A stretch of DNA of 63,920 bases, the filler included, from Dimorphilus gyrociliatus (taxonomy: Eukaryota > Animalia > Annelida): the NCBI GenBank assembly GCA_904063045.1. It is 5 parts of 5 records of this genome, joined end to end, with 100 filler letters (N's around TTAATTAATTAA, not from the genome) between each part and the next. Parts side by side here need not be neighbours in the genome. Positions count along the whole stretch, not along the records: positions 23,316 to 33,040 come from CAJFCJ010000283.1; 4 more parts are not named here. One strand, 5' to 3'. Positions 1 to 63,920 of the stretch are shown here, piece by piece (positions within the stretch are counted from its first letter, which is position 1; every line of letters starts with the position of its first letter). The notes under the pieces are model-generated. The model saw only the letters and a list, made by a program, of their open reading frames with translations, searched no databases and was not told the origin of the DNA. The translations under genes were made by a program, and so were the position numbers.

Positions 1-948
1 TTTTGAAATTTAAAATTTATTTTTCATAAGCTTAGCTATCTCTTATCTCTATTTTCTAAACCTTCCCATTCAAAGGGTGTTTTAATACTTACTCTGCTCA
101 ATGCTTTCCAAAGGCTTATTCATATTTTCAAAAAGATTAAGGATATTGCATTTTATAGGAATTTAGCTAGAACATGTTTATTTTTGCAAAAATTCACAGT
201 GGTGTCATCTGTCGTTCAATAAAACTAAAGTTTTTCTAAAATTCCACAGTTCTATGTATCACAATTGTATCATAGAGTGAATATCTTTTTATTATGCTTT
301 GATATGCTGATCCTCAGTCTAAACCGATCTGTTCTATTATATAATTTCTTTCAGTTGTCATTAATTAGAATTGCGTTAAACATTATAACTAGAAATTCGC
401 ACGCGCACTCTAATTTCAATTATTGAATTGACAAAGATTTCTATTACTCCTAAATATAAGTTAGTTACATTTGCCGTCTTTTAGTATTATTCGACACAAA
501 AATTCTGTGTAAATCAAAAATGTATTAAAGAGACGCTAGAACCTGACCAAGAGAATGTGTACGGAGTATAATTAGAACAACTATTGAAGAGTTGAGTAGT
601 TTGCTGATAAACACATTTTATATATAGTTTAAACCCTTGTTAACATATATGAGTGCACAATTAGTTTGACCTCTAAACTGTATGAAAGTAGCTCTGTCAG
701 ATTGTTTAAATGATTATAAAACAAAGTACACAAATCGAAGTGTTTAATTAAATCAATCCACAAAAATGTTCTTTTTACACTAACTTCAATTGAAGATAAA
801 GGAGAAATTATAATTGGGAGTGGTCTCTGTTTTTGTTATCTTTTTCTAACTTGAATTGAAAAATAGTTTTTAATCTTTTTCAAATGAAATTGATTTCTTT
901 TCATAAAAGTCTCTTTGAAAATTGTCCGTGTGATAATATATATCATAT

Positions 949-970
949 TCATATATATATATATATATTC
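949..970. repeat. (AT)n microsatellite upstream of the GPCR
   Basis: Run of atatatat... visible directly in the sequence. Confidence 0.8.
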
Positions 971-1006
971 ATATAAGGTTCAACGCAAAACAAAAAGAGA
1001 AAAACC

Positions 1007-2068
1007 ATGGACAATCTTACAAACTCTTCGTTGGAGACTGATTCCTTATTCCCTGAAGCCAAGGCACTAACTATCGTAGTATATGGTTTGCAGTCAATTT
1101 TCTTGATTTTTGGAACAGTTGGAAATGTTCTTAGCTTTTTGGTTTTCAGCAGAGAAACAATGAATAGAACAACATTATCTTTATTTGTAAGATACCTATC
1201 AGTTTTTGACACTCTAACTTTATTTTCAAATATATTGTTCAATTTAAAATCGCTTCACGGCTTTATTACTGTAAGTCAACCAGTTTTGAAATATTTCTTT
1301 TGTTCATTCTCAATTTTTTTCACATTTTGGAGTGGGCATATATCCAGTTCGTTAGTAGCAGCGATGACTATAGACAGGAGTATTCATGTACTATTTCCAA
1401 CAAAATCTAAAACTATATCAACCAAGTTCCGAGCAAAAATTGTTTGTTTCTGCATAATATTATTTTTTACAGTATTTTATCATTTCTTTTTCTATGCTTT
1501 TGGCAATGTAATAGTAATGCGTGATCCTAATGATAAATGGTCTTCATCTGTATATTGTCAGGGTGGTAATGCCAACTTTGAGTACTTTTTATATAAAATT
1601 GTTGGTGTGCTAGATACGCTATTTTATACTCTTCTACCTTCAACAATTATCACTATTTTCAATCTTTTAATCATAAATGCATTGATTAAAGCAAGAAAAG
1701 AAAGAGCAACAATGACTCAGAATAATACATCAAAAACTGATAAAAAATCAACTCAGATGACAATCATGCTTCTCTTAGTTTCAACATATCTCATGATTGT
1801 AACTCTGCCGGTTGGTTTATTAACATGGTATTTACAATACTCTGGAGTATGGCAGGAAGCTTCTCTTAAAGAAACAAACAAATTACTAGTAATTAGTGGA
1901 ATTTTCAATACTATAGCAGTTAGTAATAGTGCAATTAATTTTTATATTTATTGCTCTACTGGTGAAAAGTTTCGAAAAGAGCTTGGTTTACTCTTCTCTG
2001 GTAAAAATTCCGAAGAAACAACATCAAACTTTTCAACATTTTCCACTAAAGCAAAAGACTCACAATGA
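1007..2068 (+). CDS. Class A (rhodopsin-like) 7TM GPCR, probably a peptide receptor; single exon
   Basis: Seven hydrophobic segments. GN motif in TM1 (GTVGNVLS), YLSVFD in TM2, DRS variant of DRY (TIDRSIHV), basic residues before TM6, NSAINFYIYC in TM7 and a GEKFRKEL helix 8. Confidence 0.9.
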   Translation: MDNLTNSSLETDSLFPEAKALTIVVYGLQSIFLIFGTVGNVLSFLVFSRETMNRTTLSLFVRYLSVFDTLTLFSNILFNLKSLHGFITVSQPVLKYFFCSFSIFFTFWSGHISSSLVAAMTIDRSIHVLFPTKSKTISTKFRAKIVCFCIILFFTVFYHFFFYAFGNVIVMRDPNDKWSSSVYCQGGNANFEYFLYKIVGVLDTLFYTLLPSTIITIFNLLIINALIKARKERATMTQNNTSKTDKKSTQMTIMLLLVSTYLMIVTLPVGLLTWYLQYSGVWQEASLKETNKLLVISGIFNTIAVSNSAINFYIYCSTGEKFRKELGLLFSGKNSEETTSNFSTFSTKAKDSQ

Positions 2069-3061
2069 AATAGTCTACGCCTTTCACATGTCTGAGAGAG
2101 AGAGGGATCTTACTGTTGTTATCTATTGTTTATTAAAATATAGTTGTAAATGTGCACATTCTTATGTAGGTCTTTTCCAAGTTATTGTCAAGTCAACTCC
2201 TGCAATCTCCTGCAATTTTTGATTAATCTCTATTAATAATACTTAACACCTTTCTGATGGAATAAATGCATGCAGGACACTAACAATTAGCTGTTTATTC
2301 AATTGGTAAAAATCAGTTATGAATATTCATAAACTAATTCAAACATAATGAATACAGAGCTATATTTTAAAATTAAGATTTTAAATCTTTCACACACCAA
2401 TTTGAATTGAATTGTATAAGGTTTATTAAAAATGTTATTGAATTAACAGAGTTAAGAATTTAATATTGAATTATTAAAAATATTTATTACAAGCGTTTTT
2501 ATCCTTTTTGTAACGTTATTATTGTCAGTTTGAAAACTACTCAAATTCTACTGAACCGACAGAAATAATTTTAAATTTAATGAAAATCTTGAAATATTTA
2601 TTACTGAATCAACCCTAAAAGCATAGCTGTAGAGTATTCAAAGTAAATTTAATAAACACCGAATTTCTGTTTGGACACATAAGAAATTTAATGTGACAAG
2701 AAAATGCGCACAAATGCATGGCTTTACCTAAACTATATCCCTTTCTCTCTTTTGCTCTATCTTCTTCTTCTCTGTCTCAGTGTCTCTGCATCTGCTTTTT
2801 CCTCAGTCACTATCTGCTTCTCTTTCCATCTTCATCTATCCTCTCCCTCTTACCTTCTCTCTATCTCTGTACTATTACTTAAATATAACTATATATATTT
2901 TGTATAATTAATCCTTTGTCAATCTCTCTTATCATTATCTTTGATGTTTTGAAATCCAAAAAAAAATTAGAAAATGAGTCATTCATAATCTCTTTAGCTG
3001 ATTAAGAAAATTGATAAATGATGATAGTATAATTTTATTGCTCATCATACGATTTGAGACT

Positions 3062-4839
3062 ATGGAATTAAAACATATTGTGCTTTTTCTTTCCTTTTCT
3101 CTTGTTTTTTGTTCAAGTAATTCAAGAATTTTAACTAATGAACAAATTGCCAACAAAATAGATGAATATGTTGGTGGTCTTTTACAATGTAGAAAATTTA
3201 TAGGAGCTAATTTAGCAGTTGTTAAAAATGGAAGTGTTATATTAACTAAAGGTTATGGTTTGGCTAATGTCAGGAGGAATGAATCTGTCACAACAAATAA
3301 TAAATTTCCTATTGCCTCAATCACTAAGAGCTTTACAGCATTACTGGTAATGAAATTACTAACAGAGAAACAGTAAGGAAAAAATTTTTCAAGTTAAAGC
3401 TATTAAGAAACCACTTTTCTTTCAGAATAAGCATTGATACAAAGGTCAAAGATTTATGGTCAGGATATACAGCCTGGTCTGGATATAGATATCATGATTT
3501 AACACTCAGGGATTTTCTTGCTCATAAAACTGGCACACCCAGACATGATTTTATTTTGATTTTAGGAGGACAGAATAGAGAAAATGTTGTGAATAAGATC
3601 AGATTTTTAAGACCAAATTTATCACCAAGAATTGAACATCAATATCATAATTTGTTTTATGTATTAAGTGGTAAAATTGCTGAAGTGATTGCTGATAATG
3701 GCAAAGATTGGGAAAATCTCATTGAAGATAATTTTTTTAAACCAATTGGAATGGAAAATTCAGGTTTCTATGATAAACAAGACAATTATAATGGTTTTGT
3801 ATCACCATATGTTCCCTCCTCTAATGGAACACATGTCAACCTTGTCGAATATCCAGCTGATGTTTGGAGGTGTGTGCCTTTTGTTCTGATTGTTCTTGTT
3901 TTTCCTATCAAAAGCATTTAAATTCTTTAAACCACTTGTTTTTAATAATCATTTTTCAGAAATGTTGGCAGAGCTGGACCATCAGGTTCCATTGTTTCAA
4001 CGGCATATGATATGGGTAAATGGTTAGCAATGATTCTAAACAGAGGTGTTGCCTTGAATGGTAAAAGGATTCTAACAGAAGAAGCCATTGAGCGCGTATT
4101 CGCTAATGAGATATCATTTAATGATTTTATACCAGAACTATTAGGTAACAAACCAGAATTAGGTAAAAGAACAAGTTATGGTCTGGGCTTTTGGAATGGA
4201 TATCAATCTGGTGTTGAATTTCATCAACATGGAGGTGATTTAACTGGTTTCCATTCAACTCATATCCTTATAAGATCTATAAAATCTGGTTTTTCCTTTT
4301 CAACAAATCATGGCCAACAATCACTTGAAAGAGCAATTTTGGAAAATTCTATCCATGATATACTCATGGGAAGAGATCCATCAATCTCCTTAGACGAGGC
4401 TTGTAATTCTGCCTTATATGAGAATCACAATTCTGATACAACATTTCCAAACATACAAAATATTCCAAAATATTCTGAACTTATAAAAATACAAAGATTC
4501 AATAACAACAATATTACAAAATATACTGGTAAATATGATAATTGGGCCTATGGATCCATTAGTGTTAAAAGCACTGGTGCTGCCATCTTTCGGCTGTCTC
4601 TAGATTATGGAAATATGGGACGGTTTAACCTGTTACCGACAGAAAACGATACGTATATTGGAATTTCCAAACCTGGGCCTAGTGCAATAATACCGAATAT
4701 GATTTTTCATTTTGAAGATGAACAACATGGAAGAATGAACAAATTAGTGGCACTTTCATTTGAGATATTAGATCCACCAATATTTGAAAGATCATTAGGT
4801 CCAGAACCACCAGTCTATCATGAAAAATGTAGTGATTAA
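3062..4839 (+). CDS. Secreted beta-lactamase/PBP-family serine hydrolase with DUF3471-like C-terminus; exons 3062-3372, 3426-3869, 3960-4839
   Basis: Signal peptide MELKHIVLFLSFSLVFCSS, SxxK (ASITKSF), YxN (QYHN) and HGG (HGGDLTGF). GT-AG introns at 3373-3425 and 3870-3959 splice the three ORF pieces in frame and restore HKTGTPRH and GPSGSIVSTAYDMGKW. C-terminus has YTGKYDNWAYG. Confidence 0.88.
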
Positions 4840-6356
4840 TTTGTTAATAAATATGGTTTACTCCTATATAGGCATAGGAGATGTCATAAGTTTTGACAGA
4901 GAAGAAAATAAACATTGTGGTATAGAGATTGCCTCTTAAATTATTCTCAAAATTCGTTAGTTTAGGGAACATAGACTTAGTTTGTAATAATTCTGCAAGT
5001 CAAAATTTGCAGTTTTCAGATTATTTTGTCATTTACTTTTTATACATAGTTTTTTCATTAAATTTTTTAACGATAATGATATATCACATTGAAAATGAGA
5101 TTGAAATGTCATTTCAAGTTTTTCGGCAGATTATTACATTTATGAATCATTTTTTAATATTATAGGAAATTATTAGAGGATAATCAATTGTCTTTGGTGA
5201 AGATTATTTGTCCTATTGAAAGGGATATAAACTTATTTCAACTAACTAGTCTTCAGAGACATTCATTTCCAGAGTCTTTTACATGATATTTGCAGTAGTT
5301 GCCATAGTATTGGAAAGGAGAGATATGGTGAATTTCAAACTTTAATGTATTAGAATCGCCTATTTGGTGCAATTTTGGAATGAAGATAAAAAAATTAATT
5401 AATTAGCTAAGAAACTTAATTAGTACAATTATTAATTTAAATCATTCAAACAGTTTTTAAGTTGTTTGCTTGTTTGTTTAAGTTTTAATAAATATACTAA
5501 AATATCATTAAGTTTCAAAAACTAAAATTGACTGTATTGAACACTTTAAAAAAAGTTTACGTATTTAATTTTAGCCATGTGTCAAACACATTATTCTTCG
5601 GTTAAAGTATAAATTAAATTATTGAAATTAAAGGATTGATCTGGATGCGACAGAAAGCCTTGTCTATGCCTAATCTTTTCCATTAGCATTATTCCTTCAA
5701 CAAGTTCATTGACTTTTTATTTAATAGATAAACAAAAATATTTCATTGAAAGTCAAATGGAAAAATAATGACAATTTGCATTGAATTTTTCAAAAATTTA
5801 AAATACTATATCAATAAAAACCAATAGTTTTTTGAAAATTAAATAACACCATTTGCTCACTTTTTAAATGTTTAACTTATATTCTCTTAGTTGAAATATC
5901 TTCTATCTTATCTGAGGATAAAGTCACCTTCTTTTGGTATCCATTTATTAAAGTTGTCATAATACCAAATGTTATTTTTTTTATTCTGCTGATTAAAGCA
6001 AAAAAGATGATGATGATTTAAAACTTAAAAATCTTGCTATGCCTTTTGATTAGTTTTTCTTCATAATAAAAAAAATAAAGAAATAGCCTAAAATAGAATT
6101 TAAATTAATTTCTTTTTTTGTCTTTATTACAGATAACCGATTTGTAGAAAATATCCTATTTTTATCATAAATATCTCTTATCTTAGACTAATCCTTTTAA
6201 TTGAAATAAAAAACACACGTACATAGTTACACACTTAATCACACCATCTGCTCAAAATCTGACAAATCAACAGTTTTGAAACACTATATATACAACAGGA
6301 GATGGAACATTGTGAAGAACAGAAATTACAAGACACTCTAACCGAATTGACAACAA

Positions 6357-8317
6357 ATGAAAATGAATTATCTAGTCTTGTTTACTTTAGGTAGATTATT
6401 GTTTTCTCTCTTGAAATCTATATTGAAATATTTTTATCAGCAGCTATTTACATTTTTAAATGTAACAATGCGAGTTTTGTTTGTCCAATCGATTCGGATC
6501 AAACACCAATTAATGGAGCTTATAGAGATCCAAATCTTTGTGGAATTTATTATCGTTGCGTTAATGGTATTGCCTATCCTCAACAATGTCCACCTGGACT
6601 TCATTTTCAACTTTCCGCTACACCTTGCCATTTCTTTGCCTGCGTTCAACCCAGCCAATCGGATTGTTTAAAAGAAAATCCAAAAAATAAAAATGCAGAA
6701 AGTTCAACTGGAAAGGGGGATTCTTCCCTTTTAAAATCTATTGTTCAAGGCAAGAGACTTCAGATAAGAGCCAACGAATGTTTACCAAATTTGAATAGTA
6801 CTGTTGCAAGTTCAGAGAATCCTTCTCTTTATTATAATTGCGTAAATGGGGTAGCTTGGCCTCAACAATGTCCTCCTCAGACAAAATTTAACCCAACTTT
6901 TAACTTTGACAAATGTTTAGGTGAAATTTGTAGAAAATCTTCGGATGGATCTCAACCTATACATGGAAGTTGGAGTGAATGGTCCGAATGGAGCGCATGT
7001 CAACCAATATGCGGAGATGGATCGAGAACAAGAACCAGACTGTGCAATAATCCTCCTCCATCGAATGGAGGCAACAATTGTCGAGGTCAGTCATCCGAAA
7101 TTGAACAATGTACAAATGGACCCTGTTCGCAAAATGGTTCAGCCTTTATGGTCTCTCTAACGGAAAGAACCAACGGAAATGCTGGAATTATGAACTGGAC
7201 ATCGGTGAATCTAAATTCTGGTGGTATGTTTAATGCTGAAAATAATGAGGTAACAATTAAAACTTCTGGTTTGTACTATTTTTCAATGGTATCAACCACA
7301 ACCAATGGAAATCTAATAAATATGGCAATGGAAAAGACTGGAATAAATCTTGGAATAACCAGAGCAGCTTATGAAAACGCAGAAGGTCCGGAAACTATGT
7401 CAAGGTCGGGTCTAGCTCTTCTAACTCCTGTCTTTAAACCTCAAATGAGATTGATAGCCCCAACGAGCCTTTACAGTACAAGCGAGGGAAGGGAAACTTC
7501 TTGGTTAGGCTTTCATTATGAATCGGATAGTTATCTATTTTGCGGAAGTAATAGACGTCTTCCTGGCGGATACGTAAAGTGGCCTAGAATTACGGCAATG
7601 AAAGGATTTAGAGAGAATAGCATCTTATCACAATTTAGAGTTGACTCGACTGGTCTATATTTTCTGAATGCTGGAATGCTGTCTGGTTTCAGTCATGGAG
7701 ATCAACATAGAATGCGTATATTAAATGTTCAAATATTTCGCAATAATGCTTTATTTGCCACTTTTTTGAGTCTTTCCGCATCAATTCAAAATAATTTGGG
7801 AACTGAACAATTCTCTAGATCAAATCTAGTTAATCTACTTGAGGGTGATGTCTTAACTGCCCATGTAGTATTGCCTATTGCTTCATCAGCTGGACCACTA
7901 GCCGGAATTAATACTGAAACTTATATGAGTGCTTTCAAATTGAATAAGTCATTAGTCTACTTTCAAGCTAAAGATACGGATAATACTTGCGATGAATTTA
8001 GGCGTATTAATTTAAAAAATATCGACATGGATTCAACTTCATCTTGGAATGCAACAAGAAATGAATACGTTGTAAAAAGAGCCGGAATTTACTATATAGA
8101 GTTTACTTTTCAAAAGTACTACAATTCAAAATTGGAGTTAAGAATGTTTTTGAACGGCGAAAGAATTGCATTATCAATGAAACATAGTAGTTTAGATAAA
8201 AATTTTCTATTTACAAGAACTCTTCTACTAAATTTAAAGGAGACTGATAAATTCCATTGGGAGAACTATGGTTGTATTAGCGAAAAAGCATTTGTTACTA
8301 TAATTCAAACTTCTTAA
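6357..8317 (+). CDS. Secreted mosaic protein: signal peptide, 2x chitin-binding CBM14-like domains, TSP1, 3x gC1q/TNF-like domains; exons 6357-6390 and 6441-8317
   Basis: Removing a 50-bp GT-AG intron (6391-6440) gives MKMNYLVLFTLAAIYIF... in frame with ORF 6791-8317. Two YYxCVNGxAxPQQCPP repeats, TSP1 motif WSEWSEWSAC...CGDG.RTR.R.C, and three C1q-like segments each with a G(L/I)Y(Y/F) strand. Confidence 0.82.
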
Positions 8318-8425
8318 AAGTTGAATAATAAGTTTTATTGTTGATAATAAATTAAGTTTTGGCATAAAACTATCATAAATTATGAGTAGTATCGATAGTC
8401 TTAACACTTAATCTATATATTTACT

Positions 8426-8673
8426 TGTAGTCGATGAATGAATAGCGAGTGTAGGTTAAAGCTATTTCCACCGACTTTACCCATATGCACATTAAAGATT
8501 TAAGGTATATACTAGTAAATATAACAGTAATAATAAGTAATAATGTGTCGAAATAACAAAGGGTACTGAAATACGGTTAGGTTTAAAAATATATATAACG
8601 TAAAGTAATTATAAAATAATGTAAAGGGAATTTGGCTCACTGCCAAATTTAGGCGATGTACCCATCGACTACA
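8426..8673 (-). repeat. 3' LTR of the BEL element
   Basis: Terminal inverted repeat TGTAGTCGATG...CATCGACTACA; direct repeat of 12478-12725 with about 8-9 substitutions. Confidence 0.93.
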
Positions 8674-8797
8674 CTGGCCTGGGGAAGAATGGGGGAAAAA
8701 GGCTCGTTTAGTAGGTAAGGGATGATATCTCTCACGTCTCTTTCTATGTTACTGTGACTGGTGTAAATCTCATATGTAGGGTTAGTCAATTTCCGAG

Positions 8798-9241
8798 TTA
8801 TTTCTCCCAGTTTATATTTGTATGTCGATCTCTGATCCATGTATAGAACAGACCCATAGGTTTAATTAAACCTATGATTCTTTCAATCACTCCCATTTTA
8901 TGGGAAGCGTAAGGGGAATTGAATTTCCACTGGATGTGCCTTACACTTGAATGATCGTTGATCAATTTATACAGCCTTTTAAAGGTTGGTGCCGAGTCTG
9001 AAATTATTGACTTTGGCCAACTCCAATTGTTCATAAATATTTGGAACTCCGTCATTAATACCTCAGTAGCCAGGGAAGTGGTGGGTATAATTTGGACTGC
9101 CCTGGATCTCAAGCATGAGATGATGAGCAGATAGACTTTATTCTTTCCAGTGGTCCTGCATAAAGGTCCAGTAAAGTCCATGGCAATGTCTTGGAACAGA
9201 CTAATAAACTCTCCTGTTTGGGATTCTGGTAGGCTTGCCAT
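8798..9241 (-). pseudogene. BEL integrase core fragment
   Basis: IAMDFTGPL, SIISDSAPTF and WKFNSPYASHKMGVIERIIGLIK are BEL-type DDE motifs. Confidence 0.88.
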
Positions 9242-9342
9242 CTGTAGAATCAGTTTTTTATGGTTTCTAGCAACACATAATTTACACCTCTTTAGAATGC
9301 TAGAGATTCCTGTTGTTGCATAAAGAAGGTGTAGTTTCTTGG

Positions 9343-10335
9343 CTAGGTTTGCCCAAAGGCATGTTTATTTTCGTGGTGAACGAAATATATCAATTTAAGG
9401 ACGATAGGGTGACGAGCATCGATAATGATCTTCTTTCTTTCCTCCCTCTCATCTAACCTTCCCATCATCACATATATCCCATTTTCGTCCTCCAACAATG
9501 AATATGAGTCTATTAGTTTATGGATAGGCATTGTACTTTGAACAAGTTTGTATAATTGTAACTCTGCTGTTTCGATTTCTCTTGTATTTAACTCATGGTC
9601 CTTTATTCTGTCACATGGACGAGATTGAATGTTGAACTTAAATCTTAGTATCCAAGCCAAAGTTTGTCTCATTTTTCGCCAGTCTCCCAATATTTCGAAT
9701 GTGGATTCTGTGATGCACATATTAATTGAGGCCTTTGGTATGTCACAATTGACTTTTATTTCTTTGAAATCGTCCCACTTTTCCTTCATCCTTTTTCTTG
9801 ATTTCGTTAGGAAATCTGCTGGGTTGTCATCAGAGCTAGTTAGAAACCAGCTCGCTATCGCTTTAGTGTTCAGGATAGATTTTACTGCATGACCTATATG
9901 TTTAGTCAGCTTTAGATCGTCATTTTCTAGGTAACTGATAACCACCTTACTATCAATGAAAATTTTGATGGGTACGTCCAGGAAAATAGAGTGGTATGGT
10001 TTAATAAAGTTGGCGGCTCTTATAGCTGCCATCAATTCTGCTTGTGGAATTGAGGACCTCGGCGAGGAGAAGAGATGGGAGGACGAAGCTAAAAGGTAGC
10101 CCTTTTCTTTACGGATTCCGTATACAGCCGCGCCATAAGCAATGTCAGTGGCATCCGCATAAATCTGGATATTTTCTGGGGGTGGTATATATCTCGAAAC
10201 CGAATACGAGCCTGATATGTTCTTGAGGACCTTGGTGATAATATCTTGTTCTTTACATGTATCATCCCAGTTAACGCCATGAAAAAGTGTAATCAGGATT
10301 TTGGCCTGAAGTTTCATTGGTTGGATGAAACCCAT
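9343..10335 (-). pseudogene. BEL RNase H (Pao-type) and integrase N-terminal region
   Basis: YADATDIAYGAAVY, SIPQAELMAA, IFIDSKVV and SDDNPADFLTK. Confidence 0.88.
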
Positions 10336-10371
10336 GATGTCATAGATCTTTGCAATGAAAGAGTAAAAGGC

Positions 10372-10896
10372 TCATTTAGTTATGGGTTGATCAGAATCTC
10401 TATTTGGTATGATAACTTCGATCTCATCTCGAATTGGGATATATGTCAGTCCTAAGACTTTGATAGGTTCTTGAATGAATTTAATGTTCAAGGTTGAATG
10501 AATGCTGATCCATTCATTATTCGTATTATATTTAGTCAGGGGTAGTCCTTTAGCTGCCAGTTCTTTGTGAAGGCGAAAAGCCAAGTTTTCTAGTTCTTTC
10601 TCGTTATCTCCCACCAGGATCAGGTCGTCCATATAAAAGGATTTCAAGATAACTCTCTTTTCTCTATCATTGAGGGATGTCGCTTGTTTGATAGTAGCAT
10701 TTAGTGCCATACAAGCGACGAATGGAGAGCTGGGTGCACCGAATATGTGGTGTGTCATTACTGCAGCTAGTAATTTGTCTCTGTTTCTTGGATCTTCATA
10801 AAGAAATCCGAAGTAGGTTGATGTTTTGTGTCTACTCTTATGTTCATGAACATTTGTTTTATGTCCACTAATATGAAGTAAGGTTGTGTCCGCCAC
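10372..10896 (-). pseudogene. BEL reverse transcriptase fragment
   Basis: HIFGAPSSPF and SFYMDDLI (YxDD). Confidence 0.88.
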
Positions 10897-11541
10897 AAAG
10901 TTTGAATGTGTGCCTGGTTTGCCAGTAATGAAGGTCCTGTAAGGAGAGCATCATTCAGGGAATAACCTTTATATTTCGCTGCCCCATCAAAGATGATTCG
11001 TGTAGTTTCCTTTTTTGGATTTGATACACCGTGATGAGGAAGATAAAATTTAACTTCCTTATGTGGTACCTGTTGGGCGTAATCATTGTTGAATAGGGAT
11101 TGAATTCCTTTCTTGTACTCATCATTATATATAGGTTTCCAACAAATAGCGTTAAATCTATTCCTAGGGTAGGAGTGATTATTAGTTAGTATGTCTGGAT
11201 TGAATTTAAAAGGAAGAGGGAACGTCCAGTAAGTTTTTGATGGTTGAACATAATCTGGTCTATCTAAACATAGGTCTATCTTGTTTTGAATTGTGGCCTA
11301 TTAACAAATCGATTCTGCCGCTTGGAAGTGTTTGTTCTGTGTAGCTTGAGTTGATTTTTACTGCTGGTTGATCAGCTATAGTAGACAAAGTATCCACTAC
11401 GTAGGCATCGACATTGTATTTGCTCCCCAATTTAGGGAATATGACCTTGACCTTTTCTGACGCTATTGTCTGAAATTCATTATTGACGTAAGATATGTCA
11501 ATTCGGCAACAGTTTTCAGCTATCGGGATGTAGGATATGCT

Positions 11542-11724
11542 TTATAGATATTGTCTGCTGATCAAGGATACTGCCGCTCCCGTATTGAGGAGAATGGTAA
11601 TTTTGTGGTTGATTGATTTACCAGATGCTGGAATTTGAACTGTTGCTTCATATACAGTCATTCTTTCTTGATTTTCCTTTGAAATTTGGCATATCGAGCA
11701 GTGTAAGAAAGGTCCTGAATTCAA
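11542..11724 (-). pseudogene. BEL aspartic protease fragment with the catalytic Asp mutated (NTG)
   Basis: ILLNTGAAVSLIS followed by a stop codon. Confidence 0.75.
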
Positions 11725-11931
11725 CCCAATGAGACAACATCTGATTTTGAAACGGTTCTTTTTTGTTCAAGATCTGCTGCACTAAGTTGCATCCTTGAGA
11801 TGAAGTGTCCGCATATACATAGTCAAGTTTTTCTATACATTGTGCAAGACTCCCACCACCAGGTTTACGATTCGCTAGGTCTTGCATTCATGACACACTG
11901 ACCCTTCCTTCGTCCATCTCTTTAATATCTG

Positions 11932-12444
11932 TCATTTTTCTGATTCGGAAATATCGGCTTCTAGTAAAGGAACAATGACGTTCATGAGGAAATCTTGGTA
12001 ATTGGAACTGCAGAGTACTTCTGATGGTGTGACCTTTTTATGCTTTAAGTTTTCAATTCTAGGATCAACTTGTTTTGAAGAACTTTTGGCTTCCCGAGTT
12101 GGGTTCGATATATTTCGAACCTGCGGACTCCCGCCATTTTGTTCTTCAGCCGTTGGAAAATGTTCCATTCCTAGAGCATCTCCAGAATTCGACGGAATTT
12201 TATTGGATAAATTGTACTTGATAGAGTTGACCAGTTGGACGAGTTGGTCCATTCTTGCTTCCATCGCAGCTCTATTCTGTGTGTTCGATTCTTCCAATTT
12301 TTCTTCAAACATTCTTCTTTGATCATTCAATCTCTGTTCGAATGTCACTGAATTGACCATGTTGGTCTGTTGGTTGAAGGTTTCCGGTCGGTTTGGAGAA
12401 TTGGCGCCTTTAGTGACCGTTTTGATTTTTCTTTTCCTCGGCAT
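11932..12444 (-). pseudogene. BEL gag N-terminal fragment
   Basis: First ORF after the 5' LTR; coiled-coil-like composition. Assigned by position only. Confidence 0.6.
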
Positions 12445-12477
12445 TTTGATATCTCACAATCAATTAATTATTATTAC

Positions 12478-12725
12478 TGTAGTCGATGAATGAATAGCGA
12501 GTGTAGGTTAAAGCTATTTCCACCGACTTTACCGATATACGCGTTAAAGATTTAAGGTATATACTAGTAAATATAACAGTAATAATAAGTAATAATGTGT
12601 CGAAATAACAAAGGGTAATGAAATACGGTTAGGTTTAAAAATATATATAACGTAAAGTAATTATAAAATAACGTAAAGGGAATTTGGCTCGCTGCCAAAT
12701 TTAGGCGATGTACCCATTGACTACA
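12478..12725 (-). repeat. 5' LTR of the BEL element
   Basis: Direct repeat of 8426-8673, TG...CA, followed by the TSD. Confidence 0.93.
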
Positions 12726-13252
12726 TTTACTTATTGGACAGACATAATAATTTAGGTACACACCAGTTTCCCAACAAACTGTCCACTATCATCCCATCGA
12801 CTGCATTTACTGCAAAATAATTATTTGAAAAACTGCTCATTGATGTTATTTTATCTTTTGCAAGATTTTTTAAAAACCAAATTTCAATTTCACATATTAT
12901 CAATGTGAAACATCAATTTCGAAACGTTGTAGAGATAAGATGGATATTTGGTGGGTTTTTTTTATAAACAGTAAGTTAGTTGATTAAACAGGACAACATA
13001 TTGCTTATTATTCATACAATAGGGTCAAGTAGAAACATCAAAACATTGGCCGTTATTTTGACAATAGACCGAATAGAAAAAAATCTGTTTTCATTGTCAA
13101 AAGAATGGGAACATTTTTTGTATTTTGGTTTTTTAAATGTTAAATATTTGATTAAAAAGAAAATAAAAATTTTGAATTACTTGACTATTGTTAACTTTAG
13201 GATCAGTTCCAACTTACTATTTAAGCCTATCTTACAATCTTTGGTAAAAAGT

Positions 13253-13459
13253 GGGTGTGGTAGAAAACGGCCATAAATCTATGGTTTTACCCTAACCCTA
13301 ACCCAGCCCTTGTTTTTGCCTAACCTTTTTTAATACCCCTAACCCTTAGATGGGACCCTCCTAAGAACATATCAACAGTTATCTTATTCCTCCTAACCAT
13401 TTCCCAGGCTGAAATCTAACTTTCAAATATTTCATTTATGGCCGTTTTCGACCAGTCCC
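13253..13459. mobile_element. MULE-type MITE (207 bp) containing (CCCTAA)n motifs
   Basis: TIRs gggtgtggtagaaaacggccataaat and rc gggactggtcgaaaacggccataaat; 9-bp TSD GTAAAAAGT (13244-13252, 13460-13468). Confidence 0.85.
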
Positions 13460-13912
13460 GTAAAAAGTCTATATTTAAATATTATTTAGTTCTGTTCGCT
13501 TCAGCTATTTAAGAATATCGCTTTATAAAAGCATAGATTCCAATTGAATGGTATTTTGTATGAATGGCCAAAAATAGTGTTGAGTGTCCTGATGATATAT
13601 ATAATATTGACAGATTATTGCTTATTGCCTGTACGTTAATGCGTAGAAATTGTTTTTTCTAAGAGGTGGGCTACAATTAGTCTGGCACTTTACTAAAAAT
13701 AATCTATCATTCTACAAGAGTCTATAACTTTAAATTTTTTTTTTACAACCAAAATTTCATAAATTTAAAGGTCAAAGTCCATTGTAATTCTTGTCATGGG
13801 AATCAGCTATTGGAATATTGAAATTGCCGCAACGATAGATTTTGAAGTATAAATGTTTTTTTTGAATGTATGTTAAGTATATTGATAAAAATAAATAAGT
13901 AGTAAATAGTAT

Positions 13913-14110
13913 GGGATACGACAGAAAACGTCCAAAAATGAGTGCTTTTACCCTCACCCTAACCCAGCCCTTGGCAGTACCTGACCTTTTGCATTACCTC
14001 TAACCCTTAGAGGAGACCCTCCTAAGTACAAATAAGTTGCTCTCTTCTTCTTCCTAAACATTTCTCAGGCCAAAATCTAGTATTGAAATTTCTCTATTGA
14101 CCCCTATTTA
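13913..14110. mobile_element. Diverged second copy of the same MITE family
   Basis: Colinear similarity to 13253-13459 (ttttaccct.accctaacccagccct, ctaacccttaga.g.gaccctcctaag). Right end is approximate. Confidence 0.7.
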
Positions 14111-14245
14111 CCTGTACAAAGGCCTACAGGCTTTATTCAAAACTGAATATAAAGAATCAAACAGCTATTTGGTTTGTTGTACTATTTTTTTGCCGACATT
14201 TTTTCTTGCCACAAGTCTGATTCCAGTTATGTAAGTAGATGATAT

Positions 14246-15211
14246 GGGGCCAGGACATTTCGGCCCACTTTGGACATTTCGGCCCACTTTAGGACATTTC
14301 GGCCCAGGACATTTTGGCCCACTTTAGGACATTTCGGCCCATTTTAGAGCATTAATATTCAAGAATATAACTTTCCATTTTATGATGGATTATGTTTATT
14401 TTTTCAATAAGAAAGGAAACAATTTCAAAACAGTAAAAGAATGATATAACATACAATAACAAAAATGCAGAGTAAGAAATGTTAACTTTTAAAAAATATT
14501 TAAATGTACAAGTCCATCCAATAATTCATCCAAACTCAGTTCTCTTTCTTCAAATTTACTCCACAACTGAAATATTTTGAATTGTAAATCTTGATACTTC
14601 TTCTTTTGTATCTTTCTTAACTTTTTCTCGGACAATAACTTTTCAAAGATCTCTACTAACTCAGCTTCTCTTCTTAATTCTTTTATGAGGGAATACAAGT
14701 TCTCATCCATGTTCAAGTTTTTGTTAAGCCTGGAATGCCATGCCTCAACATGATTGTTTGTTCTCACAATAATTTTAATAAATGTTTCTTCAATATAATC
14801 AAGCAAATCTGAAAACAATTTCTTTTCACAAAGTTCTTCTTTTATTTGAAAAAACTTTTGTTCAATAAATTTTGCTGGAAGATAGGCCAAACACATCAAT
14901 TTTTGTAACATTTTCCCTTTATATTCATTTTCTTTATAATCATTAATGTATCCAAGTTTCTAACAAAAAATTTCCTATGAATATTTAATTGTTTGCAGTA
15001 TTGTTTAATCTACCTGAATGTTTCTCAAAATTGCTTGCTTGAAATGAAAAGAGCATCCTTGAAGGTCAGAATTAGGAAACTGGTCTTTAAGTGCCATCCA
15101 TATAGCCTTTTCAAAATCTAAAATGTTATTTTTCTAACATGGGGTGAAATATTTTGGGCGGAAATGTCCCAAAGTGGGCCGAAATGTCCTGGGCCGAAAT
15201 GTCACTGCACC
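14246..15211 (-). mobile_element. Internally deleted Mutator-like (MULE) DNA transposon with tandem-repeat TIRs
   Basis: 9-bp TSD AGATGATAT (14237-14245, 15212-15220). TIRs are built of GGACATTTCGGCCCA(CTTT) units. Transposase remnants DFEKAIWMALKDQFP..GCSFHFKQ and RTNNHVEAWH. Confidence 0.92.
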
Positions 15212-15460
15212 AGATGATATTTATTGGAAAGCTTATATGCAAATTGACATTTTAGTTATACAGTATAAAACAATACTATTTATCATGTGGATGAGACAGA
15301 TAAACCTAACCCTAACCCAACACTTGTACCATAACTTAACCTTTTAGATATAATCCTCCCAAGTGATAATTCATTAAAAATGTCGTTATGATGAATTATA
15401 TTCTAAAGAACAATAATTAATATTTGTTTCATTCTTCTTTTTTTCAGTTGAATAAAGAAG

Positions 15461-16737
15461 ATGAAAAAAATTATATATGCTATCTTTTCTTGTATCATAG
15501 TCTTTGCATATTTTTTAGGAAGATATCAATTGAAATCAAATGATAAAGTAGTAAAAGAACAAGTTGTGTCTTTTAAAACTTTCGCAGAGGAGAGAAAGTA
15601 TATACCTCCTGATGAAAGAGAGGCAAATTATAGATATATAGGATATCAGTGTACAGGATGGTGCACAGGCTGGGGAAATAGATTGTATGGAATTTTTGCA
15701 GCTTATTATCTAGCAATACTATCAAATAGGGCGTTTTTTATTCATATGAAACTACCTTGTCATGTTGATAACTTTTTAACACCTAATCGATTAATATGGA
15801 ATCAGAAATATCATCCTGTTGATAAGCTTGTTTCCAAGCATATACCGGAAATGACGTATGACGAGTTAAAAGATTTTTACACATCGTTAATGAGTGACGA
15901 TGTTAAAGTTATTTCTTATAAACACCATTCGAGTCGAATACTCCATTTTTTGTCTAATCAAAAAGCGTTTCGTCAACTCTTTCTTAATTTGGGTTATACA
16001 CAAGACGAATTGAAAGAGTTTACTCTCTATTCAATACCCCACAAGGTAAGTAAGATATTCAGCGAATAACATTTAAAATTACCAATATTTCATTCTCTTT
16101 CTTTGCTTTTCCTCTCTTCAAGTACAATATTTTTGATATGCTATTCAATTTGAATATGGAACTAAGGAGCGAAAGAGCAAAACTAATTGGTGGTAAAAAG
16201 TTACTGTGTGCTCACATAAGACACGCTAAAACTGGAGAAAAAGTAAAAGCTGTTCATGTACAAGCAAGAAAGGAAATCAATGAAATATGGAAATCTCTTA
16301 AGAATCTTTTCAATAGGGATCAATACAAACATCATTTATTATACGTTGCAGCTGATTCAGAAAATGTTACTCAGCAGGCGTCAAATATCTTTAAGAACAG
16401 GTTTATCAAGGCAAACAGCTCGTTAACTAATATACAAAGATGGTCTAAAGGTGGAAAAACACCGGAAGCTTCAGATGCTTGCAATGGTCTTCGGAGAGTT
16501 ATATTAGATTGGAAAGTTCTATCTGAATGTTCTTTGATCATTAAATCACCACTTTACAGTACCTTTTCTGGTTCGGCAATATCAATGAGTCGGAATAAAG
16601 TGTCCTTTTATTATCATGAAAGATTGAAAGAACTTCATCGAGTTGGAAAACGCTTTCAACTCTTAAAAAATATTAATACACATCCATTAATCAATTGTAC
16701 TTTCACAGAAAAGGATCAAGGAAGATGCCTATTATAA
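15461..16737 (+). CDS. Type II membrane GT-B fucosyltransferase-like protein (alpha-1,2/1,6/O-FucT superfamily); exons 15461-16045 and 16123-16737
   Basis: N-terminal TM anchor, GWGNRLYGIFAAYYLAILSNRAF, motif I LCAHIRH, motif II LYVAADS and motif III LDWKVLSEC..STFS. A 77-bp GT-AG intron joins the two ORFs in frame. Confidence 0.8.
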
Positions 16738-17034
16738 AAAATTTTTTTAATGTTTCATATAAGTGTATTATCGCCCTATGTATTATAATAGTGTTTTTAA
16801 TTGTACAAGTATGCTCTCTAACTAAATAAGTAAGAACAAGTAAATATAACAAAAGTATCCATAGCAATGTTTATCCCCAAAGGTGTTTGTCATTTTTCTT
16901 TCTTTTTTTCATATAATATTTTATCAACAAATTAATTAATTATAATTGAAAATTATCTTTTTAATGACTAAGGATATTCATAAAATTCAAAAATTTTAAT
17001 AATTAATTTATTATTAAGTGTAAGTTCTGGTTTT

Positions 17035-17600
17035 GTGATAATGCCAACATCATTTATACCTTCTTGGACTGAAAATTCCAATGTTAATAATAATTTTTAT
17101 CAATTTTCTGGTTTATTCTACTCTTCAAATGCTTCAATATCAGCATGGACAATAACATTTATATTAATAGATAGATTTTTTGCAATCAATTATCCAATAA
17201 AATATAAAGAAAACAGAAAATATTAATTGTATTTCTATGGTTCATTATAAATTCATATTTTCTTTTACCAGTTTTATTAGTATTAAACTTTATAATTTAT
17301 AAATTTTTAAAATTTGAATTGTACTGTTACTATTTAGTCAATTTAAACTGGACACTTCTAACAACATTTTTAATACCAGGCCCCTCATTTACTATTCTAT
17401 TTATTATAACTTTTAATTTTATATTTTATGGTTACCTTATACATTAATTTATATTTTAGAAGAATTTTTAAATAAACAACTCTTTCATCTTTTTCTAAGA
17501 TTTCTCTTTTTTTGGATTGCTTTTTCAAATAATTTCCTCAATATTTTTACCTATACTTTTATATATCAAGTTTTAGGCAAAAAGTTTGTCAATTTATATA
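17035..17600 (+). pseudogene. Decayed class A GPCR
   Basis: SAWTITFILIDRFFAINYPIKYK (TM3/DRF). Downstream TM remnants are broken by stops and frameshifts. Right end is approximate. Confidence 0.65.
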
Positions 17601-17949
17601 TTCAATATTTGATTGTTCAATTTTTTGTATTAAGAAAAAAAACACCCAACAACATTATGTAACTACTATTGTTCAACAAACTTTTATAATTGATGAGTGT
17701 ACATCTTAAACGTTCTGTCAAATTTTTACAATTCATCTTTCTATTTTTGTTTACAGTTTTAATGAAATGAAATAAATGATACGGCAACCTCAATAATGTA
17801 AATGATTTGTTCAAAGACCTATATTCCTTTAAATCAATATTGCTTAGGGTGATTATAAAATTGTTCAAAAAATTTTAACTTCTCTCTATGCTTATTACTT
17901 TATTGCTTATGAAATTTGTGAACAGTAAAAGCAGATTAGGTTGAATAAT

Positions 17950-20100
17950 AGCTGCGCAGCGAATGGATAATATTTAAAATTCTAAGATGTACATTTTGTA
18001 TGTACAAGCATTTCAAATGATCTTCCTCCCGTATCGGTAGCTTCAAAATAATTGATGTTGAAATCTCCACTTTCGCGAATGTAATAAGTTGTTCGGAGTT
18101 TGGGAGGTTTTAATTTCCGTCCTCTAAAGATGCTGATTCGATCCGTTCCCGCGCTAGCATAAACAAAAAAGTAGAAAAGGTATTAATAAAGTATATTAGT
18201 ATTTTGACCATGACCTTGAGATTAAGCTAGTAAGTGATTATACTTACCCCACTGTATTTGCTTTTCCAGAATATTGAATATGACGAAAACCTTGAGCAAA
18301 TGTTAGAGCATCGTAATCGTTTCCTGTATTTCTCTGTAGATTGAATGAGAGAAATTTAAATTCCACTTCCTAAAATGATAAATAGATAATTAAGTTAAAT
18401 GTTTTGAATAGAGCAATATAGACACCGTACTAAATTACTTCTGCTTATAGACAGATTAATTGAACACCATTTTTTAGTTCTGCTGCTTGGAGCTATTATT
18501 CTTAAATCTCCCATATTACAATCCATTTTAATGTTAACTTTATTCCATTTGCATAAAACTTGCCTGATTGGTGGAATTGTTGGAATTGTTGGAATTTTTG
18601 GAATTGTTTGTAGACAAGAGAATGTAGTTGTTAATTGAAACCCAGTGAATTGTTTATTTGTATCGCTTTTGAAATTTATTTTAAATGAATTTTCCATACT
18701 AGTATAATACGTTTTATTTATATCCACTTTATTACGATAGCGTTGTTTTCCTAGGAAAGTTTTTGCTTTATCACCCAAAACTACAAAAAAAGAAAAAGAG
18801 AGAGAAGAATGAGAAATACGATTTGAAAATCAACTTGATATTTTACTTTGCTTTCCGCAGAATTTAAAAGAACTTCCACAATTATCGATAATCTGAAGAT
18901 AATCATATTTGCATTTTGCGTGATTTTCAATATTAATATATTTAAATTTGAAATAAATCGTCTGCAAAATGGAACGTTGTTGTTGTCATTTATTAAATAA
19001 TTTAAATTTTTACCCCTTTCTTTCCTCTTGGAGGCATTAAATGAATAAGACAATTTGAATTGGGTAAATATGGATTATTTGAAATGATATTATAACTTTT
19101 TCCATGACAATCAAAATTAAATTTCGGAATTGTTCTACTGCCACAAAAAACTGCTTTATTATTTACAAGCAGTGTTGCTAGTTTTGTTGTTTTTGTTGTT
19201 AATTGGGGCATAGGAGTAGTTGTGTCTATTTCCACAGGAGGAGGAGTAGTATTACTATTTGTTGTTTTTCTATCAGAGTTGTTGGTAGTTAAAAATTCTT
19301 CTACAGTACTATCTTTGGTTGTTATCATCTCAGTTGTGGCTATTTTATCAATTTTATCGGAAACTGCTTCGTTTCCATAACAATTGAACTTGTCATTTCT
19401 AAAATTAGCTTTTAAAACAAATCCAGAATATGTAAATTTATTGCCAGTTTTAAAACGAATGACTAACGCTCCATTTGGTTTAAATTTAAATGTTTTATTT
19501 ATGATTGGCTGCATTGTTCCATTTTTAAAGAAACTAACCTCGTCTGCAGAATTTCCAGTTGAATCTGGAAATATCAAATGAAAACGAAGTGAATGTTTGA
19601 CAAAAATAAAAGAGATATTTTTAACTTTTAATTAGCCCTTTTCCGCATAAAATTACTTTTTGTTTGTCATCCGAAATTGCTAGATAATCGTAACGGCAAT
19701 TTTTTGAAAATTCAAGATGGAATTCATCAAATGTCAATTCTATGTGCTATAAATAGAAATTAATTATAGTTAATTGGCAAAGTATAAACAATTATCATGT
19801 AGGTGTATTCTGATCCCATTTAATCCCGTTTAACTTATTATTTTATAGCCTTTTGGGCAATAATATCATCTATTTTCTTCAATAAAACATATTACAAACC
19901 CCGTTAAACGCTTCTTCAACATTTATAATTATCATACAATTATGATTATGTGGATAATTTTTTGGATAATCCTTCGAAGAGATTAGATAATCCGTTGTAT
20001 TGTCACTGTTCAAGTTTTGATTTAATGTAATCTGTCCATCGCATTCAATCTGTTTTAAAGTGTGTCTTGAAAATCTCTGATTGTCGACTAAACCTGAAAA
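17950..20100 (-). CDS. Multi-exon multi-CUB-domain protein with a Thr-rich stalk (boundaries approximate)
   Basis: CUB motifs ISSKDYPKNYPHNHNCMIII (about 19900-20000), LVIRFKTGNKFTYSGFVLKA and SFKINFKSDTNKQFTGFQL. A 52-bp intron (18962-19013) restores NCLIHL...IENHAKCKYDYLQI..FCG. Confidence 0.75.
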
Positions 20101-20863
20101 AGAAAGTTCATTAATAAATTAATAGTAAAAATAATAGAGATTTTAATACAAACTAATTAAATTATCAATTCTTTGAGTTAGATCATTATGTAACAATTTC
20201 ATATTATCCTTTAAAATGTTGTCTATACATTCATCACTTTCCGCACAATATTTATATAAATGCACCTTTTGAAAGAAATTTATATTTCATATGTAAAAAT
20301 GAATAAAAAGAAACCCCAATTGTCACTGACCAGTATGAGCAGAAAGCTTCCTTGAACACTTTTGAACATTTTTGTATTTTTTGTCCCTTTACTTTCAACT
20401 ATATATAAAAATTTAATGGGACAAAGACACTCCAGTGCTAGTAATCAATCAATGAATTAAGCAATTAATGTAGTCTTTATGACCTCTTATATGTTATTTT
20501 TTTTGCCGATATCGGCAATTTTTTAAATACGGGTTTCTGAAGAATTGTTTATAATAATTTTAAAAATTACTTGTAATTATAACGCTACGTGTCTCTTTTT
20601 TATCTCGTTGCCAAAAGTAGACAGACGCCTACGCTAAAATTACCAATTGTGATATAATGAACAAGTAATAAAGCTTATTGATAATTGTTCATAATTTTAT
20701 GTCGTTTATCAGTTTCTAATTTACAGAATAAATAGGCCTAAAATAGTATATGTATGTAAACTCACAACTAGACGGCGCTTTTTGAAAAAAAACTTTCTAA
20801 CTCTGTTAAAAATTTATGAAGAGTGAGTTTGATTACTACTTTATATTCTGAAATAGACAGAAT

Positions 20864-21504
20864 GGGGTCGGGTGCGAACGTACCCGTAAGCAAATATTTC
20901 CAACCCTGAAAATATTTTAGGAAAGGGTAAGTTTGAAAATTTGATTGGATTTATTGTTAGAGGGGCTCCAATTTAGGGTTAGGGAATAAAGTAAACGACA
21001 TGTATATAGGCACACCCCAAATTCTGATAGGCCAATTTATAATTAACGGTTAAAAATGTTTGTTTGCTGTAGAGTATTTTTTTTATCTAAATTTATACAG
21101 AAAAAAAGGATTTGTAAATGTATCGAAAGGGAGGGCCTGCACATATAAAGATAAAGAAAATTTTAACTCAAAAGATTATGTGCCAATAATCATGTTGTTT
21201 GGCCAAATAAGAAAAAAAATCATAAAACAATAGTAATTTTTATAACAAAAAAATATGTAAAAACCTACCTAAACGCTTTCTTAAAGAAACTTATATAAAA
21301 TTCCAAGTTTAATCTATAATTTAAGACTGAGAAAATAAAAATAATAAGATTTCTTCATAATGAAAAGGATTATTAATATTTCGCCTATCAAAATTCGAGG
21401 TGTATCAACATACCTGTCGTTTATAAATAATACATATATTACACTCAACTTCAGGTACATTAAGATAGGCTTCAACCCTCTAAGGCCACGTTCACACCCC
21501 CATC
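20864..21504. mobile_element. MULE-type MITE with a TTAGGG motif
   Basis: Imperfect TIRs (gggtcgggtgcgaacgt and rc ggatggggtgtgaacgt); near-perfect 9-bp TSD agacagaat/agaaagaat. Confidence 0.6.
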
Positions 21505-21644
21505 CAGAAAGAATATGTCTACCATTTCGGTATTCTTAATTAGGGAATTCTTTTCAACCCTGAAAATAGCCTAGTTTATTACGAAAAGTAAACTTTTTAT
21601 ATCAAAATTTATGATATATAATCTATTGCTACAGTAAGTATTTG

Positions 21645-22447
21645 TTAATTTTTCTGATTTTGTAGGACTAGTGAGTTTTTAATGCTAAATATATATGTAA
21701 AAAAAAACATTCTTACTACAAGTTGTATTTTTATCAAACAGATGAGTGTCTTGATGATCTTGAAATGAACCATCATCAATGGCATCGGCGTAGTTAATTG
21801 AATTAAACCAACATTTTTTATGCAAGGTTGTATAATCAAAACTCCTGCAAAAGAGATTTTTAAAATGTTATTTTTTTTATCAATTCATTTATTGACCTAT
21901 TTAATTTTGAATGTAATTATCTCACTTGCATATTGAATGTTTATTGCAAAATCGCATACATTCATGTTCATTTTCTGTTTCTATTTCGTAACCATCAGTA
22001 TTGTTCCAAAATATACCATTTTTTCTAATATATTTTGAATTGTATATATTATATTGGCAGCTGCAACTTCCGGTTTTTTTGTAATAGTCATATTGATTAT
22101 CAACAGTAAGTAATTGATTGGCTTCTCCATCAGTCAAACTACATGCATTTGTAGCTTTTTTAAAGTTAAACCCCCTGTTTTTATAGATTAAATTAAAATG
22201 GCGTCTCGTGTTGAAAAAGAGAAATAGCTTACTCGCATGATTTCTAGCGATCACAAATCCTTTTACAAGTGTCAACATCATTCACTTCTGGATTACTATG
22301 CAACTCATTTACTGCTAAAAGGTTTCCAAAAACAACTGAATTCAATGTTCTATTATATTGGCAGACTGTAACAAAATATTGACTGTTATAGAAGATAATA
22401 GGATACAAAGGAATGATGACATTCAAGAAATTTACCTTCAACCCCAA
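21645..22447 (-). pseudogene. Cys-rich extracellular protein with PAN/Apple-like modules, frameshifted or spliced
   Basis: VNDVDTCKRICD and ETENEHECMRFCNKHSIC match the CxxxC pattern of PAN modules. The reading frame is split across three ORFs. Confidence 0.45.
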
Positions 22448-23215
22448 TTAGAATAAAGTATACCAAGTAGATTTGAAATGTTTTCTTTCTCATGCTTTTT
22501 CTGAAATGTTTGCAAGTTTAAGTGAATAAAAATTCACTTGGATTAATGATTTAATTGATTTTGAAATAACATCAAAATATATTATTAAAACTGAATAGCA
22601 TAACTCATCAATATCCTTCTATTACTACATTTTTGAATATATCTTCTATTATTCATATTAGGCCAAAGATTTTGTTTTAAATATTGAATATAGGCCTAAG
22701 CATATGGCAATGTACAGTGGAACATTTGTTTCAGTACTGTATAACATGTCTTATTCAAATCAATTTTTTGTATTTGAAATTCAGAATACCTCAAATAACT
22801 CATTATCTTTATTAAATGAATTATGATATTCCTATATGATGGAATGGGGCATAGAATCAGGCAATGCATCGAAAAAGAGGGTAGTCAGATACAAAAGTAG
22901 GAATAATGGGAACATTTTTGTTGGTGTTCCAATTATTATGAAGTGCAGCTAAATAATAAAAAAAAATCAATAAAACAGTACATAATATAAACAAAAAAAA
23001 ATGATATAAAATCTTACCTAAATCGTATTTGAAAGAAAATTATATATAAATTTAAGCTTCATCTAACATTTATGCAGAAAAAAATTAAAAAAATATCTTT
23101 TTTCTTAGTGAAAAACATTTTTAATACGTTGGCCTATTCAAAATTCGAGGTGTTCCAATTTTTATGAAGTTTACTTTATATATATACTGTATTTCTATTT
23201 TTAGTATGTTTTACT

Positions 23216-23315
23216 NNNNNNNNNNNNNNNNNNNNNNNNNNNNNNNNNNNNNNNNNNNNTTAATTAATTAANNNNNNNNNNNNNNNNNNNNNNNNNNNNN
23301 NNNNNNNNNNNNNNN
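23216..23315. other. Artificial contig spacer 1
   Basis: 44 N + TTAATTAATTAA + 44 N, identical at four places. Confidence 0.98.
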
Positions 23316-25390
23316 AAATTCTGTGATTTGCTGTTCTTGTTTGAATTAATTAACAGTTAAGTTTGCCTATGATCCTCTGTTTTATCTAACATGCTTACAA
23401 TGCTAATTGGATCATTAGATATAGGTAGAAAAAACAATGGCGTAGGAAAGTATATCCTCTTAATCAACTACAAAGCACCAACAATAGGACTAAAGTCTCT
23501 TTGAAGTCAAATCAAAGGCAGAAAAAATATTTTTTTTTTTGTATTTTGTAAAATCTGATTGCAGATTCGTAATCGGCTGAAAATTTCAATGAAAATTGAT
23601 ATATAGAACATGAATTTCTGATGAAAATTAAAGAATTTAGAATTTTCACCAAAAATTGGTATAAATGATAAAGGAATGTTGTTGACATGAAATGTTGTGG
23701 AGAAATGTATGTGTTTAATTTAATATTTTAATAAACTATTTCATGCTTTAATTATTCAACAAATATTCAAGTTTCATTAAAAAAATAAAAAATTTAAATA
23801 ACAGATATTTTTGAAGGAAATGAATAAAGAAAAATATGAATATGATTTTGATAATTCAGTGAATGGTTGTTATTTATATTTTAGAGGAATATGCACATAA
23901 AAAAGATGGTATTTGTAAGAGTATCAAAGCTTAATTAAACTAGTCAATTTTAAACATTTTCAAGGAAAAAATAAATTGGTCTCAATTAATATTCAATAAA
24001 AAAAAAAAAGCTTTTAACAAATTGTAAATACTTTGCTACGAAATTATCAAATGTCACAAGTTAATTGATATATTTCAATTAATCTTTCCTTCTCTGAACA
24101 GACAATTTAAACAAGCACATTTTGGATTAATTGTTGGGCATTAAACAAGTGCCAAACTGTTCATAGAACATTCATCCTTTGTGTCACAGTAGATTTTCAA
24201 ACAAACAATGCTGCCTTTATATACCTGATACTTCTCTAGTCTTACATTCGTTACCATAGAGTGAACACCTTGCAATTGCCAATTATCCTTGGTAAGCTAA
24301 TCACATTTTTTAACTTTTCAGGGGGAAATGCTTGGCCAAATATAGACATATTATATATCATTAGAATCGTCTTTTTACGCCCATTAACCTCAAGCAATCA
24401 GTGAAGGAATTGGACGAAAAAATATTTTACACATAAACGCTAAATGACAAATTTTTGCTATTTTTTCCACTCTATTTAACAATATTTTCCAACTTTTTTA
24501 CAGATATTTCAATTGCAACCAGTTGCCTTTTACCTGTTGCCTTACCACAGTTGACCTTTCACAGTTGCCTTACTAAAGTAGCCTTCTCAAGAGATTCTTC
24601 ACCAACCCATCACTGCCTTCTCTTCTCTTCTCTTTCCAAACCCAACATTCATATCTAATTCAAAGTAAGATATCTATTGTGAATTTTGGTCTATTCCTTG
24701 AACTTTGTTCTGAATTGACCAAATGTGTTTTATGTCAGGTTTTCTGGTTAATTCCTTTTCTTTTGAATCTGAATTTACCTGGTTTTTTAGGAAAGAAAAT
24801 GCTCTTATTTATAGTAATCTAATTTTGAGCAATGTTTCTATTAACAGAGAAACAGTTATCTTATTAGAAGTAGGAATAGCATCATTTGCTTTTGCTTTTA
24901 TAAGGTAGGCTTAAACTAAATAAGTTTTTGGTTTTTCCACCATAGTTTCTTTAATTTACATAATAGAAACTTGATTTTCTTAACATAAGGAGAGTAGACT
25001 ATGCCAAATTCAAATCAGTTAATGAAAATAATTTATCATTTGTAGTTTTTCTGTTATTTGCTGTTAAAATTTTTTTTTTAAGTCACTTTTTGCATAGAAA
25101 ACATTAAGATTTGACATATTTCTTTTCATGGATATTAGGTAATACACTAATTTAAGAAGAAGATTAGGCAGAGTTAACTTATGTAAAGTCTCTTTCTTTA
25201 AAAAATTAACTTTTTTAATCAAAAATATGTAAAGATGTTTAAATAGTAGGTATTACAAGGTAGTATTTCCTTGTGTATAGGAAAAAGTCTTTGCTCTTAA
25301 ATTAAATAATTAATATCAAATTTATATCAAGTTGTTAATCTGTGAGCTGTAGGCTGGTAAAAATTCTGTCAAATATTTAATTTTTGACAT

Positions 25391-26025
25391 TGTACAACTT
25401 TGGTTATATTTTACATGCTTGAACTCTATTATTTTATGCAACATATACATGTACATCTTAAAACCTACGCAAGAAAATGCTATAACATTGGCCAAACATA
25501 AGTCTGATTAGTCAGCTTGAAGGCTCATCTTTAATTACCAATAAAGGTTTGGCCAGGTTATAATTTAATTAACTTGCCTAGGGTGTGGCCAAGTTATAAT
25601 TCAATTAACCTTCCTAAATGTTGAACCTTGTAACATCCTGTTACTAAAGATAAATATGAACTACACATTTCGGCAACTGTAAAGTGATGATTGGATGTCA
25701 GAGACAAACCTCAAAGTATATAAATTCTCATTATTCTCATTTGGCATGCAGCTTCCATCTGGACCCAAGGACCTGGGAAAATCATCTGGAAACAACCTCC
25801 ACTGGAACCATCCATCTACTCCTCAACATTAGAAGACAGTTTGGTAATTTGGCAACCTGCTTTTACAAACTATCTACTCTGCTATCGAACTCTCATATTG
25901 TTACTTGCTTAAGTATTATTATTGCGAATAAACCATTTTAATTTAAACATTTGTTTAAAGGTTCGAGTAGAACCAGTATTGTTATAACTTGCAAACGCAT
26001 AGATTTTGCCAGCAAGAGCAGTACA
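25391..26025 (+). repeat. 5' LTR (635 bp) of Gypsy copy A (+ strand)
   Basis: TGTAC...GTACA termini, TATATAAA and AATAAA inside, followed by a PBS. Differs by only a few substitutions from 26370-27004 and 52461-53095. Confidence 0.95.
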
Positions 26026-26029
26026 AATT

Positions 26030-26047
26030 TGGCGCAGTCGACAGGAT
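26030..26047 (+). promoter_or_regulatory. Primer-binding site, probably tRNA-Ser
   Basis: TGGCGCAGTCGACAGGAT, 4 nt after the LTR. It is complementary to a tRNA 3' end ...AUCCUGUCGACUGCGCCA, which resembles animal tRNA-Ser acceptor stems as recalled. Confidence 0.8.
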
Positions 26048-26085
26048 ATTCTTTTGGTTTATTCAAAAGTTTTGAGAAAGTAAAT

Positions 26086-26369
26086 ATGGCAGAAGAAGGA
26101 AATGGAAACGCCACTGGGGCAGTTACAGACTCTAACCCTTCAACCCCAGCAACTCCAACAATTACAATTCAGCCAGCAGGAATGTCAGAAAGGCAACAAA
26201 GACTAATTGAAGACTATGATAGATTGGTGAGTGAAATGAAAAGAAATCGAATCACAATTCCAACAGATCATGGAGATGGAACACATCACCCAGCACAGAA
26301 CCCAAATGTTGATATCACAACAGTAATTCAAGCATTAAGGGCTGCTTGGGACCGCCCTCAAAGAACTAT
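26086..26369 (+). pseudogene. gag: gag N-terminus of copy A, interrupted by the inverted copy B
   Basis: ATG about 40 nt after the PBS (MAEEGNGNATG...). The frame runs directly into the LTR that starts at 26370. Confidence 0.75.
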
Positions 26370-27004
26370 TGTACTGCTCTTGCTGGCAAAATCTATGCGT
26401 TTGCAAGTTATAACAATACTGGTTCTACTCGAACCTTTAAACAAATGTTTAAATTAAAATGGTTTATTCGCAATAATAATACTTAAGCAAGTAACAATAT
26501 GAGAGTTCAATAGCAGAGTAGATAGTTTGTAATAGCAGGTTGCCAAATTACCAAACTGTCTTCCAATGTTGAGGAGTAGATGGATGGTTCCAGTGGAGGT
26601 TGTTTCCAGATGATTTTCCCAGGTCCTTGGGTCCAGATGGAAGCTGCATGCCAAATGAGAATAATGAGAATTTATATACTTTGAGGTTTGTCTCTGACAT
26701 CCAATCATCACTTTACAGTTGCCGAAATGTGTAGTTCATATTTATCTTTAGTAACAGGATGTTACAAGGTTCAACATTTAGGAAGGTTAATTGAATTATA
26801 ACTTGGCCACACCCTAGGCAAGTTAATTAAATTATAACCTGGCCAAACCTTTATTGGTAATTAAAGATGAGCCTTCAAGCTGACTAATCAGACTTATGTT
26901 TGGCCAATGTTATAGCATTTTCTTGCGTAGGTTTTAAGATGTACATGTATATGTTGCATAAAATAATAGAGTTCAAGCATGTAAAATATAACCAAAGTTG
27001 TACA
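26370..27004 (-). repeat. 3' LTR of copy B
   Basis: Reverse complement of 25391-26025; preceded on the minus strand by a PPT. Confidence 0.95.
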
Positions 27005-27005
27005 A

Positions 27006-27019
27006 CTTCCCCCTTCTTT
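27006..27019 (-). promoter_or_regulatory. Polypurine tract of copy B
   Basis: AAAGAAGGGGGAAG immediately before the 3' LTR. Confidence 0.88.
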
Positions 27020-27035
27020 GTGAAGATGAGTCCCT

Positions 27036-29455
27036 TCATCTTGATTTAATGAGAATTACAGGTGGTTGTTCTTCTTCATTAGTTTGATGTTGACTAAAGC
27101 TACAACTTTGTTTCATTAGTTTTGGGTTTTCAGGAGAGTTATCTGTGCTCTCACTTGGGGTAGCAATTTCTTCTCTTTGTTTTCTTCTTCCAATAATATA
27201 GTTGAAAATGATGATACATACCATTGACACTACAATACTCAAACAAATATTTCGTATGATAACATAAAGTGTTTTCCCAGGTTTATAGTACCAACTATGG
27301 AAAAACTTTTAATTCCAGATAAATTGGGTACAATGCCATTTTTCTCTGCAACAGTGACCATGTTATCATACCTTGCCTGCTTCTGTTCCAGTGAACTGAT
27401 AACTTGCTTAATTTTTGAGTGCTGGTATGCAATATCCTTCTTTACCCCATGGTGGAGTAGATCAGCTAATCTGGCAATTTCAATTTTTGGTTCAGAAAGG
27501 TGATTGTGGATATGTAACTGCATGGATTTTGCAGACACAGTGTGAAATCTGCATCCTCTTTCTGAATAATACACATACGTTTTGTCTTTCATTGGTTGGT
27601 TTCTTATAGGATTTAATGGGTTGTGAGTTGTTTTGTAGAATAACTTGTTAGACTTACACTCATTATAGGTAATCTCTTCAGGATTGACTTGCTGTAAAAC
27701 ATGAGTAACTGGTTCTACTTGGAAAAGCAGGTTGTTCATGGTGACAAGTAAAAATTGAGAACATTTGTTATTCTTTTTTATCATGCTTAAGTCACAAACT
27801 ACTTCTGTTGAGGCTATTGGTGAACATTGTTTAATTATAGCTAATTCTCCCATCTGACTACTGTGCATTCCCAACTCATTTGTTAACACTGTGGTCAATT
27901 GAGGATCCAAATTTGCTAGTAATGCCATCATTCTGCTTCTTTGAACAAATTGATTGCAGAGAAGACTTGACAGCTGTTGGGTAAACTTTTTTAAATTCTT
28001 AAAATTTGAATCAATACCATGTAGTAAGGTAGATGTTTGGGCAGCTTCTCTCATTTCCAATGGGAATTTGTGGTATGGGTTTTTACTTATCTTATGTTTC
28101 AGTTTTGCTTCCTTCTTCATCTGCTTTTTAGCCATTCTCATGTGTAGAGTAAAATAAATTCCTTCATAGGTAATCTTAAATTCTCTGGCTGGTGGTCCTT
28201 TATACCATATGCCCAATGTTGGTAATACCTTCTTTTTGATTCTTTTCTCACTGTATACATATTTTGAAATCGTGACAGATTGTCTTGTTGCCCTTGTCCA
28301 ATTGACTGCTTGCAGCATTTCTTGGATATAATAGTTATCCAGCTCCCAGTAAGATGGACTAATGGGTTGTTGTAGATGATATATCACAACTTCCTTGAGT
28401 GTGCCTTTATTTCTCATTAGTTTATACTTTGTGTTTGTTTCTCTGTACCATTGGTTAAGACTTGGTAAGGGGTTGTTTCGCTTGTATAGTATAATTTGTT
28501 CTTTAACTTTATTGGGATAGTTTAATAGTCGTTTTTCTTCATTTTTGCCAATCTTCTGATATTGTAGCAAATTGTATAGGTGTTCCTTGCTTGTTTCCTG
28601 TATTAAACTCTGTTCCTCCAGTGGTACTAGTACTTTTGTTCCAGGACCACCAATTCCATCAATAAACTTATCTTGATAAGGGATGTCCAGAATAGAATAC
28701 CCTGGACAAGAATAGTGACCAGCAAATTTGATACAACTAATTCTGTTGCTAATTTTTATCCATGGTGATTGTTGCCCAAGTGTGTAATTATTCTTGAGGT
28801 TCCTAAAGACAATAATTGCCTCTTCTGTTTCACAATAGGACTGCCCTGGTAAACAATCTTCCAGGTAGTCCAGATTAGTTGTAATTTTCATATTAGGAGG
28901 TTGCCAATATGCTTTGCCAAACTGGATAATTGTGGTGTATTCCAGCACCTTGGTCGTTGTTGGCCATGTGTAGGCAGCAGGAAACTGATCTTGGTGGATC
29001 CAAGTGTTTCTTTTCACCATTAAAGGTTTTCCTTGAAAAGATCGTTTGTCTTTTATCATCTGTCTGCATTGATCATGAGTTACTTTGATAACTGAGTTAA
29101 CAATCCTCCTCTTCTTTGCTCCAAAGAAATAGTAAGTGTAAAAATTAGTTCTTAGATACACTTGACATTTTACTGCTCTTGTTTCAATTTCTTCCAAGTT
29201 CAATTCATAGATATCAGCTGTAATTGTCTTGGTTTCTTGTGATTCTATATTACAAGTTGGCTCATCTGCTAGATCAAATGCCTGGCTTGGTAGTTGGTTA
29301 GAACAAAAGTATAATGGTGGTTTAAATGTTAAGGTAATGTTTGCACTTGTAACATGGGCACCTTGGTAGGATGGTTTTGGGACTGTTATTGAGTGGATGC
29401 AGCCACAGATCACCATTACAGTCATCACTAGTGGAAGCCACAACATCTGTTTCAT
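27036..29455 (-). CDS. env: Env: class III (gB-type) fusion glycoprotein, copy B, with a 1-bp deletion near 27306
   Basis: Signal-like MKQMLWLPLVMTVMVICGC, Cys-rich ectodomain and C-terminal TM. Nearly identical to the intact copy at 53127-55547. Confidence 0.85.
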
Positions 29456-29777
29456 GTTAGCTCTTCCTGTGTTGGCTATAGTTGAATGGTTGAAAATTTT
29501 GTGTTGTTGTTCCACTCTGATAGTTATTCCATCTTCTAACTCTATATATTGTGGTTCCACTTCTTGTTGGGAATCTAATTGTTCAGAGATGATTTTAGTC
29601 TCATCTAAAAATATGACTGACTCATTGTCTGTGTCACTTGTATTTTCTTTCTCATCTTGGGATGAATCTACCACTATGAGGGACTCATTATCGAATGGGT
29701 TATGTCAATAATTTCACCTTCAATAATTATTGACTCATTATCCGAATGGGTTATATCAATAATTTCGCTTTCAATAA

Positions 29778-31862
29778 TTATTGACTCATGTCTGAACTAG
29801 ATATTTCATCTTCTCTATCAGAGATAATGTTTGCCTCTGAATCTGTATTTTGATCCAGTTCATTATTTGTTTCTGTGTCATCACTTTCAGATGAGCTTGA
29901 AGGTTCATTGAGACTGTAATTACTGTCTGTTTTGAAAGTATTGCTTGTGTCATAACCAGTATCAGAATTAGTAACTTCCATCTCTGAGTCATCACTATCT
30001 GAACTTTCTGATGAAGAGTCATGCTGTCCCATCATGGCTATAGTGACTTTGTTTAGTTGAGGTTGCCTTATTCTTTCAGCCAGGTTCCCTTTCCTTCTAT
30101 CAAATTTGAGAGAACACTGTTTAGCTTCAAAATTGAGGTTTGCTCCCACAGTTTGTAGGAAATCACAACCAAGTATTATTGCTATGTCTAGATTTTCCAT
30201 AACTATAAATTCTTGTTCCATACTTTCTCCAGCAAATTGGATATTCAGCTTTACGCTTCCTTTTTGCTTTAAAGCTTTCCCATCAGCTGAAGTTATAATT
30301 GGTAAGCCAATTGTTTCTTTATCCATAATTGTAACATCCATTAACTTGATTTCTTTTTCAGTAATAAAGGATCTCAATGCTCCTGTGTCACACAAGGCAA
30401 TGACTTCTTGGCCTTTTTGATTCTTCAAACGGAATTGGAAGTCATTTCTTCCTTCTACCTGAGAAAGATATTGGAGGTGTGTTATTTCCTTCTCCACAAG
30501 GTGAAAGATTGTTGTTGCTTCTTTCCCTGTTTCCAACTTATTAGATTCATTGGCTAGTCTTAATCTGCTACCATGTACCAACTTGCATGTATTATCATCC
30601 ATTTGTATTTCATATATCCACTTTTGATGATTGACTTTTGTTATTCGGTATGGGCCTAACCATTTTAAAGAAGGGATTTTTGTTATTGCAATTCTTGCAG
30701 CATCATTTCTTAAGAATACTTCATCATCAACCTCAAAATATTTTGGAAGATTGAGATTTCTATTCTTTCTTTCCCTATATTGTTCTTTTGCCATGATGGA
30801 TTTACAGAAGGCTGTAGCTCTTAACTGTACCAATTGCTGCTGGTGATTGAATACAAATAGTACATTTGTTTCAGGAGAGGTAGTATGCATTGTTACATCA
30901 ATCAGTGTTCTTGTGCTGGTGCCAAAAAGAAGTTCCTGGGGTGGTAGTCTTGTACTTCCTACAGGTGATTGATTCAAAAATGCTTGAATCAAGGGTAGGT
31001 TTGCAACCCAGTTATGCTGATTTTCTTCCACCACTAATTTATTGATTTCCTTCCTCACTTCTCTATTTCTTCGTTCAACTAGTCCATTGCTCTGGCTTCT
31101 ATAAGCTGTTGTTTGGATTTTCTCAATACCTAATACCTTCATAAACTCTTTAAAAGCTTTACCAACAAAGTTTCTTCCTTGATCTGTCAACATTTGTTTT
31201 GGAATTCCAAAAATGGGAAAAAATCTGTTGAAAAGAAGGTTTGCAATTTCTTTACTGGTTTGCTGTTTGAGTGCATATAAAACTGTGTATCTACTGAAAT
31301 GATCCACTATCACAAGTATGAATCTGTATGACTTAACCATGGGTAAGGGTCCCATTATATCCATGGCTACCAACTCCATTGGTGATGCAGGGTGAAAGGT
31401 TTCTACCAAAGGGTATACTCTACTCCTACCATTCATTTGTTCACACAAAGTGCAATCCTTTATTGAATTCTCAATCATAATCTTTAATTTTGGGTGCCAA
31501 AAGGTCTTTGTAATTATTTGTAATGTCATTCTGGGTCCATGGTGATTGTGAATTTTATTTTTATGGAATTTAGGGAGCAGAGTTAGCATCAAATGGTCAG
31601 GTAAAACCAGAATGTTTCTTTCTTCAAGGATAATCCAGATCATTTCCTTGTGAACAAACATCTCCATTATGAAAGGTGTAAAAGTTCCAAAATAAGGAAT
31701 AGGTAGCTGACCATCCAATGTTAAATATTCTTTAATTGATTTTAAATTCACATCTTTTTCTTGCTCTGACTGTAAGTCAACAGAAGACAAATCAATTTTC
31801 TCTTCACTGTTATCACTGGTAGCTACAAAAGTTAACTCTGGTGTATGTTCATACTGTTCCAT
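29778..31862 (-). CDS. pol: Integrase (HHCC, DDE, GPY/F) followed in frame by an aspartic protease and an acidic linker
   Basis: HNHHG...CTLC, VAMDIMGPLP, LTDQGRNF, SNGLVERRN and WLGPYRI, then ALCDTGALRSFI...IILGCDFL. Confidence 0.92.
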   Translation of the reverse strand: MEQYEHTPELTFVATSDNSEEKIDLSSVDLQSEQEKDVNLKSIKEYLTLDGQLPIPYFGTFTPFIMEMFVHKEMIWIILEERNILVLPDHLMLTLLPKFHKNKIHNHHGPRMTLQIITKTFWHPKLKIMIENSIKDCTLCEQMNGRSRVYPLVETFHPASPMELVAMDIMGPLPMVKSYRFILVIVDHFSRYTVLYALKQQTSKEIANLLFNRFFPIFGIPKQMLTDQGRNFVGKAFKEFMKVLGIEKIQTTAYRSQSNGLVERRNREVRKEINKLVVEENQHNWVANLPLIQAFLNQSPVGSTRLPPQELLFGTSTRTLIDVTMHTTSPETNVLFVFNHQQQLVQLRATAFCKSIMAKEQYRERKNRNLNLPKYFEVDDEVFLRNDAARIAITKIPSLKWLGPYRITKVNHQKWIYEIQMDDNTCKLVHGSRLRLANESNKLETGKEATTIFHLVEKEITHLQYLSQVEGRNDFQFRLKNQKGQEVIALCDTGALRSFITEKEIKLMDVTIMDKETIGLPIITSADGKALKQKGSVKLNIQFAGESMEQEFIVMENLDIAIILGCDFLQTVGANLNFEAKQCSLKFDRRKGNLAERIRQPQLNKVTIAMMGQHDSSSESSDSDDSEMEVTNSDTGYDTSNTFKTDSNYSLNEPSSSSESDDTETNNELDQNTDSEANIISDREDEISSSDMSQ

Positions 31863-31982
31863 TTTAACTGAAATAGAGGGAGAATTCTCCTTTTTGATCT
31901 TCCATGAATTAGCTCTTCAAATGTTACTTTCCTTGGGGGTGTATATTCTTCTAATCTTGTTAATGCATCTGCTCTATTTTTT

Positions 31983-32524
31983 TCATCCTGTCACATAGTT
32001 AATTGTAAATTTTAAATCCATTAAAGCCATGACCCATTTTGCTGTGCTGACATTCAATTTGTTTTGCTTAAATGTTTGTACTAGACTCTGATGGTCAGTA
32101 TATAAAAAGAATGGCTTGTCTTGAAGGTAATGTAAAAATTTCTTTACAACCCAGTAAACACCAAATGCTTCCTTTTGATAGGCTGCATATTTCATTTGAT
32201 TATTGTTGAATTGTTTTGAAGCATAGGCAATGGGTTTCATTGTTTTCTTCCCATTCTCATCTACATAAACTTGTTCAAGAACTCCTCCTACAGCTACATT
32301 GATGATGCATCTGTTGTTAATTGAAAATCTTTAGCAAAATCAGGTAGTTGTAATACAGGAGGGTTAACTACTGCATCTCTCAACTTGAAAAATGATTGCT
32401 TGGCTTCCTCAGTCCATTGCAATTTATCCTTTTTCCCATGTAGTTTCATTAACATATACAGAGGTTTAGCTACTCTTTGCAAAATCTTGTTAAATTTTTC
32501 TGTAATAGCCACAAAATGCAACAA
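31983..32524 (-). pseudogene. Gypsy RNase H region, frameshifted
   Basis: PPVLQLPDF..FQLTTDAS, PIAYAS, KEAFGVYW and FFLYTDHQSL. Confidence 0.9.
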
Positions 32525-32642
32525 AGCTTAGTAGTGAATTTGCAAACACTGGTGCTGTAAATTATATAATTTATCTGTCTTGGACTTATCTGTTTCAATC
32601 CCCTTTTCTGATACAATGTGTCCCAAGAATTGAACTTGTTCT

Positions 32643-33040
32643 TCAAAACACACATTTACTTAGTTTAATCTTAAAATTGTACTTTTGAATCTGTTGAAGA
32701 ATGGTCTCCAATGCTTCCCAATGTTGGTCCAGCGACTTGGTAAATATTATTATGTCATCAAGGTAGTTTAGGCACAAATGCTTTACATCCTTTAGCACAA
32801 ATGAATTCATTACATAACTAAAATGAGGAGGGGCATTGGTTAATCCAAAAGGCATCTTAATAAATTCAAACAAGCCAAAAGGTGTAATAAATGCTGTTTT
32901 AGACCTATCTTCTTTCTTGATGTTAATGTGGTGGTATGCACTTGTCAAATCCATTGTAGAAAAGAATTTATTTCCTCCTCCCAAATGGTCAAAAAGATCA
33001 TCTTGATTTGGCAGTGGATACTTGTTTTTTAACTGTCATT
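32643..33040 (-). pseudogene. Gypsy reverse transcriptase, partial (contig end)
   Basis: KYPLPNQDDL, DLTSAYHHI, KTAFITPFGLFEF..MPFGLTNAP and YLDDIIIF. Confidence 0.93.
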
Positions 33041-33140
33041 NNNNNNNNNNNNNNNNNNNNNNNNNNNNNNNNNNNNNNNNNNNNTTAATTAATTAANNNN
33101 NNNNNNNNNNNNNNNNNNNNNNNNNNNNNNNNNNNNNNNN
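33041..33140. other. Artificial contig spacer 2
   Basis: 44 N + TTAATTAATTAA + 44 N. Confidence 0.98.
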
Positions 33141-33295
33141 TAAAGCTGTAATTGTGAGTGGTGATTACTTTTAATACTAATGTAAAAATTGTCATGGAAG
33201 TACCCCTTTATTTTCTTAAAATAAAAATAAAATTTCCCAATAAGAATACATTGCCAATTATAGAACTTAGATCAATTTTTTTTATTTATGGAATT

Positions 33296-33545
33296 AAATT
33301 TTACTTTCAGAAATAAAATATTCTACTTTTAGTAGTATAAATTGCTTTTATTATCATAAACTTTTTAAAGATTCTATTTTGGTAATCAAGTAATAAAATT
33401 TTACTTTCAGAAATAAAATATTCTACTTTTAGCAAAGTATATTACTTTTATTATCATAAACTTTAAGAAGATTTTATTTTAGTAATCAAGTAATAAATTT
33501 TTTTTTAAAAAACAAAATATTCTACTTTTAGTAAAGTATATTACT
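33296..33545. repeat. About 100-bp tandem repeat, 2.5 copies
   Basis: aaattttactttcagaaataaaatattctactttt... recurs at 100-bp spacing. Confidence 0.8.
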
Positions 33546-33607
33546 TGTTTTATAAAAAATTTAATATTTTAATATCAATTGTTAGTATAAAACAATAATA
33601 AACGAAA

Positions 33608-34591
33608 TTAAAGTAAAAATATTCCTTTATTTTTACATTCACTCTGGATTTCATCAGTCCAAATGCTTACTTGTACTTCTCCAATGTGCTTTTTATTTAA
33701 AAGAAACATACACAACCTTGATTGACCAATACCACCACCAATAGAATATGGCAGATTTCCATTTAACAATTCCTTATGAAATGGAAGTTCAGCTCTATCT
33801 TCAGTATTAGTCAACTTCATTTGACTTTTACATACTTCAGGAGAAACACGAACACCCATTGAACTTAATTCTAGTCCTAAATCCAATGCTTCATGATATA
33901 CAATTAAATCTCCATTTAAGTTCCAATCATCATAATCAGGTGCTCTTAAATCATGCTCTTTACCAGATAAGAGCTTATGTCCTATTTTTCTTATAAAAAT
34001 AGCTCCTTTCTGTTTACATAACTCATTTTCTCTCATTTTAGGAGTCAAATCAGGAAACATATCTTCTAATTCTTGAGAATCGATAAAAAATATATTTTCT
34101 GGCAATTCTTTTACTTTTACCTGGTACTTCTCAATGATAACTTTTTGGGTTTCTTTTATACTTTGATATATTTTCTTAACAGTAGAATCTAAATAGGAAA
34201 TAGTTCTATCTGATTCAGTAATAGATTTTTCCCAGTCCCACTGATCAACATAAAATGAGGTTGTATTAGACAAAATTTCATCTCTTCTAATAGCATTCAT
34301 ATCAGTATAAAGACCAGTTCCAATCTCAAAACCATATTTCTTAAGAGCAGCTCTTTTCCATTTCGCTAAAGAAAAAAGGGTAACCGCACTTCCATCAACA
34401 CTTTCCATATCAAATTTTATCTGTCTTTCTACACCATTTAAATTATCATTCAAACCAGAGTTAGCAGGAAGGAAAAGAGGAGCTGAAACTCTTTGTAATT
34501 TTAAATTATCTGATATTAGACCTTGAAACATACATTTAATGTCAAAAATCGCCTTTTCTGTATCTTTTAGGGACAGTGTAGTAGATGTCAT
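33608..34591 (-). CDS. asnA: Aspartate-ammonia ligase (asparagine synthetase A)
   Basis: SLAKWKR, GLYTDMNAIRRDE, YVDQWDWEK, RAPDYDDW, ELSSMGVRV, SIGGGIGQSRLCM and HIGEVQ. Confidence 0.96.
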   Translation of the reverse strand: MTSTTLSLKDTEKAIFDIKCMFQGLISDNLKLQRVSAPLFLPANSGLNDNLNGVERQIKFDMESVDGSAVTLFSLAKWKRAALKKYGFEIGTGLYTDMNAIRRDEILSNTTSFYVDQWDWEKSITESDRTISYLDSTVKKIYQSIKETQKVIIEKYQVKVKELPENIFFIDSQELEDMFPDLTPKMRENELCKQKGAIFIRKIGHKLLSGKEHDLRAPDYDDWNLNGDLIVYHEALDLGLELSSMGVRVSPEVCKSQMKLTNTEDRAELPFHKELLNGNLPYSIGGGIGQSRLCMFLLNKKHIGEVQVSIWTDEIQSECKNKGIFLL

Positions 34592-34839
34592 TGTAAAGGG
34601 TTAAATTTTAAGATCTTTTTATAAAAATTTTGTTTTCAAATTTAGTTTAAAATCACATTATTTACAAATTTATAGAAATGTTATAAAATTGCTGGATAAG
34701 GAAAGGAAATAAAAACGATAAAAAATGATAAAAAAACGACAATTTTCATATTTTTAAATAAATTTACTACTTATAGTAAAACTTCCATAAAAAGTATTAA
34801 CTTAATAATAATGAAAAACAAAATTATTTTAAGAAACTT

Positions 34840-35330
34840 AAATTATTTTTTAATAAATTATTTTTACAATAGAATTAAATTATGAATTTAAATTATAGAT
34901 TTTTTGTTAATAAACTTAAATTATGAATTATTTTTTAATAAATTATTTTTACAATAGAATTAAATTATGAATTTTTTTTAATAGAATTATTTTTTACAAT
35001 AGAATTATTTTCTTAATAAATTTAAATTATAGATTTTTTTTATGAATTATTTTTTTTTAATAGAATTATTTTTTAATAGAATTATTTTTTAATAAATTAT
35101 TTTTTACAATAGAATTATTTTTTAATAAATTATTTTTTACAATAGAATTTTTTTTTAATAGAATTATTTTTTTTTATAAATTATTTTTTTATAAATTATT
35201 TTTTTTAATAGAATTATTTTTTTTAATAGAATTATTTTTTACAATAGAATTATTTTCTTAATAAATTTAAATTATAGATTTTTTTATGAATTATTTTTTT
35301 TTATAAATTATTTTTTATGTATTATTTAAT
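34840..35330. repeat. AT-rich degenerate satellite (AATAGAATTATTTTTT-type units)
   Basis: Many tandem variants visible directly. Confidence 0.8.
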
Positions 35331-35342
35331 TTTATCCTTACA

Positions 35343-35849
35343 ATGATAGAAGATGTTATTAAGTATTGTTTAGAAAAAAGATTACCATTGTATGTAATTA
35401 GTTTATCTTGTAATTTTTATAGAAAATATTCTAAAATAATTAAAAATTTAAATAAAGACTTAGAAAAAGATAATAAATTAATTAAAACTTGTGTTTCTTT
35501 AGCTTGTAAATGTGAAGGATTGAATTCATTGGAATTAGATACTTTAATTGAACAAGACATTATAGAAAAATTATCTTTTGATTTAAATCATAAATGTCCA
35601 TTTTTAAGAATGTCTGGTCTTATTATTCTTTTACAAGAGAAAGATTTTATTTTAGAAGATAATATATTTGAAAATAGTATTAATAGAATGAATTATTTAT
35701 TAAAATTAAAAGATTATGATGAATTTAATGTAAATGAATTAGCTTTAGCTGCTTTAAATCAGTTTAATAATGAATTTATGAATTTAGATTTAAAATTAGA
35801 TAAAAATAAAATATTAAGTTTAAGAAAAATTTTAGAAGATATTAAATAG
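35343..35849 (+). CDS. Hypothetical protein, 168 aa
   Basis: Clean intronless ORF in very AT-rich DNA, preceded by ATCCTTACA-ATG. No recognisable motif. Confidence 0.6.
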   Translation: MIEDVIKYCLEKRLPLYVISLSCNFYRKYSKIIKNLNKDLEKDNKLIKTCVSLACKCEGLNSLELDTLIEQDIIEKLSFDLNHKCPFLRMSGLIILLQEKDFILEDNIFENSINRMNYLLKLKDYDEFNVNELALAALNQFNNEFMNLDLKLDKNKILSLRKILEDIK

Positions 35850-35942
35850 AATAAGATAATAATAATTAATTTAGGTTTATGTGGATTTATATTTTAATAA
35901 ATAAATATTATTATTTATATTAGTTTTTAGGTATTAAATATA

Positions 35943-37423
35943 CAGTGTGTAAAAAAAAAGTGGTCACCCATATTTTTGTCGATTAATATATAATTTGATT
36001 CTTTTATTCTGAATAAGTCTATACCAAATGTTTCATAATTAATCATTAAAGCTTTTCTATATTTTAAATTTTTCTGCTTATTTTACTTTTAATTATTTTA
36101 ATGAAAAATGTCTTTAAGACTGTAAAAAAAAAGTGGTCATTTATTGAAATCTACCTTCCCTCCACTTTGGTATAAAAATAAAATAGCAAATATACCCAAC
36201 ATGGGTCTACACTACTCTAACCAAAAGAAAGGAGAAATAATAGGGATGAAGAATTCAGGGATTCCTCTTAGGAAAATTTCTATAATTTTAGGGATTCCGT
36301 GTTCATCTGTACAGAAAATCGTGAAAAAGGCAGATGAATATGATAAAATAGGACATATGGGAGGAAATGGAAGGCCTCAAAAACTTACAGATCAAAATAT
36401 AGAACTTCTATATAAGGAAGTAAAAAATGATAACACTATATCTTGCAGAAAGTTAGTAGGAAAGTTGAAAGAAAAACAAGGTATAGACTGCTCACATATG
36501 ACAGTCAAAAATTACCTAAATAAGTTAGACTTTATATCGGCTTCACCGATAAAAAAACCACTTCTTCAACCAAGGCACATAATCAACCGTTTTGAAGCTA
36601 GTAAGAGGTGGATAAAAATGCCTGAAAGTAGAGTTAAAACAATGGTTTTTAGCGATGAATGTAAATTTAATTTATTAAATTCAGATGGAAATGTAAAGAT
36701 ATGGAAAACTAGAGGAGAAACTATTACTTCTAAAAATGTTCGGGGTACCCTACAATCTGGAGGAGGATCTGTTATGGTATGGGGGTGTTTTTCGTATCAT
36801 GGTGTTGGAGAAATCAAATTTATCGATGTAAAAATGGATGCAGCATACTACTGCAATATGTTAAGCTCTTGTTTGTTTAACTCGGCCTCTAAAATGGGAT
36901 TATCTGATTTTATTTTTGTACAAGATAACGATCCCAAGCATACAAGTAAGCTAGCAAAGGAATTTTTCAGAGAGAATGATATTAAAGTTGAAAGCTGGCC
37001 TTCTCAATCTCCTGATTGCAACCCTATAGAAAACTTGTGGGCAATAATCAAGGCCAAAATAGGAAATAAAATGTTTAAAACAAGAAACGAATTAAAGGCT
37101 GCTATAACAGAAGAATGGAATAAAATACAAGTAGAAACGTGTCAGAAGCTGGCTTTATCCTTTAAAAAAAGAGCATTGTTACTTTATAGAGCAAAAGGAG
37201 GATATATTATGAAATAAATGATAGTGACCACTTTTTTTTTTACAGTCTTAAAGACATTTTTCATTAAAATAATTAAAAATAAGATAAGCAGAAAAATTTA
37301 AAATATAGAAATAATTTAATGATTGATTATAAGACATTTGGTATAGACTTATTCTGAATAAAAGAATCAAATTATTTATTAATCGACAAAAATATGGGTG
37401 ACCACTTTTTTTTTTACACACTG
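35943..37423 (+). mobile_element. Intact Tc1-family element with IR-DR ends
   Basis: TA TSD (35941-35942, 37424-37425), CAGTG...CACTG ends and TIRs of about 200 bp, each bounded by the direct repeat TGTAAAAAAAAAGTGGTCA. Confidence 0.96.
36201..37217 (+). CDS. Tc1 DD34E transposase; probable start at ATG 36201
   Basis: FSDECKF, QDNDPKH and WPSQSPDCNPIENLW with 34 residues between D2 and E. N-terminal HTH. Confidence 0.95.
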   Translation: MGLHYSNQKKGEIIGMKNSGIPLRKISIILGIPCSSVQKIVKKADEYDKIGHMGGNGRPQKLTDQNIELLYKEVKNDNTISCRKLVGKLKEKQGIDCSHMTVKNYLNKLDFISASPIKKPLLQPRHIINRFEASKRWIKMPESRVKTMVFSDECKFNLLNSDGNVKIWKTRGETITSKNVRGTLQSGGGSVMVWGCFSYHGVGEIKFIDVKMDAAYYCNMLSSCLFNSASKMGLSDFIFVQDNDPKHTSKLAKEFFRENDIKVESWPSQSPDCNPIENLWAIIKAKIGNKMFKTRNELKAAITEEWNKIQVETCQKLALSFKKRALLLYRAKGGYIMK

Positions 37424-37864
37424 TATTTAATTTATATAGTAAAATTAATATATAGATTAAATATATAAAGATGATGAATTTTTGTTTGTTTTAGAAGGTT
37501 AAACGCTATTTGCATTCTTTTAAAGTTTTTAGGAACAAAGTTGTTTTTCCATATTTAAAAATCAGGCTATATATTACCCATATATAGGAAAAATATTCCT
37601 GATCTCATTCTCTACTAAAACCATTTTATAGTAATATATCAAATATAAAAGTAACTCGCTGAGAATGTTAGATTTATTTTAATTATATCTTAAGAAAATA
37701 TTCTTTATAAAAACTTTGAATCAGAGTTGAAAATTTCCACTATAGAAAAAAATTTTAACACTAATCAGTAACTTTATATCTAAATTTTAAATTATATGGT
37801 AATAATTTAAAATCTACAAATTGTTATTAATATTATTTGTATAAAATTCGACATATCATTTTAA

Positions 37865-38959
37865 TTATGCATGTCTTACTAGCCTACTACCTTTCTGTTG
37901 GGTACCGTTATCTGGTGGTGCAATTGCTATTGTTTCTACAAGTACAAGTGTTCTAAGAAGTACTGGTACACAGTTCTGTGGAACAGGTATTAGTTCAATG
38001 GTGTCACATGGAGAGATGTACTGATCTGGCAGCTTATTTATCTTTATATAGTAGAGGCATCCATTACAGAAGAAGAATAAATTTCCTAACTGGTCAGTAT
38101 AGAAACATTCAACATCTAGATTAAACTTTTCATGTAGTATTTCTTGTATTATTATCAAGTAGAATGGATTTCTTAAGATTATGGGGAGAAATATTGTATG
38201 ATATTCTTTTCCAACTGGCCCACATGGATTTTGATTAAGTAAAAATTTAGAGTCAAGACTTGATGCAGACTGAACAATCCTCTTTACTATAACCCTACAA
38301 TCATTAAAAAGATCACACTCATCAATCACGTAGGTTATAGTCTTACATTTAGCAGCCTCTGATTCTAGATAAATATCACCACATTCATCGACAGGTAGTG
38401 TATTTTGAATAACTTTAGTAAATCCCTTTTTGAAGTTAGGGCAGTCATCGGGTCCATTGTTAGGAATTAAGGCACAAAGTTCATCAATACTTCTTCTGCT
38501 TGAATTTAAATTGCGCATATTAGAATTATGTTTCAATCCTGAACCATTGTTATTATCTAAAGGAAAACATGGTGGACATGGAACACCAGGACCACATGGA
38601 GGGCATATTCCAGCTGGGCAGTCTAATTGACATACAACGAATCTAACATTAACAGGAGGAGATGCGATATCATAATCAAAAACGACTCCACTCTGATCAA
38701 CATAAGAATAAGGAACAGTTCCAGAATTGTCATTGTTTACCACAGCGCCAGGAACATTACAACCAGCTAAAAGATCTCCAAGCTCTGCCAATTCGGTAGC
38801 ATCAAAATTTGTAATATCTAGTATGTCTTGACAATCGATAGAAGGATCATTTTGTTGTGTCATAAATATTAATTTAACTGTTTGATTTAATGGAGCATCT
38901 GGACATGTTGTAAATACTAATGAAATAAGATTAGCGATAAAAAAGTTTGAAAAAATCAT
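37865..38959 (-). CDS. Cys/Pro-rich secreted protein resembling microsporidian endospore protein EnP1
   Basis: Signal peptide. N-domain ends in FVVCQLDCP, then a Cys/Pro linker, then a C-domain (TITYVID...VIVKR...KFLLNQN...ECFYTDQLGNLFFFCNGCLYYIKIN) that parallels EnP1 as recalled; not aligned. Confidence 0.6.
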   Translation of the reverse strand: MIFSNFFIANLISLVFTTCPDAPLNQTVKLIFMTQQNDPSIDCQDILDITNFDATELAELGDLLAGCNVPGAVVNNDNSGTVPYSYVDQSGVVFDYDIASPPVNVRFVVCQLDCPAGICPPCGPGVPCPPCFPLDNNNGSGLKHNSNMRNLNSSRRSIDELCALIPNNGPDDCPNFKKGFTKVIQNTLPVDECGDIYLESEAAKCKTITYVIDECDLFNDCRVIVKRIVQSASSLDSKFLLNQNPCGPVGKEYHTIFLPIILRNPFYLIIIQEILHEKFNLDVECFYTDQLGNLFFFCNGCLYYIKINKLPDQYISPCDTIELIPVPQNCVPVLLRTLVLVETIAIAPPDNGTQQKGSRLVRHA

Positions 38960-40377
38960 GTTTTCTGTTCTTCCGTGTGCTTATATACTTTTTAAATTTC
39001 CTATAATAGAAATAAAAACTTCCATTGAACAAATTATGTATGGTTTAATGGTAAAGAATAATTCCAAAGAAAGAAATTATAATTACTTATTAAATAAATT
39101 TATATTCCTCAGTTTGTAAATAGAAAAATAAATCATATCCAATAACTTGAATGCTATTGATAAAAATCTACATTAAAACTATTTAATTCTTCCTTTAAAA
39201 AAAGTAAATTATAATAAAATTTTCATTAAAGTAAAAGAATAGCATAAATGAAACCTATAATCTCATAACCAACCTTAACAATATAACTTTAAAACAATGT
39301 AAATAACAATAAGAAGAAGAAAAATTTAAAGTTCAAGTATATTCTATACAACAGTATCTGTCAAGAAATTACTCTTTAATTGAATATGTAGTTTTTTGAG
39401 TATCATATTTAAGTTTTAGTTAATCTATAGCTATAAAAATAATTATTACTTTTATGGAAGTAAAAAATAAATTTATAGAAAAGAAAAATTCTTTTATTAG
39501 AAACTATTCTCTAAAAGGCTATATTATTTAGATTGAATAAAGACTTAAAATGAGGTAATAATTTTAAAAAAGGATTTTTTATTAAATTGTTATTAAAATT
39601 AAAGTTTTGATAAAATAGAAATTAATCAAATAAGGAAAATATTGTATATATTTCAATACTTTCATATAAATTAAAATCTAGTGAATATTAAAATTTACAT
39701 ATATTTTACTTTTATTAATGATTTATAGCATAAAAAATTAAACTTTTAATAATAATATAAAATATAGTTCTATTCAGTATAAATAAAACATTTTTGAATA
39801 ACTTTTTAATAGAATAAATTAAATACTATTTAAGTTAGTAATTGAATAATAAAGAATGAAGTTTGCATTAGAAAGTAATACTATTAAAAAGTATTAGAAA
39901 ATTTATAAAAAGATATAAATTGTTGAATAAAACGATTGTTTCAGGGTTTTATTAAAATTTTGAAAAATTATTTGTTTTATACTATTTTTTAGGAATATAA
40001 AGAAAAAATAGGTTTTTATAATATCAAATTTAGTTTTTAAATAAAAAATAAACATTTGATATAAAAGTAGAAATTTTTGTTTTTATGAAGAAAGTTGATT
40101 GTGTTTGTTTTAGGCTTAAATTTTTAAAATATCAAAACATTAAATTTACTTTAATAGGAAATTGTTAAAGTGAAAGAATGAATAAGAAATGGTTTTGCTA
40201 CGTCATTTTTGAACCTTTTTTATTTGTAATTTTATGATATATAAAAAATTTGAAATTTTAATTATTTCAAAACAGGAAATTGTATTAGAATTAATACATC
40301 GTGTTTGGTCCGTATTTTTTAAATTAAAAAACAATTAAACAAACTAAGAAATGCAGCCAATTAAACTCACCCCTAAG

Positions 40378-41079
40378 ATGTTCATTAAGAATACTGGATT
40401 TCATAAAATTTATGAAGATATACTAGTAATTGGTTTTCTTTGTATGGTCTATGGAGCTAGTGATCTGTGGAAACCAGAAGAAGTGATAAAAGCGAGAAAA
40501 GACAAATTTTTAGTCAAACAGCAAACAATTAGTATACTCTCATTATACATAACAATCATCACGTTTTCAGTTAGATTCCTGTTCAAGTATAGTGATAAGA
40601 TGATATTTAGAAGGATGTTTATGTTTTTATTACCAGTTAGTTTTTGTCTTGAAAATTTAGTCACAGGGTTATTCTGGGCACTTTTTATATTTAAAAGAAA
40701 TACTTTATATAAAAAAAACGAATATGTTCCTAATTTATTCGTGAATTTTTGTGTTCATTTGATTCCCTTAGTTTTTTTAGTTATCGAGGTATTGAAACAT
40801 AAAATACATCCTTGCAAGAAAAGGTATATATCACTAACAACATTTACTGTTTTATACTTTTTTTGGATTTGGTATGGTTCTACAAGAAATGATTCTATAT
40901 GGCCTTATCCACTTCTAACATATGCACCAATGTATAAGAGAATATTAATAATAGTATTCGCATATACATTCTTTCTATTATATACTGAAGCTTTCTTGTT
41001 TATTGTTAGAAAATATAAGATAAAGAATGACATAAATGTTATACAAATAGATGAAAACCTAGAATACAACAAAGTATAA
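40378..41079 (+). CDS. FAR-17a/AIG1-like multi-pass membrane protein; probable start ATG 40378
   Basis: About six TM segments, YITIIT, LFWALF, FCVHLIP (conserved His) and WPYPLL. A CCCC motif precedes ATG 40378. Confidence 0.85.
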   Translation: MFIKNTGFHKIYEDILVIGFLCMVYGASDLWKPEEVIKARKDKFLVKQQTISILSLYITIITFSVRFLFKYSDKMIFRRMFMFLLPVSFCLENLVTGLFWALFIFKRNTLYKKNEYVPNLFVNFCVHLIPLVFLVIEVLKHKIHPCKKRYISLTTFTVLYFFWIWYGSTRNDSIWPYPLLTYAPMYKRILIIVFAYTFFLLYTEAFLFIVRKYKIKNDINVIQIDENLEYNKV

Positions 41080-41858
41080 CTTATTTTTATACTTTAAAGT
41101 GTTATGTCGAGTTTTATCAATTAAAATGCTTTATTGACTTTTTTGAAAAACATCATATTTTTTGTATTTTAATTCTATTTATACTTAAAATAAAGAAATA
41201 AATATTACCTTACTAAGAAATTTATTTTTCCAAAAAAATAATATAATAGAATTTTAATTTTTTTTAACATAACAAAAAAAAAGATGTAAATTAAAATTAA
41301 AAATTTACTTTCTTTTAATAATGATAGTCAATAAATTAATAAAAATTAAAAATGGTCTTTTTGTTTAACATAACAACAAAAAATTATATGTAAATCAAAA
41401 TTAAAAATGATCTTTTAAAATATTATTTTTTTTAGCACTTATCATTTATTTTAAAAATAAAAATAATCAATTTGGTATAATTAAATTACCATTCATAGTA
41501 ATAAATAGTTCTAGAATAAGAAGTGTCAAAACTGAATTTATTTACTAAAAGTTTAATTTTTGCATAAATAAAACAAAAATTTTAATTTTATGCTACCGAA
41601 CAACTTTTTATGTTTTCTAAGTCAAAACAGTAATAAAGACAAGAGTAAACAATTATCTAAAAACACTTATAAAGTAGATAACAATAAAGAAGAGACTAGA
41701 AAAGAAATTGAACAATCATCTAGTGATAAAGAAGAGACTAAAAAGTAAATATAAATACTAATAAGATATTCTTAAGAAGTAGAAAAAGAACTCTATCTTC
41801 AAGTTTTTTAGAAAAAATAGAAGAAAAAAAACAAAAAAATAAAAAAAAGGTAAAAAAA

Positions 41859-42674
41859 TTGTTGAACAGTTTTTTTAGTAAATTAGAAAATAAAAATAAA
41901 CAAGAATTAATATTTTTAGATATTTTTGATAAGACAAATTATCTACTAAAATTTCTAACTGTAGTAATTCTTGATTTATTTGTACAAATTCAAGATATTT
42001 ATGATGTTAATATAAATTATACTATTCTAGAATATAGATTTAATAGTAAATTTAGTAACTTAAATCCTGAAATTATAAGAATATTTAATAGAGTAAAAGC
42101 TGGAGAATATTTTAATTTAGTTTTAAATGAATTTGAAATAAATAATAGAAACTTTTCATTATACGTTGAAAATAATTGTGTTAAGATGTTTTGCTTCAAA
42201 GATTGGATAAATAACTGTTTTCTAACTCTACAAGAGGAACTCTTCTTAGGTGGAATTAGTACTTTTCAAGATATAAATGAAAATTTCTGTTTTTATAGAA
42301 AAGTTATACTAAATTGGAAAATTTTTATAAAAACTCAAAAAATAATTTATTTTTATAAAAAACCTAATAAAATGAATATTTTAAAATTTATAGATAAATA
42401 TAAAAGTGATGATATTTCATATAAAGTATTCAATGAAATATTTTTAAATATAGAAAACAACTGTTATAAAAATAGTTTAATTTTAGAATTAATTTTATTA
42501 GAAAAAAAATTAATTTTTAGATCTTTTGTTTTATTAAAACAAGATTTTCTATTTGAAAAAAATTTAAAAATAGAAAAGTTTGAAGAATTCTGGTTTTCTT
42601 TGTCGAATGAAAAAAGTTTAATTTTTGAAAATGTTTTACTATTTTTTAATTTACTAAATAATTTAAAATATTAA
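41859..42674 (+). CDS. Hypothetical protein; may extend upstream to ATG about 41590 across frameshifts
   Basis: 271-codon open frame in very AT-rich DNA; no recognised motif. Confidence 0.45.
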   Translation: MLNSFFSKLENKNKQELIFLDIFDKTNYLLKFLTVVILDLFVQIQDIYDVNINYTILEYRFNSKFSNLNPEIIRIFNRVKAGEYFNLVLNEFEINNRNFSLYVENNCVKMFCFKDWINNCFLTLQEELFLGGISTFQDINENFCFYRKVILNWKIFIKTQKIIYFYKKPNKMNILKFIDKYKSDDISYKVFNEIFLNIENNCYKNSLILELILLEKKLIFRSFVLLKQDFLFEKNLKIEKFEEFWFSLSNEKSLIFENVLLFFNLLNNLKY

Positions 42675-42679
42675 ATTCA

Positions 42680-43190
42680 TTCTATTATTTTTATATTATT
42701 CTTTTATATATAATTTATATAATTTATAAATATTTTTTATATTATTCTTTTATATATTTTTTAAATGTTTTATTCTTTAATATATAATTTATAAATATTT
42801 AATATAGTATTTTTTAAATTATTCTTTTATATTATATAATTCATATATTCTTTTAAATTATTCTTTTATATAGTATTTAATAAATATATTATTCTATATT
42901 CTTTCTTTTAAATATTTAATATAGTATTTAATAAATATATTCTTTTAAATTATTCTTTTATATAGTATTTAATAAATATATTATTCTATATTCTTTCTTT
43001 TAAATATTTAATATAGTATTTAATAAATATATTCTTTTAAATTATTCTTTTATATAGTATTTAATAAATATATTATTCTATATTCTTTCTTTTAAATATT
43101 TAATATAGTATTTTTTAAACTATTCTTTTATAAATATTTAATAAATATATTCTTTTATATATTATTTTTAAATATTTTATATAGTATTTT
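42680..43190. repeat. AT-rich tandem satellite (TATAGTATTTAATAAATATATTC... units)
   Basis: Near-perfect repeats at 42860-43110. Confidence 0.8.
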
Positions 43191-43191
43191 T

Positions 43192-44448
43192 TTAAGTATT
43201 TTTTTTAGATTCCATAATTTCTTTTTGTGTATAAACATTAAATTCATTTTCATCTTCTACAACTTCTACTAAAATATTTTCTTTTTCTAAATTATTTAAA
43301 ACTTTAAAAATTCTTTTTTTATTTTTATAAAAATCAAAATCTATTTTTTTAATTTCTTCTAAAGAATATAATATTCTTCTTTTAATTGTAATATTTGTTA
43401 AATTATTATAAACATTTATATTATAAAGTCCAAAAAGTGAATCTATCATTATTTTTTTATCTATTTTTGAAATAAAAGTAAATTCTAAAAATAAATCTGA
43501 CCAAAAGTCATCTTTTAAATCAATGTATTTCATCATTAAATAACAATAAACAATAAAATAATCTTTTTCTGTATTAAAATAATTACAAAATGCTATTTTT
43601 TCTATTTTACTCATCCTTTCTAATCTAGTAACAACATATTTTAATCCTATTGGAAAAATAAGACTTATATCTTCATTCCATGATTCTATTAAAAACACTG
43701 CAATAGCTTTTATTCTACATATTTGATAAATTTTATAAACATCTCTTAGTTCTACTTTTTTAAGTAAATTTGATTTTAATGCTCTATTTTCATAGTAAAA
43801 TAAATAAATTCTTTCATAAAATTTATCAAGAGTAGTTTTTAGTTTTAAAAAATAAAATTTTTTCTTAAAATAAAAAGTAAGAAATAATTTTGTTTTAAAA
43901 CTAATTTTTTTAGTTTTCATTATTTTTACAAAATTTATAATATTTTTAGAAGAAGATTCGTTGTAAAACATAATATCTGTAACTTCAGAAGAAATGAGTA
44001 AATCATAATAATTTTTCCTATTAATTGTTTTTCTTGATAAATTTTTTAAAAACATTTCATCTATTTCATTTTCATCTATTTTACTATTATTATTTTCAAT
44101 TTTATTTTCTGTTCTAGAATGATTTTTACTATTATTCTCTTCTATTTTACTATTATTTTCAATTTTACTATTCTCTTCTATTCTAGAATGATTTTTACTA
44201 TTATTCTCTTCTATTTTACTATCATTTTCTATTTTATTTTCTGTTCTAGAATGATTTTTATTGATTGTGTTTTGAGATATACTAAAATCACCTTCAAAAC
44301 TATTAGATTCATTGTTTATGCTATTAAAATTATCATAAATTATATTTTCATTAGAACTAAAAAATGGATTCTTTAAAGTATGTGTTGGTATTTCATCTAT
44401 TATATTTCTAGTATTACTATTTAGTATTCTTTTATTATATCCATCCAA
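43192..44448 (-). CDS. Hypothetical protein with an N/E/K/S tandem repeat (KNHSRxE...NSKIEENNS) and a helical C-terminus
   Basis: 418-codon ORF with repeats at 44090-44265. The true start is probably upstream, across homopolymer indels. Confidence 0.6.
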   Translation of the reverse strand: MDGYNKRILNSNTRNIIDEIPTHTLKNPFFSSNENIIYDNFNSINNESNSFEGDFSISQNTINKNHSRTENKIENDSKIEENNSKNHSRIEENSKIENNSKIEENNSKNHSRTENKIENNNSKIDENEIDEMFLKNLSRKTINRKNYYDLLISSEVTDIMFYNESSSKNIINFVKIMKTKKISFKTKLFLTFYFKKKFYFLKLKTTLDKFYERIYLFYYENRALKSNLLKKVELRDVYKIYQICRIKAIAVFLIESWNEDISLIFPIGLKYVVTRLERMSKIEKIAFCNYFNTEKDYFIVYCYLMMKYIDLKDDFWSDLFLEFTFISKIDKKIMIDSLFGLYNINVYNNLTNITIKRRILYSLEEIKKIDFDFYKNKKRIFKVLNNLEKENILVEVVEDENEFNVYTQKEIMESKKNT

Positions 44449-44874
44449 TATTCCTGTAATATCTTTATTTGATGTTTCTAAATTATTTCTACTTCTTTTG
44501 TTTATGCATTCTTTATTTTCTTTTATATTTGAATTTAAATTTTTACTGTTTTTTTATTTTTTTTACTTCTAGTTCGTGAAATTTTCATTAAAAGGGTTGT
44601 TTTTAGAATATAAAATACTTTTTTAAATTAATTTTTTCTTTGATTTTTTAAATATTTTTTATTTGATTTTTTAGTAATTTTTTTTTAAAAAAAATAATAA
44701 TTTCAATTAATTTTTTTGATTTTTTTAAAATATAAAATTTCAATATAATATGAATTTTTATTTATTTTTAATTAATTTTTGGCTAAATATCAACCTATTC
44801 TACGCATTAGTGTATTTCAAAATCTTATTTTTTTTTTGTATTTTCATTAAAACAGCTAAAAAATTAAAAATTTT

Positions 44875-45205
44875 AATAAAGCCTCAAAATAATTGTCTGA
44901 AAACCATCTTTTTATCATAAACTTTGATAAATATGGTAAAATTTCTGTAAATCGTTTACGATGATTAGGTACTTCGGTTTTTATAGCTCTCCAATTCCTC
45001 TCAATCGTGTTAGTATGAGCTCTTGTTATACTATTTTTATAGCTTTGTTTATGATTTATGTTATAGTGCTTGTAATTTTTTGATACTACTGTATCCTTTC
45101 CAAATATTTGTATTTACAACAGGTCCTGATTTAACATATGCATAAAATATTGCATTTATGATAATATTATCCCTTTTTACTACTGGAACTAGTATGATTT
45201 TTCTT
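44875..45205 (-). mobile_element. Degenerate Merlin/ISXO2-type transposase fragment
   Basis: Minus-strand translation gives V.KRD...YVKSG.VVNTNIWKGY...AHTNTIERNWRAIK...YLSKF, with internal stops. Truncated by the contig end. Confidence 0.75.
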
Positions 45206-45305
45206 NNNNNNNNNNNNNNNNNNNNNNNNNNNNNNNNNNNNNNNNNNNNTTAATTAATTAANNNNNNNNNNNNNNNNNNNNNNNNNNNNNNNNNNNNNNN
45301 NNNNN
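45206..45305. other. Artificial contig spacer 3
   Basis: 44 N + TTAATTAATTAA + 44 N. Confidence 0.98.
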
Positions 45306-45344
45306 GAAAACAATAAAAACATGACCATATTTAGAACTTTTCTT

Positions 45345-45702
45345 TGTCTTCAAATGTTACTTTTGTTTTTGTGAACATTGAAATTTGTGAACTATCAACC
45401 CTTAAAAGAGTATATAAACCCTACGAAATTAACAGTTGACAGTTCAGTTTTCTAACCATCAGCTAGTTGTTTAAACTAGCTTGTTTAGAACTAGAAGCTC
45501 ATTTTACTCAATACATATTCTTTGGACGAAATACTGGTGTTTTGTTAATTAATTTCTACCGAAATTGCCTTTGTTAGACTATTTGTCGACAAACTTTAAA
45601 GGTTCTATTTGGACCAGTACTTTGGCAAGTTGGTAATTGATTGGAAAGGACGATTACAGTTGTGACGAACCAGAAATTCCTACAATTACAATACAACAAA
45701 GT
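45345..45702 (+). mobile_element. Relic LTR-end plus gag start of a relative of the Gypsy family (relic 1)
   Basis: Colinear with 48235-48586. Shares tttaaaggttc..gaccagta, gtac.tttggc and the peptide PTITIQ with copy A. Confidence 0.6.
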
Positions 45703-45718
45703 GCAACATTTCTTAAGA

Positions 45719-46972
45719 TTATCTTCCATATATGGATATTCGCCAGTTTTGCTTATTATGTTGCATACTGTTTAAGAGAAAATAGAAATTTTCAATTTCT
45801 GAGTATTCATTAATTTCAATTGTTGGAGATTTTTCTCCATTTGTAGAATTATCAATTGAATCCAATTGCTCCACCTTATTTGTTAGTTCTTTTAATAAAT
45901 TTTGAAATGATTCATTTCTCTTTGCAGGCTTAGAAAAGTTAATATAAAGTTTACTTCCAAGAATTAAACCCAACCAATTTTCAGGTTCAAAATTTTCTTC
46001 CATTTTTATAGGAATAATGACTTTTCTCTTTTGAGCAGCATATTCAGCTTCTATCTGAATTCAAAATTTCAAAATTATTTTCAAAATTATATATAATTAA
46101 TAAGGAAATGTTTTACCACTCCTGCAAGATGGACTATCCTGATATTTTTGTGAATAACGAACAAGCACAACCATAGCATTTTCAACAGCTTTTGCCATGC
46201 TTTCAAGAATTGAGCCACCTTTTTAATTTAATATAAAAAATATAGTCAATATCTAAAAAAAAATCAAAGCTAACCCATAGATTCAACATCAATCCAAATC
46301 TTGAAGACTTTTGATTTAAGGAAATTACTGATTGCCAGGACAATTGGTTTATAGGACCATTGATAGCTCAACATAATATGATCAGAATTGGATTTATCAT
46401 TATTCTCTCTGATAATTTTATTGTTTTGTCTCTTCTTTTGGCTTAGCTGCCAAATTATACCTTCAAATGAGTGTTTTCTACTTGAATTGGAATTATTTGA
46501 TACTTTTGACTGGATAAAGTTGAAATGTTCTTCTTCTTTAAGAATTTTCCTGCATTTTTTATTGAAAGATAGTGTCCACAAAAATTTCACTGCACTGTCT
46601 TCTTCATCGTCATTTTGTGGAGATTTTATCACTTCTATAATCAATGGAATGTAGTCAGCAAAGAGTTGTTTATTTTTATCACTAATAGCTAACCTATTTA
46701 CAGCTTGTAATATTTCAAGAGCTGAAAAACCATCTTTCCAATGATTCTATGTTTGGAGGCTACCTTCAAGATGGTCAAATAAGTCTTTTATAACCTCTTT
46801 GCTAGCATTCGCTGTATCTAATTCATCATCTTTTATAAGATAGGCTAAAATAATTGTCAAAATCATCTTTATTTGTGGAGTATGTGGGGATTCATAATTT
46901 TCATATTGATATTGTAAATCTTGCATTATTTTGATGCCATTGAAATCTCTAATATATTTTCTAGACATATAT
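45719..46972 (-). pseudogene. ARM-repeat plus TIR-domain gene, disrupted; introns at 46219-46274 and 46051-46116
   Basis: Spliced TIR reads HIMLSYQW...WIDVESMGGSILESMAKAVENA...CRSEAEYAAQKRK.IIPIKME...WLGLILGSKLYINFS. ARM segment GFSALE..RLAISDKNK...FLWTLSF. In-frame TAG at 46747-46749. Confidence 0.85.
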
Positions 46973-47330
46973 TGTCTCATCATTGCAACAGTTATTTTGA
47001 ATTGTTGACTTTGGTTATGCTGTCTAGTCCTTTTTCTGCAAAGCAATGGGAGGGAGACTTGTTTGTTTTCAAAGTCAATATTAGCTCCCACACTATGTAG
47101 GAAATCACACCCAAGTATTATGGCTATGTCCAACTTTTTCATAACAATAAATTCTTGTTCCATGGTTCCTCCAGCAAACTGGATTTTGATTATTGCTGTT
47201 CCTTTGGGCTTTAAAACCTTACCTTCTGCTGAAGTTATGACTGGTACACCAGTTAGTTCTTTGTCCATAATTTGAAGGTCCATTGAAATATAATTTTAAG
47301 TACAAAGCACCAGCTTGAATTGTTAGCAAA
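46972..47330 (-). mobile_element. Retroelement aspartic-protease relic, paralogous to the post-integrase PR
   Basis: PVITSAEGKVLKPKG...MEQEFIVMKKLDIAIILGCDFL..VGANIDFE versus PIITSADGKALKQKG...MEQEFIVMENLDIAIILGCDFL..VGANLNFE. The DTG region is decayed. Confidence 0.88.
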
Positions 47331-48234
47331 GTGAAAATATGGTTTGTTGATGGAACAACCTCCATTCTACCAACTGTTTTCTATTCATGGTTTTAAAAGG
47401 AAAACTTGTGAATATCATCAAATTCACTTGGTATTTGTTTTGATGAGTGGCAAAAAAAGAAAATATTACTATTTAATGTCCAATTTAAGATGCTGTCAAT
47501 TGTTTTCAAAAGAATTATTTACATCAACAACAGCATGTGATACCAGTTTAGCAGCATTTGATTTTGAATTGAAAATTCTTAAAAATTTTAATTCCATAAT
47601 TGAATTCAAATATTCAGATATATCCGTATTTTTCCAATTACAATGATGCATATACAATGTACACATTTAGGCAGTTTGTAGGTACTAAACACATAAGCTT
47701 GTAACCAGGCTCACAAATTCACACAATACACCCAAATTGTTACATTTCATTCATCAATGGAAAGCAATATTGAAAGAGTATTATAAAGTACTCTACACGC
47801 CTAAAACTACAACATACACTATTTAAACTAACTAGATGTTAACCCAAATTATTATACACATCATATTTAATGAATATTAATTATATCTTCCACTATTCTA
47901 TTTATATTTGGAGTTTTTAGATTATTGTCACTTTTCAACAGTATTGTATGCACAATACTATATTAGATGATTAAGTTTAATACTTTTATCCTACCAGTCC
48001 TTTACACAGAAACATATTATCTTACACAAACAATTATTATTAATAATTTGTTGTATATTAAAACGGCATCAAGTTGACCTTTTCCTATTTTTGTGTTTTG
48101 GAATCAATCCAACTTCTATTAATAATTGTTACATCTTAGGCAACTTTCTGACCTACTAAAATAGGGAGCAAAAGTTCTCCAAGATAAAGAAAAAGTAACA
48201 AACATGGAAGTATATTTGAACTTTCCCTTTATCC

Positions 48235-48586
48235 AAATTGTTACATTTCTTTGTGTGAATATTTTTATCTGTGAACTGTGAACTATTGGAAAAGTATATA
48301 AACCCTACGAATTTAACAGTAGTCAGTTCAGTTTTCTAACCATCAGCTGGTTGTTCAAACTTGCTTGTTTAGAACTAGAAACTCATTTACTCAAATACAT
48401 ATTCTTTGAATGAAATACTGGTGTTTGTTGGTTAATTTTTACTGGAATTACATTTATTAAGACTACTTGTGGACGAACTTGAAAGGTTCTATTTGGACCA
48501 GTACTTTGGCACATTGGTAAATGATTGGAGAGGACGAATTTGATAGTGACGAGCTAGGACTTCCTACAATTACAATACAACAAAGT
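48235..48586 (+). mobile_element. Relic LTR-end plus gag start (relic 2)
   Basis: Direct repeat of 45345-45702; left end approximate. Confidence 0.6.
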
Positions 48587-49976
48587 ACATACAAATTATC
48601 AAATTGTTGAAATTTTTCATGTTTAATCATCTTTAAAAAATTTAAACTAGTATCCTTTGTAAATTCATTATAACTTATATCCAAAGTTTTTATTGAAGTT
48701 AGTTCAGTCCAAATATTTGTCAATGTTGTTAAAAAATCATCAGATAGTTGACAATTTTTTAGGTGAATTTTTCTTATAACATTTAGAGATAGGATCTTAT
48801 TTGGACAAGTGAAAAGTTCATTAAACTCTTTCAAATTTAAATTTGAATTTGAATGTACAATTTTCAAATATTTAAAATTAGAATAATTAGAGAAATTAAT
48901 ATCATTCAATAAGTCATTAAAAGTTGAATTGTAGCAATTTGTAGCAAGGATTTTTAAACTAATTGAAAAAGAAGTTAGCTTTTTAATAAAATTACATATC
49001 AAGATATTATCTAGAGAATTTCCACCAAAATCTAGATATATCAAATCCAGTTTTATCATCAAGAAATCATCAATATTTGTTGCTGTCTTCATTGTTATTT
49101 GATTATTTGGGCATTTAATAATTGGTAATTTTAATACTTTTAGACAATGTGCTGAAAAAATAGATGTAAAAAAATCCAAAGTATCAACAAATTTATCAAT
49201 CAAATCAACTTGATTACCATCCATTTCTAAAGTATTTAAACAATTGTGATTTTTAAGTAAATTAAGTAAATCATTTGATTTTGTAATCATTTAACAATCA
49301 TTACATTTGAGAGATGATAATGATATTGTCAAATTACTTAATATTTCAAAGAAATTCTTTCCCAGATCATTTAATAATGAAATTCCAGATATATTTAATT
49401 TTTGTAATTTGAAATTGTCTTTAAAAAATTGTTTCAAATATAATTTTCTACCAACTTTTACCAGTTTACATATTTTTAAATTTGGACAATTGATTTCAAT
49501 CGCTTCTGCCAATCCACAATTTTCAATATATAATTCTTTCAAACTATTTGATTGAAATTTTTTAAAAATTTTAAATAATTTAAAAATTGTTCAACTTTGA
49601 AAAATAAGCCAAAATTTTCTTGATTTTTATTACAATTTCTCAATAAAAGTTGAGTTGGTGTCAATATATCATCAAATTTAATATTAGAAGAATTTTAATT
49701 GTTCAATGAAAATTTAGGATAGAATTCAAATTCCATTTGAAAAGAATATTTTCTTTCAATAATTACATTTTTCCATGTATTTTTAATCAAATTTTCAATT
49801 TCAGTATATTTCTTATCAAAGAATTGAATACTTTCTATAATTTTCAACAGTTTGCTGCTATCATCAAAGCAATTTAAATTAATTTTTAACTCTTGTAATT
49901 TTTTATTAAATAATTTATCATTTTCTAGAACAGCTTTAATCTGTTTTGCATGATATTTTAAAAGAGGATTTTTCAT
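48587..49976 (-). pseudogene. Leucine-rich-repeat (RI-like) gene, frameshifted and 3'-truncated
   Basis: LxxLxLxxC/N repeats (KELYIENCGL, LQKLNISGISL, IHLKNCQLS, IKTLDISYNEF) spread over three ORFs. Confidence 0.75.
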
Positions 49977-50448
49977 TGTTCACAAATATCTTTTCACATG
50001 AAAATCACACCTTTGGGAAATATTCATCACATTTCTTTTTAATTTCTGGTTACAGTGTGAAGAGAGCTGATTTTTAAACTCAAAATGGCTTCTATTATCT
50101 GTTCTTTTTAGATTAAGAGAGTATTTGTCACTTACATAATCAATCTAAAGAATTACCAATACAGATATATATATATATATATATACATATCAGCAGGCTA
50201 ATTTTGCTGAGGTAGATTGTTTTTCCAATTGCTTCAATGTCAATACTGAGTCACTTTTGCGAAAAAATATTCCAATTTTTTAATGCGATGTCTCTCCTCT
50301 TCAGATTTCTTTCATTTATTGATCAACCAATATTGTTCTATTTATAGGAAGTAGTATTGATCAATGTTTTATATTTAACAAATTAGCAGCAGTATTGACT
50401 TTGAATACATTGTTTTTGAAATTGATGATGATATACTAATTCCAGGGC

Positions 50449-50501
50449 CAAACTCAATTCTCTTTCTTCAAATTTACTCAACAACTGAAATATTTTAAAT
50501 T
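50449..50501 (-). mobile_element. MULE transposase 3' remnant
   Basis: Near-identical to 14531-14583 in contig 1. Confidence 0.7.
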
Positions 50502-50718
50502 CAAAAATCTTAAAGAAAAATTTTCTTAAAATTGACTTTGTAATGTAATTCCTTTTATACATTTCAAAAAGCCTGGGTTCACTTGGTCAAAGTCTAAATA
50601 TTGTCATGTTATTATTTCTAAGTGCACAAAAATTGTCCATCAATCAACTTTCAAATTATAACATTATTATCAAATATTCTTCAATATTCTCTAAAATTCT
50701 CAAATATTATCCAGGGTT

Positions 50719-50859
50719 AATATCAAAGCAATCCACAAGGTGTCTAATATCAATACCATCCACCAGGTGTCTAATATCAATACCATCCACCAGGTGTCTA
50801 ATATCAATACCATCCACCAGGTGTCTAATATCAATACCATCCACCAGGTGGCTACTATC
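50719..50859. repeat. 27-bp minisatellite, about 5 copies
   Basis: TCCACCAGGTGTCTAATATCAATACCA repeated. Confidence 0.9.
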
Positions 50860-51454
50860 AAAAATATTCAAGAGTCAAAATGAATCAATACCTTTATTGA
50901 AAACGTAATAAGAACTTTTCCCAAGTTAAAATTCACACTTGCAAACAATACATAACATTAAAAAAAAGACTCCAGACATTTTATCAAACTTTTGCGAACT
51001 GTAACTTTGTTAATACTACTCCAATTGTACTCAAATTTTGTATGAGCTTGCATCTCACAAAAACAAACATCATGCATCAATAAAAATTCTTGACCCAAAT
51101 TATGACCTTGCATGTATAATTTTTTTTTAAAAGTTATAAAAAAAACAATAGGTAAACTAAAAGCACTATTAGGTATATCTTTAGACAAAAAGTTGAATAG
51201 GCCCAAGTTACATGTTCCTAATAAATATCAACTTTAAAAACGCATTGGAAGTTTGTTTTTTTATCTCTATAGAATGATAGTAGTTTTTTTAAACGTTTTT
51301 AAAAAACAACAGCCAAAGTTAAAACATTTTGAGGTCGATTTTTGCAGATTTATAATCAATAGCCAAAACTGTATAAGTCCATAAGTGATTAACCCAAAAT
51401 TTCTTTGGGGACCCCTATGCAATCTTAACGCTAATCCTGAGAACATTTTCAGAC

Positions 51455-51664
51455 TTGCTGGAATATTTCGAAAATACTTGGATTTTGAATTCTACTTGGA
51501 AACCATTGAATTGGTCAGTCTTTGGATTATTAATAGGGACTAATAATAGTGTGGAAGGATGGTACAATAGACTGAATAATAAAGTACAGAAAATATTTGA
51601 AATTTGGGATGATTATAGGCTTGGAAGGATATTAGCTGATGAATCCATTGTTTTCTTGAGTTAG
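51455..51664 (+). mobile_element. MULE transposase C-terminal fragment
   Basis: YFENTWI...W...TNNSVEGWYNRLN. Confidence 0.8.
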
Positions 51665-52096
51665 CATATAGTATAATAGCTCTTCAATAAATATATTATC
51701 ATATTTTTTTATTTCTATAAATATCAACAACAACCGTTTTCCTTGGTCATCGTAAGACATTCACCCCTAATGGGTATGGATTTACCTGTAACCCTAATCT
51801 CTGTGGTTATTATATTATAAATATCTATATATAATCTAAATGGATTTCCTACTTTCATTTTAATAGTTCATTAAGATTTTAAACAGTTTTCATTACAAAG
51901 GTTGCTAGTAGTTTCTCAAATAAACACTTAACAAAACTAGAGACAGTTCCTTTGTTGGATTTATTCAAATCAATGAGTAAATGTGTTAATCTCAAAAGAA
52001 AAGAAAGCATGATCAATGATTTTGTAATCTAAATCTAAAATAGACAATCGATAAATAATAATCCTTATAAATATTTCAAAAAACGCTATAGGTGCA

Positions 52097-52438
52097 GTGT
52101 TTGAAAGAGCTCTAACAGTTTTACAGCATTGTCTGCAATTAGAATTTCAATTTATTTCTATAGGAACGATGGCAGAAGGCATAACTGAAGGTGTTAGTAA
52201 ATTAAGCATAAATTATGACTGTATTATCAAAATACCAATAGAAAAACTACGTCACATTAAAAATGGTAATACATTTCATTTTTCATTTAAATACAATGAG
52301 ACATTTTACTTTCTAGAAAAATGTGAATTTAGACATAGAGACAGGGATTATAATGAAAGCCAATTTTACTATCCAGCAGATGAAGATCTTCCAAATGGAA
52401 TATTCTATTATCCTGATAGCGAAAAAGTATATATTTGA
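52097..52438 (+). CDS. Hypothetical ORF next to the copy C insertion site
   Basis: 113-codon ORF with no motif; possible start at MAEGITE. Confidence 0.3.
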   Translation: MFERALTVLQHCLQLEFQFISIGTMAEGITEGVSKLSINYDCIIKIPIEKLRHIKNGNTFHFSFKYNETFYFLEKCEFRHRDRDYNESQFYYPADEDLPNGIFYYPDSEKVYI

Positions 52439-52460
52439 ATGTGTGGAACACGCATTTTAT

Positions 52461-53095
52461 TGTACTGCTCTTGCTGGCAAAATCTATGCGTTTGCAAGTT
52501 ATAACAATACTGGTTCTACTCGAACCTTTAAACAAATGTTTAAATTAAAATGGTTTATTCGCAATAATAATACTTAAGCAAGTAACAATATGAGAGTTCG
52601 ATAGCAGAGTAGATAGTTTGTAATAGCAGGTTGCCAAATTACCAAACTGTCTTCCAATGTTGAGGAGTAGATGGATGGTTCCAGTGGAGGTTGTTTCCAG
52701 ATGATTTTCCCAGGTCCTTGGGTCCAGATGGAAGCTGCATGCCAAATGAGAATAATGAGGATTTATATACTTTGAGGTTTGTCTCTGACATCCAATCATC
52801 ACTTTACAGTTGCCGAAATGTGTAGTTCATATTTATCTTTAGTAACAGGATGTTACAAGGTTCAACATTTAGGAAGGTTAATTGAATTATAACTTGGCCA
52901 CACCCTAGGCAAGTTAATTAAATTATAACTTGGCCAAACCTTTATTGGTAATTAAAGATGAGCCTTCAAGCTGACTAATCAGACTTATGTTTGGCCAATG
53001 TTATAGCATTTTCTTGCGTAGGTTTTAAGATGTACATGTATATGTTGCATAAAATAATAGAGTTCAAGCATGTAAAATATAACCAAAGTTGTACA
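52461..53095 (-). repeat. 3' LTR of copy C
   Basis: 635 bp, TG...CA, with PPT at 53097-53110. Confidence 0.95.
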
Positions 53096-53126
53096 ACTTC
53101 CCCCTTCTTTGTGAAGATGAGTCCCT

Positions 53127-56100
53127 TCATCTTGATTTAATGAGAATTACAGGTGGTTGTTCTTCTTCATTAGTTTGATGTTGACTAAAGCTACAACTTT
53201 GTTTCATTAGTTTTGGGTTTTCAGGAGAGTTATCTGTGCTCTCACTTGGGGTAGCAATTTCTTCTCTTTGTTTTCTTCTTCCAATAATATAGTTGAAAAT
53301 GATGATACATACCATTGACACTACAATACTCAAACAAATATTTCGTATGATAACATAAAGTGTTTTCCCAGGTTTATAGTACCAACTATGGAAAAACTGT
53401 TTAATTCCAGATAAATTGGGTACAATGCCATTTTTCTCTGCAACAGTGACCATGTTATCATACCTTGCCTGCTTCTGTTCCAGTGAACTGATAACTTGCT
53501 TAATTTTTGAGTGCTGGTATGCAATATCCTTCTTTACCCCATGGTGGAGTAGATCAGCTAATCTGGCAATTTCAATTTTTGGTTCAGAAAGGTGATTGTG
53601 GATATGTAACTGCATGGATTTTGCAGACACAGTGTGAAATCTGCATCCTCTTTCTGAATAATACACATACGTTTTGTCTTTCATTGGTTGGTTTCTTATA
53701 GGATTTAATGGGTTGTGAGTTGTTTTGTAGAATAACTTGTTAGACTTACACTCATTATAGGTAATCTCTTCAGGATTGACTTGCTGTAAAACATGAGTAA
53801 CTGGTTCTACTTGGAAAAGCAGGTTGTTCATGGTGACAAGTAAAAATTGAGAACATTTGTTATTCTTTTTTATCATGCTTAAGTCACAAACTACTTCTGT
53901 TGAGGCTATTGGTGAACATTGTTTAATTATAGCTAATTCTCCCATCTGACTACTGTGCATTCCCAACTCATTTGTTAACACTGTGGTCAATTGAGGATCC
54001 AAATTTGCTAGTAATGCCATCATTCTGCTTCTTTGAACAAATTGATTGCAGAGAAGACTTGACAGCTGTTGGGTAAACTTTTTTAAATTCTTAAAATTTG
54101 AATCAATACCATGTAGTAAGGTAGATGTTTGGGCAGCTTCTCTCATTTCCAATGGGAATTTGTGGTATGGGTTTTTACTTATCTTATGTTTCAGTTTTGC
54201 TTCCTTCTTCATCTGCTTTTTAGCCATTCTCATGTGTAGAGTAAAATAAATTCCTTCATAGGTAATCTTAAATTCTCTGGCTGGTGGTCCTTTATACCAT
54301 ATGCCCAATGTTGGTAATACCTTCTTTTTGATTCTTTTCTCACTGTATACATATTTTGAAATCGTCACAGATTGTCTTGTTGCCCTTGTCCAATTGACTG
54401 CTTGCAGCATTTCTTGGATATAATAGTTATCCAGCTCCCAGTAAGATGGACTAATGGGTTGTTGTAGATGATATATCACAACTTCCTTGAGTGTGCCTTT
54501 ATTTCTCATTAGTTTATACTTTGTGTTTGTTTCTCTGTACCATTGGTTAAGACTTGGTAAGGGGTTGTTTCGCTTGTATAGTATAATTTGTTCTTTAACT
54601 TTATTGGGATAGTTTAATAGTCGTTTTTCTTCATTTTTGCCAATCTTCTGATATTGTAGCAAATTGTATAGGTGTTCCTTGCTTGTTTCCTGTATTAAAC
54701 TCTGTTCCTCCAGTGGTACTAGTACTTTTGTTCCAGGACCACCAATTCCATCAATAAACTTATCTTGATAAGGGATGTCCAGAATAGAATACCCTGGACA
54801 AGAATAGTGACCAGCAAATTTGATACAACTAATTCTGTTGCTAATTTTTATCCATGGTGATTGTTGCCCAAGTGTGTAATTATTCTTGAGGTTTCTAAAG
54901 ACAATAATTGCCTCTTCTGTCTCACAATAGGACTGCCCTGGTAAACAATCTTCCAGGTAGTCCAGATTAGTTGTAATTTTCATATTAGGAGGTTGCCAAT
55001 ATGCTTTGCCAAACTGGATAATTGTGGTGTATTCCAGCACCTTGGTCGTTGTTGGCCATGTGTAGGCAGCAGGAAACTGATCTTGGTGGATCCAAGTGTT
55101 TCTTTTCACCATTAAAGGTTTTCCTTGAAAAGATCGTTTGTCTTTTATCATCTGTCTGCATTGATCATGAGTTACTTTGATAACTGAGTTAACAATCCTC
55201 CTCTTCTTTGCTCCAAAGAAATAGTAAGTGTAAAAATTAGTTCTTAGATACACTTGACATTTTACTGCTCTTGTTTCAATTTCTTCCAAGTTCAATTCAT
55301 AGATATCAGCTGTAATTGTCTTGGTTTCTTGTGATTCTATATTACAAGTTGGCTCATCTGCTAGATCAAATGCCTGGCTTGGTAGTTGGTTAGAACAAAA
55401 GTATAACGGTGGTTTAAATGTTAAGGTAATGTTTGCACTTGTAACATGGGCACCTTGGTAGGATGGTTTTGGGACTGTTATTGAGTGGATGCAGCCACAG
55501 ATCACCATTACAGTCATCACTAGTGGAAGCCACAACATCTGTTTCATGTTAGCTCTTCCTGTGTTGGCTATAGTTGAATGGTTGAAAGTTTTGTGTTGTT
55601 GTTCCACTCTGATAGTTATTCCATCTTCTAACTCTATATATTGTGGTTCCACTTCTTGTTGGGAATCTAATTGTTCAGAGATGATTTTAGTCTCATCTAA
55701 AAATATGACTGACTCATTGTCTGTGTCACTTGTATTTTCTTTCTCATCTTGGGATGAATCTACCACTATGAGGGACTCATTATTCGAATGGGTTATGTCA
55801 ATAATTTCACCTTCAATAATTATTGACTCATTATCCGAATGGGTTATATCAATAATTTCGCTTTCAATAGTTATTGACTCATTGTCTGAACTAGATATTT
55901 CATCTTCTCTATCAGAGATAATGTTTGCCTCTGAATCTGTATTTTTATCCAGTTCATTATTTGTTTCTGTGTCATCACTTTCAGATGAGCTTGAAGGTTC
56001 ATTGAGACTGTAATTACTGTCTGTTTTGAAAGTATTGCTTGTGTCATAACCAGTATCAGAATTAGTAACTTCCATCTCTGAGTCATCACTATCTGAACTT

Positions 56101-56294
56101 TCTGATGAAGAGTCATGCTGTCCCATCATGGCTATAGTGACTTTGTTTAGTTGAGGTTGCCTTATTCTTTCAGCCAGGTTCCCTTTCCTTCTATCAAATT
56201 TGAGAGAACACTGTTTAGCTTCAAAATTGAGGTTTGCTCCCACAGTTTGTAGGAAATCACAACCAAGTATTATTGCTATGTCTAGATTTTCCAT
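53127..56294 (-). CDS. env: PR C-terminus, acidic linker and intact class III Env in one frame (Env proper starts at about Met 55547)
   Basis: 1055-aa ORF with an internal signal-like segment, fusion-loop-like YYFFG and YTWP, gB-like central helix and TM anchor. Confidence 0.88.
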   Translation of the reverse strand: MENLDIAIILGCDFLQTVGANLNFEAKQCSLKFDRRKGNLAERIRQPQLNKVTIAMMGQHDSSSESSDSDDSEMEVTNSDTGYDTSNTFKTDSNYSLNEPSSSSESDDTETNNELDKNTDSEANIISDREDEISSSDNESITIESEIIDITHSDNESIIIEGEIIDITHSNNESLIVVDSSQDEKENTSDTDNESVIFLDETKIISEQLDSQQEVEPQYIELEDGITIRVEQQHKTFNHSTIANTGRANMKQMLWLPLVMTVMVICGCIHSITVPKPSYQGAHVTSANITLTFKPPLYFCSNQLPSQAFDLADEPTCNIESQETKTITADIYELNLEEIETRAVKCQVYLRTNFYTYYFFGAKKRRIVNSVIKVTHDQCRQMIKDKRSFQGKPLMVKRNTWIHQDQFPAAYTWPTTTKVLEYTTIIQFGKAYWQPPNMKITTNLDYLEDCLPGQSYCETEEAIIVFRNLKNNYTLGQQSPWIKISNRISCIKFAGHYSCPGYSILDIPYQDKFIDGIGGPGTKVLVPLEEQSLIQETSKEHLYNLLQYQKIGKNEEKRLLNYPNKVKEQIILYKRNNPLPSLNQWYRETNTKYKLMRNKGTLKEVVIYHLQQPISPSYWELDNYYIQEMLQAVNWTRATRQSVTISKYVYSEKRIKKKVLPTLGIWYKGPPAREFKITYEGIYFTLHMRMAKKQMKKEAKLKHKISKNPYHKFPLEMREAAQTSTLLHGIDSNFKNLKKFTQQLSSLLCNQFVQRSRMMALLANLDPQLTTVLTNELGMHSSQMGELAIIKQCSPIASTEVVCDLSMIKKNNKCSQFLLVTMNNLLFQVEPVTHVLQQVNPEEITYNECKSNKLFYKTTHNPLNPIRNQPMKDKTYVYYSERGCRFHTVSAKSMQLHIHNHLSEPKIEIARLADLLHHGVKKDIAYQHSKIKQVISSLEQKQARYDNMVTVAEKNGIVPNLSGIKQFFHSWYYKPGKTLYVIIRNICLSIVVSMVCIIIFNYIIGRRKQREEIATPSESTDNSPENPKLMKQSCSFSQHQTNEEEQPPVILIKSR

Positions 56295-56433
56295 AACTAT
56301 AAATTCTTGTTCATACTTTCTCCAGCAAATTGGATATTCAGCTTTACGCTTCCTTTTTGCTTTAAAGCTTTCCCATCAGCTGAAGTTATAATTGGTAAGC
56401 CAATTGTTTCTTTATCCATAATTGTAACATCCA

Positions 56434-57954
56434 TTAACTTGATTTCTTTTCAGTAATAAAGGATCTCAATGCTCCTGTGTCACACAAGGCAATGACTTCT
56501 TGGCCTTTTTGATTCTTCAAACGGAATTGGAAGTCATTTCTTCCTTCTACCTGAGAAAGATATTGGAGGTGTGTTATTTCCTTCTCCACAAGGTGAAAGA
56601 TTGTTGTTGCTTCTTTCCCTGTTTCCAACTTATTAGATTCATTGGCTAGTCTTAATCTGCTACCATGTACCAACTTGCATGTATTATCATCCATTTGTAT
56701 TTCATATATCCACTTTTGATGATTGACTTTTGTTATTCGGTATGGGCCTAACCATTTTAAAGAAGGGATTTTTGTTATTGCAATTCTTGCAGCATCATTT
56801 CTTAAGAATACTTCATCATCAACCTCAAAATATTTTGGAAGATTGAGATTTCTATTCTTTCTTTCCCTATATTGTTCTTTTGCCATGATGGATTTACAGA
56901 AGGCTGTAGCTCTTAACTGTACCAATTGCTGCTGGTGATTGAATACAAATAGTACATTTGTTTCAGGAGAGGTAGTATGCATTGTTACATCAATCAGTGT
57001 TCTTGTGCTGGTGCCAAAAAGAAGTTCCTGGGGTGGTAGTCTTGTACTTCCTACAGGTGATTGATTCAAAAATGCTTGAATCAAGGGTAGGTTTGCAACC
57101 CAGTTATGCTGATTTTCTTCCACCACTAATTTATTGATTTCCTTCCTCACTTCTCTATTTCTTCGTTCAACTAGTCCATTGCTCTGGCTTCTATAAGCTG
57201 TTGTTTGGATTTTCTCAATACCTAATACCTTCATAAACTCTTTAAAAGCTTTACCAACAAAGTTTCTTCCTTGATCTGTCAACATTTGTTTTGGAATTCC
57301 AAAAATGGGAAAAAATCTGTTGAAAAGAAGGTTTGCAATTTCTTTACTGGTTTGCTGTTTGAGTGCATATAAAACTGTGTATCTACTGAAATGATCCACT
57401 ATCACAAGTATGAATCTGTATGACTTAACCATGGGTAAGGGTCCCATTATATCCATGGCTACCAACTCCATTGGTGATGCAGGGTGAAAGGTTTCTACCA
57501 AAGGGTATACTCTACTCCTACCATTCATTTGTTCACACAAAGTGCAATCCTTTATTGAATTCTCAATCATAATCTTTAATTTTGGGTGCCAAAAGGTCTT
57601 TGTAATTATTTGTAATGTCATTCTGGGTCCATGGTGATTGTGAATTTTATTTTTATGGAATTTAGGGAGCAGAGTTAGCATCAAATGGTCAGGTAAAACC
57701 AGAATGTTTCTTTCTTCAAGGATAATCCAGATCATTTCCTTGTGAACAAACATCTCCATTATGAAAGGTGTAAAAGTTCCAAAATAAGGAATAGGTAGCT
57801 GACCATCCAATGTTAAATATTCTTTAATTGATTTTAAATTCACATCTTTTTCTTGCTCTGACTGTAAGTCAACAGAAGACAAATCAATTTTCTCTTCACT
57901 GTTATCACTGGTAGCTACAAAAGTTAACTCTGGTGTATGTTCATACTGTTCCAT
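56434..57954 (-). CDS. pol: Integrase plus PR N-terminus (DTG at 56473-56481), copy C
   Basis: Identical to the copy B translation up to a 1-bp loss near 56450. Confidence 0.92.
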   Translation of the reverse strand: MEQYEHTPELTFVATSDNSEEKIDLSSVDLQSEQEKDVNLKSIKEYLTLDGQLPIPYFGTFTPFIMEMFVHKEMIWIILEERNILVLPDHLMLTLLPKFHKNKIHNHHGPRMTLQIITKTFWHPKLKIMIENSIKDCTLCEQMNGRSRVYPLVETFHPASPMELVAMDIMGPLPMVKSYRFILVIVDHFSRYTVLYALKQQTSKEIANLLFNRFFPIFGIPKQMLTDQGRNFVGKAFKEFMKVLGIEKIQTTAYRSQSNGLVERRNREVRKEINKLVVEENQHNWVANLPLIQAFLNQSPVGSTRLPPQELLFGTSTRTLIDVTMHTTSPETNVLFVFNHQQQLVQLRATAFCKSIMAKEQYRERKNRNLNLPKYFEVDDEVFLRNDAARIAITKIPSLKWLGPYRITKVNHQKWIYEIQMDDNTCKLVHGSRLRLANESNKLETGKEATTIFHLVEKEITHLQYLSQVEGRNDFQFRLKNQKGQEVIALCDTGALRSFITEKKSS

Positions 57955-58346
57955 TTTAACTGAAATAGAGGGAGAATTCTCCTTTTGATCTTTCCATGAA
58001 TTAGCTCTTCAAATGTTACTTTCCTTGGGGGTGTATATTCTTCTAATCTTGTTAATGCATCTGCTCTATTTTTTCGTCCTGTCACATAGTTAATTGTAAA
58101 TTTTAAATCCATTAAAGCCATGACCCATTTTGCTGTGCTGACATTCAATTTGTTTTGCTTAAATGTTTGTACTAGACTCTGATGGTCAGTATATAAAAAG
58201 AATGGCTTGTCTTGAAGGTAATGTAAAAATTTCTTTACAACCCAGTAAACCCCAAATGCTTCCTTTTGATAGGCTGCATATTTCATTTGATTATTGTTGA
58301 ATTGTTTTGAAGCGTAGGCAATGGGTTTCATTGTTTTCTTCCCATT
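57924..58346 (-). CDS. RNase H C-terminal half, copy C
   Basis: PIAYAS...YTDHQSL...YVTGRKNRADALTR. Confidence 0.9.
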   Translation of the reverse strand, partial: NGKKTMKPIAYASKQFNNNQMKYAAYQKEAFGVYWVVKKFLHYLQDKPFFLYTDHQSLVQTFKQNKLNVSTAKWVMALMDLKFTINYVTGRKNRADALTRLEEYTPPRKVTFEELIHGKIKRRILPLFQLKWNSMNIHQS

Positions 58347-58446
58347 NNNNNNNNNNNNNNNNNNNNNNNNNNNNNNNNNNNNNNNNNNNNTTAATTAATT
58401 AANNNNNNNNNNNNNNNNNNNNNNNNNNNNNNNNNNNNNNNNNNNN
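58347..58446. other. Artificial contig spacer 4
   Basis: 44 N + TTAATTAATTAA + 44 N. Confidence 0.98.
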
Positions 58447-58729
58447 AAATTAACTAATAGAGTTGACTTTAGAGATCTATTAACGGTGTTAATTGAAGAT
58501 ACTAATAATATAAATAATATTGATATGCTAGAATAAAATATCAAGTTGTATTAAAAAACTTAAACAGCATAATAGAAGATATATAGAATTAAACTAGTTT
58601 TTGTAGTTTATATTTCGATAAATTCAATTCAGATGACTTTAAATATAGAAAAAGTTTAAATTTTTAAATGAAATTGAATATTTTGGTTTTTTTTGAAACA
58701 CTTTTAAGGTTTAGTAGAAGTAGAATGTA

Positions 58730-59860
58730 TATTAGAAAAGATACTAAATAAATAAATTTAATATTTATATTAGAAAAAAGTTTAAATTAAAAGAAATGAA
58801 TAGAATTCATTTAATAAAAAAACTTTTTATATTCGTTTATTAATTTAATGTTTTTATTGTTTTTTTATCATATAAAACATATTCAGTGATAATATTATTT
58901 ACTTCTTTTAATATCTTTTATTTATATTTTTATTATTAAATAATTTATACCATTCAGTTATAAAAATACTAATAAATTTATTATTGTTAGGGTTTATTTG
59001 AAAAATACAATATTCATAGTTAGGTTTAATTAAATTTTTAATTAATTTTTTCAATTATTTTTTTAACCTAAGATATTTTATAAACACCTCAATATTAGTA
59101 TATATGTATACATTACTATCAAAGAGATATTTACTTGTGTTTTAAAATATATTATTGTGTATATTTTTGTATGATAATATCAATCATTACAAGGATACCT
59201 CCCTCCAAAAAGATATCTATTTAATAAAAAGGTTAACATAATTAAAATGTACAAATGATACTTTTAAATATCATTATACCAGTTTATATACTTTATTTCA
59301 GTATATAGCTAAGAAAGCCTATGATTCAAACTTCACATATACTATTTAAGCTCAATTCCATTATGAAAGTATATTTTTAAATATTGATTATTATATCTTC
59401 TGATTAAAAAACTGCTGTTCACCTTTTTTTTAAGATAATAAACTCTAAACTACTATAGTTCTACTATAAATAAAAGAATTCTGTATATTACTGCTGTGCT
59501 TTTTATTATAATTTTCTCTTATCTTATATAAATAAATAGAAAAGAATTATTTTTCAAATTTGATAAAAAATCAAAAATTACTGATCTTCGTTAAAATTTA
59601 ATTTCACAACAAAAAAAATATTTAATGCAAACGTTTTTTACTATTTTTAGAAGTTTTTGAAACCTATACTTTTAAGACCAAAATAACAATTCTTAGCATA
59701 TGAGAAGATTATTTTTAAGATTATGATTGATTAAAATTTCAGGTGAAATTGAAAGAAAAAACTTTTTGTTTATGTCTTCATTATAAGTGTTTTTGTTATA
59801 TAAAGTTATACCTGATATTAAGTTTTTATGCTACTTAGAAATTAACAAAAAAATATACAA
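58730..59860. repeat. Diverged unit of about 1.1 kb, repeated at about 61640-62720 and partly at about 63495-63800
   Basis: Shared colinear blocks, e.g. ...aatatttaatgcaaacgttttt(t)actatttttagaagtttttgaaacctatacttttaagac at about 59615, 62450 and 63550. Confidence 0.8.
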
Positions 59861-60211
59861 AGTTTTTGGTTTTCTCTCCTAGAAACCTACTCAATAATAC
59901 TAGAGTAAAGGATAATAATAATGACTAAAGTATGTATTTAAATATAAAAGGCAGACCAAGATCTTTAAAAGACTTGTTTTTGGTTTTAAATATATATTGT
60001 TTTTTCGGTTAGCAATTTTTTATAAAGAATAGAATTTTTTTTTATATAAGTTTTTATTAAATAATAATTATGACCTCTCATAAAATTTTAATTACAATCT
60101 TATAAATGTTATAATTTAAATATAGAAAAATATTTAACAAAAAGAAATATATTCTATTCTTTTTTGAAAATAAAAAACTAATTTATAAAAATATCTGAAA
60201 ATTTATTATTT

Positions 60212-60810
60212 AATTTTAATTTTTTTATAAAATTATTAACCCCTCTTTTTACGTTTGTGAAGGAAAACTAATTTTAAAAAATGAACCCCTCTTTTTACGT
60301 TTGTGAAAGAAAATCAATTTTAAAAAATGAACCCCTCTTTTTTGTAATTTCAAAAAAATATCTAAAAAACATAGTTTTTTCTTTGTTTTAATTTTTTTTA
60401 TAAAATTATTTACCCCTCTTTTTACGTTCGTAAAGGAAAACCAATTTTTAAAAATGAACCCCTCTTTTTTGTAATTTCAAAAAAATATCTAAAAAAAAAT
60501 TATTTAATTTTAATTTTTTTATAAAATTATTTACCCCTCTTTTTACGTTCGTAAAGGAAAACCAATTTTAAAACATGAACCCCTATTTTTTTCAATTTCA
60601 AAAAAATGGATAGTTTTTTCTTTGTTTTAATTTTTTTTATAAAATTATTTACCCCTCTTTTTACGTTCGTAAAGGAAAACTAATTTTAAAAAATGAACCC
60701 CTCTTTTTTGTAATTTCAAAAAAATATCTAAAAAAACTTTAATTTTAATTTTTTTATAAAATTATTTACCCCTCTTTTTACGTTTGTGAAAGAAAATCAA
60801 TTTTAAAAAC
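60212..60810. repeat. Tandem array of about 120-bp units with paired ACCCCTCTTTTT motifs
   Basis: About ten CCCCT motifs alternating ...ACGTT(C/T)G and ...GTAATTTC. Confidence 0.85.
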
Positions 60811-62899
60811 TTCTAGGTTTGTTGTATTATCAAAAACCTAAACAAGAAAATTAGCTAGTGCATAAAAATTTAATAATACTCTTTTGTTTGATAAAAAAAC
60901 CTAACTACACAATTTATATGTAATATCTATGACTAACGAATAAATCCAAACGAATCACTTATTCATAAAGTTTTTTTTGTTCAATTGTTAAAAATTATCT
61001 TATTTTCTAATTTTCACGTAATATTAAATAGTAGTACTATTAATTCATTATAAAACATTAACAAATATTTGTATTTTATTTTTATAAAAACTAAATAATA
61101 ATAAAATAAATGCTATTTTTTTGGTTTTTAATAATTTTTAAAGAACTACCCCTAAGCTATTAAAACAAAACTAAACTTTTAAGATCATTAAATAATTATA
61201 ATAATATATAAAGGAATCAAATTAATCTATAAAATAATTTAAACACTACAACTAAGATAATAAAATGATAATTAAAAACATTTAAAAAGAAATTGATTAT
61301 AACTAAAACAACATATATATATGATAATTAAAAAAAAAATTAAAAGAAGCTAATATATATCTAAGCTTAAAAGGTTTTTTTTTGATAAATTATAAAAAGT
61401 TTGGTTTTTTATAGAAACAGTTGTAAATTAACAAAATTGAATATTTCAATATTTTAGTTTAGTTATAAATTTAATGAATAATATTTCTTTCAATTTAATT
61501 CATAAACTAAATATTTAAACCGATTAAGTTGTACAATTAATTAAAGTTTGGTTTAAGTTTTATATATATTATTAAAAGTTCAAAAGTAAAAGGTTAAATA
61601 AATAAAAATTAGATTATTTAAAAAGTTTCAAATTGTTTAAAAAAGAATTTTAATTTATTAATTTGTAATTTAAAAAAAATAATTTAATATTTATTTTAAA
61701 TTATTTTATATTAAAACCTATGAATAGAAAAGCTCAATAAAAGAATGTTTTATATTATATATATATGTTTTTTTAATCATTTATTAATTTAATTAATTTT
61801 TTATCAAATAAAATATATTCTGTAATAATATTATTCACTTCTTTTAATATTTTTATTGTTTAATCATTTATAGTTAGGTTATAATAATATTAATAAATTT
61901 ATTAATGTTAAATCTTTAGGGTTGTTTTTCTAGTAGAAGATACTTTATGAACACCTAAATATATTTATTAATAAGTTAATATATGAAATGTGTTATTCTG
62001 TATATTTCTATATGATAATATACATCTTTGAAAAGAAACCTCTCTCCAAAAAGGTATCTATTTAATCAAAAAGTCTAACATAATTAAAGCTTATAAATGG
62101 TACTTTTAAATATTATTATACCAATTTATTTATTATATTTTTGTATCTAGCTAAGAAAGTGCCCGATTCTAACTCTTATTACATATTTTGTGGTTATCCA
62201 TACAAGTTCTTTAAGTCAAACTCTATTATAAGATTATATTTTTAAATATATATTTATTATATCTCCTGATTAACTATATGTCAGTCACCTAACTACACTC
62301 TAAACTACTGTAGTTTTACAATAAAAACAAATGCTGTATAATAATCTTCTCTTATCTTATATAAATAAATAGAAAAGAGTTATTTTTTCAAATTTGATGA
62401 AAAATCAAAATTTATTGATCTTTGTTAAAATTCAATTTCACAAAAAAAAAATATTTAATGCAAACGTTTTTTACTATTTTTAGAAGTTTTTGAAACCTAT
62501 ACTTTTAAGACTAAAATAAGAGTTTTTAGAGTATGAGAAGAATGTTTTTAATACTATGATTTATTAAAATTTCAGGTGAAATTAAAAAAAAACACTTTTG
62601 TTTAAATATTAAATATAAGTATTTTTGTTATATAAATCCTAATTTAATATAATCCATTTTGATTATTTTTCAAAAAAAATTATTTCAAAAGTGATATTTT
62701 ATACTTTCCAACTGAAAATTCTACTAATAAAATGTAGTAGTGCAAGTCCAATTTGTACTTTTTAACTCTTTACAACCTAAAGCACAAATATTTTTATCGT
62801 TGGTTTTTTGGTTCGGTTTTAAATTTTAGTAATAAATATGATGATATATATTAATATAGAATAGAAATCTGGAAAGGTTTATAACCAACCGAAAGTTGT

Positions 62900-63090
62900 A
62901 ATTATCTAGAAAAACGGAAAAATTGTAATTATTTTTGAAAAACGGAAAAACGGAACAAGTTGTAGTAATTAAATAGAAAAACGGAAAACCTAAATAATAA
63001 TTATTATTATTTTAGAAAAACTGAAGTAAAAAATTGTAATTATTTTAGAAAAACGGAAAACCTAAATAATAATAATTATATAGAAAAATA
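62900..63090. repeat. Short (G)AAAAACGGAAAA repeat cluster
   Basis: Motif repeated several times. Confidence 0.65.
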
Positions 63091-63920
63091 GAAGTAAAAG
63101 GTATATATATTTAACTAATTTAATATGATGTTAAGGTTTACGTTTTATTCTTCCTTATAACCTAAGTCATTCTTAGCAGCAATGTAAGAAAGACCAGGTT
63201 AGAGCACATAAATCACAAATAAATTTATTATTATCTATATTAAGTTTGCTAGAACTACAAAAACCTCCTTATTATTATTATAATACCCTTTCTGTAACCT
63301 CTCTAAAAATAAATTAATCAATAATCAGTACGAATAGGTCGATATAATCCATCCAATGACAAATTGACAAAAAAACTTTTGTATTAATAATCAGTAATTA
63401 GATATAATATATAATGTTATAAACAAAAAACTGAATTTTACTATTAATGGATTATTCCCTGGTAAATAAAAAACATTAAATGTTTTTCCTCATTTGAACA
63501 AAAATCAAAATTTACTGATCTTCAATAAAATTCAATTTTACAACAAAAAAATATTTAATGCAAACGTTTTTTACTATTTTTAGAAGTTTTTGAAACCTAT
63601 ACTTTTAAGACTAAAATAACAATTTTTAGAGTATGAGGAGAATATTTTTAATACTATAATTGATTAAAATTTCAGGTGAAATTAAAAAAAAACACTTTTG
63701 TTTATGTCTTAAATATAAGTGTTTTTGTTATATAAACTCTTACCTAATATAGGTTATTTTATGATTATTTTTCAAAACTTTTAATTAAAAAGTGATATTT
63801 TATAGTTTACACCAAAAAAATAACGTCCTTTAATAATATTCTATACAGATCTTTATTAGTTATTTATTTATTTATTTCAAGAGAAAGAGATAAAATAGAC
63901 TTTGTAATTTATAAAAAATC

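Follow-up and report, generated by a model that had tools for sequence, protein, structure and literature searches.

An in-frame retropepsin behind the integrase and ahead of Env in a Ty3/gypsy element of the annelid Dimorphilus gyrociliatus, probably as a second protease

In LTR retroelements the protease (PR) is taken to have a fixed position upstream of reverse transcriptase (RT), and the locus described here raises the question of what it means when a protease-spacer block lies in frame between the integrase (INT) and the Env of an element that has recently been multiplying. A preliminary description of this DNA had posed the choice between a relocated protease and a second one. That choice stands, and we regard a second protease, beside a diverged one between gag and RT (PR-RT-RH-INT-PR-Env, where RH is RNase H), as likely, with a probability of about 0.6, whereas a sole, relocated protease appears possible but rather doubtful.

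The window, i.e. the whole stretch of 63,920 nucleotides that was analysed, is made up of five contigs with artificial N-linkers between them. Two copies of the LTR element lie on its minus strand, at 26367-32255 (copy 1) and 52458-58346 (copy 2), and are 99.6% identical, differing by 13 substitutions and 8 single-base gaps. As had been pointed out before, both contigs end short of the canonical protease position, copy 1 being cut inside RT at 33040 and copy 2 inside RNase H at 58346. The features are as follows.

23216-23315, 33041-33140, 45206-45305 and 58347-58446: contig joins, each with a 12-nt spacer between two 44-N runs
25390..26368, plus strand: oppositely oriented family copy, with 5' LTR (25390-26026), primer-binding site (PBS) from 26030 and gag ATG at 26086
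26369..27019, minus strand: 3' LTR of copy 1 (LTR proper 26369-27005, 637 bp) and the preceding polypurine tract (PPT)
27040..29455, minus strand: Env of copy 1, comprising a Cys-containing ectodomain between an internal signal sequence (at 29455, MKQMLW...) and a C-terminal transmembrane helix
29498..30050, minus strand: spacer rich in acidic residues and serine that follows the protease and contains a 51-nt tandem repeat; its frame is open in copy 2 and broken in copy 1
30090..30515, minus strand: post-integrase retropepsin of copy 1, bounded by the putative N-terminal cleavage site TTIFHL and the C-terminal strand (Pfam, fold, motifs)
30560..31830, minus strand: integrase of copy 1, with HHCC zinc finger, DDE core, GPY/F and SH3-like C-terminal domain (Pfam, motifs)
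31986..33035, minus strand: RNase H and a partial RT, truncated at the contig end, of copy 1 (Pfam RVT_1, RT_RNaseH), with frame breaks in the assembly
46973..47284, minus strand: relic of the same protease lineage, a C-terminal fragment without the DTG, 73.6% identical in nucleotides
52460..58346, minus strand: copy 2, with the end of RNase H, integrase, protease, spacer, Env, PPT and 3' LTR (52460-53096)

LTR termini, PBS and PPT are all present, the PPT preceding both 3' LTRs; the 5' end is supplied by another copy than the 3' end, and one contig of the public run X3 links the two. The plus-strand copy, whose gag matches the gene model P0112, is truncated where the LTR of copy 1 begins, and the LTRs differ at 3-4 of 637 sites. 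The 3' LTR of copy 1 thus adjoins the gag of an opposite copy (25390-27005), by nested insertion or misassembly; in run X1 gag runs on past 26368/26369, and run X3 links gag to RT. Elsewhere the window holds a BEL/Pao element (8421-12725, minus strand) with 253-bp LTRs that are 96.4% identical and a broken pol. The contigs at 33141-45205 and 58447-63920 are very AT-rich, with many 1-kb bins at 13-25% GC, and the former carries an uninterrupted AsnA ORF (33608-34600, E 2e-96) and, flanked by inverted repeats, a Tc1/mariner transposase (36126-37217). These contigs probably come from another organism co-assembled with the worm, which we guess to be a microsporidian.

In copy 1, a stop-free frame of 712 aa (29778-31916, minus strand) contains the integrase followed by a complete retropepsin. 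Pfam places Integrase_H2C2 at aa 106-162, rve at aa 178-273 and RVP_2 at aa 508-604, the last at 30.7 bits against a cut-off of 20.3, and RVP likewise exceeds its cut-off. The motifs follow in order on the minus strand (GPY 30656-30648, DTG 30389-30381, SADG 30290-30279, ILGCDFL 30176-30156), GPY and DTG being 89 aa apart in frame, and the domain has the D-T/S-G triad, the flap, the hydrophobic-G-x-D-F motif and the fold of clan AA retropepsins. A protease model built with 46 relatives (pLDDT 79) matches the Ddi1 RVP and the HIV-1 and EIAV proteases (Foldseek E ~1e-6 to 3e-5); a single-sequence model of the integrase tail and protease reached a pLDDT of only 33, the only PDB sequence matches were weak ones to ASPRV1 (E 0.05), and the ESM Atlas score of 0.79 is a lead only. 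The gypsy-type RT, the RNase H and the GPY/F integrase, in the order RT-RH-INT, are those of Metaviridae. Copia and Gmr1-like elements carry the integrase before RT, which is not the order seen here. No Chromo match was found in the integrase-protease frame or the copy 2 frame (E 0.05), nor in 30390-30860 (E 10), with a scan that does detect the chromodomain in P0005/P0110.

For copy 1, then, the Pfam matches, the DTG and the fold bear out a real protease behind the integrase in frame. That it is intact in both copies, as had been proposed, is true of copy 1; in copy 2 the DTG (56473-56481) is in frame with the integrase, but this frame stops at 56434 and the protease, as assembled, is spread over three frames with two breaks after the DTG. 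The frame breaks of the two copies are single-base gaps, mostly at different places, and among the 12 of 27 differences listed between the public runs and the window there are single-base gaps in the broken regions. Their nature and differing places suggest that the breaks are probably assembly errors.

Such breaks are numerous, and the inverted LTR junction at 26368/26369 finds no support among the 15 of 28 run joints listed, which could speak for an assembly chimera or a nested insertion as the source of the whole arrangement. The junctions are, however, spanned by single contigs of independent runs, namely X1 (5,579 nt, 28030-33040, running from RT into Env), X3 (3,230 nt, 28095-31322) and X5 (3,128 nt, 29515-32700), and run contigs cross from RT to Env without a branch; therefore the integrase-protease arrangement is not an artefact of assembly. 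Since it is also common to both window copies, and a scan of the window detected no LTR or long repeat flanking the block, the premise that this is not a nested element holds, and we consider a chimera or insertion highly improbable. Contigs of X5 skip segments of 59-66 nt (30302-30361, 26686-26751 and 27623-27681) whose GT...AG ends lie on the plus strand, in antisense orientation to the element. The skip of 60 nt at 30302-30361 occurs in the dominant X5 contig. These segments look like spliced antisense RNA, perhaps related to silencing. A further run, X7, bears the species label of X1 and contains nearly none of the element's words, and possibly represents a strain without the family; neither this absence nor the small share of run X6 was counted as evidence.

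Downstream of the protease, about half of the spacer residues over aa 621-712 are D, E or S. The signal sequence and transmembrane helix of Env were called from hydropathy, and the Env of copy 1 has one frame break near its 3' end. In copy 2 an open frame of 1,082 aa (53127-56375) contains the C-terminal half of the protease, the spacer, the signal sequence, the ectodomain and the transmembrane helix. Its aa 22-164 correspond to aa 567-709 of the copy 1 frame (143 residues, one mismatch), after which copy 2 is stop-free through Env; because of this overlap, Pol, from the integrase on, and Env appear to form a single frame. Env may also be made from a spliced RNA starting at the ATG at 29455. 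It has no Pfam match and no PDB sequence match, and the ESM Atlas points to gp64/chuvirus/rhabdovirus glycoprotein clusters (class III fusogens) at 0.88, as a lead only.

Where the block came from is indicated by its relatives. Among 109 matches to the integrase-tail/protease region, the closest protease is that of P0002 (42% over 109 aa), which lies directly after Gag; the match to the window starts at the gag/PR boundary, and the P0002 capsid is 31% identical to that of the window family. In a protease tree of 46 chosen rows, in which the bootstrap had not settled, the window protease, the relic and P0002 group at 99/98, with the short P0119 fragment outside. The closest RTs are those of P0119 (66%) and P0134 (61%), which form a clade with the window RT at 100/100 (47 chosen rows). 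Upstream of its RT, P0119 has the C-terminal end of a protease (37% over 41 aa to the window's), and P0134, a spliced gene model, has a spacer motif matching the last ~50 aa of the window spacer (59% over 54 aa, E 8e-15); at loose ends of an X3 contig, the sister-family spacer motif continues as in P0134 and not into the Env leader. As the orthologous protease and the spacer motif are found ahead of RT in relatives, the block sits transplanted between integrase and Env leader. Judged from these alignments, it is the normal protease-spacer block of the lineage, now in a new place, and not a nested element.

Further searches added no closer relative: none of 535 candidates among proteins of 1,247-3,560 aa scored against the integrase-tail/protease region, none of 50, 3 and 7 pattern matches in metagenome and viral contigs was confirmed with the integrase-protease frame or P0002, and RT scans of metagenome and viral contigs gave nothing over 50% identity. 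P0003 was a spurious match to filamin-like repeats.

The relic had been taken to show that this protease lineage is not brand new. It does belong to the lineage and is evidence of its age, but being a C-terminal fragment without DTG and without an integrase upstream, it is silent on the position of the protease. Nei-Gojobori dN/dS between the post-integrase protease and the relic is ~0.30-0.35 over 85-105 codons, a value that does not indicate the position at which selection acted. The locus is covered by one X5 contig (46700-47328) and is lacking in X1, X2 and X3. In an NCBI gene model that includes a TIR domain (P0001; window 45722-47268, minus strand), the relic makes up the 5' end, either by exonisation or through a model error.

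Could the block be a mere passenger, a captured piece of a sister element whose frame stayed open without a role in its present place? The selection measured against the relic may predate the move, and in gene models such as P0045 a protease after integrase results just from two merged elements. All protease motifs are nevertheless intact, the block boundaries coincide with putative cleavage sites and have no flanking LTR or long repeat, the junctions are common to both copies and to the X1, X3 and X5 contigs, and no 80%-alike donor was seen, all of which makes a passenger improbable. P0045, P0122, P0125, P0126, P0130, P0135, P0151 and similar entries, in which RT or RH is repeated, were treated as merged neighbours and left out of the count of precedents.

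Whether another protease exists upstream depends on the interval between gag and RT. An X3 contig of 2,967 nt links the gag start (26370) to RT (33029), with 1,677 nt between, of which the length is used here. From capsid motif to RT anchor this gives 556 codons, where 564 are predicted with a protease and 403 without one. The observed length thus fits a retained protease, at most 8 codons from the one prediction and 153 codons over the other, although the predictions combine the spacings of P0002, the window protease and P0119, of which P0002 and P0119 may not represent one element, and the low-complexity Gag tail of P0002 weakens them. In P0110, ~600 aa separate capsid and protease, and with so long a tail a protease-free Gag could also fill the interval.

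If duplication of the block was followed by loss of the original, a single protease would mature the whole polyprotein of a Gag-RT-RH-INT-PR-Env element, a multicopy and recently mobile enveloped gypsy element. The post-integrase domain is orthologous to the canonical protease of relatives, and its divergence is about that expected beside RT (37-42% identity for the protease, 56-66% for RT), while the gag/PR site and the PR-RT spacer travelled with it. No X1 or X3 contig adds depth to the post-integrase protease at 80% likeness, and in all four runs the relic was matched only by post-integrase contigs and the X5 contig of the relic locus, in a search blind below 80%. With no 80%-alike paralogue in the runs, any upstream copy must be less than 80% alike; as far as these runs indicate, a recent duplication is excluded, and an old duplication or a move remains. 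The spacer motif, too, is missing from the X3 contig that joins gag to RT, though the sister family's copy of the motif is detected. Lastly, a matching published element is labelled GAG-POL in the available part of its description (PMC13524379), and if the two are fused, the position of the protease would be free.

Against a sole protease stand, besides the interval length, the gypsy elements in which the domain order could be followed. A total of 93 loci were fetched as gypsy-type RT matches of at most 50% identity; they are unrelated and, having been picked by RT patterns, form no random sample. Of these loci, 68 extend 1.5 kb or more upstream of RT, and 66 of the 68 hold an upstream protease; in L074 it lies beyond the limit, and in L071 there is a C-terminal remnant in a broken frame. 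The canonical protease is also kept in all four other lineages with an extra one (L062/L077, P0110, P0038 and P0108). Interval length and precedents together favour PR-RT-RH-INT-PR-Env over the new pol order RT-RH-INT-PR-Env put forward in the preliminary description, and we regard the sole protease as unlikely, though worth keeping in mind. If the upstream protease were absent, the pol order would be new, the third pol arrangement among LTR retroelements, with a membrane-proximal enzyme maturing capsid, enzymes and envelope.

The preliminary description knew of no LTR group with a protease downstream of integrase, which does not hold. Among 29 loci with at least 600 nt past the integrase, two, L062 and L077, of one lineage, have such a protease, retain the upstream one and go on, still in frame, to a membrane protein.

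L077:3-7109 and L062:1-6663: gypsy polyproteins, PR-RT-RH-INT-PR2-degenerate PR3-ankyrin repeats-membrane protein

These metagenome polyproteins and the window element share PR-RT-RH-INT-SH3-PR2, on the second-protease reading, at near-identical spacing (GPY to DTG 86-87 aa, against 89 in the window). They differ in that PR2 is only 26% identical and is followed by a degenerate third protease and ankyrin repeats, with no class III Env recognised; downstream are separate ORFs, one of them a DEDD-type exonuclease (RNase_T in L077). From these differences their PR2 probably arose independently of the window's, although a single clade of the window element and L062/L077 is not rejected by RT alone (AU p 0.156). 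No description of polyproteins of this type was found in the literature searched.

Extra proteases occur at three other places in unrelated gypsy polyproteins, each time with the first one kept: after the Env transmembrane region in P0110/P0005, a Gag-Pol-chromo-Env protein of 3,129 aa; between RH and INT, beside a weak OTU-like match, in P0038/P0113/P0096; and as two tandem proteases before RT in P0108. In two lineages (L062/L077 and P0110) they stand beside membrane-protein cassettes. This suggests that fused Pol-Env precursors are processed in a recurrent manner that apparently has not been reported, and annotation centred on RT and integrase may overlook or mislabel such domains.

How the second protease could have arisen and acted can be outlined as follows. 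Template switching during reverse transcription would have placed a copy of a normal protease-plus-spacer block between the integrase and the signal sequence of Env. Translation would give one (Gag-)Pol-PR-Env polyprotein, the internal signal sequence of which may tether the Pol-Env precursor to the ER. Retropepsins dimerise and cut at hydrophobic strand sites, and the post-integrase protease would likewise homodimerise and cut itself at the flanking hydrophobic sites TTIFHL and KVTIAMM. Cuts around it would free the integrase from the membrane-anchored Env precursor, signal peptidase would release the Env ectodomain, and capsid maturation would be left to the upstream protease. The role in Env release that had been suggested is plausible. 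P0110, however, has a single-ORF Pol-Env and no protease after the integrase, so that Env release does not need a second protease at this place. In the available text on Atlas, of the Belpaoviridae (PMC9094657), and on planarian Burro (PMC6431247), Env is likewise fused in frame with Gag-Pol and needs proteolytic release, and no post-integrase protease is mentioned for these elements, which differ in superfamily or Env position. Given all three, the benefit may perhaps lie in timing and not in necessity.

The element is very likely one already published, as Dingle or Dgyr_errantivirus_1, the match resting on PBS, LTR length and span and not on sequence. According to the part of PMC13524379 available to us, this element, in full Annelida_Polychaeta_Dgyr_errantivirus_1, agrees with the window in all 12 nt of the PBS, which lies 3 nt past the LTR, and has LTRs of 631/636 bp (637 bp in the window) and a span of 9,315 nt, compared with 9,319 nt computed for the window element; 7 copies and an Env of the HSV/gB type are listed. 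The same text reports a chromodomain at the C-terminus of errantivirus Pol, whereas Pfam finds none in the window, and the Env stop of the window copy does not account for the end of the listed region (11,589). There the word 'protease' occurs once, for the standard scheme, and none is placed after the integrase. Dingle (Dinophilidae Gypsy-like elements) is the most abundant Ty3/gypsy LTR element of D. gyrociliatus and carries a gB-like env downstream of integrase (PMC7854359 / bioRxiv 10.1101/2020.05.07.078311, in the text available). The gB-type assignment is that of these two papers for Dingle and the errantivirus. In the available text of PMC7854359 no element protease is named, the sole 'protease' match being a reagent, and the domain drawing in its Extended Data Fig. 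3d may show one. Among the NCBI gene models of D. gyrociliatus, P0112 is the family's Gag start (97%), P0001 the relic and P0134 the sister pol; in a gag search one of 80 candidates scored, namely P0112, whose model departs from gag after ~200 aa.

For bdelloid elements only PR-RT-RH-IN is reported in the accessible part of PMC5408684. The post-integrase protease order was not found in the literature searched, and figures as well as Repbase, Dfam and GyDB may already show it; the feature itself is real, apparently unremarked in that literature and borne by a probably known element, as a variant of Ty3/gypsy organisation. With the Metaviridae as profiled (PMC7879559, where the PBS is given as 18 nt), the window element shares LTRs, PBS, PPT, gag, the RT-RH-INT order and an env downstream of integrase, and it departs from them in the protease between integrase and Env and in an Env that is in frame with Pol.
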